This document shows, piece by piece, positions 1-64,000 of a DNA stretch of 64,000 nt. Positions within the stretch are counted from its first letter, which is position 1; every line of letters begins with the position of its first letter. This DNA is from Vitrella brassicaformis CCMP3155 (taxonomy: Eukaryota > Protista > Chromerida), in assembly GCA_001179505.1 (NCBI GenBank), contig CDMY01000391.1:1-64000 (forward strand), given 5' to 3'. A model generated the notes under the pieces. That model was not told where the DNA came from and ran no database searches. It worked only from the letters and a program-made list of their open reading frames with translations. The position numbers and the translations under genes were made by a program.

Positions 1-2947
1 CTTGAATTCTCACATGATAGTTGGGCCTGCGGTAATATACGTGGTGGCACCAAAATGCCTCCAAGCAGACATGGTGGGCTTGGATAGCAAGCTCATATAC
101 TCTATCTTGATTGCCCTTAAGCTGGCTATAGGCGAAAATATGAATGAGACATATTGTTTTTCATCGCTGCTGTCTTTATCGCCTGCCTCTCTTCCTTCAG
201 CCTGGATCTCATCACAGATATACTACTTCTTTACTGTGCGTCAGCCATGTACATATGAATGGACTTCCTGGATGCTTCTCTTCATAGCTGTCTATCCTCT
301 CTTGGATGAATGCAGACATACTGCTCTACGTTTTCGCAAGAAAGTTCTTCATGAGCGGCCACTGCAACAGACCCAAACCCACTGCACAGCAGACAGCACA
401 GGGAGGGACAGCACAGGCGACGGACCGTCCTCCCTTCACTGACATCGCGACCGCTGCAGTTGACAATGGGATAAGCGATCGACCACTTAGACACAAAGAC
501 AGCAACGCTTCAAGACTCCAGCACAGCGGGACGACGAGAAGTCACCTGAGGCGGCAGACCACATTAATGACAGCAGCCCTTTCCTTCATTAGCACGGAGC
601 CAGCGCTCGCTGGAACTGCCAAGGTGCAGTCAGCTTTGGCGTCTCTGGAAGTCTCACCTCGCTACCTCCGCACCCTGTCAGACCAAATCAGGCTGTACTC
701 TCTCATCGAAGTCACCGGGCTGCTCTACACCAATCTGATGATGTTAATTACTAACCAAATATAGGGCACCGCTTCATCTCTCAGTTTTGTGCAAGGAATT
801 GGGGGCCTGCTCATGCTGGTCAGCATCGAATGCGCTTTCGAAGCGGTTTTTTTTCTTGTGATGGTCCGATGGAACAACATCCCTCTGCTGTCATCCAGTT
901 ACGAGAAAGGCGTCACGTGGTGCGGACTTTTCACGTGTTTATGGATTTTGATGCTCGGGTAAGCTGTGATCGAGACACACACTATTATATGCTGCGAGAA
1001 TGCACCCTTGTCTGTCGCTCCCTCATCCTGTCCTCTTTCTGCCTTTCCTGTCTGTCTGTCTGTCCAGTGTGTCGCTTATGATTCCGTATCTTAAAGTCTT
1101 CGTGCTTCGTGGGGCGGATGCTGATAAGTGGGGCGAGATTCAGCCTAAAGATGTGTGCCCATATTTCTCCTTTATTTTCTAAGGAGACACCGGCACCGTT
1201 CATTCGTTTGCTTACTCGGTGGTGTACAGGTGATTGGCCTTCTCTAGGCAATTTACCTATAGTATGGGGACACACGATGCGTGCTTGCTTAATAATTCCT
1301 CGGTCAAATCAACCCCAAATCACCTCCATCCACCCCCTGCTCATCCTGTCCATCAAAAACCCTACGTTGGACGCACTTACTCTCTGCACTGCCCTCCCTC
1401 CCTCCCTCTCTGTTGGTATGTGCCTGTCTGGGTGGCTTCCTGTCTGGCTGTGGGGCTGGGGTTGGTGTGTTGCCCTCCAATGCTGGCGGTTTGACCTGAT
1501 GGCTAGGCAGCTGTGTGTGAGTGTGTGTAGGTGTGTGAGGCCTGTCTGCCTGACTACCTGCCTGGGTGAAGCACATGGAGTAAGACCTTCTTACATGGTA
1601 TTAATGGCCCACATGCCCCTCTCCAGGTTTCTCCCACACCACACAATCTCACAACCATGGCCAACGAGCTGTATTGGGCTGACTGCCTGGCTGTGTGTGT
1701 GTGCGTTGGTGTCGATGGACTGACTGATGTGAACGCGTCGGTGGACAGAAATCAACACACGCACACACTCCAACACTCCTTGGCTGCGCTGCCGTGTCTA
1801 CCTGTTTTGCCCCTCCCTCCTCTCCATCTGGATGGCTGGTCGGTCGGTGCTTTAGTTTGTTGGGCTGTTGATTGACATCTTCTCTCTCTCTGAATGGGTA
1901 CACACATGTCGGTCTGCCTGCATGAACCCAGACAGACAGACAGACAGACAGACAGACAGGCCGGTCGATAGACCACCCACTCTTGTATGGCGTGTCCATC
2001 CATCCATCCATCCATCCGTTTATCCATCTGCGCCGCATTGTCTGCTGCACACACACATCACACATACGTGGCATTGTGTGCTTCACAGTCGTGGTCCATC
2101 CACTCACACCATCGCACCAGACAGACAGACAGACAGACAGACAGGCCGCTCCGATGCGGTCAGTCGGTTTTGCCTCCTTGTTGGTTCCCTGGGGCTGTGG
2201 GCGGCTTCCTGAGTTCATCTCGTGTGCGGCTGCTGCATGGCACATCCGGCATCCGGTCATGGATACGCAGCCATACACACTGGAGCGATCTGCTCCAACC
2301 CTCCTGACTTACTCGTGGTGATGGTGGTGCATGGTGGTTGGACGGCGGCGCGCTGCATGTGGCGTGTCATTGGTCCATCTCTGCTGCCTAATTGCCTTAC
2401 GTCGGCTGCCTCCCTCTCCCCTCCCCTCTCTGTATCCCTCGATCTCTGTACACACCGATACATACCGATACATACAAAATATGTAGACAGCATATGGTGA
2501 CATACTATACGTACTGACGTGTGTCCACATCGATGGCTTCTCTCTCTCTGTGTAAGTGCATGTGTGTTGCCTGCTGGCCATGGATGAGTGTTGCACGTGA
2601 CGCACACTTCTGTGTATTGGCCTGTCTGCCTGGCTGTGTTGATGGATGGACTGACAGACATGTGTGTGTGAGCATTGCATTGGATTGCTCATGTCCGTGT
2701 GGTGAATAGTGCACATCGATGCACACAAATGAGTACACACTCACTCAAACACTCAATCACTCTCTCCTCAAGCCAAACAATGAACCTCATTGCGCTCGCC
2801 TGCGTTCGCACCACTCACTCGCACCACTCACACGCACTTCTGTCCTCTCGTCACCTATGAAGCAATGAGTTCGATCGCTCAGTGCGAGCTTCCAATACAG
2901 CGAGCAAAGACGTGAGAAGGCTTCGCGGTTCACACGAGGCGGCTGCG

Positions 2948-4512
2948 ATGATGAGCAGGCAACCGGAGCAGCATCAGGAGCAGCAGCATCCCTTCACGTA
3001 CATCTTCGTTGGTCGTCGCACGTTCTGGCTGCTCAGCCTCACAGACATACTGCGGCTGAGAGCCACCTGCACATGGCTCAGGAGTCTCTTCAAAGCGGCC
3101 CAGCTGAGAGATCGGCTCCGTCACTCTGTCGGCTCACAGGCGGGGCTGCGGCGGGTGGTCAACGGACAGCAGGTGCAGCTGGTGCGGTTCGACGATGACC
3201 AGTTCGGCATGTGTGATCTGCTGGCGGCTGTGTGTGTGATGGAGGAGGGAGAATGGGTGGAGATCGGCGAGGTGATTGAGTGGGCCAGCCAGTGCGGCCA
3301 CTGCACACTGCCTGTCAACCTGACGGCAGATGACATCAACGCACACGCCAATATGACGGTAAGGACACACACACAGGGGGGCGGGAGAGAACAGAGAGGC
3401 CTCATTCATTCCTCTCTGTCTGTGTGTGTGTGGTGTAGGCGTATGGATCGTTTCCCCGTGTGTTGGCGCAGCTCATGGTGGTCGGCCGCCATGTGGCCTT
3501 AGGTGACGGCAGCTGCCTGCAGCTGTTCCAGTATGGCAATGGTGAGGTGCGGGCCATCAAGGACCAGGACGAGTTCCGGCTGACCGTCGACCCGCCCCTC
3601 GCCGCCCACCATCTGTATCAGCGGCATCGACTGGAGCATGACCCACCAGTGGCCAGCGACATGCACTTCCCGTCCACCGATGCGTCGGTGTCGTCGTTGG
3701 CCAAGCGCACGATCCTCAGCCACTTACACTTACCTCAGACTCACCAGATCAATCGCACATCGATACGGCTCAACAGGTGACACATCAGTGGCAGCAGTGG
3801 GTGAGAGGGGTGCGTGTTTGATTTTGTGTGTGTGTGTGTGTATATGCGGTTGGTTCAGGCGTGTTGGTGGCGGCCGTCTGGACGGCCTCCTCACCCAGTC
3901 GCCCCACATACCGGTCGCCAGATGTACCACCACACTCGGCTCGGACGGTGGTGTGCGGTCTCTGGTGCTGACCGACAGCAGCCACAACCTCGTCGCGTGG
4001 ATTACTATTGAGGATCAGGGAAACGACAACGGTAAGGACGACAGACAGACAGATCCGCTGGTCAAATCTCATGTGATATCTGTCTGGGCTGCCTGTGCAG
4101 TGGTGGTGTATGTCGTGACGACCGAAGTTCCTGTGTGTGCGAGCGGTGCCTTCAAGGACCGCTTCCCGGTCACCACTCAGCTGGCCCGTGTGGCGCTGGG
4201 TCAAGTGGCGCCATACGTCTTCGACGGCCAAGTAGACGGTGACAATGACGATGATGATGACGGTGCGGACAGGGGAGGGGGAGGGAGACACACACACATG
4301 ATGGCCATGGTGTGGATGGATGGCATTTCTTCTCTGTCTGTGTGTGTGTGGTGTAGATTCCGACAGTCATGGCGGCGGCTGGGATGATATGGACGTCGAC
4401 AGCGACGGAGAGGGCAGCGGAGGTACACACGAAGGGGAGGGACACCCTCACGTCCATCCGCATCACATAGCGTGTGTGTCTATCTGAAGCCGAAGAGGAG
4501 AGCGGCGAGTGA
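2948..4512 (+). CDS. Lineage-specific multigene family member A (F-box-like N-terminal motif, acidic tail); 6 exons, apparently intact
   Basis: Exons read HPFTYIFVGRRTFWLLSLTDILRLRATCTWLR / VLAQLMVVGRH / RRVGGGRLDGLLTQSPH / FKDRFPVTTQLARVALG / acidic tail. GT-AG introns are in compatible phases and TGA lies at 4510-4512. Four paralogues are in the window. Confidence 0.8.
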
Positions 4513-5317
4513 TCAACCCAACTCAATAACGGACCGCCACAGGTACTCACACACACCACAGTGTGTTCGAATCTTCTGTCTGTATGGGTGTCCTCTTTGT
4601 GTGTGTTGGCAGGGTGTTTGCAGTGCTGTCTGTGGCTGCTTGCCGCCCAGATCGACTCATGGCTGTCTGTGATAGAGAGAGATCGTATGCCGCCCACTCT
4701 GTAGAGAGACCAGCTGCTGACACATGACTGACCCAATGGCTGTGGGTGGGCGACCTGTCTGCGTTGCCCAATCCACTCTCTGTGCACTGCCCTCCCTCCC
4801 TCCCTCCCTCCCTCCCTCTCTCCCTCTCTGTTGGTATGTACCTTTCTGGGTGGCTTCCTGCCTGGCTGGGGGGAGGGGAGGGTGGAGCTGGTGGCCGGTT
4901 TTGACCCTGATGGCTCGGCCGCGGTGTGTGAGTGTGGATGTGTGAGACCTGTCTGCCTGACTAGCTGCCTGGGTGAAGAAAACGGAGTGAGACCTTCTTA
5001 CATGGTATTGATGGCACACATGCCCCTCTCCAGGTTTCTCCCACACCAGTTGGCCAACGAGCTGCATTGGGGTGGCTGCCTGGCTGTGTCTGTGTGTGTG
5101 TTGGTGTGGATGGACTGACTAATGCGCACGTGTCGGTGGACAGAGATCAATACACACACACACACACACACGCTCCTTGGCTGCGCTGCCGTGTCTATCT
5201 GTTTTGCCCCTCCCTCCTCTCCGTCTGGATGGCTGGGGGACACACACACCAGTGGTGCACAGGATGTGTGGATGGATGGATGGATGAAATCTCTTGTCTG
5301 TCTTTGTGTGTGGTGTT

Positions 5318-5750
5318 CCGACGGCCATGACGAGTGACGATATGGATGACGCATCGGCAGAGGAGGATAGCGACGAGGGTGACGGCGACAACGATGATGC
5401 CGACAGTGGTGACGGTGCGGACAGGGAGGGAGGGACGGAGGGAGACAGGGAGGGAGGGACACACACTCGCGCGAATGGATGGCTAACGTGCCTTCTTTAT
5501 GTGTGTGGTGCAGACGGTGATGGTGGCGATGAGAGTGACCATTTGGATGTCGACAGCAAACACGGCAGCGGAGGTACACAGGAGCGAAGGAAAGAAGGCA
5601 CACACAGAACACCACAGATACCCTTGTCTCGATCCGCATCACATACATTTGTGTGTGATTCTGTGTGTCTTGATGACAGGTGAGATGCATCAGCCGAGGA
5701 GGAGAATGGCGGCGTTGACGACACACACACCAATCATCATTATACCTACA
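5318..5750 (+). pseudogene. Orphan 3' tail exons of family member D
   Basis: DDASAEEDSDEGDGDNDD and DASAEEENG exons match the reverse complement of 40675-41110. No upstream family exons are present. Confidence 0.7.
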
Positions 5751-6339
5751 GGTACGCCGACACCCCTCACACCCCGTGGTGTCTGTCATTGAATTGACCC
5801 CGAACCATTCGTTTCTCTCTTTGTGTGTGTGTGTGTATCCTGCCTGACCGGCTGCAGTAGCAAGTTGTCCGGTCGCCTCGACGCATCGCATAGCTGTCTG
5901 TGCGTAGAGTAGATGAGAGGCTGATGGCCCACCGACTCCGCGACTCCCCGACTGCCGGCCTGCCGGTGTGCATCTCTTTCCCCCACTGTCGCGCCTTGTA
6001 TCTATCTGTCTATCTGTGTCGATAGCCCTCCCTCCTGCTGGCTGCGTGTGACGTATGGTGTCTCTGATCGACTGATTGATGCACACGTGTGTGTGAGGTA
6101 GTTGATCTGTGGGTCGCGTGTGTCTGACTTGCCCCCTCTCTCCATCCACATGCCCATATCTGACGTCCATGGCTGCCTGGCTACTTGGCTAGTTGGCTTC
6201 CTTTGGGGGTGGTGCTGTGTCTCATGGATGGTGTCTTGACGGCTGGTGGGGTGTGAGTATCGACCATGGGTGTGCTTTACTTGTACAGCCTTGTCGCCTG
6301 CACTGTGTCGTGACCGTCATTGAGACGCATGGGCTGCCA

Positions 6340-6770
6340 CCAGTGTGTCTGTGCAGAGGAGAAGTCGATGAGACACAGGGGACAGTTGGAGCTGCTGACA
6401 GTCGACCAAGTGGATGAAGCTATGTGATTGGCTCCACATGAATGTGACAGTTAATTTTGATAGCGCTAGTGCAGTGCATGTGATGCGATAGATACGTCAG
6501 CGCACCAGCCGGTGGCGCGATTTCACTTTTCCTTGGTGGAGTTGAGAGCTCGCAGTTTCCAGCAATTTTCGGCAGCGAGGGTGGTCCAGTGCATTGTACA
6601 GGACCGATTGTTCTTGCCTTTCGGACGGTGGTGCGTGCGGACCTCACTGATTGTCGCTGTGCTCGCCATGAAGAACTGAATGCATGTGCACATTACATTC
6701 ATCGCTCTGTACAATTGCGTGTCCCCGCTTTGGCTGCTCACGGATCGGATCATACATCCTCATGGATTGA

Positions 6771-6804
<34 letters not shown>

Positions 6805-6860
6805 GCTCTCCGCTCTCTCCTTGGTCGCACCGTACCTGGCGCGCACACACAACAAGAGAG
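6340..6860 (+). repeat. Orphan copy of the last exon and 3' flank of the ankyrin locus
   Basis: Reverse complement of 51420-51910 and of 39525-40070 (gaggagaagtcgatgagacacagggg...catgtgatgcgatag). Confidence 0.8.
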
Positions 6861-7379
6861 AGAGACTTAGTGTGTACCCCTCCCTCCTTCGAATGGGTTT
6901 CTTCACCCGGGCATGCATTCCCTGTGCAGTCTGTCTATGTGCAGCTACCTACCTGTCGACGACACTCCTTCCTCGCTGAGATTGACGCCGGCAATGAATT
7001 GGTGGTTCAATGGCGTCAGCAGCACACGTGTGGCAGGTCGCCGTGGGGCCCTCGCCCCGGGCGAACGAATGCCGTGACGCCCTCGGGAAACGGTCGGTTG
7101 AGGGGGCGGTCCATCAGCGCCACCACATCTGACCCAATGGCACCAGATCTCAATTGCCAGATCTGACCCAATACATACAAGGAGAGGAACAAACACATGT
7201 ATTGCACTGCACGGCTGCCTGTCTGTCTGTCTGTCTGTCTGCCTGCCTGTCTGCCTGCCTGCCTGCCTGCCTCCCTGCCTCCCTGCCTGTCTGTCTGTCT
7301 GTCTGTCTGTCTGTCTGAGGGTCGCGCTGCGTCCATTATTCCGTCGTCTGCAAATTTGCGAGACGACCGCCGAACGAAG

Positions 7380-10300
7380 GGCGTGTTACTCACCACGTAT
7401 GCGCTCCTCATCGTCGTGGCGTTCATTTACTCTGCAGCAGCGGCGACTGCTCGCGACGAGTACTGTGAGGGCACGGACTGCCCTGCCGATGGTGGGCGAA
7501 TGCACGTGAGATGGAGATCCATGGCGCACACATCAGTGCTAGCTGGCCCGTATCCGGCTGTCCGACATCGTATCTGTCGACTGTGTGCAGGTGCGTCGTT
7601 CCTCGGCGGCGGTCAAGAGATCCAGGCGGTCAAGAGATCCGGTACCCACACACAGATGGGTGTGGGGTGAAGACCTGTGCGTCCATCCATCAAATGTGCG
7701 TGTGCGTGCAGGAGCTGAGTTGTCCATGATGGAGCAGCACCTCCTGACCGGAAAGAAGTCACTCCAGTCGGCCATCAAGCTCCGCACTGAGGCCAATAAA
7801 GTCACCAGCGCCGCCAACGATTTGATGGTCGCAGCCAACACAACCCTCGATAACCTCCAGACGCAGCTGAATGTCCTTACCGGTATGCAGGCAGGGAGGC
7901 ATCCACACTGATCCATCCATCCATCCATCCATCGAGTTCGCATTGTCATGCGTCCTGTGTCGTCTTGCCGAATGGATGAATGTGACAGGCACTTTCGCAA
8001 CGGCTGTCAAGACCGGCCATTCCGACTACGAGAAAAGGCATCCCCAAGGCCAGTGGGTGGTGGATGTATGGGAATATCACTCTCTCTGTATGGCTCTTCT
8101 CCTCCCTGCAGATGAATGCCAGAAAGACAAGGACTGCGCAACGACGGGCAAAGAGGGGTTCTGCTTCGAGCACGTCGACCGACACAGGAAAACAGAAACA
8201 TACAAGGAGGACAAGAACAACCCGCTGTATGCACGTCGCTGCCAGGCAAGGGTCACCTATGCTGTTGGTTCTGTTGGTTCGGATGCAACTCATCGGCCTT
8301 GCTGTGTGTGGTGTCCTTTGCCTTTGCAGACGAAGGGCGATCGTAAGGACTACTGCGGGGACAGCGGGGACAAGCATTCGTCGGTCTTTTCATGTGTTTC
8401 CCCTGATTGCGAGCCCAAGAAGCCCAAGAGCAAGCCGTGCAAATGGGGTCTGGAGTGCAAAGACGACGTTTGCGTGTAAGTGGCCGACTCGCTTGTGCAT
8501 GCACATGTGCACCTGCGAATGAATCGACAGGTCGGATCGGTTTCATACCTTTCTCGAGGGGCGCAGCATCAAATCCACCGAACCCGGACGTTAGCACGCA
8601 AACAACACATGAACGAATGAATCGCATGAAACGTGGACCTTTGCTTGCCCATATGTGATATCCCACGTGTGTGCAGGCAGATGCTGGTTCGCGGAGCAAG
8701 CGAAACGTAACCACCAGAAGCATTGCCCAGGTGAGTCTTGGCTATGCCGTCTGCTCATGTCTCTATCTCTTTCTCTCCCTCTCCCTTTCTCTCTCTCTCT
8801 CTCTCTCTCTGTCCATCCATCGTTCCTAACACCAGAGGGCCAGATCTGTGCACTCACCCGCAAGAGGTCTCACAAGGGTGCTGATGCTGTCCGAAGCTGC
8901 AGGACTATGTCAAGTGGGCCGTTGAGGGCGAGTGCGTGCCGTTTGTCGATCGGGAGTCCCATTGTAGCGAGACAGACTGCCTTCCCCCAAAGGCTTGCCA
9001 GTGCGCTTCGGCCGCAGCGAACCCTATCCCGGTGACGAGTATGTCTGCGCGGCGGATCGTTTCAACTACTGCGACGGCAAAGGACCATACAAACCCTCGG
9101 GTACTCGACAGGTGCATATCCATCCATCCATCCATCTATCCATCCAGTTGGCATTTCCTGTGTCTCGCCTTGTCTGAATGCAGTTTGCCCTGTCCAGTCT
9201 GGGCGTCTCGCTTCCACACCGGCCGGCAAACATCACGGTCCGTAACTCACGCAGAGCAGCGTACATGTGTGTGGGGGTGTACGTATCCTTGTGTGTGTGT
9301 GTGTGTGTGTGTGTGTATACAGGCAAATGTGAGCTGACGGTGACGACAGATGAGGGTCTGGACCGCCGCCACTACAAGCACACGTGTCCGGACGGCCTGG
9401 TCTGCCTGATAACCAACGAGTACCACGGCTTCGACGGGGACACCGATGTAGGCGTGTGTATCAATGCGGCCGACGTCGAGAAGCTTTGCCGCAAGAGGGA
9501 CGACTACGACCCAAAGCAGGAGCGCCAGCCGTTCGCGGTTGCCCAGTACTACGATTTTCAACACACAGAGTGCGAGTACGTCTGGGTGGACTACGTCGCC
9601 TCCCGCAAGACAAGAAGGCCCGTCTGGGAGCGGGTCGACCGCTCCGGGCCGGATTGGTTCGAGTTCTGCGCCGCCAAGGACATCACCCATGAAACCCTCG
9701 AGTTCACACGTACGCACGCGTAGTGCTTTATACACACAAACACACCGATGCACCTGCACGCGAAATGGTCCTTCCCTCTGTTCTTATTCGTACGCGTGTG
9801 TTGATTGTGTGCAGCTAGTGACAAGTGCGCCGAGTACACCAAGGAATTCGCCAAGAAGTTCGCCGCCTAACCAAGCCCTCGAGACCACTGCTCGGATTCC
9901 CCTCGGCCTCTGCGGTGGACTCTGCGCATCATCGATTCTGCACAGGGCCCGAGACCAAGAACCAGCCATGCGGCCCGCCCTCCAAGACGTGCATCTGCAA
10001 CCGCGAAGGAGACCAATGCAAGACCAAGGTTCGTGGGTAATTTACGCGTCGATCTCTGTGTGGCTGGCTGGCTGGCTGGCTGGCTGCCATGTTATGTTTG
10101 TGTTGATATGTTTGTTTACGTCTGTGCAGGAGGGCTTCCAGGCCGATATCGATGCTAAGACCGCTCGTGAGAAAAAAGAGAAACGCTCCCGCGCCGAACA
10201 TGAACTCGAAAACTACGATGGAGGTGAGTGCACTGCAAATACACACAGGGGCCACATCCATGCGGGCGTGTACACATGTGTCTGTCTGTCTGCATGCGTG

Positions 10301-10537
10301 TGTGCTGTGCGAGCAGGCACCTGCTTCTATTTCACCCACGGTGGGTCGGTGAGTCAGAACTGCGGCGGCGGACTGGTGTGTGTGGTGGGCACGCGCACGC
10401 CAGAGGAGGGGAGACGGTCGGGGAAGTGCATGCACAAGGAGAAGGCAAAGGATAAATACTGCCATGGCGCGCCGGTCAAAAGGGACAACTATGGCCGATA
10501 TAGCTGCCAGCCGTTCAAGGAGGGCACGGTAGCCTGA
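7380..10537 (+). pseudogene. Multi-exon Cys-rich secreted protein gene, arm-1 copy with three 1-nt deletions
   Basis: Hydrophobic LLIVVAFIYSAAATA leader followed by Cys-rich exons (DECQKDKDCATTGKEGFCFEH; GKCELTV...HTCPDGLVCLI; GTCFYFTHGG...CGGGLVCVVG). Relative to the arm-2 copy, single bases are missing at about 8889, 8984-8988 and 9870 (the last creates TAA). Start codon not resolved. Confidence 0.7.
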
Positions 10538-10639
10538 CTGATGATTAGAGCAAGGAGGGGCGGGAGGGAGGGAGGGAGGGAGGGTACACTTAAGCGACGG
10601 CTTTTCTCTTTTCTTTTGTTTTTCGTCATACCCTCTACA

Positions 10640-11000
10640 CCATTTCTTTCAGACTGCAGGCGGGATACACACAGAGGCACGGACGGACACAGAGGGGTTG
10701 ACACACACAAGGGGGGACACACAGAGTTTTCATTATGGTCATTTTGTTTGTAATTATGTGATTTGTGTGATCCCATCGTCTGTCTGTCTGTCTGTCTGGG
10801 GTGGGTGGTGTTGGCCGCGCACGTCCATGGCCTGGCTGCAGCGTTGCACTCATTTCACGGATGGATGGACCGTTTCCTTTGTCCTTTCCATCAAGCGCTC
10901 CAAACGACCGACCACATTATATTGGCTGGCACAGATCAATCAATGAATGAAGGGGGACTCTCCATGCCTCGACTTAGTTAGCCTTTCAGAAACACCACAC
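10640..11000 (+). repeat. About 340-bp repeat, copy 1 (copy 2 at 12536-12865; inverted copy at 33795-34165)
   Basis: Shared gacacacacaagggggg...gcgctccaaacgaccgaccacattatattggctggcacagatcaat...cgacttagttagcctttcagaa. Confidence 0.85.
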
Positions 11001-11483
11001 GCGAACATCAACTATCTCATCGGCAGTCAGAGAGCATCCCCCACTCACTCACTCAACTCACTAATCGAGAGCCTGCTGGGTGTGAGGTACTTGCCTGTCC
11101 GCCTGTCCCTCTGTCTGTCTGTCTGGTGGGCGTGTGGTGAGCGGGGGGAGGAGAGGTGCTGAGACGTGCAATGCCATGCGCTCGACACGTGTGGTGTGTG
11201 TGTGTGGCACTGTGTGCATGGGAATCGTTGGCACTGAACGCCTCTCCTCATCCATCCATCCATCCATTCATCCATTGGTCCATCCATTGTCCATTGGCCC
11301 ATTCGCGTGTTCCTGCGGGATTCCGTCGGACCGACACACAAGGCCCTCAGGCATGAGCGCGTGATGGTCATTTATTTCACAGCCAGGCTGGTCCAAAGCA
11401 AACCATGCGGCTTGGCTGAAGAAGGCGGCCTCCCCGCTGTTTACAACAACTTCCTGGCCATCGAGCGTCGAACGGTAGAGAGA

Positions 11484-12270
11484 ATGATGGCGGGCAGATC
11501 TGCGATGTTGGCGTTGCTGTTTGCGCTCATTGCCCTCTGCGGCCCATTGGCGGAGTGCGAAGAGATCCACACCGAACACGGCCTCGGTAAGTCCAGACGC
11601 CATTGGCCATATATTGACGGGGCGGGGTGAGATCCGATGGACGGATGCCCTCCATGTGTGTGGCGGAATGGATGGATGGATGTGCAGACGCAGACGCCTG
11701 CGAGGGAGAGGACTGCGCCTTCGGCGGAGAATTCGCCGCGGGGTGAGGGAAATGAATGGATGGATGGATGGATGGACAGATCCCTCTTGGTATGTGTCTG
11801 TGTCCATCGTGTGTGTTTCCAGCGGGCGGACGGAATGCTACCTGGTGAGCGCAGCACCATCTTGCTGCGAAACAACAGCCGATAGATGGATGGGTGTGTG
11901 GTGTGTGGAGGGTGATGTTGTGGGTACTACTGGGTTTAGGGTGCGAGGGAGGTGGCCAAGGCTGTGCCGCGGGAGGGTTCTGGCCGGCTGGAAGAGGCCT
12001 TCTGCCCCGAGGTTAGAGAATTTTGCGTCTTCAACGCCAGAAGGTTCACCTCTGACATAAACTACTACCTCATCGTACGTATGGGAAGGATCATGCATGC
12101 ATGCCATGCAGACAAAGAACATCAATCGTCAGTCCAGTCAGCGTTGTTTGTGTGTTTTCATGCCTGCCTGCCTGCCTGTGTGCCTGTAGGTCGGCACGGA
12201 CTATAAAGTACTAGAAGACTACGATGGTATCCCGCGGTGCGGCTTCAGGACACGGCTGGAATTGAAATGA
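11484..12270 (+). CDS. Small secreted Cys-containing protein (about 133 aa, 5 exons), arm-1 copy
   Basis: Signal peptide MMAGRSAMLALLFALIALCGPLA, then DADACEGEDCAFGG / GRTECYL / GAREVAKAV...FCPEVREFCVF...YYLI / VGTDYKV...ELK*. Splice phases 1, 2, 0, 0 are consistent in both copies. Confidence 0.7.
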
Positions 12271-12535
12271 GCAGGCTGGTACGCGCGACACGACGAAAGA
12301 TGTGTGTGTACGTGTGTGTACGTGTTGTTGTGTGGTGTGTCCCTTCTCTCCCATCCCTTGCCACGCAGCCCACACACCGCACCCCGGCACACCACGGCAG
12401 CATTAGATAGCCGAGTAGGGAACCTGAACACCTCAACCGGTACAGGTACGTATCCATCCATCCATCCATCCATGCATTCACACGCACCAGCCCATATCGT
12501 GTCGGTGCATCCGTTCACACATTCACGTGACGTGA

Positions 12536-12865
12536 GGGATACACACAGACACACGGACACAGAGGTGTTGACACACACAAGGGGGGGACACACAGAGTTT
12601 TAATTATGGTGGTCATTTTGTTTGTCATGTGATTTGTGTGATCCCATCGGCTGTCTGTCTGGTGTGGGTGGTGTTGGCCGCGCACTTCCATGGCCTGGCT
12701 GCAGCGTTGCACTCATTTCCTGGATGGATGGACCGTTTCCTTTGTCTTTTCCATCAAAGCGCTCCAAACGACCGACCACATTATATTGGCTGGCACAGAT
12801 CAATGAATGAGTGAGTGGGGCCTCTCCACGCCTCGACTTAGTTAGCCTTTCAGAACACCAGACGC
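12536..12865 (+). repeat. About 340-bp repeat, copy 2
   Basis: Direct repeat of 10660-11000. Confidence 0.85.
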
Positions 12866-13084
12866 AAAATGTCAGCCAGCGAACCACACCACACCACACT
12901 ATACTATGTGTGTCTTCCCTCCCCTCCCACACTCACGCACCTCTCCCTATCAACACCCCCAGCCATCCCCTCCCTCCCTCCCTCTCTGCTAACTCCCATA
13001 TTCAAGTGTGCCGATCACTGTCACCCTCTTAGTGCTGTCCTCCTCGCCACACACAGTGAAGCCCTCCCCTCCCCCCCCCACACA

Positions 13085-15226
13085 CGGTAGACGCGGGGCG
13101 GCGACGCCAGGCACATCGGACACCGGCCGTTGCGGACGGCCGAGCTGCGCCCCCACGCCACCAGATTCACACGCCAGCCGGACCGGATCTTCTCAGCCTG
13201 ACCATCCATCCATCTATCCATCCATCCATGACGATGACGGGCTGTGTTGATCCATGGGCGGGGGAGAAAGTGACGGAGGCAGGGAGGCGCCGCAAGTGAT
13301 GGGGTCGACAGACCAGCCAGACCGATGGTTGAGACACACCATGCCTGAGATACACCGCGCGATGCATTGAAGAGATGGACATGCATGTGCATGGGTCGAC
13401 TAGTGAGACAGACATGGAACCGATGTGTCTGTCCACGGACAGGCACATTCAATTTGCACACCACACCCCCCAGGCCACCCGGCGTGCGAATGAATGACAC
13501 TCACAAAGGATTCCCTCCAGCTGTACTTACGTGGCCAATGAAACTGGCCATTGTCTGTCTGTCTGTCTGTCTGTCTGCACACTTTGATGAATGAAGGTCT
13601 CTGTCACACACGTGCGAATCCGATCCTCCCACACCGACCGCACTATCACTCCTTCCCTCGTTGGCCTTCCTGGCCGCCATCTCCCTGCTGCTGCGGCTGC
13701 TGCTGCTGTGTGCATCGGCCTGGGAGGGTGCCTGCTGCATCATGACCGCCTTCTGCTGCATGGCCTGCTTCATCCCCAGGGCGTAGTAGTGGTGCGGGTG
13801 CATGTATGGGATCGGCCGCCGATCGCGAGTCCTTTACCAATCACAACACACGATCGAGGCCCACTCATCCTCTCAACCTTCCGTCCGTCTCTTCCTCCCT
13901 CCCTCGCCTCTCCCGTCCCGTCCACCTCCTCAAGCAGCTGCTGCTGCATCGCTTCAAGTTGGCCCTCACTGCAACACCAGGAGAAAGCAGCGTATTCCAA
14001 GCGTGAAGACAACCAGAACGCAGACAGCACCGAGATCTAGACGGACCATCAAGACCATCGCCTTCATCCTCCTGTGGCTGCACTGCATGGCGCCGGCGAG
14101 AGCGGAGTCCGAGACCGACCAGAACAACACCAGCGGGGTAGCGGATGGGCCGAGAGGGATGGAGCCGGTGCCACCGCAAACGGCGCGGACCCAAAGAGCG
14201 ACAACAAAGGGAGAAAGTGCACAAGAAAAGAACACATCCGACCAAGACCGAGAAGTTCAACGATAACACCCTGACATCTCTGCCTGCATCTTATAATTAT
14301 ATCCCGACCGTCACCTTCTCAAGCAGCCCAGGCAACAACAGCAGCGGCCGAATTGACGTCCGTCGACGAGCTCCTCGACGACTCACTCAGCACCGTCAGT
14401 CAAACACGAAGACAGACACATACACAAACAAAGAGAGAGACAGGCAGACACTTATGTGTGTGTGTGTGTGTGATGGCTGCAGAGCCAATCGTTGTTCAGC
14501 ACGCCCACTCACAGACAGAAGGAGACAGACACAGACATCAGAGGGGTTGGCTTCTTGTGATGTGTTTGTTGTGTGTTGTCGATGGCCAACTGCATCCATC
14601 ATGCCCTTAGCCTTGATCAACTCCAGCTGCACAAGTGACAGCTCCGCAGACGACATCCATCCACACATTCACGGCCCATATGTTGTGTGAGTCCGCCGCG
14701 TACATATAAGATGGCGGCCCCTCCTGTCCTGTCCCGTTGTATGTATCCACACATTGGATCATTGCCATCGGTCACGGCGTCTCACTCACTCACTCACTCA
14801 CTCACTCACATGCACTCACTAACATGCACTCACTCAGTCAGTCGTTCCCTCAGTCTGTCTGTTCGTCGGCTACAACTCAGCGCAAAAAGATAAAGAAAAG
14901 GACGAACCTCTGTCTGTTCCTCCGGTAATCTATCTCTCACACACAAGCCATCCATCGATCAGCCCATCAAAGACGACCACCCGCCCCCGCCACTGCAGCG
15001 GCAGCAGCAGCTGCTGCCGCTGGTGCTGGTGCCGCCGATGCTGCTGCTGGTGGTGCACCACCCTGCGTGTGGTCGGTGGACGGCGCTGGATTGCCTCTGT
15101 GAGTGTCCTCAGGGTCATCTTCCTCGCAAAATCGGATCTTGTATGCCTTGTTGAGGAGGGCGTCGATGTAGAAGAGGCGGTCCCACACCCACGGCTTCAG
15201 CATCACATCGCCATCACCCTAGACGC

Positions 15227-15284
<58 letters not shown>

Positions 15285-18030
15285 GGAGAAAGAGAGGGGT
15301 AGGTATGCGTGTGACGTGTTTGTTGGGTGAGGGGGACAGGTGAGTACCTACCTGTGGCTGTTGGTGAGGGGCGAAGAGAATGGGCAGTCTATCGTACAGC
15401 GATGTGATCTGCTTGCGCACCTCGTCGAGCTGCTCCAGCGCCTGGACACGGCTCTCTGCAGGCAACAAACACACACATCACACACACACACCTCCCACAT
15501 TCACTGGCCGTCGCTCCCACTCACCCACCTAGTTCCTCCAAGTTGAACAGCTGCTGCATCGGCAGGGCATTGCGCACCTCGTCTGCAGTCGGCCTGGCCG
15601 ACGACACCTTGACGAGCGGCACGGGCGCCCTCAGCGTGTCGAAGTGGCCCTCTGCCAGGTCGTGCACCACGCGCACACGCACACGCATCATGGTGCTGTT
15701 GTTGTCGTACAGCTCTGCACACAAGGAAAGGCAGCACAGCACAAAGACACAGCGAGCGAGACAGAATCAGATGTAGTGGGTGGAGAGGGTGATGCTTCCT
15801 TCCGCTTACCGCTGCCCTGCACACCGATCCCGAGGCCGACTTTGTACCCCATCGTGCCGTTGTCTGTCCGCCAGTTGAGCCGGATGGCGATGGAGCCGAG
15901 CAGCAGATGGGCGTACTGCTCGCTGAGGCCGGCCACGAACCGGCTGGCCCGCTGGCCATAGGTGTCGCCGGATGTGTCGGTGCCGTACGTCTCGGTATGG
16001 CTGACGTCATCGGTGGGCGGGGAGGACAGCGGGGGCGTGTTGGTGAGCGAGGCCTTGTATCCGCGGATGGTCACGTCGCGGACAGAGTCGGCAAGGGACT
16101 GGTATGGTGGCGACGGCATGATGGCGGGCGGGTTGAGCTGCAGGACAGATGGCACGCGCAGCTCGGTCAGCAACCTGAGAGAGAGAGAGAGGGGAGATAC
16201 ACGCAAAGTGAGTCGTGACCTTTGTTTGCTGCCATCCATCCATCCATCCATGCTCCACCTTACTCTGTGAGTTCGGTGCGGTTCCGTGCGAGTTTGTGTA
16301 TGCATCCCATCCACTGCTCGTCATACGTCTGACAAACACAGCCACATCACATCCACACGCATACAACACACGAGCCAATGCGATCCGATCATCGCGTGTG
16401 TGTATGGTATGTACGGTCTGGTCTCTGGTCCCCAGTTTCCTTCCCCACTGACTGACCTGTTGTTGGTCGTCGTGGCCGTCAATCCTCTCGCCATTGTACC
16501 CACCGAAACTCTCCTGCCCATGCCCATGCCCATACCCCTCACTCCCACCCCCGCCAGCAGCGGCAGCTGCCGCCGCAGCCACCATTCCCCCGCCCCCATC
16601 CAGCGGCACACACCCATCCTCTCCTCCCTCCTCCATGATCTTGTCCTTCTCCTTCTCATGGCGGCCTCTCATCCCACCAGCAGCGGCCATGGCCGCAGGG
16701 GGAACAGGTGGCGGGGGCATCAGCTCGCCGTCATTCATGCTCTGATCGCCGCTCGCCGCCGCCTTGCGGTGCTTGGCCACGCGCCCCTCGTTCCCACCAC
16801 CACCACGTTCGTCACGGGCGCTGCGGCTGCTGAGCCGTCGCTTGCTGCGGGGGCCACGCTCCCTCAGGGGGCGGTTGTCCTCCTCCTGGTCTAGGTCCTC
16901 CTCACCGCCATTACCGTCACGACCGTCCTGCTTCTGGCCTTGCATGTCCTCATGGCTGCCGTGGCCGTGCTCCTGCTTGATCTCTGGCTGCTTCTTGTTC
17001 TTGCTGCTGCGGGCATTGGGTGCGTGGTCGAGGTAGCCTGGCGGGGGCTGCACGGTGCCATTGATGAAGTCGGTGATGAGCTTGCCCTCACGCTCGAAGG
17101 TCCGGAGCCTCTCCAGACCGGCAGCAGCTGCACACACACGGACAGTGGCCAAACGATCGCGTGTGGACGTGTGTGTTGTGTTGTGTTGTGTTGTGGTCAT
17201 GTGTCACTTTTTTCTTTTGGGAGTTGGTCGAGGCCGCTTATGGCGTTGCGCTGCCGCAGTATCTCATGCAAGAGCCACAGCGTCTTCCTGCCCTTGTCCG
17301 AGCCCGTGTACCGATCCTTCAGCCACACACCCACACACGATAGTATAATTTCGTTCCCATCCCGTGGAAACGACCTTCTGTCTGTCTGTCTGTCTGTCTG
17401 TCTGTGAGGCAGGCACACCTTATACGCCGACTTCATCTCGTCGCCCTTCTCATACAACTGCACACACAGCACAGCACAGCACAGCCGACAGCAACACGCC
17501 CTATTGAGCGGGTGGGGGTGCAGCAGTGTGCCGACTCTCTCCTCGCTCCCTGACTGACCTTGATGTTAGACCTGATACAGATGGCGTACTGCCCCTCTGC
17601 AAGTGAGCGGATGCAGATATAGGCCTTGGTCCGCGACGCGTCAGACCGCAGCGTGGTGATCGTCGGCTCACTCGTCAAATACTCTACACACACACACACA
17701 CAGCGTCACTACTGTGCTGTGTGGTGTTTCGATTCCCCACTGTATTTGATTTCATGGTCGAGGTCTATGCGTACGCCCAGTTGCCAGGTGGGCTTCGGGC
17801 CGCGCTTCCACCACAACAACTCACCTACAGGAACTGCACACCACATCACATCACACAAACAAACAAAGGTGATGGTGCACCGCATCCGATCCGTCTGCAG
17901 GGGTGGTCTCCGTTGTGTTGTGCGCTTCCGTCATGGCCATCGCTGCAGGGGTGGCTTACTGTCCTTGCAGTCGATGTCGGGCGACTTGTCAGGCGGCTTT
18001 GCATCTGATGCTGACGCCGGGAAGGCCATC
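13085..18030 (-). CDS. Large multi-exon hypothetical protein with a possible PWWP/Tudor-like N-terminal segment and low-complexity linkers
   Basis: Exon-like minus-strand ORFs bounded by GT/AG: GELLWWKRGPKPTWQLGVRIDL; YLTSEPTITTLRSD...; VWLKDRYTGSDKGRKTLWLLHEIL; LERLRTFEREGKLITDFING...; LLTELRVPSVL...; ELYDNNSTMMRVRV...; MLKPWVWDRLFYIDALLNKAY. Ends uncertain. Confidence 0.55.
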
Positions 18031-18074
18031 TGACGCTGCGAAAGAGCCGCAGAACTCAAACAATCTCAACAATC

Positions 18075-18610
18075 TCGAAGGGTCAAAGGATTTGGTACCC
18101 TATAACCCCACAAGAGGCCAAATCCCGGCATTTATGCGCCTTGTCGGATAGCTGTGAGTTGCGAAAGTAAGGCACTCGGCCGACAAGAGGGCGAGAAGAG
18201 TCACTCGAGTCAGTCGTCCTCTCGACTGCTGCGGTGAGATGGCGGGCTGTTGTCAATGAGCTGACAGCCAGACAGAGGTGAGGGAGGCCGACCACTCACT
18301 GACTGATGCGCTCATCCGCTCACCTCACTGAATGCGTCGGCCTTTCCTGTCTGTCTGTGTGCATCTCTCTCTGTGTGTCATAAGGGCCCATCGCTGCAGT
18401 GTGGCTGAGGCGTAATGGCGGCCTCCTCACCTGCCGCTGCTGCTGGTGGTGGTGGTGGTGGTGGTGGTGTTAGCTCAGTCAGTTCCCTCTGATCTGTCTG
18501 TGTGAGCATCGAACGAGGTGAGCAGCGCAGAGATCTGTGAGCAGCATGCCTGATGGACATTATCCTCTGTCGACTCTGTCGCTCTGTGCAGCCTCTCGTC
18601 GAGCGCCTCA
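18075..18610 (+). repeat. Upstream module of the family genes (second copy at 47695-48190)
   Basis: Shared tcgaagggtcaaagg...ggtgagggaggccgaccactcactgac...ggcggcctcctca...catcgaacgaggtgagcagc...gtcgagc. Confidence 0.8.
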
Positions 18611-18628
18611 TCCGACCGTCTTCTTCCC

Positions 18629-20282
18629 ATGCAGCAGCAGCAACAGGAGCAGCAGCATCCCTTCACGTACATCTTCGTTGGTCGGCGCACCTTCTGGCTG
18701 CTCAGCCTCACAGACATACTGCGGCTGAGAGCCACCTGCACATGGCTCAGGAGTCTCTTCGGAGCGGCCCAACTGAGAGATCGGCTCCGCCAGTCTGTCG
18801 GCTCACAGGCGGGGCTGCGGCGGGCGGTCAACGGGAAGCAAGTCCAGCTGGTGCGGTTCGACGATGACCAGTTCGGCGTGTGTGACCTGCTGGCGGCTGT
18901 GTGTGTGATGGAGGAGGGGGACTGGATGGAGATGGGCGAGGTGATTGAGCTGGCGGGGCAGTGCGGCTACTGTGAGCTGCCTGTCATCCTCACGGCAAAT
19001 GACATCAACACACACATCAACAAGACGGTAAGGCACACACACAGAGGGGCGGGAGGGAACAGGGAGGCCTCATTAGTCATTCTCTGTCTGTCTGTCTGTG
19101 TGGTGTGGTGTAGGCGTATGGATCGTTAGCTCGTGTGTTGGCGCAGCTGATGGTGGTCGGCCGCCACATGGACTTCGGTGACCGCAGACGCCTGCAGATC
19201 TTCCGCCATGGCAATGGTGAGGTGCGGGCCATCGAGGACGAGCCCGGCTTCGAGCTGATCGTCGACCCGCCCCTCGCTGCCGGCCATCTGTATCAGCAGC
19301 ATCGACTCCTGCATGACCCACCAGTGGACAGCCGCATCTCCTACTGGGTCATCATCGGCAGATGAGGGTCGAGCTATTTAGCTCTCCCGACCACCATAGC
19401 CTCAGTGTCGTCGTTTGCCAAGCTCATGGTCCTCGACCACTTCGACAAGACTCACCCGACCAATCTCACAGTGACATATCTCAACAGGTAAGACACCAAT
19501 GGCACCAGTGGGCGAGAGGGGTGCGTGTTTGATTGTGTGTGAGAGAGATTGTGTCTGATTGTGTGTGTGTGTGGTTTGTTCAGGCGTGTTGGTGGCGGCC
19601 GTCTGGATGGCCTCCTCACCCAGTCGCCCCACACACCGGTGGCCGGATGCACCACCACATTCAGCTCGGACGGTCGTGTGCGATGGCTGGTGCTCACCAA
19701 CAGTAGCCACACCTTCGTGGCGTGGATTTCCATTGTGGATGAGGGAAACGAGAATGGTCAGGCTGACAGACATGCAGGTCTGCTGGTCAAATGCCACATG
19801 TGTCTTTCCTTTCTGGCTGTCTGTCCGCAGTGGAGGTTGTCGTTCAGACCACCGAGGAGCCTGTGCGTGAGAATGGCGCTTTCAAGGACCGCCTCCCCAT
19901 GACGACTCAGCTGGGCGGTGTGGCGCTGGGGCCAGGACTTGCAGTCGTCTTCGACGGCCAAGTATATCAACTCAAGTATCAACTTGAGCCATCAGAGGGG
20001 GAGGGGGATGACGGGGATGATGGTACGCGCAGACAGAGGGAGGGACGGATATTGGTGGATTGATGAGTATGTGACGGGCCTCGCCTGTGTGGGGTGCAGA
20101 CAGCGATGATGGCGGTGGTTCGGATGATATGGATGATGGCAGCGGAGAGGACAGCGAAGGTACGCAGCCAGACACACGACACGCAGGCCCCCACGTCGAC
20201 TTGCGTCACATTCTGTGTGTATGTGTGTGTTGTGCCTTCGGCAGGTGACGGCGGCGTAGCTGAGGCGGAGAGCGGCGACTGA
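18629..20282 (+). pseudogene. Family member B with in-frame stop
   Basis: Same exon set as member A. TGA at 19363-19365 (GGC AGA TGA) where member D has GGC AGA TGG; the frame resumes afterwards (SVSSFAKLMVLDHF). Confidence 0.75.
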
Positions 20283-22586
20283 TCGATTCATCAGTCATTA
20301 CAGTACTGGTAACTGAGTGTGTGTGTCTGCCGTCAGGAGGGTATTTTGGCTGCTGGCCGTCGTCATTCATCCCTGTCGCCGATCTGCTTACTCTGTCGAC
20401 CAGCTGCTAATCGATGTGTTACTAACCGAATGCCTGACATGGCTCTGATACCTGCGTGAGTCGGTCTATGGCTTCGCCTTTCTCTCTGTGGGGCTCTCCT
20501 CTCTGTGTAGCCCTCCCTCCCTCCCTCCCTCCCTCTGTATCTGTGTCTGTGTCTGTCTGTCGGTGTGGACATCGATTGCGGTCGCCCGTACTCGTGTTTC
20601 CTTCAAACACGCCATTGCAAGTCGCCGTCCGTTTCCCATCCCCGACAGACAGATATCACCCGACAGACACGCACCACCATCTCTCGTGTGTATGGAAACC
20701 AGCCAGCCAGGCCACTCACTCAGCGAGTCATTCAACATGTGGCGACAGACACACAGGCATCAATCACGACGCCGTGTCCTGTCAGCCAGTCAGTCAGCCA
20801 TTCAGCGAGTATGTACACCTACATAGACTTAGTCAGTCGATCGACACGCACACGCTCTCTCACGCCAACCAACCCAATCCAAGACAAAACAAGATGGACA
20901 CCTAGAGCGAGACATACAGAACAGTCGGCAGCCGGCAGCTAGCAACACATCAATCAACCGACCGACACACAACACGCTTGAAATGATGATGATGATGATT
21001 CCATTCCCACGCAGGCAGGCGGGCACGCAGACAAGCAACCAGGCAAGCAATCTAGTGTCTTGTCTTGCGACATGTGCATGGCACTGTCGCTCTCCCTCTC
21101 TGACTGACTGGCTGGCTGGCTGGCTCTTTCGGCCATGGAAACGAACAAACACCGGCCAAGCACCGATGGGTTATCAAACCGTGCCATCGCCACCACAACC
21201 ACCACCGCACAAATGGAGACCAACATGGTCGCGCAACACATCCATTCAGCATGCAGGAGCCTCGTCTGTGTCGTGTTGATCCTGTCATCCGTCGAGGCAG
21301 CGGCGTCGTCGGCTCTGTCTCTGCCCTTTGGTGGAGAGCAGACCCAGCACCAGCGAGACGCACACACCAACAGAAGACGGGAATCAACCGTGCAGACATA
21401 CGTCATCACACCACACAGTCAGACACCGTCGCAGCCCACCCACCCCCCCTCCGTCTTTCACTTGTTTCGCGCCTCCTCCACGTGACGCAGCCTGCTTGCT
21501 GGGGTGAAGTGAGCAAGCAGGTGTCGTCGCATCTGGGAACTCAACACAGCAAACGGGGAAATCTCAACGGCACAAAAAGACACCAGCCGTCTGCCTGCCC
21601 ATCCGACAAGGGGACGACATACAGCGGTTCTCTCGCCCCCCTCCCCTTTTGCGTTGCCCTCTCCGTCCTCTGCCGACGGACCCATCCGCGCCCCAGCAGC
21701 AGACGGTACAGACGAGAGACGGACGCAGCCCCTCATCTGCAGCGTTAGCAGCAGGGATGCAAGGGACCACGACAGAGGAGGATCAGAACGGTGCACTCCC
21801 CTCCCTCCACACACAACGACCAACCGGGATGGTCATCGGCAACACAAAAACAGCAGTGCGTCAAGGCAGGCTGCGTCTCTCATGCAGCCAAGAACGTACA
21901 AAAGGGTACGGTACGTACGCATCCTCTGTCAGAAATGGGACTGGACGAGTACGCAGACACGCGGGCAAAATTGATGCAGCACTCGCCCCTCGTTGCCCCT
22001 CTCCCCAACTCACACAACACACACACTCACAGACACGCGACAACACGAGCTGGGCACGCTGCGGCTGGTCTGAGTTCCCGTCCACTGCAGCAAGATTGCT
22101 TCCTGACGGCACATTTCTCAATGCACCATCTGGAGGCTCTCCAGCCGCGAGTCAAGAGAACACAGAGCAACACGCTGCTATTGCCACCCAAGTCCGCTAC
22201 GCTCTCCTGCAAGACAGAAAAAAACTCTTGCCGTCAACACACACTCGCTGTGACGCAAAACCACACGCATGGACCGCTCCGCTGCAGCAGTGTCGACCCC
22301 ACCATACACACGGTCACAACACAAACACGCGTGTGTGGAGGGGCCGGGCCTCCCTCTCTCTCTCTCTGTTTCTGCGCTCTCCTCTCTTCCCTTTGGGCTT
22401 AGGTACCACGCACGCCAACAGACAGGCACATACACATGCAGGCAGACAGACAGACACGCAATATGCATAGATAGCCATGCAGACAGACACCAGAAAATGG
22501 AATGCCTCCGCCGCGGCGATGTGATCTGTGCGGGCGTCTTGAGTGAGTGAGTTGGCCGTCAGCAGCACCGACCGGCAGCATCATGT

Positions 22587-24271
22587 TCATCCCAGAGTGG
22601 TGTTGCCGCCGCTGATGTTGATGCAGACGGTCTTGATCTCGCTGTAGAAGTCCAGCGAGTGGAAAGTGCCGCTCTTGCCTGAACCAACAAACACACACAC
22701 ACACACACGCGAAGATAAAGCCCTACATCCACCACGCGTCTCCGCCTGTGTGTGTCAGTGTGTCGACTCACCGAGCCCGTGGATGCCAACCCCGCCAAAG
22801 GGCATGCGCAAGTCGCGGATGAGCCACGAGTTGACCCAGACGTATCCGGTGCGGAGCTCGCCGGCCACCCGATGTGCGCGCGAGAGGTCCTTGGTCCAGA
22901 CGGAGGCCGACAGGCCGCTGCCGTTGTTGGCGGCCTCGATGACCTCACTCTCGCTGGTGAAGGTGACGATGCGCACGATGGGCCCCTGGATCTCGCCGGG
23001 GGAGGCCGTCTTGAACGAACGCTCCTTGTTGACCTTGCTAGTCGCGGACAGACCACCCTGATCAGACACAGACAGAAAGAGATATATATATATATATATA
23101 TGTATATGTGTGAATCGGGTCTGGTGGCTGCGTGTCTTGTCTGGGTGTGTCTGACCAGGACGGTAGGGGTGAACCAGTATCCGCCGGCGAGGTTGCCGGT
23201 CATCTGTGGCTGCTGGCCCCCACACAGCACGACGGCGCCCTCCTCCTGCGCCACCTTGAGCGAGTTGATCATGATGTCCAGCTGCTGCTTCGACACTATC
23301 GGGCCGATCTCGGCATCGCTCTCAGCGGGATCGCCCAACTGAGAACACACACAACAGAGGCCGCGTGACAGGGGAGGTGGATCTGTGTCCGTGTCTGCGT
23401 GAGAGCGTGTGTGGGGTGAGGTGAGTTGACCCACCTTGAGCTTCTTGGTGGCCTCGACGAACTTGTCGGTGAACTCTTTGGCGATGGATTGGTGGACGAA
23501 GATGCGGTTGGGGCAGTGGGCGCGCTGGCCGTTGTCGTAAAGGAAGGCCGCACGGACGGCCTCCGGCACCAACTTGGTCAGGTCGGCGTCCTCGAACACA
23601 CACATGGCGTGGCTGTTGCCCAAATCAAACGCTGCACACACACAGACGTGCAGACGTGCAGACAGAAAGTGGATCATTTATGTGTGTGGGTCAGCGTGTT
23701 GGGTGTGTCAGATGTGTTCCCCCCACACCACTCACCCATTTTCTTGATGCCTGATGCGGCGGCCTTGATGATCTCTGCAGCAGCGTTGTCGCCGCCCACC
23801 ATGCCGATGGCGTTGACACCAGAGTGACCTGCCAGCGCGTGACCGACCTCCTCACCAGCACTGACACACACAGACGACGACCCAAAAGGAGAGTTGTCTC
23901 GCTCTCTGCTTCAATCATGTGTTGTGCTGTGCTGCTAACCCGTAGACGACGTTGAAGACGCCCGGCGGCAGCACCCCCGACTGAGCGAGGATCTGGGTGA
24001 AGAGGAAGGTGGTGCACGGCGTGGGGCGGGGAGGCTTGGCCACCACCGTGTTGCCCATGGCCAGGGCGGGCACCAGGCGCCAGAGGATCTGGTGCAGGGG
24101 GCGGGACCACGAGCCGATGATGGCCACCACGCCGACGGGGAACCGCTGAGTGTAGTTGAGGGTGCCCTCGTAGTCGGTCTTGGTCTCCCTCAGGCTGTAG
24201 AGGTTGTGCGCGAACTCGCGGAAGTTCCGCAGCTGGCGACGCATGTCCGCACGAGCTACGGGCAGCGACTG

Positions 24272-24325
<54 letters not shown>

Positions 24326-24832
24326 GCAAATGAGCACAAGGGTGTGGGTGTGATGGTGGGTGTGGTGTGAGCAAGGCAATCAGATCTGACCTTGCCCATG
24401 TTGACGGCTTCGAGTTTGGCGAGCTCCTCCATGTTGGCCTCGATGAGCTGCGCGATAGTCATGAGGATGTCGATGCGCTGCTCGCGAGTGGTCTTGGACC
24501 ACTGCGGGAAGGCCGACTGGGCCGCCTTGACTGCCGCATCCACATCAGCATTGCCGGACAGGGGCACCGTGGCGAGGGCCTTGCCCGTCGCTGGGTTGAA
24601 GGCCTGGGCCGTCTTGCCCTCCTGCGTCTCGACGAACTGGTTGTTGACGTAGTTCTTGATCACCTGCACACACACATACCACATGCACACCTGGCGAAAC
24701 ATGAAACGCTCACATGCCGGCAGGACAGCTGTTCGGCTGCATCTGCCCTGCTCTTTCGTCCACTCTCCGTCGGGCATCTACTCTTTTCTCTCTCTCTCCA
24801 TCCCCCCACCCCAGCGCACCCACCTGCGTCAT
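22587..24832 (-). CDS. Aldehyde dehydrogenase-fold protein (ALDH8A1/2-hydroxymuconate semialdehyde DH-like) lacking canonical catalytic residues
   Basis: Eight spliced exons from MTQVIKNYVNN to EIKTVCINISGGNTTLG*. ALDH motifs: FNPATG, PVGVVAII, PALAMGNTVVAKP, LPPGVFNVVYG, GYVWVNSWLIRDLRMPFGG. Subfamily call rests on the WLIRDL..PFGG motif. Confidence 0.9.
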
Positions 24833-26099
24833 CTTGCTGGCTGCGAGATGGGCTTGAAGATCAATCGAATTCGGCAGATGCAGCAGTGCGGAGGGTGCAG
24901 CACACAGACAGAAAGACAGTGGTAGCCACGCGGGACGGCACAACGTCGTCAGCGTCCAGTGCTGATGTAGCTCGCACTGGGCTAGGACATTCTGTGAAAC
25001 TGCTCCCCGAAGTCAAGAAGCGCAAACTGGAGGAAAACTCGTGAGGGGAGCGCGGCCGTGCTTTCTCATACGAGACGACTGCGGTGACCAGAACCCACCC
25101 AGTCACAGACCATTCCTCTCTCTGTGGGTGGTCTGGTCCGATGAAAGTGCGCGAGTGCGAGTAATCGGACGGCACAAGTGCGGGAGCTGGTGAAGTGGTC
25201 CGTTCGCCAGCGATGCCCTCACTGTAAAGGAAGCCCAGGACCGGCACCGCCACCCGACTCGTGGTGGTGAAGTTTTCTCATTGCCCACCCGCACTGCCGG
25301 GCTGAGCCCTTCTCTTCTCTCTCGGACAGCTGGACCGCACCAACAAGGTAAGGTACGCACAGCCGCCGACACGACACAACACGACACCCAACATGCCCGA
25401 GACACGTATGTCGGGGTGTGTGTGTGTTCCCGTGTGTTGGAATGGTCATGCAGACTCTGCGCGCATTGCCAAGCCGACAGCCACCCGCGGAATTAAGCAG
25501 TCAGCGTCCGTCCGACGCCGCCAACAAGTCCGTCCGCGATCACTGATGCGCAAGGGAGAGGGGGGGACGGTGCGCGCGTGGCGTCTGAGGTCGGTCTCTC
25601 TGTCGCTGAGCCGCTCCCCTGGTGAGTCTCGCGACCCCTCCATCCATCCATCCATCCATTCCGCAGCCGACCAACACCACACCCGCCACCCCGACCAACA
25701 CAACACAAGACATCAACCAACCGATCTGGTGCCACTGGGCACCACCCCGTGACCTCTGCCAGCCATGCCGTCCATCAGGGAGACTCACTGCGTGTGTGCC
25801 GTGTGTGGATGCTGTGCGCCGCGCCCTGCTTCTCCAATCTCACGCCCTCGTCTTCTTGTGCACATCCATGTGTGTGTGTGTGTGTGTGTGTGCCTGTGTG
25901 TCAGGTCGCCGCTGAGTCGTCGGCGGTCGAGCTGTCAGTAACAGCCATCGCTGCATTGGTGTGTCCATTTTTGGGGGCCGCTGCACGGGTCAGATGATGG
26001 CGCCTCAGTCAGATACTCTGTTATCGTGTGATTGAGAGTGCAATCGCTCCTTGCAGTGGGTGCTGCCTTCGTAAGCCTTCAAGCGGCTGGTGCGGCTGG

Positions 26100-26918
26100 G
26101 CAGCCTTCAAGCGACACGACGATGCCGGGGATGAGGAAGAGGACATTGACGCCATGTGGGAAGAGGCCAAGAAGGACGACAGTGTGGCGCTCCCGCACCC
26201 TCCTGTGTCGCATCACCCTTACGTTGCCACGGCGCCGTACGGCCAGCCGCCACCGCCCCCCTACCCCGGCCTCTACGCGCACAACGGCTGGGCGCCTTCC
26301 TCCCTGGCCATGCCGCCGCATATGCCGCATACCGTCAGATACGCTGCCGGTGAGCGAAGGCATCCACGCTTATAAGCATTGATGCCATGGCAGGCATCTA
26401 TGTATTAGGGGTCATCGTGCAGATGAGTGGTCAGGAGCGGCAGCCCCTCTTCCGGACAGATATGTGCAAGTACCACCTGCAGGGCTACTGCGGCCACGGG
26501 CAACATGTACAGCTACGACACATGGATGGATGGATGGATGGAAGCCGGTGTTGGCTATTGGGTGTTGGTTGTGGATGTGTGTGTGCAGTGTCGATTTGCC
26601 CACGTCGCCGACCAGCTCGTCAAGAGAGGGAGGGGCGGCAACAACCCGGGCAGTTCGAAGAAGGCCAAGAAGGAAAGACAGCGCAGGAACCGGTGAGTTC
26701 GATAACAAAGCTGCACCAAGGCAAACGTGTCCGTCAGTTGAATCGCTCGCGTCGTTCCAAATCTGGCCTCCTGTTGGTTCTGCAGGCGTGCACGAGGTGC
26801 ACGAGATGCAGCGGCGGTGACCAATGACGGCGAGGTCGACGACGATGTGTGTGTGAGTGAATGCGATGAAGTGATGCCTTGTCTGGAAAGTGGGCAGTGG
26901 ACGGTTGCCTGTGAGTAG
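26100..26918 (+). CDS. CCCH zinc-finger protein (one finger, Pro-rich N-terminal region, basic tail)
   Basis: Spliced FRTDMCKYHLQGYCGHGQH|CRFAH fits C-x7-C-x5-C-x3-H, followed by KKAKKERQRRNR. Start uncertain. Confidence 0.75.
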
Positions 26919-28504
26919 AGGTCAACATCTGAGTGCGCGTGAGAGACCACAAGTCTATCCATCCAGATGAATGACACCAGTTTGTGTGGGCATGTGGTTA
27001 ATACTGCGGGCTCGTGCGTAATGGCCCGCATCAGAATGGGCGTGTCAATCTGATTAGCGAATGACTGTACAGCTCATCTGCAGTGCACACCGCTGTCGAT
27101 TCACTCACGCACTCGCTCACTGGCCAGTCGCCATGGTCTTCTTTCTGTGCCACACACACACAAGGGCCAATTCACGCACTAGGGTACACCCACACACACA
27201 CACACACACTCACACTCACACGCATTTCTCTCCGTCCACCAGCGAGTTGAATTCATCCGTCGAGAGGGCCACGCAGGTCACGCAGCAAGAGCAAGACACA
27301 CTGGTCAACACACACACACATAGGCAACGCATTCAGTCAGCCAGCCTTCAGATGCGCATGTGCACATCCGTGTAGGAGTGAGTGAGTGCACTGACCTGCA
27401 CTTGGCTGCCTGTCTGTAGCGAACCACCGGCACACACAGCAACAGAGTGATGGTAAGGGGAGGAGGCAACAGGCGGATAGACAGACAGAGAGACCGACAG
27501 ACAGAGAGAGACCGCTGCTGCTCGCCGTGTGGGTGTCCTGTCCGTCTGCAAGACAGACGTCGACACGCACAGTGCGACACAGACAACAACGCCGAACACC
27601 GGCCAGTTCGGCGTGTGTGTAGGTACGTATGTCGAACGAAGGCCACCCACCCCTCGCCTCGGGCGTGTCACTGTAGTAGACAGCCAAGCAAGTAGGCAGA
27701 GTGAAAACATCATGAGAACGCCGTTTCAGTTGTCTTGCGGCCCCCTCCTTGTCCGCCCGCCCCAGTGGATCGATCAATCCCACAACAAATGGATGGTTTC
27801 TCAGTCCGCCCACAGCCCCACTGAACCGACAGACCAACAACCCACACAGATCGACAGACAGACAGACGGCCACGTGCAGCTCGGTGGCCGCACTGCCGTC
27901 TGTCTCTCCGTCCTGCCCGCCTGCCTGCGCTCACCAGCCACCCAGCCGCCCGGCCAGCAGCCACAAATGGACAAAACGCCACCGAGCGACCGGATCGCGA
28001 GAGGGAATGCTCTCGGCATCGTGGGTGTGTGTATGTATGCATCTGGATGATGATATAAGGGCAATAAACACCGCTGAGGAAATCAAGAGAAATGACAGTA
28101 AGGAACACACACACACACAGAGAGAGAGAGAGAGGTGTTAGCTAGGTTGAAAAGGGGGAATGCAGCCGAGTGAGGGAGTGAGCAGCGATGCTGGATGCTG
28201 TCACCCCTTCTGTGCTGGCAGAGAGGCTAGGGGAGGAGCTAGACACGCACACCACACCACACCACACCACACACCACCCAGGTATACCATTGAAAGACAC
28301 AAATACAGCCCCACCACTCACATGCACACATACATAGTTAGTTACAGGCGATAACCCCCAGGGATAAATAGACCGACCGGCTCTCAACAAATTTCGCCCC
28401 TCTCCGCCCCGCCCCCTCTCGCCATGATGCCCCACTGCTGCCCCCACAGGCATACTCAGGCCGGACACACATCATAACATCATATCACAACACAGCACAA
28501 GACA

Positions 28505-28537
<33 letters not shown>

Positions 28538-29111
28538 TGTGTGCAGCCACACATGGGGAGACAGCGAGGCAGGGAGGCAGTACCGACAGCATAGCCCGCC
28601 TACCTACCTACCATGGTGAGTGAGTAGGACCGAAAAAAGGCACCCCATCCATCCCACATGACATCCCATGACATCGCTCCTCAAAATCAGTGCCATCCAT
28701 CCATCATGGAGAGGGAGGAATCACCATGCAAGCAAGCTGCCCCCATGTAATGTAAGTGTGTCTCCTTCCCCGTGTCAGTTAGTCCCTCTCCCCCCCCCCC
28801 TCTCTCTCCGGTTGTCTCCTGAAGGGGAGTGACTGCACCCATTATCCGTCCATTTAGGCAGGCAGGCAGGCAGGCAGGCCATGCACACAAAGGAAAAAAC
28901 ACCAGGCAGAGCAGGGCAGCTCGCATCATTCTACTGTAAACCATCCATCCATCCATCGCCACACCAACCAGCCGGGCAGCCAGCCAGGCAGGCAGGCAGG
29001 CAGCCAGGCAGGCATCAGCTCCACTACCCTCACTCACTCACCCACAACGAACGACGCCCATGCAGGCGTGCGTGCCAAAAAGGGGCAACATTGTTCCCAT
29101 CCCTCCCCCCC

Positions 29112-29411
29112 NNNNNNNNNNNNNNNNNNNNNNNNNNNNNNNNNNNNNNNNNNNNNNNNNNNNNNNNNNNNNNNNNNNNNNNNNNNNNNNNNNNNNNNNN
29201 NNNNNNNNNNNNNNNNNNNNNNNNNNNNNNNNNNNNNNNNNNNNNNNNNNNNNNNNNNNNNNNNNNNNNNNNNNNNNNNNNNNNNNNNNNNNNNNNNNNN
29301 NNNNNNNNNNNNNNNNNNNNNNNNNNNNNNNNNNNNNNNNNNNNNNNNNNNNNNNNNNNNNNNNNNNNNNNNNNNNNNNNNNNNNNNNNNNNNNNNNNNN
29401 NNNNNNNNNNN
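29112..29411. other. Assembly gap (300 N)
   Basis: Run of N. Confidence 1.
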
Positions 29412-30288
29412 GCCCCTCCCTCTTGTGTGTGTGATGGGTGGGATGCACAGTGAATGATGCGTGCGTCCGGGTGTGGAGTGGATGGCAAAATTCACTTGGT
29501 GGAAATGTCCGTCCCGTCCGTGAGAAGACTTGATCCACTCAGAACGAGCGGGCGAGCGAGGTGGGAGCACTAGACTAGACATGACAGACAGACAGACAGA
29601 CAGACATTATGGCCGTTCTTGCTCGCTCCCTAGCTAGCTGGTTAGCTGGTTGGCTGGCTGGCTGACTGGCTGCATGCAGCACGCGTCGTACGTGTGCATG
29701 CAATTGTCAGGAACAAACAAAAAAACAAGCAAACAAGAGGCGGCCAGGGTCAGGTCAACTGAACAAACGAAAAGGCAGCAGCCGACCAGGCAGGCAGGCA
29801 GGCAGGCAGGCAGATGTGTGAGTGTTATGTACAACAGGTCCCTCCCACCCCCTTCCACGTGCGTGCGGATGAAGTGTAATTATGTGGTGTACACATAGCC
29901 CCCTCCCGCTCCCTCTCTCTCTCCCTCCCTCTCTCCTTCCCAAGACACACACGCGCATAAGGTGGACTGACTGACCCCCAAGGCACACACGACAGGCGCA
30001 TAAACAGACTCACTCACTCACTCACTCACCGACACATCATCATCAGCAACCAACAAATCATGCAGTCACTCTGCCCTGCCCACCCTCCCTTTCCCTCCCT
30101 GACCGCCCCATTTCACTCATTCATTCATTCATGTCATGTAGCGGGCCTAAGTGAGACAAGCAACCGTCCTACCCCTAGACCCATCACTCCCTTGTCCCCA
30201 CCCTCCCTCTCCTCTGTCGGCCATCAGCATCCGTATGCACCTACATGACGACCGCGACCGCCCGCCGTTGACCTCCGCCCTGGATGGC

Positions 30289-32026
30289 TCATTCTTCATA
30301 CTGCTCCGGCTCCGCCTGCCGCAGCACTGCACCACCACACACACACGCACACACACACAGAGGCACAACGACCATCTATCCAGTGTGTTCGTTGCCCCTC
30401 TCTGTCTGTGTCTATGTGCTCTCCCTCCCTCCCTCCCTCCCTCGCTCCCGCTCCCACCCTGCTCATTGCAGTTGACGGCCATCTGTGACGCCAGCGGGCC
30501 AGGAACCTGGCCTGAGCCATCCACACCTCCACTCGGCTGCTGACTCTGCTGCTGAGTCTGCCGCTGCCGCTGCTGCTGCTGCTGCAAAGCCACACCGCCC
30601 CCCACACCAGATCCACCACACCCGGCAGCCATCCCGACAGCCTGCGGCAGCTGCTGCGGCTTGACGCTGCCCAGGAGAGCCAGCACAAAGACATTGGCGC
30701 CCGGGTCGCTGCTGGTCACAAACGGCACGTTGCCCTGGTGGTGCACGACGGGCGACAGGGGGGCGGGGGCGGGGGCGAGCATCTGTGGGTGTGCCGCTGT
30801 GTGCATCGTCTGCATGACGGGCGACTCACTCTCGACTGCGTAGCTGGTGAGATTGCCATTGGGCAGCGGGAAGGTGACGGACCGGTCGTAAATGGGCTTG
30901 TGTGACGGTGGGGGTGGGGGTGGCGGTGGGGGTGAAGAGACGTGCGTGTCGCCTCGATCTGAGGCGCCGACGCTGGGGGCAGAGGTGCTGCTGTTGTCGG
31001 TGCTGTCGGTGCGACGGTCGGGGGGCGACGGCGGGATGAGTGGAGGCATCTCGCGCTTCAGCGCTTCGTGGTCCTCACTGATTGATGGAGATTGACGACA
31101 CACAATGCGGCACTTGTGTGTGTGTGGGATGCGGTTGCTCGCTCACCTTTCTGAGTGTCGCCATCGGCAGCTGCATCAACCAAACAGCACCGCACCCACA
31201 GAAAGACAGACACAAACAGAGCCATATACGGTGTTGTGTGCTGTCAGTCTGTCTGTCTGTCAGGCTCTCCTCATCTGTCTGTGTACTTGGGGTTCTCGCA
31301 GTGTCCGCTGAGCCACTCTCGGCAGGGGACGGTGCGGTCGAAGATGGGCGTGGCCCGCAACTCGCTTTTGCTGTGCGCAAACTCACATTGGGGGTTGGTG
31401 CAGGCGCCCCACTGACATGTCAGACACCACACATACAGAGAGAGAGAGAGAGGCGGCAGCATGAGTTCAGTGTCGGTGTGTTTGCTGCCTGCCTGCCTGC
31501 CTGACTGGCTGGCTGGCTGGCTGGCTGACCCTGGTGAGTGCGGGGCAGATGGATGTGCATCGCAGGGAGGGCCGCTGACGCAACTCGTGGATGCCCTGAC
31601 AACCGCACAAACAAATGGTGTGTGTCGCATCCCGTGTGTGTGGTGGCTGGCCGCTCCCTCGCTCGTTCACTCACGTGTGCGAATCTGCAGTTGGGGAAGT
31701 CGCACCGTCCCTGCTCATACCACCGACACAACCTGATGGATGGATGGATGGATGGTGGACAGACAGACAGGCACGACACACATGAACGAGGCAAGACAGA
31801 CAGACAGTGAGTCGCTGTTTGTCCACGTGACGTGCGTGTCTGTCGTGCAGTTAGTTCTTCTCTGACCGGGTCTTCCTGAACTGCTCGTGGTACATCTGAC
31901 ACACACACACACACGACAGCGGGACAAGCAAATGGACATGCGTGCTGCTCTTCAATTTGGTGCTGGTTGTGTGCTTGCCTGGTCAAAGTCCCGTCTGAAG
32001 CTGCGCCGCGTCATCTTGTTGTCCAT
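30289..32026 (-). CDS. Tandem triple CCCH zinc-finger RNA-binding protein
   Basis: FRKTRLCRWYEQGRCDFPNCRFAH; CPALTRWGACTNPQCEFAH; CREWLSGHCENPNCRWRH; then a P/Q-rich region and terminal VLRQAEPEQYEE*. Confidence 0.85.
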
Positions 32027-32385
32027 AGACTAACAGCACTCACTCAGCTCAGTCACTCAGCGACTCAGTCACCAGCACCAACAGACTCAGAGTAGAGAGA
32101 AAAGAGTGTCAGCAGCCCCAACTCGCTCTCACTCAGCCCGAGCGGCGGGCAGGACGGAAGCCAAGCCACAACCAAGAGGCCGATGATGATGTGACGCCAA
32201 CAATTGCAGTCGACCGTCGCTGTTCCTCCGGTGAGTGAGAAGGCGACAGATTGTGTGTGAAGGGCGCGGGAAGCTGTCAAGGACGAGGGAATCTGCCCTG
32301 ATCTGAAGGAGTTGCGCATATCTCATAAATCTTGAAGCTCGCATTTTTCTGCGACTTTAGCTCGCAGATCTGATGCATCTGAGCC

Positions 32386-33309
32386 ATGGGCGTTCAACTC
32401 AGCGCCCCTCTGTGCCCCTGTGCGAAGCGAAGTGGCAAACAGCGGAACCGTGAAGACGAAAGCTTCATTTGCAGCTGCTTCCTGGTGCAGGCGGATCGGT
32501 CACGAAATGACTCATCCATCCGCTCATTCGTTCATCCCGGCGGCTTCCTGTGTGTGTGTGTGTCCTCTCTCTCAGACGCATGGCTACTTCCTCAAGGCCC
32601 GGTGTGTGCACATCGACTGTCCGGACGACTCCTCATGGCGAGATCTCGAGCCCGTCGTCAGGGAGGAGCTCGAGAGGCAGCGGCAGCACCGCATCGATTG
32701 CATCGCCCAGGCCCCTGGCCGCATCCACAGAATCAGAGAGCGGTATCGGCCGAGGGACGCCGAGCTGTTCGACTGGTCCGACGGCCGGTGGCTGCACGAG
32801 GCCTGCATCGATGTGCTGTCTAGGAGTGGCTGGGAGGCTAAGGGGAGAGGGAGGGCGGTGGTCGAGCAGCATAGAGGCGGGCGGTTCCCCGTCGTGTCGA
32901 TGCCGGTCTTCAGGTAGGCACACGGTGAGTAAGTGAGTGAGGTGCCGGTGTGTCGTGTGTCCTTGGTTGCCTCACTCAGCGATGAGTTTCTCCGGCGATT
33001 TGCCGATGAGCTGACATACTTCCGCTCGCTTGGGCTGCACACGACCAAGTGAGCAAAGCAGAGCAGAGGACGGCTGGATGAGGTCCAGGCAGACAATCCG
33101 TCTGTGTCTGTCTGTGTGTGTGTGTGTGTGCCTGTAGGCCGAACTCGATGAATGACGGTGGCGTGCTGATGCGTGAGATGGGCATGGACGCCTTCTTTGA
33201 TGGGCTGCTGGCTGACGTCCTCACTCCCACAGCCCACCGGCTGCACCTGCTGCCGCCAGACGCCACGCTCGACTCCCACAAGACATTTACCGTCGTCTAT
33301 CAGCACCCA
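32386..33309 (+). CDS. OGFOD2: OGFOD2-like 2OG-Fe(II) dioxygenase, 5' part (runs into gap)
   Basis: SMPVF-S-DEFLRRFADEL..F...RPNSMNDGGVL.EMG.D...LDSHKTFTVVY matches the OGFOD2 family pattern RPNTMNNYGVLL.ELG...LDSHRAFVVKY. Confidence 0.8.
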
Positions 33310-33609
33310 NNNNNNNNNNNNNNNNNNNNNNNNNNNNNNNNNNNNNNNNNNNNNNNNNNNNNNNNNNNNNNNNNNNNNNNNNNNNNNNNNNNNNNNNNNN
33401 NNNNNNNNNNNNNNNNNNNNNNNNNNNNNNNNNNNNNNNNNNNNNNNNNNNNNNNNNNNNNNNNNNNNNNNNNNNNNNNNNNNNNNNNNNNNNNNNNNNN
33501 NNNNNNNNNNNNNNNNNNNNNNNNNNNNNNNNNNNNNNNNNNNNNNNNNNNNNNNNNNNNNNNNNNNNNNNNNNNNNNNNNNNNNNNNNNNNNNNNNNNN
33601 NNNNNNNNN
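33310..33609. other. Assembly gap (300 N)
   Basis: Run of N. Confidence 1.
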
Positions 33610-34354
33610 CTGTGTGTGGCGAGGAAGACAGCAGTAAGAGGGTGACAGTGATCGGCACACTTGAGTGAGAGAATGAGCCGGGAGGGAGGGAGGCAGGGAG
33701 GCAGGGGTGTTGATAGGGGTGCGTGAGTGTGGGAGGGGAGGGAAGACACACATAGTATTTATAGTGTGGTGTGGTGTGGTTCGCTGGCTGACATTTTGCC
33801 ACAGTGTGGTGTTTCTGAAAGGCTAACTAAGTCGAGGCGTGGAGAGGCCCCACTCACTCATTCATTGATCTGTGCCAGCCAATATAATGTGGTCGATCGT
33901 TTGGAGCGCTTGATGGAAAAGACAAAGGAAACGGTCCATCAATCCGTGAAATGAGTGCAACGCTGCAGCCAGGCCATGGACGTGACGTGCGCGGCCAACA
34001 CCACCCTCGACAGACAGACAGACAGACAGCCGATGGGATCACACAAACCACATAATTACAAACAAAATGACCATAATTGAAACTCTGTGTGTCCCCCCCT
34101 TGTGTGTGCCAACCCCTCTGTGTCCGTCCGTGTGTCTGTGTGTATCCCGCCTGTCTGAAAGAAATGGTGCTACTCGGCTATCTAATGCTGCCGGGGTGTG
34201 CCGGGGTGCGGTGCGGTGTGTGGGCTGCGTTGCATGGCAAGGGATGGGAGACAAGGGACACACCACACAACACAACACGTACACACACACGTCACCCACG
34301 TCACACACATCTTTCGTCGTGTCGCGCGTACCAGCCTGCTCATTCGAGCTCGTA

Positions 34355-35243
34355 TCAGTCTGTGAACTTCATTTTCGCCCCTGTCTGGCAGCAGCACTTT
34401 AGTCGGGCATCTCCTTGTGTTTCATAGTCCGTGCCGACCTACAGGCACACAGGCAGGCAGGCAGGCATGAAAACACACAAACAACGCTGACTGGACTGAC
34501 GATGTTCTTTGTCTGCATGGCATGCATGATCCCTCCCTTACGTACGATGAATGCGTAGAGCTTCTCCTTGAAGAAGACCTCTGTGGCGTCGAACAAGCAT
34601 TTCTTTTTTTGCTCGAGGCAGGTGACCTCTATCAGCCGGCCAGAACCCTCCCGCGCGCGCGACACAGCCTTGGCCACCTCCATCGGCTCCTAAACCCAGT
34701 AATACCCACGACATCACACACCACACATTCATCTATCGGCTGTTGTTTCGCAACGAGATGGTGCTGCACCCACCAGGTAGCATTTCCTCAGCTCCCTGGA
34801 AACACACACGATGGACACAGACACATACCAGGAGGGATCCATCCATCCATCCATCCATCCATCCATCCATCCATCCATTTTCCTCACCGGCTGGGCGCCT
34901 GTGGTGTCTGCGGCGTGTGTGTGAGAGTGCGTCGTGGGGCGAGGGTGGAGGGCGGTTGGGGTGCGGTCCCGACGGCGAATTCTCCGCCGAGGGCGCAGTC
35001 CTCCCTCTCGCAGGCGTCTGCATCTGCATCTGCACATCCATCCATCCATTCCGCCACACACATGGAGGGGATCCGTCCATCGCATCTCACCCCACCCCAT
35101 CAATATATGGCCACTGGCGTCTGGGACTTACCGAGGCCGTGGAGGCCGTGTTGGGTGTGGATCTCTTCGCCCGCCGCCAATGGGCCGCAGAGGGCAATGA
35201 GCGCAAACAGCAACGCCAACATCGCAGATCTGCCCGCCATCAT
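34355..35243 (-). CDS. Small secreted Cys-containing protein, arm-2 copy with a P/T-rich insert
   Basis: First 23 aa identical to the arm-1 copy; DADACEREDCALGGEFAVGTAPQPP...PSR / ELRKCYL / EPMEVAKAV...TCLEQKKKCLF...YAFI / VGTDYE...KFTD*. Confidence 0.7.
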
Positions 35244-35537
35244 TTTCTCGCTACGGTATTCTCGACGTTCGATCGGCCAGGAGGTTGTTGTAAACAGCGA
35301 TGACCAGACCTTCAGCCAAGCATGGTTTGCTTTGGACCAGACTGGCTCGGGAGGCCAGCAGCGCTCCCACAGCACTAGCTGTGCTCGGAAGTGCAGTGCA
35401 TCCGGCCGCGGGCGACAGTACAGTGTGAGTGCGCGTTGTGGTGCAGAGGACGGCTGGGTGAGGTCGAGGCAGTCTGAGACAATCGGTCTGTGTCTGTGTG
35501 TCTGTGTGTCTGTCTGTCTGTCTGTGAGTGCCTGTAG

Positions 35538-36159
35538 GCCGAACTCGATGAATGACGGTGGCGTGCTTAAGCGTGAGATGGGCATGGACGCCTTCTTCGG
35601 TCGGCTGCTGAGTGACGTCCTCACTCCCACAGCCCACCGGCTGCACCTGCTGCCGCCAGACGCCACGCTCGACTCCCACAAGACATTTACCGTCGTCTAT
35701 CAGCACCCAATGGTTGGTATGTGTTTGTGTGCGTGTGTATGCCCATCTGTCTGTCTCTCTACTTACTGTGGATATATGTCCGGTTTGGCTCACACCGTGT
35801 GTGTGCCTGTGTCATCTGTGTCATTCAGGGCGACGTTGACCTGGCGCCCCGCTTCGACAACGCAGTGAGTGAGTGGGGAGGAAGAGAGACGGTCACCATT
35901 CATTGAATGCATTGCTATGCTATGGGATGCCATTCGCCGGATGGTTTGGTTGTTGTCCGCTCTCTCTGTTTGCCGCCAGGAGGTGACACTCAACGTCAAC
36001 ATTGCCGGCGAGTTCACAGGGGGCGACTTGACCTTTCTCGGGCCTGACGAGGCGCTCGTGCCTGTGGGGCCATCTGAGAGAGAGGGCGACAGGCGCGCTG
36101 TGACGGTGGCACAGCGGCCGGGCATTGGGGTCGTCCACTCGGGATACGAGCGGCACCAG
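35538..36159 (+). pseudogene. OGFOD2: 5'-truncated OGFOD2-like copy; HxD motif reads RxD
   Basis: Begins in the intron before the RPNSMN exon. Exons GDVDLAPRFDNA / EVTLNVNIAGEFTGGDLTF...GVVHSGYERHQ; CGC at 35850-35852. Confidence 0.7.
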
Positions 36160-36240
36160 GCGAGTTGGGACGCCCCTCTCCCAGCCGTGCTGTGTGTACT
36201 GTGTGTGTCTGGATGGATGGATTGATGGTCAGGCTCAGAA

Positions 36241-36540
36241 NNNNNNNNNNNNNNNNNNNNNNNNNNNNNNNNNNNNNNNNNNNNNNNNNNNNNNNNNNNN
36301 NNNNNNNNNNNNNNNNNNNNNNNNNNNNNNNNNNNNNNNNNNNNNNNNNNNNNNNNNNNNNNNNNNNNNNNNNNNNNNNNNNNNNNNNNNNNNNNNNNNN
36401 NNNNNNNNNNNNNNNNNNNNNNNNNNNNNNNNNNNNNNNNNNNNNNNNNNNNNNNNNNNNNNNNNNNNNNNNNNNNNNNNNNNNNNNNNNNNNNNNNNNN
36501 NNNNNNNNNNNNNNNNNNNNNNNNNNNNNNNNNNNNNNNN
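36241..36540. other. Assembly gap (300 N)
   Basis: Run of N. Confidence 1.
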
Positions 36541-39260
36541 GCCCTCCTTGAACGGCTGGCAGCTATATCGGCCATAGTTGTCCCTTTTGACCGGCGCGCC
36601 ATGGCAGTATTTATCCTTTGCCTTCTCCTTGTGCATGCACTTCCCCGACCGTCTCCCCTCCTCTGGCGTGCGCGTGCCCACCACACACACCAGTCCGCCG
36701 CCGCAGTTCTGACTCACCGACCCACCGTGGGTGAAATAGAAGCAGGTGCCTGCTCGCACAGCACACACGCATGCAGACAGACAGACACATGTGTACACGC
36801 CCGCATGGATGTGGCCTCTGTGTGTGTTTGCAGTGCACTCACCTCCATCGTAGCTTTCGAGTTCAACTTCGGCGCGGGAGCGTTTCTCGTTTTTCTCACG
36901 AGCATTCTTAGCATCGATATCGGCCTGGAAGCCCTCCTGCACAGACGTAAACAAACATATCAACACAAACATAACATGGCAGCCAGCCAGCCACACATTA
37001 CCCACGAACCTTGGTCTTGCATTGGTCTCCTTTGATGCTGCAGATGCACGCCTTCTTGGACGGGCCGCATGGCAGGTTGGCCGTCTCGGATCCTGTGCAG
37101 TATGCGGGCTTGGAGTCATACAAAGAGGGCTGGGGGAATCCGAGCAGTGGTCTCGAGGGCTTGGTGTAGGCGGCGAACTTCTTGGCGAATTCCTTGGTGT
37201 ACTCGGCGCACTTGTCACTAGCTGCACACAGTCAACACACGCGTACGAATGAGAACAGAGGGAAGGACCATTTCGCGTGCAGGTGCATCGGTGTGTTTGT
37301 GTGTATAAAGCACTACGCGTGCGTACGTGTGAACTCGAGGGTTTCATGGGTGATGTCCTTGGCGGCGCAGAACTTGAACCAATCCGGCCCGGAGCGGTCG
37401 ACCCGCTCGCAGACGGGCCCCCTTGTCTTGCGGGAGGCGACGTAGTCCACCCAGACGTACTCGCACTCTGTGTGCTGAAAATTGTAGTACTGGGCAACCG
37501 CGAACGGCTGGCGCTCCTTCTTTGGGTCGTAGTCGTCCCTCTTGCGGCAAAGCTTCTCGACGTCGGCCGCATTGATACACACGCCTACATCGGTGTCCCC
37601 GTCGAAGCCGTGGTACTCGTTGGTTATCAGGCAGACCAGGCCGTCCGGACACGTGTGCTTGTAGTGGCGGCGGTCCAGACCCTCATCTGTCGTCACCGTC
37701 AGCTCACATTTGCCTGTATACACACACACACACACACACACAAGGATACGTACACCCACACACACATGTACGCTGCTCTGCGTTAGTTACGGACCGTGAT
37801 GTTTGCCGGCAGGCGTGGAAGCGAGATGCTCAGACGGGACAGGGCAAACTGCATTCAGACAAGGCGAGACACAGGAAATGCCAACTGGATGGATGGATGG
37901 ATGGATGGATATGCCTTCGTCGAGTACCCGAGGGTTTGTATGGTCCTTTGCCGTCGCAGTAGTTAAAACGATCCGCCGCGCAGACATACTCGTCACCGGG
38001 ATAGGGTTCGCTGCGGCCCCAGAGAGGGCGCACTGGCAAGCCTCTGGGGGGAAGGCAGTCTGTCTTGTTACAATGGGACTCCCGCTCGACAAACGGCACG
38101 CACTCGCCCTCAACGGCCCAGTTGACTTAGTCCTGCAGCTTCGGATCAGCATCAGCACCCTCGTGAGACCTCTTGCAGGTGAGTACGCAGATCTGGCCCT
38201 CTGGCGTTAGGAACGAGGGATGGACAGAGAAAGAGAGAGAGAAAGGGAGGGGAAGAGGAAGAGAGAGAGACATGTGCAGACGGCATAGCCAAGACTCACC
38301 TGGGCAATGCTCCTGGTGGTTACGGTGCTCTCCGCTTCGCTCCGCGAACCAGCATCTGCCTGCACACACGCGGGATATCACATTTGGGCAAGCAAAGATC
38401 CACGTTTCATGCGATTCATTCATGTGTTGTTTGCGTGCTAACGTCCGGGTGCGGTGGATTTGATGCTGCGCCCCTCGAGAAGGGTATAACGACGATCCGA
38501 CCTGTCGATTCATTCGCAGGTGCACATGTGCATGCACAAGCGAGTCGGCCACTTACACGCAAACGTCGTCTTTGCACTCCAGACCCCATTTGCACGGCTT
38601 GCTCTTGGGCTTCTTGGGCTCGCAATCAGGGGAAACACATGAAAAGACCGACGAACGCTTGTCCCCGCTGTCCCCGCAGTAGTCCTTACGATCGCCCTTC
38701 GTCTGCAAAGGCAAAGGACACCACACACAGCAAGGCCGATGAGTTGCATCCGAACCAACAGAACCAACAGCATAGGTGACCCTTGCCTGGCAGCGACGTG
38801 CATACAGCGGGTTGTTCTTGTCCTCCTTGTATGTTTCTGTTTTCCTGTGTCGGTCGACGTGCTCGAAGCAGAACCCCTCTTTGCCCGTCGTTGCGCAGTC
38901 CTTGTCTTTCTGGCATTCATCTGCAGGGAGGAGAAGAGCCATACAGAGAGAGTGATATTCCCATACATCCACCACCCACTGGCCTTGGGGATGCTTTTTC
39001 TCGTAGTCGGAATGGCTGGTCTTGACAGCTGTTGCGTAAGTGCCTGTCACATTCATCCATTCGGCAAGACAACACAAGACGCATGACAATGCGAACTCGA
39101 TGGATGGATGGATGGATAAGTGTGGATGCCTCCCTGCCTGCATACCGGTAAGGACATTCAGCTGCGTCTGGAGGTTATCGAGGGTTGTGTTGGCTGCGAC
39201 CATCAAATCGTTGGCGGCGCTGGTGACTTTACTGGCCTCGGTGCGGAGATCTGGTGCCAT
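36541..39260 (-). pseudogene. Cys-rich secreted protein gene, arm-2 copy lacking the signal-peptide exons and carrying a premature stop
   Basis: Near-identical to 7783-10530. A 631-bp 5' deletion; TAA at 38127-38129 where arm 1 has TAT. Confidence 0.7.
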
Positions 39261-39566
39261 TGGGTCAGATGTGGTGGCGCTGATGGACCGCCCCCTCAAC
39301 CGACCGTTTCCCGGGGCGAGGGCCCCACGGCGACCTGCCACACTGTGCTGCTGACGCCATTGAACCACCACTTCATTGCCGGCGTCAATCTCAGCGAGGA
39401 AGGAGTGTCGTCGACAGGTAGGTAGCTGCACATAGACAGACTGCACAGGGAATGCATGCCCGGGTGAAGAAACCCATTCGAAGGAGGGAGGGGTACACAC
39501 TAAGTCTCTCTCTCTTGTTGTGTGTGCGCGCCAGGTGCGGTGCGACCCAAGGAGAGAGCGGAGAGC

Positions 39567-39604
<38 letters not shown>

Positions 39605-40674
39605 TAGACAGACAGACAGACATGCATACAGACAGACAGACAGACAGATCAATCCATGAGGATGTATGGTCCGATCCGTGAGCAGCCAAAGGGGGGAGAC
39701 GCAATTGTACAGAGCGATGAATGTAATGTGCACATGCATTCAGTTCTTCATGGCAAGCACAGCGATAATCAGTGAGGTCCGCACGCACCACCGTCCGAAA
39801 AGCAAGAACAATCGGTCCTGTACAATGCACTGGACCACCCTCGCTGCCGAAAATTGCTGGAAACTGCGAGCTCTCAACTCCACCAAGGAAAAGTGAAATT
39901 GCGCCACCGGCTGGTGCGCTGACGTATCTATCGCATCACATGCACTGCACTAGCGCTATCAAAATTAACTGTCACATTCATGTGGAGTCAATCACATAGC
40001 TTCATCCACTTGGTCGACTGTCAGCAGCTCCAGCTGTCCCCTGTGTCTCATCGACTTCTCCTCTGCACAGACACACTGGTGGCAGCCCATGCGTTTCAAT
40101 GACGGTCACGACACACTGCAAGCGACAAGGCTGTATAAGTAAAGCACACCCATGGTCGATACTCACACCCCACCAGCCCTCAAGACACCATCGATGAGAC
40201 ACAGCATCACCCCAAAGGCAGCCAACTACCCAGCCAGGCAGGCAGCCAAGGACGTCAGAAATGGACATGTGGATGGAGAGAGGGGGCGAGTCAGACACAC
40301 GCGACCTACAGATCAACTACCTCACACACACGTGTGCATCAATCAGTCGATCAGAGACACCATACGTCACACGCAGCCAGCAGGAGGGAGGGCTATCGAC
40401 ACAGATAGATAGATAGATACAAGGCGCGACAGTGGGGGAAAGAGATGCACACCGGCAGGCCGGCAGCCGGGGAGTCGCGGAGTCCGTGGGCCATCGGCCT
40501 CTCATCTACTCTACGCACAGCTATGCGATGCGTCGAGGCGACCGGACAGCTTGCTACTGCAGCCGGTCAGGCAGGATACACACACACACACAAAGAGAGA
40601 AAAGACTGGTTCAGTCAGGGTCAATTCAATGACAGACACCACGGGCTGTGAGGGGTGTCGGCGTATCTGTAGGT

Positions 40675-42663
40675 TTAATGACGATTGGTGTGTGTCGCGT
40701 CAACGCTGCCATTCTCCTCCTCGGCTGATGCATCCTCACCTGTCATCAAGACACACACAATCACACACACACACACACACACACACGTGTGATACGGATC
40801 GAGACAAGGGTATCTGTGGTGTTCTGTGTGTGCCTTCTTTCCTTCCCTCCTGTGTACCTCCGCTGCCGTGTTCGCTGTCGACATCCATCTCGTCACTCTC
40901 ATTGCCACCATCACCGTCTGCACCACACACATAGAGAAGGCCCATTATCGATCCATTCACGCGAGTGTGTGCCCCTCCTTGCATCCCTCCCTGTCTCCCT
41001 GGCTCCCTCATCCCTCTGTCTGTCCGTCCACTCACCGCTATCGTCACCATCGTTATCGCCGTCACCCTCGTCGCTATCCTCTTCTGCCGATGTGGATTGA
41101 CATTGAGGCATGTGTGTATACTGACTGTGTGTGCTTTCCTTCCTTCCTTCGTGCGTACCTCCGCTGCCGTCTCCATCGCTGTCGTCATCCATATCATCCC
41201 AACCGCCGCCATGACCGTCGGAATCTACACCACACACAAAGACAGAGAGAGAAGAAATGCCATTCATCCATCCACACCATGGCCACCATATTTGTGTCCC
41301 TCCCCTGCCCGCACCGTTGTCATCGTCGCTGTCATCGTCTACTTGGCCGTCGAAGACGTATGGCGCCACTCGTCCCAGCGCCACACGGGCCAGCTGAGTG
41401 GTGACAGGGAAGCGGTCCTTGAAGGAACCGCTCACACACGGCACAGGTGCCTCGGTGGTCCAAACGTCAACAAACACTGCAGACAATCAGACAGAAAACA
41501 CTGATGGCATTTGATCACCACCTGAGCTGTCTGTCTGTCAGCCTGACCGTAGTCGTATCCCACATCCGAAATGGCAATCCACGCGACGAAGTTGTGGCTG
41601 CTGTCGGTGAGCACCAACCGTCGCACACGCTCGTCCCGGCTGAGTGTGGTGGTGCATCCGGCCACCGGTGTGTGGGGCGACTGGGTCAGGAGGCCATCCA
41701 GGCGGCCGCCACCAACACGCCTGAACCAATCACACACGCCCCTCTTGCCACTGATGCCATTTGTGTGGTACCTGTTGAGATATATGAATGTGCGATTGGT
41801 ATGGTGAGTGTGGTGGAGGTGATCGAGGATCACACGCTTGGCAAATGACGACACCGACGAATCGGTGGACGAGTTACCGTACGACACCCATCTGCCGGTG
41901 TGGCCTCGTAGTCGATGCGGCTCCGCACTGGTGGGTCATGCTGTAGTCGGTGCCGCTGATACAGATGGCCGGCAGGGAGGGGAGGGTCGACGGTCAGCCG
42001 AAAACTAGGAAGGTCCCTGATGGCCCGCACCTCATCGTTGGCACGGCGGAAGATCTGCAGGCGGCTGCCGTCACCGAAGTCGATGTGGCGGCCGACCACC
42101 ATCAGCTGCGCCAACACACGAGCTACCAACAGATACGCCTACACCACACAGACAGACAGACAGACAGACAGACAGGCAGAGAGGAATGAGGTCTCTCCGC
42201 TCTCCCCCGCCCCTGTGTGTGTGTGCCTTACCGTCTTGCTGGCGTGTGTGCGAATGTCATCTGCCGTGAGGTTGACGGGCAGCGTGCAGCAGCCGCACTG
42301 GCTGGCCAGCTGCAGCACCTCAGCGACCTCGTCCCACCTCTGCTCTTCCATCATCCAGATGGCCGCCAGCAGCAGCTGCGCCCCGACCACCGACTGAGTG
42401 TCGAAGGCCAGCAGGGTGTCCAGTCGGGTGCCGTCAGCGAGGCGAATGCGATCCAGTGAGCGGTTGAGGCGATGGCGGAGGACCTCGGCAGGGAAGTCGA
42501 CCTTGCTGAAGAACAGGGCCGACTTTCTGATGTTGCCGAGGTCCTTGACGTTGTGCAGCTCATCGCGCTCGTCCCGATAGACGACGTCCAGGACCTGGCC
42601 GTTGATGGCGGGCGATGCCTCGTCGGTGCTCTTGATCTCGACCTTGCTCTTGACCGCACCCAT
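40675..42663 (-). pseudogene. Family member D (distinct MGAVKS N-terminus), frameshifted
   Basis: Family exons present. The frame changes near 41900 (DYEAT... versus GRWVSYGNSSTDSSVSSFAK), consistent with a 1-nt deletion. Confidence 0.7.
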
Positions 42664-44507
42664 CGCTTGTCGCAAAGGCTACTTTCTACGCCATCTCGTC
42701 ATTGAAGCTCGCAATGAATCACGATCGAATTCATTGCTAGGGAGAGGAGAGAAGTGCAAATGGATGCGAGTGCAATGAGGTGTGTGGGGAAGCCAATCGT
42801 TGTTTGGCTTGAAGAAGGAGTGATTGAGTTTTGAGTGAGTGAGTGTGTACTCATTTGTGTGCATCGATGTCGACTATTCACCACACGGACATATGAGCAA
42901 TATAATGCAATACAATGCAATGCTCACACACACACGTCTGTCAGTCCATCCATCAACACAGACAGGCAGACAGGCCAATACACACACATGGACTACACAC
43001 AGAGAGGAGAGAGCGCGACCGATATCAGCCATTCATCCAAAGAGAGAGGGAGGGGGAAAGCCAACGGTCGTCAGCCATTCCACCGACATGCGTGGCCCCC
43101 CTGTGACTGAGTGAGTGAATGAGTGCGTCCCGCGCCACACTCATCCATGGCCACGCAGGCAGGCAACACACACACTCATACACAGATAAAGAGAGAGGCC
43201 ATTCGATGTGTACACATGTCAGTAACTATGTCACCATATGTATACGGACGTACATATGTGTGTGTACATATTTATGTATAGGTGTGTACAGAGATCGAGG
43301 GATACAGAGAGGGGGGAGAGAGGGGAGGCAGCCGACGTAAGGCAATTAGGCAGCACAGGTGGACCAACGATCGCGACACATGCGCCACATGTCGCGTACC
43401 GCCGTCCCACCACCATGCACCACCACCACCACCACCACGAGTAAGTCAGGAGGGCTGGGGCGGATCACTCCAGTGTGTATGGCTGCGTATACATGACCGA
43501 GTGCCATGCAGCAGCCGCACACGAGATGAACTCAGGAAGCCGCCCACAGCCCCAGGGAACCAACAAGGAGGCAAAGACAACTGACTGCATCGGAGCAGCC
43601 TGTCTGTCTGTTTGTCTGTCTGTCTGTGCGTCTGTCTGGTCCAGTGTTGTGAATGGATGGACCACGACTGTGAAGCACACGCTGCCACGTATGTGTGATG
43701 CGTGTGTGTGGAGCAAACAATGCGCCGCAGATGGATCAATGGATGGATGGATGGATGGACACACCATACAAGAGTGTGTGGTGCGTCGACCGGTCTGTCT
43801 GTCTGTCTGTCTGGGTTCAGGCAGACAGACAGACATGTGTGTACCCATTCAGAGAGAGAGGAGATGTCAATCATCAGCCCAACAAAAGCACCGGCCGCCC
43901 AGCCATGCAGACGGAGAGGAGTGAGGGGCAAAACAGATAGACACGGCAGCGCAGCCAAGGAGTGTGTGTGTGTGTGTGTGTATTGATTTCTGTCCACCGA
44001 CACGTGCGCATCAGTCAGTCCATCCACAGACACACACACACACACAGACACAGCCAGGCAGTCAATACCGCTCACACAGACACAGCCAGGCAGTCATTTT
44101 CCATGTGGTTCACCCAGGCAGGTAGTCAGGCCGGCAGCCAGGCACACACATTGCGGCCGAGCCGTGAGGTCAAAACCGGCCAGCAGTGAAGGGCAACACA
44201 CCAACCACAGCCAGGCAGGAAGCCACCCAGATAGGTACATATCAACAGAGAGGGCGAGAGAGGGAGGGATATGCAGAGAGGCTGGACGGCGCAACGCAGA
44301 CAGGTCGCCCACCCACAGCCATTGGGCCAGTCATGTGTCAGCAGCTGGTCTCTCTACAGAGTGGGCGGTATACGATCTCTCTCTATCACAGACAGCCATA
44401 AGTCGATTCGGGCAGCCAGCAGCCACTGACAGCACTGCAAACACTCTGCTCCAGCGCACTGTGGTGTGCGCGAGTACCTGTGGTGGTCCCGTATTGAGTT
44501 GGGTTGA

Positions 44508-46299
44508 TCAGTCGCCGCTCTCCTCCTCAGCTGAGGCATTGTCACCCGTCATGCAGACACACAGAGACCTGGATGTGATGCGGGTCGATGTGAGTCTATC
44601 TGTCGTCCGCTGTGTGCCTCTCCCCCTCGTGTGTACCTCCGCCGCCCTCTCCGTCGCTGTCGTCGTCCATATCATCTCAACCGCCGCCATGGCCGTCGGA
44701 ACCTACACCACACACACACACAGACAGAGAAGAAATGCCATCCATCCATCCACACTATGGCCACCATATGTGTGTCCCTCCCTCCCTCCCTCCCTCCCTC
44801 CCCCCCCTGTCCGCACTGTCATCATCGTCGCTGTCATCGTCCACTTGGCCGTTGAAGACGTATGGCGCCACATCTGACCCCAGCGCCACACGGGCCAGCT
44901 GAGTGGTCACCGGGAAGCGGTCCTTAAAGGCACCACTTACACACACAGGCGCCTCGGTCGTCACAATCCAAACCCTCACTGCAGACAACCAGACAGAAAT
45001 CACATGAAATTTGACCAGCGGAGCTGCCTGTCTGTCAGCCTGACCATTGTCGTTTCCATTATCCAGAATGAAAATCCATGCGACGAATGTGTGGCTTTCG
45101 TCGGTGATCACCAGGCATCGCACACGACCGTCCCGGCTGCTGAGTGTGGTGGTGCATCCGGCCACCGGTGAGTGGGGCGACTGGGTCAGGAGGCCATCAG
45201 ACGGCCGCCACCAACACGCCTGAACCAACCACACACATACACACACACAATCACACACGCACCCCTCTCACCCACTGGTGCCATTGATGTGTTACCTGTT
45301 GAGGAGTATTCCTGTGCGATTGATCTGGTGAGTCTTGAGGAAGTGGTTCATTACCATGCCCTTAGCGAAGGACCACACCGAGGAATCGGTGCACGGGAGA
45401 CCGTCCGACTCCCATGTGCCGATGGCGCCCAAGTAGTTGATGCGGCTCTCCACTGGGGGGTCATGCTCCAGTCGGTGCTGCTGATACAGATGGTGGGCAG
45501 CGAGGGGCGGGTCGACGGTCAGCCGGAAGCCGGGCTCGTCCTTGATGGCCCGCACCTCACCATTGGCACGGCGGAAGATCTGCAGGCAGCTGCGGTCACC
45601 GAAGTCGACGTGGCGGCCGGCCACCATGAGCTGCGCCAACACACGAGCTACCGACAGATACGCCTACACCATACAGACAGACAGAGAGGGAATGCACGAG
45701 GCCTCTCCGGTCTCTCCCACCCCTCTGTGTGTGTGTGCATGTCTTACCGTCTTGCTGGCGTGTGTGCGAATGTCATCTGCCATGAGGATGACAGGCAGTG
45801 TGCAGTAGCGGTACTGGCTGGCCCACTGCAGCACCTCCCTCGTCTCATCCCACCGCCCGCCCTCCTCGGCGATCCACACCGCCGCCATGAGCTCACCCAT
45901 CCCCAGCGATGGGTCGAACTGCACCAGCTGCAGCTGCTGAGTGTTGATGCCATCTCCGTCACGGCTCAGCGAGTGGTCGAGGCGGTTGCGCAGCTGGGCA
46001 GATGAGAAGGCTTTTCTGAAGCATGGTGCGGTGGCCCTCAGCTGAAGTGTGGTGCTGATGTCGGGGATGCAGCATCGGTCGTCGACGAAGAAATGGGCAA
46101 GGGGATGGTCCTTGTTGCTATCCTGCAGACGGCACACACACACGTCAAGGCACATCTGGCGCATTTCGGTCGGCTGTGTCACGCCCACCTGCTGCTGCTG
46201 CTGCTGCTGAGGGTGGTTGTGGACCGCGGGTTGCTCGGATGAGGGTCGTCGCCAACACCATGACCACACACGGCAGCAGATGTGCCACATGAGCACCAT
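44508..46299 (-). pseudogene. Family member E, frameshifted
   Basis: Family exons present (LQLRATAPCFR; VLAQLMVAGRH; FKDRFPVTTQLARVALG). ggccgtctgATggcc lacks one G versus the paralogues (about 45198), giving a downstream TGA. Start uncertain. Confidence 0.7.
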
Positions 46300-46379
46300 C
46301 CACCACACAGACACCTACATAATGGGAACCATCGCAACACTCACTCTTCAAGTCAGTTGTGTCACACCCACCTGCTGGT

Positions 46380-47460
46380 GCGGGTAGCTGTGCGTCGATG
46401 CGACGCTGTGGCGATCGGGCGAGGCGAACAACTCATCCACTGCATCCGTCACTAACTGGACGAAGGACACAAACGACACACAATGAAACCACCGCGTTGG
46501 TCATTCTGCTATTCTTATGACATGGTCACCCCTTTGGTGGTCTGTGTGTCGCGCCACAGCAGCCGCAGCATCCTCAGGGTCGCTATGCCAGACTCCAACG
46601 CCGCCTCGCTAAACGAACTCTCAGCCACAAGGGCCGCACTCTGACGGACATTGACCCCCCCAGGCCATCACACACATCGTCGCACATCATGACACGTGGT
46701 GCTCCTTCGGCTGACCCAAATGCGGCCCGCTATCTGGTCCTGGTTGGCCTTGCGTGTGATGTAGACGGCCGTGGCGGCCAGCAGGCGGACATCGCACCCG
46801 GCCAAATCGACGTCACACATCGAGAGAAACTGTGGACAAACACACAAAAGGGCAAGGACAGACATGGATAAGCCATTCGATGGCTGGAGGTGTCTGTGTG
46901 TGGCTAACGGACCGGCTTACCATGAGGTATTTGGCGACTGAGAACAGGCGGCCGTGGGTGTCCATGCCGGCGGCAGTGAAGAGCCTCTCCAGACACTCCA
47001 GCCCGCAGTCAGATCTATCGGCCATCGCTCGGCCCACCAGCTGCACACACAGACAGCCGAACAAATGTCCGGTGTGCCTGTCTGTGTGTGTGACGTCAAA
47101 GCACCCGGGTGTATGTCGGCTGAATGGGCACATCAGCGACACTGACCAGCCGCACCGCCCGCATGACCGTCGTGTCGCCGCAGCCAATCCGTGACGCCCT
47201 CCCAACTAACTGGTTCACCCAGACGGCTGCACCACCAGACACACACACACACAGGAACACATCAGAAATGGATTTGTGAATCGTTCGTGTGTCGTCCGGG
47301 TGGGCGGACCTCTCCGCTGCGGCCACTTCATCTGCCGTCCTACCAGACAAACACACAGCATCACACCGACGTGCAGATCTGTCATTCCCGCCATCAGGTC
47401 GTCCCATTGGCCTCACCTTAAACACATTAGTCAACCAACCAACGATGCCCTCCGACATCG
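46380..47460 (-). CDS. Divergent cyclin-like protein (cyclin C-terminal fold)
   Basis: Spliced LECLERLFTAAG...FSVAKYLM|FLSMCDVDLAGCDVRLLAATAVYITRK...IW|SAALVAESSFSEAAL...AVDELFASPDRHSVA resembles the cyclin A/B pattern FLRR.SK...LAKYL.EL...D......S.IAA.A.YL...W...L...T.YSE..L. The N-terminal cyclin box is poorly conserved. Confidence 0.45.
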
Positions 47461-47694
47461 CCCCAGGCGTCTCACCGATGGATCCCAGCCATCAGGGCGC
47501 CTCGTGAAGGCCTCTGCTGTCCTCAAAAGAGGCCGGGGAGGCCCGGAACAGGCCACAGATCAATCCACACAAGGCTCGCCGAATCGAAGCCACGCAAACT
47601 GTCCTCAATCGCCGTGTGCAGATGCCGCTCTGCACACGCCGAATCGCCCGGTCCTACATCCGAACGATCTTCGCCCGAAAACGATAAACTTCAG

Positions 47695-48190
47695 GGTTCG
47701 AAGGGTCAAAGGGTTTCATACCCTACAGCCTCCCGGACAGTCTGTGCGTTGCGAGCGTGACGCACTCGGCCGAGAATGGGTCACTCGAGTCATCCTCTCG
47801 CTTGCTGCGGTGAGATGGTGGCCCATTGAGCTTACAGACATCGGAGGTGAGGGAGGCCGACCACTCACTGACAGTTCACTGACTCACTGATGCACTCACT
47901 GATCCATTGGCCTCAATGCGGTCGCCGTCCTTTTCTGTTGGCATCTCTCCCTGTGTGTCTGTCGGCCCATCGCTGCAGGTTTGTCGTTGAGGAGTGACGG
48001 CGGCCTCCTCATCTGCCGCTGCTGGTGCTGGTGCTGCTAGTGGTGCATTCAGTTCTCTGCATGCTCATCTGTCCATCTGTTCATCGAACGAGGTGAGCAG
48101 CACACAGATCAATGAGCAGCATGCTTGATGCACACGATCCTCTGTCGGCTCTGTCGCTCTGTGCAGGCTGTCGTCGAGCACATCATAGCC
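47695..48190 (+). repeat. Upstream family module, second copy
   Basis: Direct, diverged repeat of 18075-18610. Confidence 0.8.
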
Positions 48191-48335
48191 CAGATGCACC
48201 GCTTGTTGTCCCTTGGCGATCCACGAGACGCGTGTGCTTCGAATTGGCAGCGCGGCTCGGGGCATCGCGTCTGGTGGTGCTGCGAGATTCGGCCTACCGA
48301 AGATCTTGTGTGTCTTGGTTGGTCTTGTGTGGTTG

Positions 48336-49278
48336 ATGGGGAGTGCTGAGAGCACGTCGGCGGAGGAGGAGCAGGTGGAGATGGAACTCAAAGACATGGA
48401 ACAGGGTACGCAGGCAGGCAGGCCTGTGCTGTGGCAGGCTCGGTCTCACGTTACGCTGCCTTTTCTCGTTTCTTTCTTTCTTGCGTCACGTCAGGTGTGT
48501 TGCAGGACGACAATTTTCCGTGGTTCCACATCGTGCAGTGGTGCAGCGAGGACGTGTCGTCGGACACCGTGTTCCGCTGGTCGCTGGACGAGGTCCGCGA
48601 AAGAGTGCTGCGGCTGACCGACAGCGTCGAGTCGTTCCTGGAGCAGTGCCCTCCGGCTGACATACCCGAGTTCACACTCGATGACTCCACCACATTCGTA
48701 GAATGGTCAGTCAGCGAGACAGACAGACAGACAGACAGAACAGCAGGGAGAGACAGCGCACGTGTGAGTGTCTGTGTGAGTGTAGGGCGGGTGCCTTGTT
48801 GGACCAGCTGCCGTCGCTCAAGGAGGTGCGGTACCGTCTGGTGCCGTCGAGGATCAAGGAGGAACGGTTCTGGAAACGCTACTTCGGAGCCATCAAGAAC
48901 ATTCTCACACAAGAGGTACGTACGTACGCCTGTCTGTCGGTCTGTCTGTCAGCCAGAAAGGCAGAGAGATAGAGAGGGAGTCAGAGAGATGGAGAGGGAG
49001 ATACATACATGCATGGCCACAGTGGCCAGCACCGTCCCTGTCTGTGGGTGTCGTGTTGGTCCATTGTGTCCATTACTCAGTTGCTGGCCACGCCCACAGC
49101 TGAGAAGACCCGAGCGTTCTCCATCAAGGCCTCCGTGCAGAACGGCCTCCCGCCACGTCCTTCATCCATCGCACCCGACGCAGCACAGTCGCACACGCAC
49201 TTGATGAACGGCACCACCCAGCCCAATGGCGTCCCACAGACCGACGCCCTCTTGCCCCCTACCATCCCCAGCCCATGA
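48336..49278 (+). CDS. BSD-domain protein with predicted N-myristoylation motif
   Basis: MGSAES start; exon 3 LLDQLPSLKEVRYRLVPSRIKEERFWKRYF is the BSD signature. Four exons in phase. Confidence 0.8.
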
Positions 49279-51044
49279 TAGCCGCTGCGCCACACCATGC
49301 CGCTCCCACGATGCCGTACTACGCGCACCCGAAGATGGCGAGTAGGGTGGACCCCAGGCAGGGACTACTTTCCGCGGCGACGGCTGCAGCACTGTGGGGC
49401 CAACAGCACCCACACCATCAGTACCACCAGCAGCGACAGCACGAGCAGCTTGGTGGGATGAAGATGCAGGAACCGCACCATCAGCAGCATCAGCAGCATC
49501 CCTTCTCATACATCTTCGTTGGTCGCCGCACCTTCTACCTCCTCAGCCTCACAGACATCCTGCGGCTGAGGGCCACCTGCACGTGGCTCAGGTGTCTCTT
49601 CCGAGCGCCCCAGCTGAGAGTTCGGCTCCGCCACTCTGTCGGCTCACAGGCGGGGCTGCGGCGGCTGGTCAATGGACAGCAGGTGCAGCTGGTGCGGTTC
49701 GACGACGACCACTTCGGCGTGTGTGATCTGCTGGCGGCTGTGTGTGTGATGGAGGAGGGGGACTGGATGGAGATGGGCGAGGTGATTGAGCTGGCGGGGC
49801 AGTGCGGCCACTGTGACCTGCCCGTCATCCTCACAGCCGATGACATTCGCACACACGCCAGCAAGACGGTAAGGCACACACAGAGGGGCGGGAGAGAACA
49901 GAGAGGCCTCATCCCCTCTCTGTCTGTCTGTCTGTGGTGTGGTGTAGGCGTATAGATCGGTAGCTCGTGTGTTGGCGCAGCTGATGGTGGTCGGCCGCCA
50001 CGTGGCCTTCGGTGACGGCAGCTGCCTGCAGATCTTCCGCCATGGCAATGGTGAGGTGCGGGCCATCAGGGACGAGCCCTTCTTCCGGCTGCAGGTCAAC
50101 CCGCCCCTCCCCGCCCACCATCTCTATCAGCAGCATCGACAGCCACACGACCCACCAGTGAACGGCGGCTTCATCTACTCGGACGGATGGGGGCCGACCG
50201 GTCTCCCGTACACCGATGCGTCGGTGTCGTCGTTTGCTAAGGACATGGTCCTCAACCACTTCAGCGAGACTCACCAGACCAATCGCACATCGAGTGACCT
50301 TGACAGGTAACACACTCCAATGGCACCAGTGGGTGAGAGGGGTGCGTGTTTGATTGTGTGTGTGTGTGTGTGTGGTTGGTTCAGGCGTGTTGGTGGCGGC
50401 CGTCTGGATGGCCTCCTCACACAATCGCCCCACACACCGGTGGCCGGATGCACCACCACACTCAGCTACGACGGTGATTTCCGATGGCTGGTGCTCACCG
50501 CCGGCAGCCACAACTTCGTCGCATGGATTTCCATCACCGGATTAGTAAACAACGATGGGAAGGGAGACAGAGAGGCAGCTCTGCTGGTTAAGTGTCGCGT
50601 TCTCTTCTTCCCCTTGTGTGCAGTGGGTGTGCGTGTCGAGACCACTGAGGCGCCTGTGTGTGCGAGTGGTCCCTTCAAAGACCGCTTCCCTCTCACCACT
50701 CAGCTGGCCCGTGTGGCGCTGGGAGCGGTGGCGCCATACGTCTTCGACGGACAAGTACAGCAGCAGCAGCAGCAGCAGGATGACGACAACGGTACGGACA
50801 CACACATGGATGGATGGATGGATGGATGACGTGCCTTCCCTCTCTGTGTGTGTGGTCTGCAGATTCCGAGGATGGTGCTGATGAGGGTGATACGAATGAC
50901 GGCAGCGGAGAAGGCGACGGAGGTACACAGCCACACGCACCACAGAGGACCTCACATTGGCCTGAATGACTTTCATTTGTGTGTGTGTGTCCTGTGCACT
51001 CGACAGGCGAGGGTGGCGTAGCTGAGGCGGAGAGCGGCAACTGA
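49275..51044 (+). CDS. Family member C, apparently intact; ATG overlaps the BSD stop
   Basis: HPFSYIFVGRRTFYLLSLTDILRLRATCTWLR and all downstream family exons in frame; TGA at 51042-51044. Confidence 0.75.
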
Positions 51045-51771
51045 TCCATCCGTCAATACTGGTGAGCTCGCAGCGATTCACTTAGGCCATGTGGCTGATG
51101 TTGCCCTGATGAGTGTGCGTCTGTGTGTGTCATCAGGAGGGTGTTGGTTGCGTGCCGGCTGTCGTCATCTCTGCAGGCGATCCATGTGTGTGCACGATGG
51201 ATGAATCGCATATCGCTCACTCTGCAGACATACAGACCAGCTGCTGATATGTGACCGAATGGCAGCTGTGTGGGTGTTGTGCTGAAGAGTTCCATGCCTC
51301 TCTGATGCATGCGTTGCATGAATGAATCGGCCCGTGCGTCCCTATTCTGTATGCGCAGCCCTTTGCGCAGCGACGCTCGCGATAGTGGCGGGGCCGGGAG
51401 AGGGAGAGGGAGAGATGGACGGCCAGCGCCAGGTGCGGGGCGACCAAGGGGAGAGCGGAGAGCGACAGACAGACAGACAGACAGACAGATCAATCCATGA
51501 GGATGTATGATCCGGGAGCAGCCAAAGCGGGGACACGCAATTGTACAGAGCGATGAATGTCATGTGCACACGCATTCAGTTCTTCACGGCAAGCACAGCG
51601 ATAACAATTGAAGTCCGCACGCACCACCGTCCGACAGGAAGACAGCCCTCGCTGCCGATCAATCATGCGCACCGGCCGGAAAATTGATGGAAAACTACGA
51701 GCGGCTGACCTTTCTCAGCTCCACCAAGGAAACATACACAAATTGCGCCACCAGCCGGTGCGCTGACGTAT

Positions 51772-54700
51772 CTATCGCATCACATGCACTGCACTAGCGC
51801 TATCAAAATTGTCACATCCATGTGGAATCGGATCACATATCTTCATCCACTTGATCGACTTCAGCAGCTCCAGCCGTCCCCTGTGTCTCATCGACTTCTC
51901 CTCTGCACCACACAACACCGCACCACGCAAACCAACAGGGAGACAGACATTGGGACGTGATCCGATCGTTGTCATCATGAAATGCGGCTGTTTGTTTGTC
52001 TGTTTGTCACCTTCTCTGTCCATCTCATTCTCGACTGTGTCAGACAGCAACCGGCTTGACGGCGGCAAGCAATCGTCGCGTCTCTTTTTCCTGCCCCTCC
52101 CTCTGTTGGCCATCTTGGCTGCAATGCCTCGTCCAGCAGGTGCGTCCATTAGAGCGTCCACCTGTTGCTGGCTGTCCTCTTTATCAGAGCGCAATGGCGC
52201 CAGAATGGCCCCCAAACGCTGCGAGGCACCACAAGTAGATAGACACAGACAGACAGACACACAGACACACAGACAAACAGTGTCAGACACGACACGTTTG
52301 TTTATGTCTTGCGTGTCTGGTGATCTGATTCCTCCCGTCTGGTGCCCCACCTTTCTCTTGCTGTATCTGATGTCTCGGCGGCCCATGCCCACACGCCGCT
52401 GAGGCACGCCACGCGGCACAAATGTATCGAGAAGATGCACCAGCTTGGACATAGAAAAACTGTCGGTTTGCAGCGCGCTCTGGAGATTCCCTGCAAATGC
52501 CAACCAAAATACACACCACACGGATTCGGCGGTGGTCCGTCTGTCTGTTCTGTGTGGGATTGGGCTGACTATTAAAGTTCTTGTCTGCTTCCCACCCACC
52601 GCAAAGAGCGATCCAGGTGGCGGCTTTGCCGACTTGGCATGGCACGGTCATCGCGATGCCGCCTGGAAGCCGGAGCTTTCCTTGTTTGTGCAGACGGCCA
52701 AGAGTGTGCGACGACCGAGCGCCGTGCTCGTCGTCCCAGAGGAAGAAGTGATAGAATTCATGCTCGTGAGAAGGAATGTAGCAGCTCTGCACGCACACAT
52801 TATGCAGACGGCTGTCTGAAAGAGAGACCAGTGCTGTGCAAAGAGGTGATCCAGGAGGGACACGAAAACCTGCAGCACGTCACAGAGAGAAATAAGTGAG
52901 TGATTGACTGAGACACCCCTTACGCCTCTCACCATACCTGCCCGGGTATGTGTTGTGGCAGCCTCTGTCTGTGGGTGGTCTTGTGGGCTGCCACCAGTGT
53001 GTTGAATATTAACTTCATCTTCCCGCCGTTCTTCGTGATGTCTCGCACCAATCTGTCAGCAGCATGTCTCTTGTTCTCTTCGACCACTGATCGATCGTCA
53101 CACATACGAGGTGAGAGTGCGCATCCGTGTCGGCTTACATGTTCCTTCTGACATTTGCCACTTCGTGCGCTTCCCTGGCTTCATGCGATAAGGCTCCAGA
53201 GGCCTGGGAAAGCACACCGTAAAGTACCTGCCTTTGTCTCGGCCTCACCCATTTCCCTTTGCCTTCTCACGTGATGGTCTTGCCGTTGAGCATGTCGATT
53301 AGCACCTCATGCGTCTCGCTGCTGCTCTGACCAAGAAGCGCCTGCTTTCTTTTCAAAGACTCCCAATACCGCCCCAGCTGGCCGTTCCTGTGCATCTGCT
53401 GCACGTAGCTGGCCAGGTGCATAGTAGTGGCGAGACACGGCGGACTGCCAGCCATGCCGAAAGCTGCGAGTATCAGCGAGTGCTTGGATTTCCTGTAGCC
53501 GAGCTTCCATGCCCGTGAGTCGAGATAGTTGGCCTCTGTCGCCTGAACTTACACACCTCAATGAGTGCACAAATTGTGTCGTCGATGGCTGCACTACATG
53601 CCCACCAGGGTGAGATAGTTCGTGAGGACCATGTCTTTTACATCTTCAAGCTCGCCGTTCTGGTTACATTCGCTATTGAGATGGTGGACAATGTACGTCA
53701 GCGGCGTGAATACTCCCACCGTCACAGTGCCGCTCTCTAATAAGAAACGGGTGCCTCTCTGGTGTTCGAGCCTAGCGAAAGCCAGGGTGATGTCCGAAGC
53801 TATAATGTACCTGCCGTGAGCCACCGCTTGCACCAGCCACCACAGCAAGTGCCTTTTCACGACCACACTGACCGCCAGCCACTGTCTCCACCGCTCTGGG
53901 CTGAGCTGTGTGAAAATCTTGAACAACTGCATGTTCCCAGCCCACTCGCTGCTGCTCTTCTCCCAGAGGTCCTGTGCCGCGACAGCGTTCTCCCGTATGA
54001 TAAGATAGCCATTGTCGTTCGTGCCTCTTGTGTCTCGAGGGACTGAAAAAGGGATCGCATCGTAGTCAGCATTGCGTTGAATGTCTCCGCCGACATCTGA
54101 TACGCATACCCTACATGCAGAATACAAAGAAAGGAACAATGCCCTATGTGATCATCCATGGTGTCCTTGTCCTTGCACATACCTGTCTCGGCGAGGTATC
54201 TGAGGCACCTCTCTCCCTCTTGCTCGACCACATGCACCATCAGAGTGAGTCTGCCTGTGGACATTCACTATCGTGTCTGCTGTCAGTATTCGCTGCCCTG
54301 TCTCGCCATACGGCCCTTCGAGAGCCACTCGCAAAACAGCACTGCTGTCAGCAGCAATCGCCGAGCCGAGGAAGCTCAGCCCGTTAAAGTTCAGCCGAGA
54401 GAGGTACTTGACGTCGGGCACCCATTGCAGCATGATCTGGACCATTGCTGTGTGGCCCTCCGAGGCGGCAATGTGCAGCACTGTCTGCAGGCGAAGAGAA
54501 ACGATGATGGAGACATGAGGGGGTTATTGGATTCGTAGTATATTGCCTTCTCCATCTCTTTGTCCGAACATGATTTTGAGGAGGTCAGTCCTGGCGCCGA
54601 AAAAAAGCATAGCCTGGAGCACCCCGACATCCTCGTTCTTCGCTGCAAGGTGCACTGGAGTCCATAGCCGCTCAAGCGACATCTGACGGAAGACTCGTCT

Positions 54701-56960
54701 CCTATATATTTGGTCCCATGAAATGGCTCCCTCGGCCGCCGCTGCAGCAGTGGTGTTGCCGTCTCCAAGGTCCCAGAACGAAGTGACAATGTCATAGTGC
54801 CTGCAGCAAGCCGGGAGAAAATGGAAATGGCTGTGTGAGTGAATACTGCTAATGTACTTGCGGTGCTTTGCGATGTATGCCCTGTCCATCAGGAAGCCCA
54901 TAATGAGCTACGCCATCTCGCCATTGCCATTTTCCGCAAGCACATGGAGCGACGATGTGTGGAGGTTCTTTCCCTCGCCCGGATGGAGGTCAGCCTGCAT
55001 AACGATCTCGTCGTTGTGGAGTGCATACTTCCTTGTGATGGCGTCATCCAGGTTGGCGCCCATCTCGAACATTTCTCTCACAAGATTCACACTGCCGCCC
55101 CGGATGGCATACCTGCAGACAAAAGGGAGGGACAAACACGGAGCACAGTGTGTAATGCGCACGCACGTGTCCCCTGCTTTTGGACGCCTACATGAGCGGG
55201 GTATACTCATCATGTGCATCGTGAATCGAAGCCCCGAATGCTGTCAGAAAGATGCCCTTGGGTGTGTTGAGCCACTCGCGCAGATCCTTTTCCATTTGTT
55301 CGGTCTTTTCGCTGAGGATGTTATGCGCCACGTTGTAATGGCCGTTCGATGCAGCATGGCACAACGGGAAATATAGCGGGTCGATGTTGAAATCAGCGCG
55401 CGCATTTGCCCTGTTGACGAGCATCTTGAATATTCTGAGACGGCCGTGTTGGGCTGCCAGAGACATGGCCGAGGTGAGTGCAGTGTCGTCGGTCTTTGTA
55501 GGGTCGGCGCCAAGAGACAAAAGGGAAATCACGACTGCATAGAGAAACGCACATGAGGGTGAGCACTCCTTAAAGATGACACATACAGAGTGTACCTTTC
55601 TCGTGTCCATTCATTGTTGCCAGCATGAGGGGACTGAAACCATTGACGCCGGGGAAGTCAACAATCCGCTCGAACTCTCCCGCGCTGCACAGACCACACA
55701 CGAAACTGGCTCCTGTTGCGTGCTCTTTCCTCTGGTCTTTCTTATAGAAATCTCCGTTTCGCTTGGAAGAGCATCCATTCCAGTAGCCTCAGAAGCCCGC
55801 TGCGTGCTGCGAAATGGACCGGAGCCTCAAAGTACTCGATGGCAATCGCCTCCTTTCTTCCATAGAAAGAGTTGACGGCCTTCGACTTGATCCACTCCAG
55901 GTCAAGCCGGAAGACATCGTCTGTCACGATTTCATCCACAAGAAAGACGAGAGGGTAAATGTAGTCTCGTTTCATGTCGGTTCACTCGCCTACCTACCAA
56001 TTGCGGTCAGACGTTCCTTCAACAGGGGCCACTGTTTGTCCCTGTTGCCGCCCAAACCATACGAGAGGCGTATCTCCCTGTGAATGACGATCACGGCCGC
56101 CTCGCGACACACGAGTTTGTTCCCGCTCTTGAGCCTTCTGCGCGCGTCATCGGACTGTTTTGTTGATGGAAGGACCATGTCGTAGATGAGTTGTTCACAC
56201 TGCTCTGAGAGAAACAAAGGGAGGATCTTCATCACGTGTTGGTGTTAAGTAAATGATGGGTGTGTCTAGAAAGACCTTCTTGACTGATTCCTTTCATATG
56301 CCCAATTTCTTGGACCGCTCCGAGGTCCAAGAAATTGGGGACATGGAAGGTCCACCGGCTGAGTTCCTCCCTCCGTGCCTCTGGTGTGTCTGCTGCAGCG
56401 AGAGACGACCAGCTGGGCGGATCGCGCTTGTGTCTCAACTCAGGAATCGTGACTCGTACGTGCAATACAAGCTGAGAGAGACAGACAAAGGAATGAATGA
56501 ATAGTCTCACTGAATGCCGCTCATGCCGCTTGCCTTTCTGTCTTTGACGCCTTTGACCATTTCTTGAACCGCTGTGTTGCAGAAGAGCAGCTCGATTTTG
56601 TGTGAGTTGTCAGAGCCATGCCACGTTGGCTCGAGGCCACCACCCGAGTAGTCATCCACACGATGCAACCTTGTGGCCGTGTGTGAAGTCTCTGTGGCGA
56701 GGAGTGGGATGCAGTTCTATACAAGACAACAACATACACACCAGAGACCAGATGCCATCCACCACCCTTCCATAAATGTCCTTTTTGGTCCGTTCGGCTC
56801 ACTTACGTAGCTGCACCGGATCGTTGTGGCCATAGCGAGGGAATCCCCACCGCACTCCTTGACGCCGGTCCGCATGTTAATGAATCGATCCCAAGTCAGC
56901 CTCACACTGCTTGGAATCGGCGCTTTCTGCCGCAGCAATTCCGACACGCTCTTGCCGTGA
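51772..56960 (-). pseudogene. Ankyrin-repeat protein region with several apparent frame breaks
   Basis: Ankyrin motifs APVHFAARSG, FSPLMLATMNGH, AMSLAAQHG, FPLCHAASNGHYNV, YTPLMYAIRGG, WTPVHLAAKNED, TVLHIAASEGHTAMV. Frame discontinuities near 56870, 55760, 54260 and 53980 were not explained by obvious introns. Confidence 0.65.
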
Positions 56961-57017
56961 GTATTCAGCTGGGAGAAGTAAACACGACACATCGTCAGAA
57001 CGAGGGCACCCATGCCT

Positions 57018-58567
57018 TCAGCTGACCTTCTTGGCGTATATATAGTAAATCTCTTTCTCGATGTCACACTCGTTGGTGCCTCGGCGGACATTAAAGTATC
57101 CCTCGTTTGCAAACTTATGACCCATGCTGTTGCGCACGATCCAATAGGGATTGCTGTGGCCGCCGCCCCACCCCACCAGCACCATCCCATGTCTGCCTGT
57201 AAAGGGCGATATCCTGAAAGCATCAACGAGCCAATAAGAGTAGAGACGACGTGGTGTGGCTGCGCGGCGAGCTGCACCTGCCCCATGCGTAGACGGCGTT
57301 TTTGTCGTAGAGCTGAATCTCGTCCAGACAGTAGGCGAAGTCATAATAAATATCAGACTGCATGACAGCAACACTATAAAAACGGAAGCATCCACAAAAC
57401 ACCACGTTACCAGTCCTGTCTCGACGAATGCGAGCGTTTCAATAGTGACTTACTGTGACGGGCAGACTACCGTAATGCATCAGCTGCAGCTGGATGCACT
57501 TGACCACCTACATGCACAGTCGTGAAAGACAAAGACACACTCGTCTACAGACACATGCACGGCTTCGAAGAGACCACGGGCATGTCTCACTTGCCTCTGC
57601 CCCCGTCAGCCGTCGATCGAGCAATGTGTCTCGCATGGTCGTGTCCGGCATCAAGAACACGCCCGACTGATAATCTGGGTGCCGCCGCCCCTCGGGAATC
57701 TCGTGATAGTCCATTGCCTTCCATGGCCGCGGCAGCCTCGCATCACACTCAGGCACCAGGAACTTGCCATCCGGACTGTACCAAAGCATACATACACAAT
57801 GATGTTGGTCGTCGTCCTTTCTCGTCGTGTTTGACCTTTTGCGCACGTTCTTGATAGAGCGACAGTGGTGGTTGTCATTGACCATCGCGGAGCCATGGAT
57901 GTCGGAGGGCTGCATTGTCACACAGAGAAGACCTGTCTCTGTCAGGCTCATGGAGAGGATGATTGGCGTGACGTTCTTGGCGAGATGATTACCATGCAGC
58001 CTGACATATAGGGCAGGCTAGTGTCAAGAGCCGCCCCGTTCCCGACCAGGTAGTCCAACGCCACGTGGATCTCGCCACCTGTCGTTCGCCAGACACCATC
58101 GATGGGCTTCTTGTCATTCTTTCCCACCTTCGCAAGTGTAGTCCTCAACACACGAGACAAGGTCCTGCGCCGAGAAGGTATGTCGATGTCCGTCCATCAC
58201 AAGGGAAGGGGCGACACCGTGCTCCAGGTCACGCACACAATGCCGATCGGCAAACATGCCTGCTGCTGCGAAAGCGTAACACGCACTGCACTCGCGCTGG
58301 CACAAACAAACAGACAGACAAGGCATGCCTCGAGACACAGCACAGCCTGCTCATCCCACCTGATCTTCGACAAGATAGCTAGGAAAGCATGTGTGCCATT
58401 TGTGTGAGGGCTGTCGAGGGGTCGAACTCATCCGGCACTTTGGCATCATAGTCACAAAAGCGAAGGTCTCTGGCGCCGATCCGCTCAACTTGTGGGTCTC
58501 TCTGTGTCCGAGCGCGATATGACACATCGAGGCCCTGAGCCTCCTGAGTGCGTTTCTTCTCTTCCTG
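57018..58567 (-). CDS. Papain-family (C1A, cathepsin B/C-like) peptidase domain, with a probable +1 frameshift
   Basis: VPDEFD(PRQPSHK)WHTC...EDQ|RECSACYAFAAAG...SAQDLVSC...CEG|GEIHVALDYL..NG...SLPYMSG...GRHGMVLVGWG...YWIVRNSMG...GYFNVRRGTNECDIE. Cys at 58279-58281, His at 57189-57191 and Asn at 57129-57131 are present. Extra base in the G run at 58418-58421. Confidence 0.8.
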
Positions 58568-59454
58568 CAGTGTATTTCATGTGCAAGCTTTTACGAGCCG
58601 GTGTGAGCTAAGCTTGCAAAACCAGCACCGAACGGACGACTAACGACGTGCGTGCGCTGACTCGAAACAGCCTCCGTTTGAAAGGATACGTGTCGGCAGT
58701 GAAGATCTTTGATCAACGTGAGTGTTCGTGATTCCCCTCCTCTCTCTGACGAAGTCGCAGATCAGCAGCCTTGCCCCTTCTCGTCCGCAGCCTCGACGTT
58801 CAGGTATGAAGACACCGGTGCGTGCGTGTGTTGCGTGGTGATCAGGGGGTGGGGAGGGTGCTTGTCATGGAAGCGGGCAGCTCTGGCAGCACGAGAGACA
58901 GGCGAGTACTTCTCTCAGCGATGTGTCGTGCATCCACCTCCCCTCGTACGAGTCTTTCTTCCGGAAGAGCGAGGGCCCAGGCCGACGCCCATCGGGTGTT
59001 CCCTTGCCAACGCCGGGCGGCGGGCAGTTGCCTTGAGCGGGCCGGGACGAACTGGGTTATTCCAGGCGGGCAGCCTGCAGCGAACTCGGATGGGAGAGAG
59101 TCCTCGGACGGGACTGATGGGCTGTGATGGAGAGAGAGAGAGGGAGGGAGCGAGGAAGTAAGTGAGACAAGCCAGGTACGAGAGAGCCAGTGACACGTTT
59201 GATGGGTACATAGCTGTCAGTACAGAGAGAAAGCGAGGCAGCAAGACAGACAGATAGATAGACAGGCGCATGTAGGCAGACAGGCAGGAAGGAGGCATTT
59301 CCTCACCATTTGGCTGAGGGCTTATACGGACCTTGTGCAGTTGATCGTCGACTAGACACAGGGCATGATGGATGGATGGTGTGTGTGGGCGAGAGGCCAT
59401 GCACACTGAATTATGGATGAGAGTCGTTTTGTCATGATGACTGACCGACTGACT

Positions 59455-60647
59455 GAGTGCTTTGGGTTGGACTTGAGGAAAAATTGCCTTGGTGACTGTC
59501 CAGGGAACAGAAATCGACAGATGCCGATTGTGTTGGGCAGGTGGTCCCGACAGAAGAAATCCTCCTGAGAGAAAACAAGCATAGGAAACCGTGCGGGGTC
59601 ATCGATGGATCCGTGAGACGTCTGACTGACCTCGCATGTGTCTTGGTTTCTGCACTTCATGCGTGTGTATGGCAGCTGAATTTGGCCCTCCTTGAAGAAC
59701 ATCTGTTTGCTACTGTTACCTCCCCAGTGGTAGGCAAACCAGCTCTTGGGACTCCGCTCATACGTCACTCCCCTAAATCTCACTTCGTGATAGAATCTGT
59801 GATAGGAAGGCTCAGTTGTGGGCCCATTTATGTGGTCTCCCTGCCGACAGCCATGGCCACTCATCGGAATTTCAAACTCAAGGCGGACTCGTACACCTCT
59901 GCCCACAAACTGGACATAAGAGGCAAAGACATCGTCTGCAGCACTGAACCGCCAGCGCGGCCTCTTTGTCTTGCAGAGGCCGTCCAACTTCTGCTGCAGC
60001 GCTGTTGCCGCCTCCTTGACGATCGGGTTGGTGAGCTGTACGGCTGTCTCGCCATTGACGACATCACCGGCAGCGAGCTGATGGACGTAGGGGATGGTGC
60101 TCTCTGGCTGGAAGCGGAAGAATCTGTGAATGCGGCAGACAGTGCCGGTGCCATTATTCCATTGTTCGTCTTGCTCATCAGTGCACTCGGGATCGAGCAT
60201 CTCGTTGAAGCGAAAGAGCACGAAGGGGTTGAGCTGTCCGTCGCCCTGGCCGTGATGAAGGGAATGCGCGTGGACGATCACATGTATCTCTGCGCCAGTG
60301 AAGCCCTTATGAGTGACCACAGACCCCTTTTGCCGCCTGCAGAGCCTCGCATCAGTGACCCTAAACTGAGTTGGTCGCAGTTCAGGTGTGACGGTGAGGG
60401 GGTTGGCGGCACGTTGCAGGTTGAGATCGTTGATGGCATCGGTTAGCAGCTCCTCAACCTGCCGCTTCTTGCCTTTCTTCCACTGCTGCGACTCCCCGCC
60501 GCCCACGGGGAACCACACCTCCGTGTCCGCTGGGCAGTCGCCGACAGACAGAAAAGACGCGAGATGGTCGATGGGGCGAGAAGGAGTCCCGGAGGCCGTG
60601 GTCACCAGCATAGTTGCAATCAGCAAGGCTGTCAGCAGAAGCTTCAT
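59455..60647 (-). CDS. Secreted protein exon (about 400 aa, uninterrupted) with one or two cystatin-like segments
   Basis: Signal peptide MKLLLTALLIATMLVTTASG. TNPIVKEAATALQQKL...ASYVQFVGRGVRVRLEFEI resembles the cystatin helix plus QxVxG strand. Ends at a GT donor. The cystatin call is weak. Confidence 0.6.
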
Positions 60648-60879
60648 TGTCCAGCAGCAGGATGCCGCCGGGAAAAAAAGCGTTGCTTTGATTCTTGGGG
60701 GCCGGGGCGTCTCGGAAGCGCCCCCAGCCCCACCCCACTTCGTTTCCTTGCTGGGAACAAGCGATTCACTAACTCTGTAGGCTTGCATGCATCCCCACAC
60801 AGACGTATGGCAACACCAACTCGGCACAAAAATACACAAATGTATCAATGACATGTCTCTGTCTGGCTCAGTCAGTCAG

Positions 60880-63800
60880 TCAGCAGACATCGATGTCGTC
60901 CAGCGCATCGTCGCCATAGGCGTGCCGGGAGGGGAAGATCTGCGTCCAGTGGAAGGCCCACTCGTTGGGCAGCCCCCTGTGCGGCCATCCTGGCCACCTC
61001 TCTATTTCTGAAGCATTGCCGCTGCTGGCACCTATAGCGCCCCGCCACTTGAAGGCCGGAAGGGGAATATGGGGCGGACCGGACGTGCCTTGGGGCATCA
61101 TTGCCGCAAACAAGCACTTGTTGACTACCTGCAGCCAGCCAGCCAGCCAGCCAGCCATGGATGAGATACAAACACACGATGCACAGTACTAGATGTGTGT
61201 TTGAGGATGCGTCCATTGTGTGCTCACTTACTTTGGCGTCGATGGCGCCGTTGGGTATGGGGTCGATCTTTGAGAGGTCGAAGCGCGCGGCGATGGCTAT
61301 GCTGGGGTCCTCAGGCAGCCCACTCTCACTGCACACAAATGGCCGGGTGCACAGAGAGACAGAGAGACATGAGTGTGTGTGTGTCTGTGTACCGATTGTC
61401 GAGTGGCGATCTGTTTCTCGTCATGAGTTGCCTCAGTTCATGCAGCTCGCTCATGTCGGCACTGTGGTGGGCCAGCAGCACTGCCCGCGGGTTGTGGTCA
61501 TACGAAAAGATGTTGCCGTGCTCCTGCTGCGCCTCTATGTAGCCCATTCCCTTCGCTACGTCGTCATAATACGGGCGATTGGTGGACAGAAAATGGCCCT
61601 TAGATGACAGCACCTGCGTCAACACACACATGCACATGACATGAATGGAGACCTCTGTGTGTTGGGTGGGCATGTGCCTGCACACCCACACAGCCTGCGT
61701 GTGTACGTGTGTGATGTCTCCAAAGTGTGTGAGGCCCGGCGACTGCTCGAGCAGGAAGAACGCATTGTCAGTGAGGCCGCCAGACTGCCGAAAACGGCCG
61801 TAATCCATCGCCATCCACTGGCTGCTGCCATACCCTACACACACACACACACACAGAAGCCACCATAAATGCACTCGACAGAGTGTGTGTGTGTGTGTGT
61901 CCCCTGTGCAGACCTGTGTTCTGTCTGGCGACGCAGCTGGTGAGGTGTGTGCCGGTGGTGGCGGTGCGGCCGCATGCGACCACGTGGAGGAAAAGAGGAA
62001 TGGGGGCGGCCTCCTCGTCGGCCACTCGGGTGTGCATGGCCTTGTCGATGAGAGGGAGTGTGGTGTCCATCAGCAGCAGACCGCTGCTCAGCACATAGAA
62101 GCTGTCGCCCGATCCGATGAACCCTGCACGTACAAATCAAATCAAGGAAGGATGAACAGCTTTCGCACCGAAGGTGCCATCTGTATGTGTGTTGTGTGTG
62201 TGTGGTGCCTGCGTATGATGAAAAGCTGATCCGTGGGGCGGCGAGCTGCGACTTTGGCAGAGCACCGAGGTTCAACTCATACCTGCAAAGACCAGACCAG
62301 CAGACATACCGAGACGCATTGGCCGCTCCGGTCTGACTATCGACCTCACTGACTGACCGTTTCCATATTCTTGTCATGGTGGAGTAGTCGGACCATGTGG
62401 TGTGGCCGATGAGCACATCGCTGCCGTCGTCGGTCACCTTGACCATCGCCGAGCAGTGGCCCGACCGACGAACCAGCCGAGACCACTCAAGAAACGCCTA
62501 ACACACGCCCAGCCATCGATGCATCACATCATGCCCCATTGAGGCCTTCCCCACCTGCTGACCTGTACTTGTGTGGTGGCATTGTTGAGTATAGCCGCCT
62601 TCTGTCTGCTGTCGCCCGTCTGCATGAGCACGGCAGCGACGCTCTCAGGGGGCGGCTGGGAGGGCTCGGGGGGCGGGCTCATCTCGACATGTGAGTCGTC
62701 AACCACCACTTGCTGCTGCTGGGGGCCTGTCTGCCGGTACTTTTGGCTGACAAGACAGTGGGAGAGATGGTTGTGTGTGTCTGTCCTGCCAGTGGTGCGG
62801 TGTGTGTGCGCACCGTACCGTTCATGGCTGGCCTGTGTGTTGAAGGCCTGCCTGAGGTCGCCCATGTATGGGTGTGAGTTGAGGAAGATCATGTCGGTCA
62901 TGCTCATGGGGGTGGCATGGAAGTGCCGCGCATTGTCGTTGTAGCCATCCATCATTCCCCACAGCTGCCCACACAAAACACAGAAGACCTCCCACTCACA
63001 CTCACACACGAGAGGCCTTCCATCCACAGGCAATGTGGCCCACCTGGAAGAAGGCGTATCTGACGTGCTTCAGATAGGGGTCGTCAATCTCGTCGACCAG
63101 TGTGTGGTGGTGGAAGTGTATTTCTCGCTTCATCGCCGCCAGTTGCCGCTCGAAATGCGCGCCGATGTTCTGCAGGGCGTCCGTGTCGTGGTCCTCCATC
63201 AGCAGCAGATCCACTAGATTGGCATTCATCTCCCCTGCACAGCGACACACAACACACCGACCCATGTGTTTAAACAAACGTCTGTGTGTATGGAAGAAGC
63301 AGAGAGCTGACCGATTCGCACGGCAGAGAGGAATCCCTCCGCATAGCCTGACAGACACACAGACACACAGACGGGCGTTGCTGATTGATGGATGCCCTTC
63401 CTTCGTGCGTAGGGTGCACACACAGCTTACGGACCTGCGGCGTACATTTTGACGTCATTGCTGGCGATGTCGTGGCCAGAGGTCCGCAGGTAGAGATGCC
63501 CCCACCCCTCCGTACTCAAAGTATCGTTGAACCTGCAGGCAACACACACAATCCACGCAGACAAAGACGACAGACACCAATCTGCCCATTGCAAAGGCAG
63601 TGCACCCTCCCTCCCTTACTGGTGTTTTGTGTTGTGCTCACCATCCATAGGCAATGCAGGTGTGGTCAAGCCCCTTGATGACCCGCAGCTGCCCAGTGCC
63701 CCTGTTCATGCAAACGCTCAAGCCATCCAGCGGGTCACACGCCTCCATGTCCAGCCCAATCTCCATTGGGAACAGCCTGCCAGACGGCTGGTGGTGCCCC

Positions 63801-63967
63801 TGGCCAGACGGGGCGCCTTCATTCGGCTGCTGTTGTTGCTGCTGCGACAGGGAGGCGCTGATTGAGCGAGATCCGCTGAATGCCAGCCGCCTATGTGACG
63901 AGAGGCGGGCAGATCTGCCAACGCCTACCAGCAGAAGGCACACAAACCAGCGTGAAAAAATCCTCAT
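60880..63967 (-). CDS. Phospholipase B-like (PLBD1/2-type Ntn hydrolase), secreted or lysosomal
   Basis: Signal peptide, then FNDTLSTEGWGHLYL, YAAGYAEGFL, GHCSAMVK (nucleophile Cys), IGHTTW, ISFSSYAG, SGDSFY, DTTL, QWMAMDY, LEQSPG, STNRPYY, SYDHNPRA, IAARFDL, GAIDAK, WPHRGLPNEWAF. Confidence 0.9.
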
Positions 63968-64000
63968 CCGCCCTGTGAAAAAATAGAAAACAGTGTGTAA

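Follow-up and report, generated by a model that had tools for sequence, protein, structure and literature searches.

How can two segments of a gene change faster than the introns beside them while the reading frame and the cysteines of the encoded protein stay in place? This question is raised by two genes in a window from Vitrella brassicaformis CCMP3155, the window being the whole stretch of 64,000 nucleotides analyzed here. It contains two inverted copies of one five-exon gene, A on the forward and B on the reverse strand. The product of the family is predicted to be a secreted six-cysteine protein of ~130-170 amino acids. The variable part of the gene, V, consists of V1 (28 codons) and V2 (21 codons plus stop), which flank intron 4. 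The reading that we favor, with a probability of roughly one in two, is that of a Vitrella-only, putatively secreted family in which selection, the presumed driver, would have diversified V1 and V2 as candidate binding loops after duplication, and in which the rest of the gene was corrected by conversion between copies. Below, we discuss the genes and their predicted products, the rates at which their parts change, and the other processes that could leave the same pattern.

All introns of A and B are canonical GT-AG introns, and their phases agree (Table 1). The original prediction that both frames are open is confirmed by these models (396 and 504 nt) and by two deposited proteins: CEM09002.1 (P0001), found by exon-wise search in the frame of exon 4, equals the gene A model from the third methionine on, and CEM09016.1 (P0002) equals the gene B model from the third methionine on, with the 81-nt insertion of exon 2 included. 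A further copy, E, lacks intron 3 and has exons 3 and 4 joined in frame, which independently confirms the exon 3-4 junction of the model. Full-length analyses used database proteins only. Copies C and M were treated exon by exon, and the broken copy C was read with N or X at each break, with no repaired version used.

Among the four close copies (A, B, C and M), the exons are well conserved outside V. Identity in exon 1 is 97-98%, and residues 1-23 are the same in A and B, as had been noted at the outset. The motif C-E-x3-C-A-x-G-G-E of exon 2 is kept in every family member. The constant part of exon 4 is 78-90% identical and the constant start of exon 5 is 93-100% identical, with VGT invariant family-wide. 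A conserved TGAGC motif marks the stop position common to A, C, D, E and M. Exon 5 of B carries two additional cysteines beside Cys6 and stops five codons ahead of this ancestral stop.

Table 1. Positions of the genes, their parts, the further copies and the surrounding repeats; numbers refer to the window unless a contig is named.
Feature	Location	Strand	Description
Gene A	11484-12270	+	396 nt open frame, five exons
Gene A exon 1	11484-11586	+	start codon, signal-peptide-like leader, first acidic N-terminus residues, phase 1 donor
Gene A exon 2	11688-11742	+	(DA)n, C-x4-C motif, GGEF
Gene A exon 3	11823-11844	+	22 nt, ends in invariant CYL
Gene A exon 4	11940-12074	+	constant part 11940-11990, V1 11991-12068
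Gene A V1	11991-12068	+	second half of exon 4; Cys4-loop-Cys5, then strand region; 28 codons
Gene A intron 4	12075-12189	+	115 nt, between V1 and V2; most conserved non-coding stretch
Gene A exon 5	12190-12270	+	constant start 12190-12204 (VGTDY), then V2
Gene A V2	12205-12270	+	Cys6; 21 codons plus stop codon (12268-12270)
Gene B	35243-34355	-	504 nt open frame, five exons
Gene B exon 1	35132-35243	-	9-nt in-frame duplication relative to A
Gene B exon 2	34888-35029	-	81-nt in-frame Pro/Thr-rich insertion directly before the donor site
Gene B exon 3	34774-34795	-	gene model
Gene B exon 4	34546-34689	-	constant 34689-34633, V1 34632-34546
Gene B exon 5	34355-34438	-	constant 34438-34424, V2 34423-34358, stop 34357-34355
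Copy C	contig C416		broken three times, all inside V1/V2
Copy D	contig C678		intact, 459 nt; deposited protein P0003 equals the gene model
Copy E	contig C448		intact, 435 nt; deposited protein P0005 equals the gene model
Copy M	metagenome contig L025 (ENA ERZ893784)		intact, 441 nt, canonical splice sites
Left arm of inverted segmental duplication	5352-12418	+	gene A at inner end
Right arm of inverted segmental duplication	34170-41092	-	gene B at inner end
Repeat R	12536-13056	+	downstream of gene A
Repeat R, further copies	10638-11005; 34169-33610		upstream of A; after B (sequence matches)

The genome was searched in full (72.7 Mb, 1064 contigs) with DNA and with exon-wise protein queries. 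The collection of paralogs proposed in the original prediction yields five genomic loci, of which four are intact (A, B, D and E) and one is broken (C), plus the metagenome copy M. Copy C has lost one nucleotide in a cysteine codon of exon 4, is frameshifted in exon 5 and has TGA in place of its last cysteine codon. The DNA around M is only 74-93% identical to the window, which indicates that M comes from a related but different genome. When a profile built from A and B was run against 1.84 billion proteins, it returned five matches only: A, B, D, E and P0004. The last is a 44-residue exon 1 read-through called on the same metagenome contig as M (L025, ERZ893784), and its cluster has one member. 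This profile search gave no relative in Chromera or in any other organism, a word search for relatives gave A and B only, and the exact 25-nt leader pattern has no match in JGI metagenome contigs. As far as these searches reach, the family is restricted to Vitrella (plus the one metagenome copy) and is unnamed in databases. Since the profile included the leader and still gave only the five proteins, the family is distinct from other Vitrella proteins at HMMER sensitivity. A literature search for published work on secreted diversifying proteins of this kind in chromerids gave the genome paper alone (PMC4501334).

The predicted proteins begin with a leader that, by heuristic reading, starts with a basic n-region and continues with a 12-residue hydrophobic core and then small residues, followed by an acidic, His-rich mature end. 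Hydropathy peaks at 3.1-3.2 across residues 8-19, and inspection of the sequence gives no hydrophobic stretch after the leader and thus no membrane anchor. Entry into the secretory pathway is probable. The strongly acidic stretch that follows the leader does not resemble a transit peptide, which makes plastid targeting appear unlikely. Six cysteines after the leader occur without change in A, B, D and E, and M has them as well; the same holds for the motifs C-E-x3-C-A-x-G-G-E, CYL, C-x-F, and I followed by V-G-T, so that the cysteine scaffold is retained as first described. B and D each have one extra cysteine pair, and the Cys4-Cys5 loop is 6 to 17 residues long, depending on the family member. 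The conserved cysteines are spread through the whole ~100-residue region, with no sign of a propeptide, and this spread argues against a short released mature peptide. The six conserved cysteines probably form three disulfides.

No known domain accounts for this architecture. Pfam gave no family at E<=10 for the exons or for the full protein P0001; the exon 4 piece of D was scanned one base out of frame, and full-length D is covered through the family profile search. The name 'Phospholipid scramblase' attached to B (P0002) in UniRef is unsupported, with no Pfam family at E<=0.01. AlphaFold2 reaches a pLDDT of 35 for protein A, and a pLDDT of 51 with a pTM of 0.47 for protein D, modeled from four sequences. 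The D model places strands on the conserved motifs and gives low confidence to the Cys4-Cys5 loop and the C-terminal part. Structure prediction, another step originally proposed, therefore returns strands where the motifs are conserved but not a confident fold. The best Foldseek match of the D model in the PDB has an E-value of 0.77 and a TM of 0.2, the model being too weak to exclude a fold relation. The ESM Atlas gave no usable match. No recognizable defensin- or knottin-type family or fold was found by Pfam or by Foldseek with this weak model (pLDDT 51). As a low-confidence working model, we picture a hydrophobic leader followed by a ~100-residue domain held by the six cysteines, in which the conserved motifs (CYL, C-V/L-F, Y-L-I / V-G-T) would probably make up a disulfide-bonded beta-strand core. 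Two segments displayed on this core would be free to vary: V1, covering the Cys4-Cys5 loop and the next strand, and V2, covering the surroundings of Cys6 and the tail.

Rates were compared among A, B, C and M, which form six pairs; V amounts to ~48 codons in total, and the family sample is six sequences. Among the four copies, V1 is 56-75% identical in DNA and V2 56-74%, the latter range being alignment-dependent. Single introns are 83-98% identical, and pooled intron divergence lies between 5.6 and 12.6% in all six pairs. Expressed as minimum changes per site in a four-way alignment, V reaches 0.76, against 0.18 for the introns, 0.24 for the constant mature part and 0.05 for exon 1. Divergence in the V patches runs at 3-8 times that of the adjacent introns, with frame and scaffold kept, and this rate contrast is far beyond chance. 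The variable part thus changes faster than introns taken as neutral DNA, and the first observation of exons outpacing their adjacent introns extends to every pair (V 56-75% identical, introns pooled 87-94%).

The comparison of A with B, on which that observation was based, bears out both of its sides. V1 is 56% and V2 60% identical in DNA, with 28% amino-acid identity over the two, whereas the last intron (12075-12189) is nearly unchanged, with two indels of 4 nt and, over 107 aligned bases, 2 mismatches. Intron 4 is better conserved than the other introns: of the 325 bases compared among A, B and C, 8 are mismatched, whereas introns 1-3 have 68 mismatches in 765 bases (Fisher p = 7e-5). No Rfam family matches an RNA element in this conserved intron. 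Within V, indels number 3-6 per pair; in-frame indels occur in V1 as well as in V2, where they are 6-24 nt long.

Codon models bear on whether this speed is due to selection. By the Nei-Gojobori method, A and B have a pN of 0.45 and a pS of 0.34 in V versus 0.087 and 0.037 elsewhere. Pairwise maximum likelihood gives V an omega of 1.7 for A-B, 0.7 for A-C, 1.2 for B-C, 0.4 (0.37) for A-M, 1.1 for B-M and 0.9 for C-M, and by likelihood-ratio tests it differs significantly from 1 in none of the six pairs. The original expectation of a dN/dS above 1 in exons 4 and 5 thus finds no significant support, V ranging from 0.37 to 1.7. Under a one-omega codon model, the silent distance of V is 0.5-1.0, compared with 0.04-0.15 in the constant exons, and for A-B separate silent rates for V and the rest fit better than a shared rate (p = 0.004). 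A mixture of two classes within V removes the need for a separate dS in the same pair (p = 0.30) and requires an omega of at least 8; the fits do not tell the two models apart. Because the mixture lets dS stay low where the one-omega model makes it high, dS in V is not pinned down. This matters for the outcome that was named in advance as speaking against diversification, a dN/dS at or below 1 with dS also high: the one-omega estimates come close to it, and the mixture model leaves room for a low dS. dN in V is 3-16 times the intron distance and ~1 relative to the silent sites inside V; the constant mature part, too, has a high omega (0.5-2). When V is compared with the copies D and E, divergence is greatest at third positions and omega falls to 0.02-0.27, though dS is saturated; over long times the patches thus look constrained.

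The age of the patches can be read from codons that encode a shared residue. In V, residues shared by A and B have a different codon in 1 of 13 cases, compared with 11 of 21 for A and D (p = 0.011). Differences in V by codon position are 25/23/14 for A-B and 13/20/28 for A-D. The single silent codon difference among 13, together with the few third-position changes, indicates that the A-B patches are young. A shares only 28% of its V residues with B, compared with 46% with D and 39% with E, although D and E are much older. The A-B pattern agrees with a burst of amino-acid replacements, mainly in B, and does not fit ancient patch lineages. Within the young clade, silent codon differences are rarest in exon 1 (2%); exons 2 and 3, like the constant parts of exons 4 and 5, have 8-11%, V1 has 10% and V2 has 23%.

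The lineages are separated by the changes that each copy alone carries in V and in the introns (a four-taxon singleton count in which indels are not counted and the counts are small). In B, private changes reach 16.0% in V versus 2.3% in the introns (p = 3e-7), a 7-fold excess, and in A 7.2% versus 2.5% (p = 0.027), a 2.8-fold excess. M has 8.8% versus 5.6%, and the broken copy C 4.0% versus 5.6%, neither difference being significant. The contrast between C and B is significant (p = 3e-4), as is that between C and the intact copies taken together (p = 0.006). On pairwise distances alone C could not be told from M, whereas the singleton count set the two apart. Should gene conversion have removed intron changes from A and B, their true neutral branch would be nearer 5.6%, and only B would be clearly accelerated. 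Changes polarized to the B branch comprise 12 replacements and 2 silent changes, a ratio not above the neutral ~4:1. In sum, the evidence for positive selection on V is suggestive, not proven.

These lineage counts are informative about a local mutational process, in which multi-nucleotide events, template switching or error-prone repair would strike V and selection would only purge breaks of frame or scaffold. A mutator was once proposed for cone-snail peptides, where selection and mutation have been debated as causes. A process of this kind would explain why silent and replacement distances in V are both high under the one-omega model, why 21 of the 34 changed A-B codons differ at two or three positions, why transitions over transversions are ~0.65-0.9 in V compared with 1-2.5 in the introns, and why indels in V are frequent. 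It does not readily account for C, in which V evolves at the intron rate while intact copies reach up to seven times theirs, a difference that speaks for selection rather than for a mutation hot spot. Intron 4, lying between the patches, is unaffected, and no donor or template for the patches of B is present elsewhere in the assembly: DNA and protein searches of the genome for silent donor cassettes gave only the gene itself and copy A. We regard the mutational explanation as distinctly improbable.

The indels also show that the intact copies are under constraint. Among A, B and M there are ~10 distinct coding indels, with lengths of 3, 6, 6, 9, 9, 12, 15, 24 and 81 nt, and all are multiples of three (chance ~2e-5 under an expectation of 1/3). 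Intron indels show no such preference, with lengths of, for example, 1, 4, 4, 6, 11, 12, 16, 17 and 28 nt, and coding indels of 1 and 2 nt occur in copy C only. No stop codon interrupts the frame in A, B, D, E or M. The possibility that A and B are pseudogenes was considered and is rejected in view of the frame-keeping indels and the retained cysteines. Relaxed constraint could take a milder form, in which the family is dying, B is on its way to becoming a pseudogene like C, and V is merely drift in a dispensable tail. The location of all three breaks of C inside V, the high omega of the constant mature part, and the small size and species restriction of the family agree with such decay. Drift, however, cannot exceed the neutral rate, yet V of B has changed seven times as much as its introns; every indel in the intact copies keeps the frame, and B has retained the cysteines and gained a pair. 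Decay is thus very unlikely to be the explanation.

Outside V, the locus has a mosaic structure of the kind that gene conversion leaves. Sites dividing the four close copies two against two run in clusters, with three supporting AC|BM in exon 3, four supporting AB|CM in the constant segment of exon 4 and three supporting AM|BC in V1 (runs test on conflicting splits, p = 0.04). Intron 4 has 1 private change in A, none in B, 2 in C and 13 in M, whereas in introns 1-3 M is as near to A and B as A is to B. That paralogs of one genome should resemble each other more than they resemble a copy from another genome, here M, is what concerted evolution predicts. Silent codon differences from D and E rise from 5' to 3', from 9% in exon 1 through 22-25% in exons 2 and 3 to ~40% (up to 43%) in the constant parts of exons 4 and 5 and 52-66% in V (52% in V1, 66% in V2), which points the same way for the leader end. 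Low intron divergence is thus partly a product of gene conversion between copies.

This raises the possibility that concerted evolution is the whole explanation. The copies would then be older than they look, conversion would stall at V1 and V2 because mismatches in these drifted segments block heteroduplex formation, and no drive toward novelty would be needed. The MHC genes offer a precedent, with old peptide-binding exons and introns homogenized by recombination and gene conversion. As in the MHC, the introns and flanks of the Vitrella genes are more alike than V, the non-selected parts are mosaic, and silent sites near V appear elevated; unlike in the MHC, the copies are paralogs rather than alleles, and the A-B patches are young (1 of 13 codons differing). 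The mosaic of conflicting splits, the homogenization of intron 4 within the genome but not in M, and the 5'-to-3' gradient of silent differences all agree with concerted evolution. So do the high dS of V under the one-omega model, the omega of about 1 or less for A-C, A-M and C-M, and the three-state columns, which make up 23 of 125 in V versus 2 of 354 in the introns. Against it stands the youth of the patches, with few codon differences at shared residues and third positions the least changed between A and B. Furthermore, V1 and the neighboring constant exons have the same silent codon rate within the young clade (10% versus 8-11%), a neutral patch has no reason to escape conversion, and the best homogenized part of the gene is the 115-nt intron between two patches of ~70 nt. 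Concerted evolution by itself is therefore an unlikely account of V, while its imprint on the rest of the gene is part of the reading we favor.

Under the favored reading of patch selection combined with conversion, intact copies would, after duplication, have swapped amino acids and whole codons in V faster than neutral DNA changes, B most of all. The most likely cause would be selection for new binding surfaces, either diversifying or divergent between paralogs, and the biological role may be one in extracellular recognition or defense. The likeness of the leader exon, introns and UTRs would reflect young copies together with continuing gene conversion. The original prediction of a diversifying secreted family stands insofar as the genes are annotated, probably secreted, Vitrella-only and fast in V; the selection it assumed is unproven, with omega never significantly above 1. 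Its toxin- or effector-like label, and its suggestions of defense or mating, fare less well, as nothing links the proteins to these roles. What the data describe is a fast-diversifying, probably secreted family in which copy-correction sharpens the contrast, and 'toxin/effector' is unsupported.

The evolutionary signature is known already, whereas the family itself is an orphan outside any named family. In the apicomplexan lineage, the rif, stevor and pir genes of Plasmodium have a signal-bearing first exon, one or more conserved introns and a hypervariable later exon, and undergo ectopic recombination between paralogs. The Vitrella genes share with them the lineage, the order of signal exon, conserved introns and variable later exon, and recombination between paralogs; they differ in having no homology to them, no transmembrane segment, few copies and a free-living algal host. 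Conopeptides show accelerated, mainly non-synonymous substitution in the mature region (PMC10561478). Their genes resemble those described here in having a conserved signal exon (here with 2% silent change versus 8-11% in other exons), a hypervariable region with a fixed cysteine framework, and non-coding DNA that has diverged less than the variable coding part. Unlike conopeptides, to which it shows no sequence or fold relation, the Vitrella family has no Pfam match, and its profile matches Vitrella-type proteins only; the whole ~100-residue domain seems to be the product, with no sign of a propeptide, and the variation lies in two patches, in five or six members and in a phototrophic alveolate. 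Mussel antimicrobial and Cys-rich peptides (myticalins, CRP-I) are reported to form multigene families that are lineage-specific and combine a conserved signal with a mature part that is hypervariable and Cys-rich (PMC5577615, PMC10138031). The Vitrella family has the same layout, but there is no homology, and its mature protein is much larger.

If selection drives the patches, then coral-associated Vitrella, sister to the apicomplexan parasites, secretes proteins that take part in a molecular contest or in recognition. A small, clean family with four intact genes, a pseudogene control and an environmental copy is also a test case for telling selection, conversion and local mutation apart. A much broader idea, which we consider a long shot, is that many unrelated secreted Cys-rich families of Vitrella may share this combination of conversion and patch selection. 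Together they would form a germline repertoire for extracellular recognition, possibly with a gene architecture ancestral to that of the parasites' variant surface families, in which a conserved signal exon and intron are joined to a variable exon. Among the free-living organisms most closely related to apicomplexans, such a repertoire, if true, would serve microbial defense, settlement or the recognition of gametes.

The two genes of the window sit in the ~7-kb arms of an inverted segmental duplication, in which 5352-12418 matches 41092-34170 reversed with 90-98% identity outside the gene. Long neighboring open reading frames in the duplicated arm have no match in Pfam. The sole Rfam match in the region is a sub-threshold one to MIR398 at 10696-10792. 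Repeat R also lies 3' of copies C, D and M, and its presence 3' of every copy, and 5' of A as well, indicates that the unit of duplication was the gene together with R.

A repeat of 340–520 nt, which we call R, lies 3' of each member of the six-cysteine secreted-type family, and gene A carries R on its upstream side as well. Because R stands behind every family member, and also before gene A, the duplicated unit consists of the gene together with R. Gene B is additionally flanked on both sides by a 267-nt direct repeat whose two copies are 88% identical. The window also holds at least five copies of a further sequence of ~1.1 kb, in both orientations and at 74–87% identity; the sequence adjoins family members as well on the metagenome contig L025 and on contig C678 (L020), which carries the old paralogue D. 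This sequence is probably a second gene family that has been co-duplicated.

Coordinates of repeats and other features associated with the family
Feature	Sequence	Position	Remark
Repeat R	Window	10638-11005	Upstream of gene A
Repeat R	Window	12536-13056	Downstream of gene A
Repeat R	Window	33610-34169	After gene B
Repeat R	L022 (further R-bearing sequence)	3689-4435	
Repeat R	L020	6172-6317	
Repeat R	L025	5318-6044	
~1.1-kb sequence	Window	3218-4234; 18887-20022; 41340-42400; 44843-45854; 49728-50765	Both orientations
~1.1-kb sequence	L025	1820-2970	Adjoins family member
~1.1-kb sequence	L020	5-320	Adjoins family member
267-nt direct repeat	Window	33063-33309; 35443-35709	Flanks gene B
(GGAT)n/(CCAT)n microsatellites	Window	11667-11680; 11754-11778; 34830-34880	Examples
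Leader exon	Window	11484-11586	Gene A
Intron 4	Window	12075-12189	Gene A
CATGCATGCATGCC run	Window	Near 12096-12112	Inside intron 4
81-nt insertion	Window	34888-34968	Gene B, exon 2

L025 is an environmental contig of 6751 nt (ENA ERZ893784, contig k147_4905090). Several separate parts of the window match it at 74–93% identity and are joined on it in a more compact order; these matches show that the sequenced Vitrella strain has a relative in metagenome ERZ893784.

Within the genes, silent change is nearly absent from the leader exon shared by A, B, C, D and M (the copy on L025), where an alternative codon is used at 2% of shared residues, versus 8–11% in the remaining exons. The share rises to just 9% even when this exon is compared with that of the old paralogues D and E. 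Such low silent change reflects either nucleotide-level constraint or preferential conversion at the 5' end. Among the introns, comparison of copies A, B and C places the conservation of intron 4 significantly above that of introns 1–3 (p = 7e-5). Intron 4 has no match in Rfam, and it contains a CATGCATGCATGCC run similar to TGCATGCA, a promoter motif in apicomplexans. Introns 1–3 carry (GGAT)n/(CCAT)n microsatellites, which occupy the same positions across all copies and differ in copy number.

The deposited protein of gene B (CEM09016.1, UniRef100_A0A0G4F9H5) bears the UniRef label ‘Phospholipid scramblase’, a name that no Pfam domain supports. Exon 2 of this gene contains a C/CA-rich insertion that abuts the donor site, is in frame and annotated as coding, and corresponds to a Pro/Thr-rich stretch of 27 residues; it resembles intron-like or microsatellite-like sequence that has been exonised.

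Follow-up and report, generated by a model that had tools for sequence, protein, structure and literature searches.

Introduction

ALDH-fold pseudoenzymes are known, and their functions are mostly obscure. ALDH-derived crystallins, among them the omega-crystallins of cephalopods and scallops and the corneal ALDH3A1 and ALDH1A1, stem from ALDH1 and ALDH3 and have been recruited to non-catalytic or UV-related roles, while ALDH16 proteins are ~800 aa long and carry an extra C-terminal domain. Mammalian ALDH16A1 possesses an ALDH fold without the entire catalytic triad and is still conserved and expressed (PMC10650815).

The pathway of mycosporines and of gadusol, a UV sunscreen, is of interest both for reef organisms and for biotechnology. 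Gadusol is made by an EEVS together with an MT-Ox, the genes of which are adjacent in a pelagophyte (PMC4426668), and green-algal neighbourhoods comprising EEVS, MT-Ox, MysC and OMT have been described (PMC7826186). Neither account of these clusters mentions an ALDH-like, SnoaL or MFS member; the word 'aldehyde' is absent from PMC7826186 and the word 'dehydrogenase' from PMC4426668.

Here we describe an ALDH-fold gene of Vitrella brassicaformis CCMP3155 that lies in a 64,000-nucleotide window (positions 1 to 64,000 of contig CDMY01000391.1, the whole stretch of DNA analysed). Among canonical enzymes it stands closest, whether judged by sequence, tree or fold, to AMSDH, HMSDH and ALDH8A1, in agreement with the ALDH8/HMSADH assignment of an earlier note on this DNA. 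The Vitrella protein shares with these enzymes the equivalents of Arg120 and Arg464, but where they possess Cys302, Glu268 and Asn169 it carries Ala, Asp and Ser. It further departs from them by Lys178 to Arg, Glu476 to Ser, Thr244 to Val, Gly271 to Asn, Asn273 to His, Leu303 to His and Phe401 to Gln, and by insertions of one residue before the GQ motif and nine before EIQGP. Like ALDH16A1, it is a conserved and expressed ALDH-fold protein with a lost triad. The two belong to different ALDH families, since the Vitrella protein is a single-domain polypeptide of 497 aa with its nearest relatives in AMSDH/ALDH8. Unlike ALDH16A1, moreover, the replaced site of its family is itself highly conserved, and the algal genes reside in biosynthetic clusters.

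Results

An intact, transcribed and correctly spliced gene

The gene occupies positions 22587-24832 of the minus strand in eight exons, with a CDS of 1494 nt encoding 497 aa, introns that are GT..AG in every case and no internal stops. Exon 1 (24824..24832) contributes the ATG, which is the first in-frame ATG downstream of an in-frame stop ~180 nt upstream, plus two codons, and its junction with exon 2 (24663|24824) is present in transcript contigs. Exon 2 (24391..24663), likewise recovered in spliced contigs, spans Pfam Aldedh profile positions 1-81. Exon 3 (23940..24268) encodes Arg105, S147-W-S149, His153, Arg158 and K172-P-P-R175; exon 4 (23736..23860) encodes M224-V-G-G and Ala231, an altered GxTxxG cofactor motif; and exon 5 (23435..23631) encodes both F-D248-L-G-N251-S-H253 and G-Q-R282-A283-H284-C285. 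Exon 6 (23156..23338) rests on a Pfam Aldedh match and transcript contigs. Exon 7 (22772..23057) carries the nine-residue insertion, E394-I-Q396-G-P and Arg453, and exon 8 (22587..22678), also found in transcript contigs, carries G-K469-S470-G and the TGA stop. The Pfam Aldedh profile (PF00171) matches every exon but the short last one, with exons 2-7 collinear across profile positions 1-439, and this full-length collinear match establishes the protein as a member of the ALDH superfamily.

Transcript contigs from three runs belonging to two studies (X1, X2 and X7) show each of the seven introns removed at its predicted borders, with 0 mismatches, extend the 5' UTR to at least 24833..24948 and cover a 3' UTR at 22100..22586, continuing ~650 nt further below 22100; unspliced DNA of the gene is present in a further run, X3. 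When the CDS was shuffled 2000 times, the frame never stayed open (mean 12.7 stops), and the GC3 of the CDS, at 0.88 compared with a GC of 0.41-0.60 in the introns, shows strong codon bias. The gene is thus intact, transcribed and spliced as modelled in three transcriptome data sets, which bears out the earlier description of eight in-frame exons devoid of stops. The same note had placed decaying duplicates nearby. That observation is not confirmed: tblastn of the protein against the full length of the window detected no second ALDH, and apart from the gene itself matched just 13 and 25 residues (E 0.025) at 17219-17312. A Pfam scan of ten long ORFs flanking the gene yielded nothing useful.

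Replacement of the catalytic and nicotinamide-holding residues

The residue register was set by phmmer alignment to PDB chains, namely solved AMSDH and ALDH structures. In this register Ala283 (23519..23521, minus strand, as are all codons below) occupies the position of the nucleophile Cys302, Asp248 (23624..23626) that of the general base Glu268 and Ser149 (24104..24106) that of the oxyanion-hole Asn169, so that all three residues of a competent ALDH are replaced. The altered motifs align with their canonical counterparts throughout: SWS with PWN, KPPR with KPSE, DLGN with ELGG, GQ-R-A-H-C with GQ-x-C-x-C/A (one residue being inserted ahead of GQ), and EIQGP with EIFGP after its nine-residue insertion, while MVGG stands in place of FTGS and GKSG in place of GREG. 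The catalytic and cofactor-motif substitutions had been read correctly from the DNA, down to the codon coordinates. Two clade signatures sit within the same region: Asn251-x-His253 (23609..23617), invariant in 16 of 16 clade members where canonical enzymes have Gly and Asn, and His284 (23516..23518), which is Leu in canonical relatives.

Among the NAD(P)-site residues compared (Lys192, Glu195, Thr244, Gly245, Gly250, Glu399 and Phe401), the Vitrella protein keeps Lys172, Gly226 and Glu394, and it replaces Glu195 with Arg, Thr244 with Val, Gly250 with Ala and Phe401 with Gln. Because the thiol nucleophile, the oxyanion Asn, the Glu base and the nicotinamide-holding residues are all replaced, the protein is predicted to be unable to oxidise aldehydes by the ALDH mechanism. 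Arg105 and Arg453, which correspond to the substrate-carboxylate-binding Arg120 and Arg464 of AMSDH, are kept in the Vitrella protein and in all algal members.

A downstream Cys had been proposed as a survivor that might be recruited. Cys285 (23513..23515) is indeed present, but it lies at +2 and therefore not at the nucleophile position. Its counterpart is the latter of the two cysteines in 'C-L-C', a motif of ALDH8/AMSDH enzymes, and this position is Cys in 20 of 24 canonical relatives; among the remodelled proteins this Cys is kept in Vitrella only, the residue being Ser in all other members save one and Ser or Ala in every one of them.

An old, remodelled ALDH8-like clade

Proteins were searched with exon pieces and with the in-frame stretch formed by exon 5, intron 5 and exon 6 (23156-23629, minus strand). 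The derived motifs of the Vitrella protein recur in a coral protein (P0001) and an algal protein (P0013), and the clade defined in this analysis comprises anthozoans (Stylophora, Pocillopora, Oculina, Acropora, Nematostella and Actinia), the algae Pycnococcus and the pelagophyte Chrysocystis, ocean metatranscriptome sequences and Vitrella. Its signature consists of Val225, Ala231, Asn251, His253, His284, Gln396 and Met457, the absence of Cys302 and Asn169, and one extra residue before GQ. The Vitrella protein retains 8 of 11 clade-specific and 56 of 63 general ALDH invariants and, judged by these residues, is a member of the remodelled clade.

In an IQ-TREE analysis (LG+C20 PMSF) from which 65 motif columns had been removed, the remodelled clade is monophyletic with 99/98 support and occurs in 100% of bootstrap trees, the Vitrella protein is sister to the algal group (91/84), and the clade is nested among AMSDH/HMSDH/ALDH8 enzymes as sampled without any metazoan canonical ALDH8A1. 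It is only the common signature residues and the common one-residue insertion that would exclude a separate origin of the cnidarian branch. The terminal branch of the Vitrella protein measures 0.73, and those of active relatives are not shorter; its identity to canonical members is ~40-44%. As a proxy for the spliced 497-aa Vitrella protein, the AF2 model of its closest relative (P0160, pLDDT 93) finds AMSDH as best structural match, with a TM score of 0.97 and an rmsd of 1.6 Å. The remodelled family is old, branched from ALDH8/AMSDH-type enzymes and is apparently undescribed; our searches of the literature on algae and corals turned up no ALDH8-like family devoid of the Cys.

A search of a representative library of 1.84 billion proteins, which may lack Chromera and Perkinsus proteomes, gave no self match and nothing above 46% identity to the Vitrella protein. 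A three-motif DNA pattern for the algal/Vitrella type gave 0 matches in 185,579 bacterial and archaeal genomes, a narrow test that is no proof against a bacterial origin. An Atlas feature search for the family returned generic ALDH clusters only. Eighty metagenome loci bearing an MPFGGWK pattern, several of them on bacterial gut-metagenome contigs, all proved to be canonical ALDHs (28-33% identity) and were set aside because ordinary bacterial ALDHs share the pattern.

Selection on the rebuilt site

The remodelled positions are invariant at 19 of 22 sites in the algae, as against 134 of 452 elsewhere in the protein (p ~1e-7), and at 16 of 22 against 101 of 452 when the Vitrella protein is included (p ~1e-6). 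Near-invariant replacement residues of the algal/Vitrella branch include Asp248, Asn251, His253, Arg282, His284, Gln396 and Arg158. Two algal pairs yield dN/dS values of 0.16 and 0.22; the measure covers algal pairs, the nearest relative of the Vitrella lineage being ~45% identical with saturated synonymous sites. In this branch, strong purifying selection acts on the rebuilt pocket. In cnidarians the corresponding counts are 4 of 22 against 145 of 420, and the Glu268 position is variously H, R, N, S or E. The rebuilt positions are not specially conserved there, and the family may have more than one function.

Association with gadusol-type gene clusters in algae

The Pycnococcus locus (L005) and a second contig (P0309) present, in order, the remodelled ALDH, two SnoaL proteins, an MFS protein, a Methyltransf_3+SDR fusion and a DHQS-like protein, while a pelagophyte-type contig (L006) presents Methyltransf_3, DHQS-like, remodelled ALDH and MFS. 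The partners are homologous between the two algal contigs. The DHQS-like protein best matches the EEVS ValA (4P53, 254 bits), with 196 bits for DDGS and at most 112 bits for true DHQS. In two divergent lineages, algal orthologues of the Vitrella protein thus have as cluster partners three kinds of gadusol-pathway genes, for a cyclase of EEVS type, a methyltransferase of MT-Ox type and an MFS transporter, and the cyclase-methyltransferase combination resembles the published gadusol pairs (PMC4426668, PMC7826186).

In contrast to these clusters, the Vitrella gene is not clustered with pathway genes: the 64-kb window contains no homologue of EEVS, MT-Ox, SnoaL or MFS, and the gene does not adjoin an SH7P cyclase (EEVS/DDGS) and a methyltransferase. 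At the three cnidarian loci examined, no sunscreen genes lie within 10 kb of the remodelled ALDH. All evidence for clustering is thus drawn from orthologues, whose identity to the Vitrella protein is no higher than 40-46%.

Discussion

Loss of the whole catalytic set is compatible with several fates of the gene. A recently inactivated copy turning into a pseudogene while still transcribed would explain both that loss and the departure of this lineage from the ALDH invariants at a few positions (7 of 63), yet it is highly improbable given a 497-codon open frame, 14 of 14 intact splice sites, the high GC3, correct splicing in three data sets, identical substitutions in relatives that diverged very long ago and a terminal branch no longer than in active relatives. 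An NAD(P)-dependent oxidoreductase dispensing with covalent catalysis, for instance by direct hydride transfer to or from a gem-diol, enol or ketone with Asp248 and His253 as acid/base, deserves more consideration and is still improbable. The adenosine/ribose side of the cofactor site is kept (Lys172, the GxGxxxG stretch, Gly226 and Glu394), the Asp/His pair is conserved in the algal branch, and residue 175 is Arg in the Vitrella protein and Ser in algal members rather than Glu, a loss that is common at the Glu195 position of NADP-preferring ALDHs. The residues that position the nicotinamide are nevertheless all replaced (Thr244 to Val, Gly271 to Asn, Phe401 to Gln and Gly250 to Ala). Nor does the variant of this idea in which Cys285 acts as a displaced nucleophile fare better: with the distance between GQ and the conserved Arg left as it was, Cys285 has no way of shifting to where the nucleophile would be, and every other member has dispensed with it.

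The strongest competitor, although we consider it rather unlikely, is a classical pseudoenzyme serving as a scaffold, a regulator or an inactive hetero-oligomer partner of an active ALDH, as proposed for ALDH16A1, with the cluster link either irrelevant to Vitrella or regulatory. In its favour, the fold and many general invariants, oligomer-forming regions included, survive the disappearance of the catalytic set, the old site drifts in cnidarians, and neither the Vitrella nor the cnidarian genes have pathway genes beside them. Against it, no part of the protein in the algal/Vitrella branch is better conserved than the replaced pocket residues, the replacements are polar and of catalytic type, both substrate arginines are retained, and the gene lies in biosynthetic clusters in two lineages. 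Together, the near-invariant replacement residues, the kept arginines and the algal biosynthetic cluster are explained by a rebuilt ligand or active site no less well than by a dead site. The non-catalytic role advanced in the earlier note thus stands as one option among others, its premise of an absent catalytic set upheld, and the picture of an isolated alveolate oddity gives way to an old clade of marine algae and anthozoans with the same rebuilt site.

We therefore favour, with a probability of roughly 0.55, a repurposed, non-thiol ALDH-fold protein with a rebuilt pocket that is tied to gadusol/mycosporine metabolism. The Vitrella protein, which would be cytosolic, is a member of an old ALDH8/AMSDH-derived family and not a decaying copy; it adopts the ALDH fold and would have no ALDH-type aldehyde oxidation. 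Judged by equivalence to solved ALDHs, the catalytic and nicotinamide pocket of the family would have been rebuilt into a polar one with a lining of His, Asn, Gln and Arg; in Vitrella its residues are Asp248, Asn251, His253, Arg282, His284, Gln396, Arg158 and His153. The fold has been retained, as have the cofactor residues on the adenosine side (Lys172, Gly226 and Glu394) and the AMSDH-type arginines (Arg105 and Arg453). The old substrate tunnel may then bind an anionic small molecule, which may be transformed without thiol or hydride chemistry. The gadusol/mycosporine pathway, a route to C7-cyclitol sunscreens with which the Vitrella protein is probably linked, would supply this ligand. More tentatively, and with the odds somewhat against it, the family could represent a new functional class on the ALDH fold that acts on gadusol/mycosporine-type cyclitols, whether as an enzyme working without a thiol (and possibly relying on His or a metal) or as a dedicated binding protein. 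Such a class would constitute an unrecognised component of eukaryotic sunscreen pathways, common to marine algae and to Vitrella, a chromerid associated with corals, and more relaxed in anthozoans. For a sunscreen-binding protein, the ALDH crystallins offer a possible analogy; we know of none with a rebuilt His/Asn/Gln pocket or a link to EEVS or MT-Ox.

What sets the remodelled family apart is that nothing in the algal proteins is better conserved than its 'dead' site, that the substrate-anchoring arginines are kept, and that EEVS, MT-Ox and transporter genes are its neighbours in two distant algal lineages. A dead-enzyme gene thereby becomes a testable candidate for a step, a carrier or a binding partner in gadusol/mycosporine sunscreen biology, and would provide a clear case of an enzyme pocket rebuilt, not lost. 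Should the pathway link fail, what is left would still be a new and well-defined family of ALDH pseudoenzymes, unusual in being spread over both algae and anthozoans.

Pelagophyte-type members possess signal-peptide-like N-termini, which had suggested a secretory and hence NAD-free location. We discounted this suggestion, since in L006 the EEVS next to the remodelled ALDH carries such an N-terminus as well, which points to a shared compartment instead.

Remodelling of the catalytic site

Alignments of the 497-aa product of the minus-strand gene at 22587-24832 make it as good as shown, at the level of sequence, that this protein would be unable to act as a thiol-dependent aldehyde dehydrogenase (ALDH). 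With the register fixed by phmmer alignments of exon translations against PDB chains, P-W-N169 (canonical ALDH numbering) becomes S147-W-S149 (numbering of the Vitrella protein), K-P-S-E becomes K172-P-P-R, E268-L-G-G becomes D248-L-G-N, and G-Q-x-C302-x-C/A becomes G-Q-R-A283-H-C285; E-I-F-G-P becomes E394-I-Q-G-P, with a nine-residue insertion ahead of it. Multiple alignments place MVGG at FTGS and GKSG at GREG. The earlier note had reported these same alterations, from nucleophile, general base and oxyanion Asn to the cofactor motifs; they are confirmed, and its codon coordinates are exact.

The replaced positions comprise the catalytic set (Cys302, Glu268 and Asn169), the proton-relay partners (Lys178 and Glu476) and all of the residues that position the nicotinamide ring in established ALDH structures (Thr244, Gly271, Phe401 and Gly250); Glu195 is likewise replaced. 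We take these roles to be those of the ALDH2 and AMSDH literature. Trp168, Lys192, the GxGxxxG stretch, Gly245, Glu399 and Arg307 are kept, and the PDB alignments equate Arg105 and Arg453 with AMSDH Arg120 and Arg464, which bind substrate carboxylates in AMSDH. The rebuilt residues probably cluster in space. For P0160, the closest relative (46% identity to the Vitrella protein), AF2 gives a confident model (pLDDT 93.3, pTM 0.92) that superposes on AMSDH with a TM score of 0.97 at 1.6 Å.

Gene structure and transcription

The rebuilt gene model contains eight exons on the minus strand (24832-24824, 24663-24391, 24268-23940, 23860-23736, 23631-23435, 23338-23156, 23057-22772 and 22678-22587), the second to seventh of which match Pfam Aldedh collinearly. 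Each of the seven introns has GT..AG borders and measures 79-160 nt. After splicing, the coding sequence runs to 1494 nt without an internal stop; all of 2000 shuffles were interrupted, by 12.7 stops on average. GC3 reaches 0.88 in the coding sequence versus a GC of 0.41-0.60 in the introns. No other in-frame ATG lies between the ATG at 24832 and the in-frame stop upstream of it, and the N-terminus lines up with that of mature ALDH8-type proteins, leaving no targeting extension.

Eight public sequencing runs contain this stretch. Contigs from X1 and X2 (one study) and X7 (another) cover all eight exons without mismatch, lack all seven introns and place the borders as predicted, while X3 carries the unspliced genomic form. 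Because intron-less contigs arise from RNA only, the run type itself being guessed, the gene is transcribed and correctly spliced. The in-frame, stop-free splicing described in the earlier note is thereby borne out, and the absence of expression that it had named, together with a dN/dS near 1, as refuting is contradicted. The 'decaying duplicates nearby' that it mentioned are not duplicates of this gene, since no further ALDH copy is present in the window. The transcript contigs delimit a 5' UTR of at least 116 nt and an unusually long 3' UTR that runs for more than 1.1 kb, about 650 nt of it past 22100.

Intron 5 (23339-23434; 96 nt) is itself in frame and stop-free; its retention would lengthen the protein by 32 residues at the junction of exons 5 and 6 with the frame kept, and it is spliced out in the transcript contigs. 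CT/GT, AT and GT microsatellites lie within the introns at 24269-24390, 23058-23155 and 22679-22771. One contig each from X1, X2 and X7 matches the window from 23543 upward, within exon 5, and continues past 23543 on the gene's strand as GTGAG..., unlike the window; these contigs could derive from a second locus with part of exon 5 and another intron position, or be chimeric. The TGTC-rich 3' UTR contains a similar loose contig end, at 22438.

A remodelled clade among ALDH8/AMSDH-type proteins

A total of 1.84 billion cluster representatives were searched exhaustively by HMMER with exon 5, in-frame intron 5 and exon 6 as query; no match exceeded 46% identity, and two of the top matches, a coral (P0001) and an algal (P0013) protein, share the derived motifs. 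Members come from cnidarians (Stylophora, Pocillopora, Oculina, Acropora, Nematostella and Actinia), whose genes lie on Mb-scale scaffolds and are thus truly cnidarian, from the green alga Pycnococcus provasolii and the pelagophyte Chrysocystis fragilis, and from many ocean metatranscriptome sequences. Their common signature comprises P-W-N to [S/H]-W-[S/A], K178 to R or H, T244 to V, G250 to A, L-G-G-K-N to L-G-N-x-H, one additional residue ahead of GQ, G-[Q/E]-I-C-L-C to G-Q-x-[A/V]-H-S, E-I-F-G-P to E-x-Q-G-P, and E476 to S or T.

In an IQ-TREE analysis (LG+C20 PMSF) with 65 columns around the derived motifs removed, these sequences still form one clade (support 99/98; 100% of bootstrap trees) nested among ALDH8/AMSDH/HMSDH sequences, with the Vitrella protein as sister of the algal group (91/84). 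As the tree contains no metazoan canonical ALDH8A1, common origin of the cnidarian branch rests on the shared signature and shared insertion. Our search of the openly accessible literature did not turn up a Cys-less family derived from ALDH8 in either algae or cnidarians. Alone among members, the Actinia tenebrosa protein (P0433) lacks about seven residues at the GQ..H motif; either the gene model is wrong there or the deletion is genuine.

Genomic neighbourhood of the relatives

At a Pycnococcus provasolii locus (CP150553.1), the genes after the orthologue encode two SnoaL-domain proteins, an MFS transporter, a 592-aa Methyltransf_3+SDR fusion with the architecture of MT-Ox and a DHQS-like protein; this order recurs on a second contig, of metagenomic origin (P0309). 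The wider set at this locus (760209-781798) also includes a formate-dehydrogenase-like 2-Hacid_dh; its SnoaL-domain proteins measure about 380 aa, and its DHQS-like protein is an EEVS-like cyclase. On a pelagophyte-type contig (L006) the order is Methyltransf_3 (running off the contig end), DHQS-like, remodelled ALDH and MFS, the ALDH sharing only about 55% identity with the Pycnococcus type. The partner genes on L006 are homologous to those of the Pycnococcus-type cluster, with 41.5% identity over 366 aa for the cyclase, 37.6% over 271 aa for the methyltransferase and 27.7% over 202 aa for MFS. The L006 cyclase scores 254 bits to 4P53 and 196 bits to 5TPR, which we take to be the EEVS ValA and DDGS, versus at most 112 bits to true dehydroquinate synthases, and falls below the NCBIfam aroB cut-offs.

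Gadusol is made by EEVS and MT-Ox, whose genes are adjacent in a pelagophyte and a green alga (PMC4426668); a green-algal neighbourhood of EEVS, MT-Ox, MysC and OMT has also been described (PMC7826186). Neither report mentions an ALDH-like member, and their neighbourhoods, unlike the Pycnococcus locus, do not include SnoaL and MFS genes; nor did our search of the openly accessible literature find a gadusol cluster described with an ALDH-like gene in it. The Pycnococcus locus is a candidate extended gadusol-type cluster. No homologues of the cluster partners were found in the 64-kb Vitrella window, or within 10 kb of the Nematostella, Stylophora and Oculina genes.

In Stylophora and Oculina a class-C GPCR gene (ANF_receptor + 7tm_3) follows the remodelled ALDH, and its presence in both corals indicates conserved synteny. 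On L006, signal-peptide-like hydrophobic N-termini are present on both the EEVS-like and the remodelled ALDH protein (1338-2867 and 3600-5333), and ALDHs of this subgroup carry a Cys-rich insertion of about 20-25 residues ahead of the E-H-Q-G-P motif.

Constraint and proposed function

That the Vitrella protein is functional and under selection is well supported. Of the 63 residues that are invariant in ALDHs generally it retains 56, and of the 11 near-invariant residues specific to the clade it retains 8; the length of its terminal branch (0.73) falls within the range of active relatives; and Nei-Gojobori dN/dS for algal pairs is 0.16 (dS 0.74) and 0.22 (dS 0.69). A young pseudogene is very improbable.

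We propose that an anionic small molecule still enters the old substrate tunnel, where Arg105 and Arg453 would anchor it; that a polar pocket has taken the place of the former catalytic and nicotinamide chamber and would bind the ligand or transform it without thiol or hydride chemistry; and that the algal ligand would belong to EEVS/MT-Ox (gadusol-type) metabolism. We give these three proposals jointly a probability of about 0.55. Extending the gadusol-type link to Vitrella by orthology is more tentative, and we lean slightly against it. Dead ALDHs are already known, ALDH-derived crystallins among them. ALDH16A1 is another (PMC10650815), and the present gene might likewise encode purely a scaffold or regulatory pseudoenzyme. 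The cnidarian branch looks more like a pseudoenzyme under relaxed constraint: across six cnidarians, 4 of the 22 functional positions at which the algal consensus differs from canonical enzymes are invariant versus 145/420 elsewhere, hence not specially conserved; the Glu268 position varies among H, R, N, S and E, and only Asn251, His253, mostly His284, and Gln396 are kept. Among nine algal sequences, 19 of the 22 are invariant versus 134/452 elsewhere (Fisher p ~1e-7), and 16 of the 22 versus 101/452 when the Vitrella protein is added (p ~1.5e-6). On these counts the pocket of the algal and Vitrella branch is rebuilt and under strong constraint. We regard a pure scaffold as unlikely. Activity as an NAD(P)-dependent oxidoreductase without covalent catalysis, or with Cys285 recruited, is more doubtful again: the GxGxxxG stretch persists, the residues positioning nicotinamide do not, and Cys285, which the earlier note had suggested might be recruited, lies at +2 and not at the nucleophile position, since spacing to the next conserved Arg is unchanged. 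With the proposed ligand pocket as the preferred reading, the remodelled family provides a specific, testable functional lead.

Elsewhere in the window, a 465-codon open frame on the plus strand (34471-35865) has a sub-threshold OGFOD2-like domain match (E 2e-4; 21.8 bits versus a cut-off of 31).
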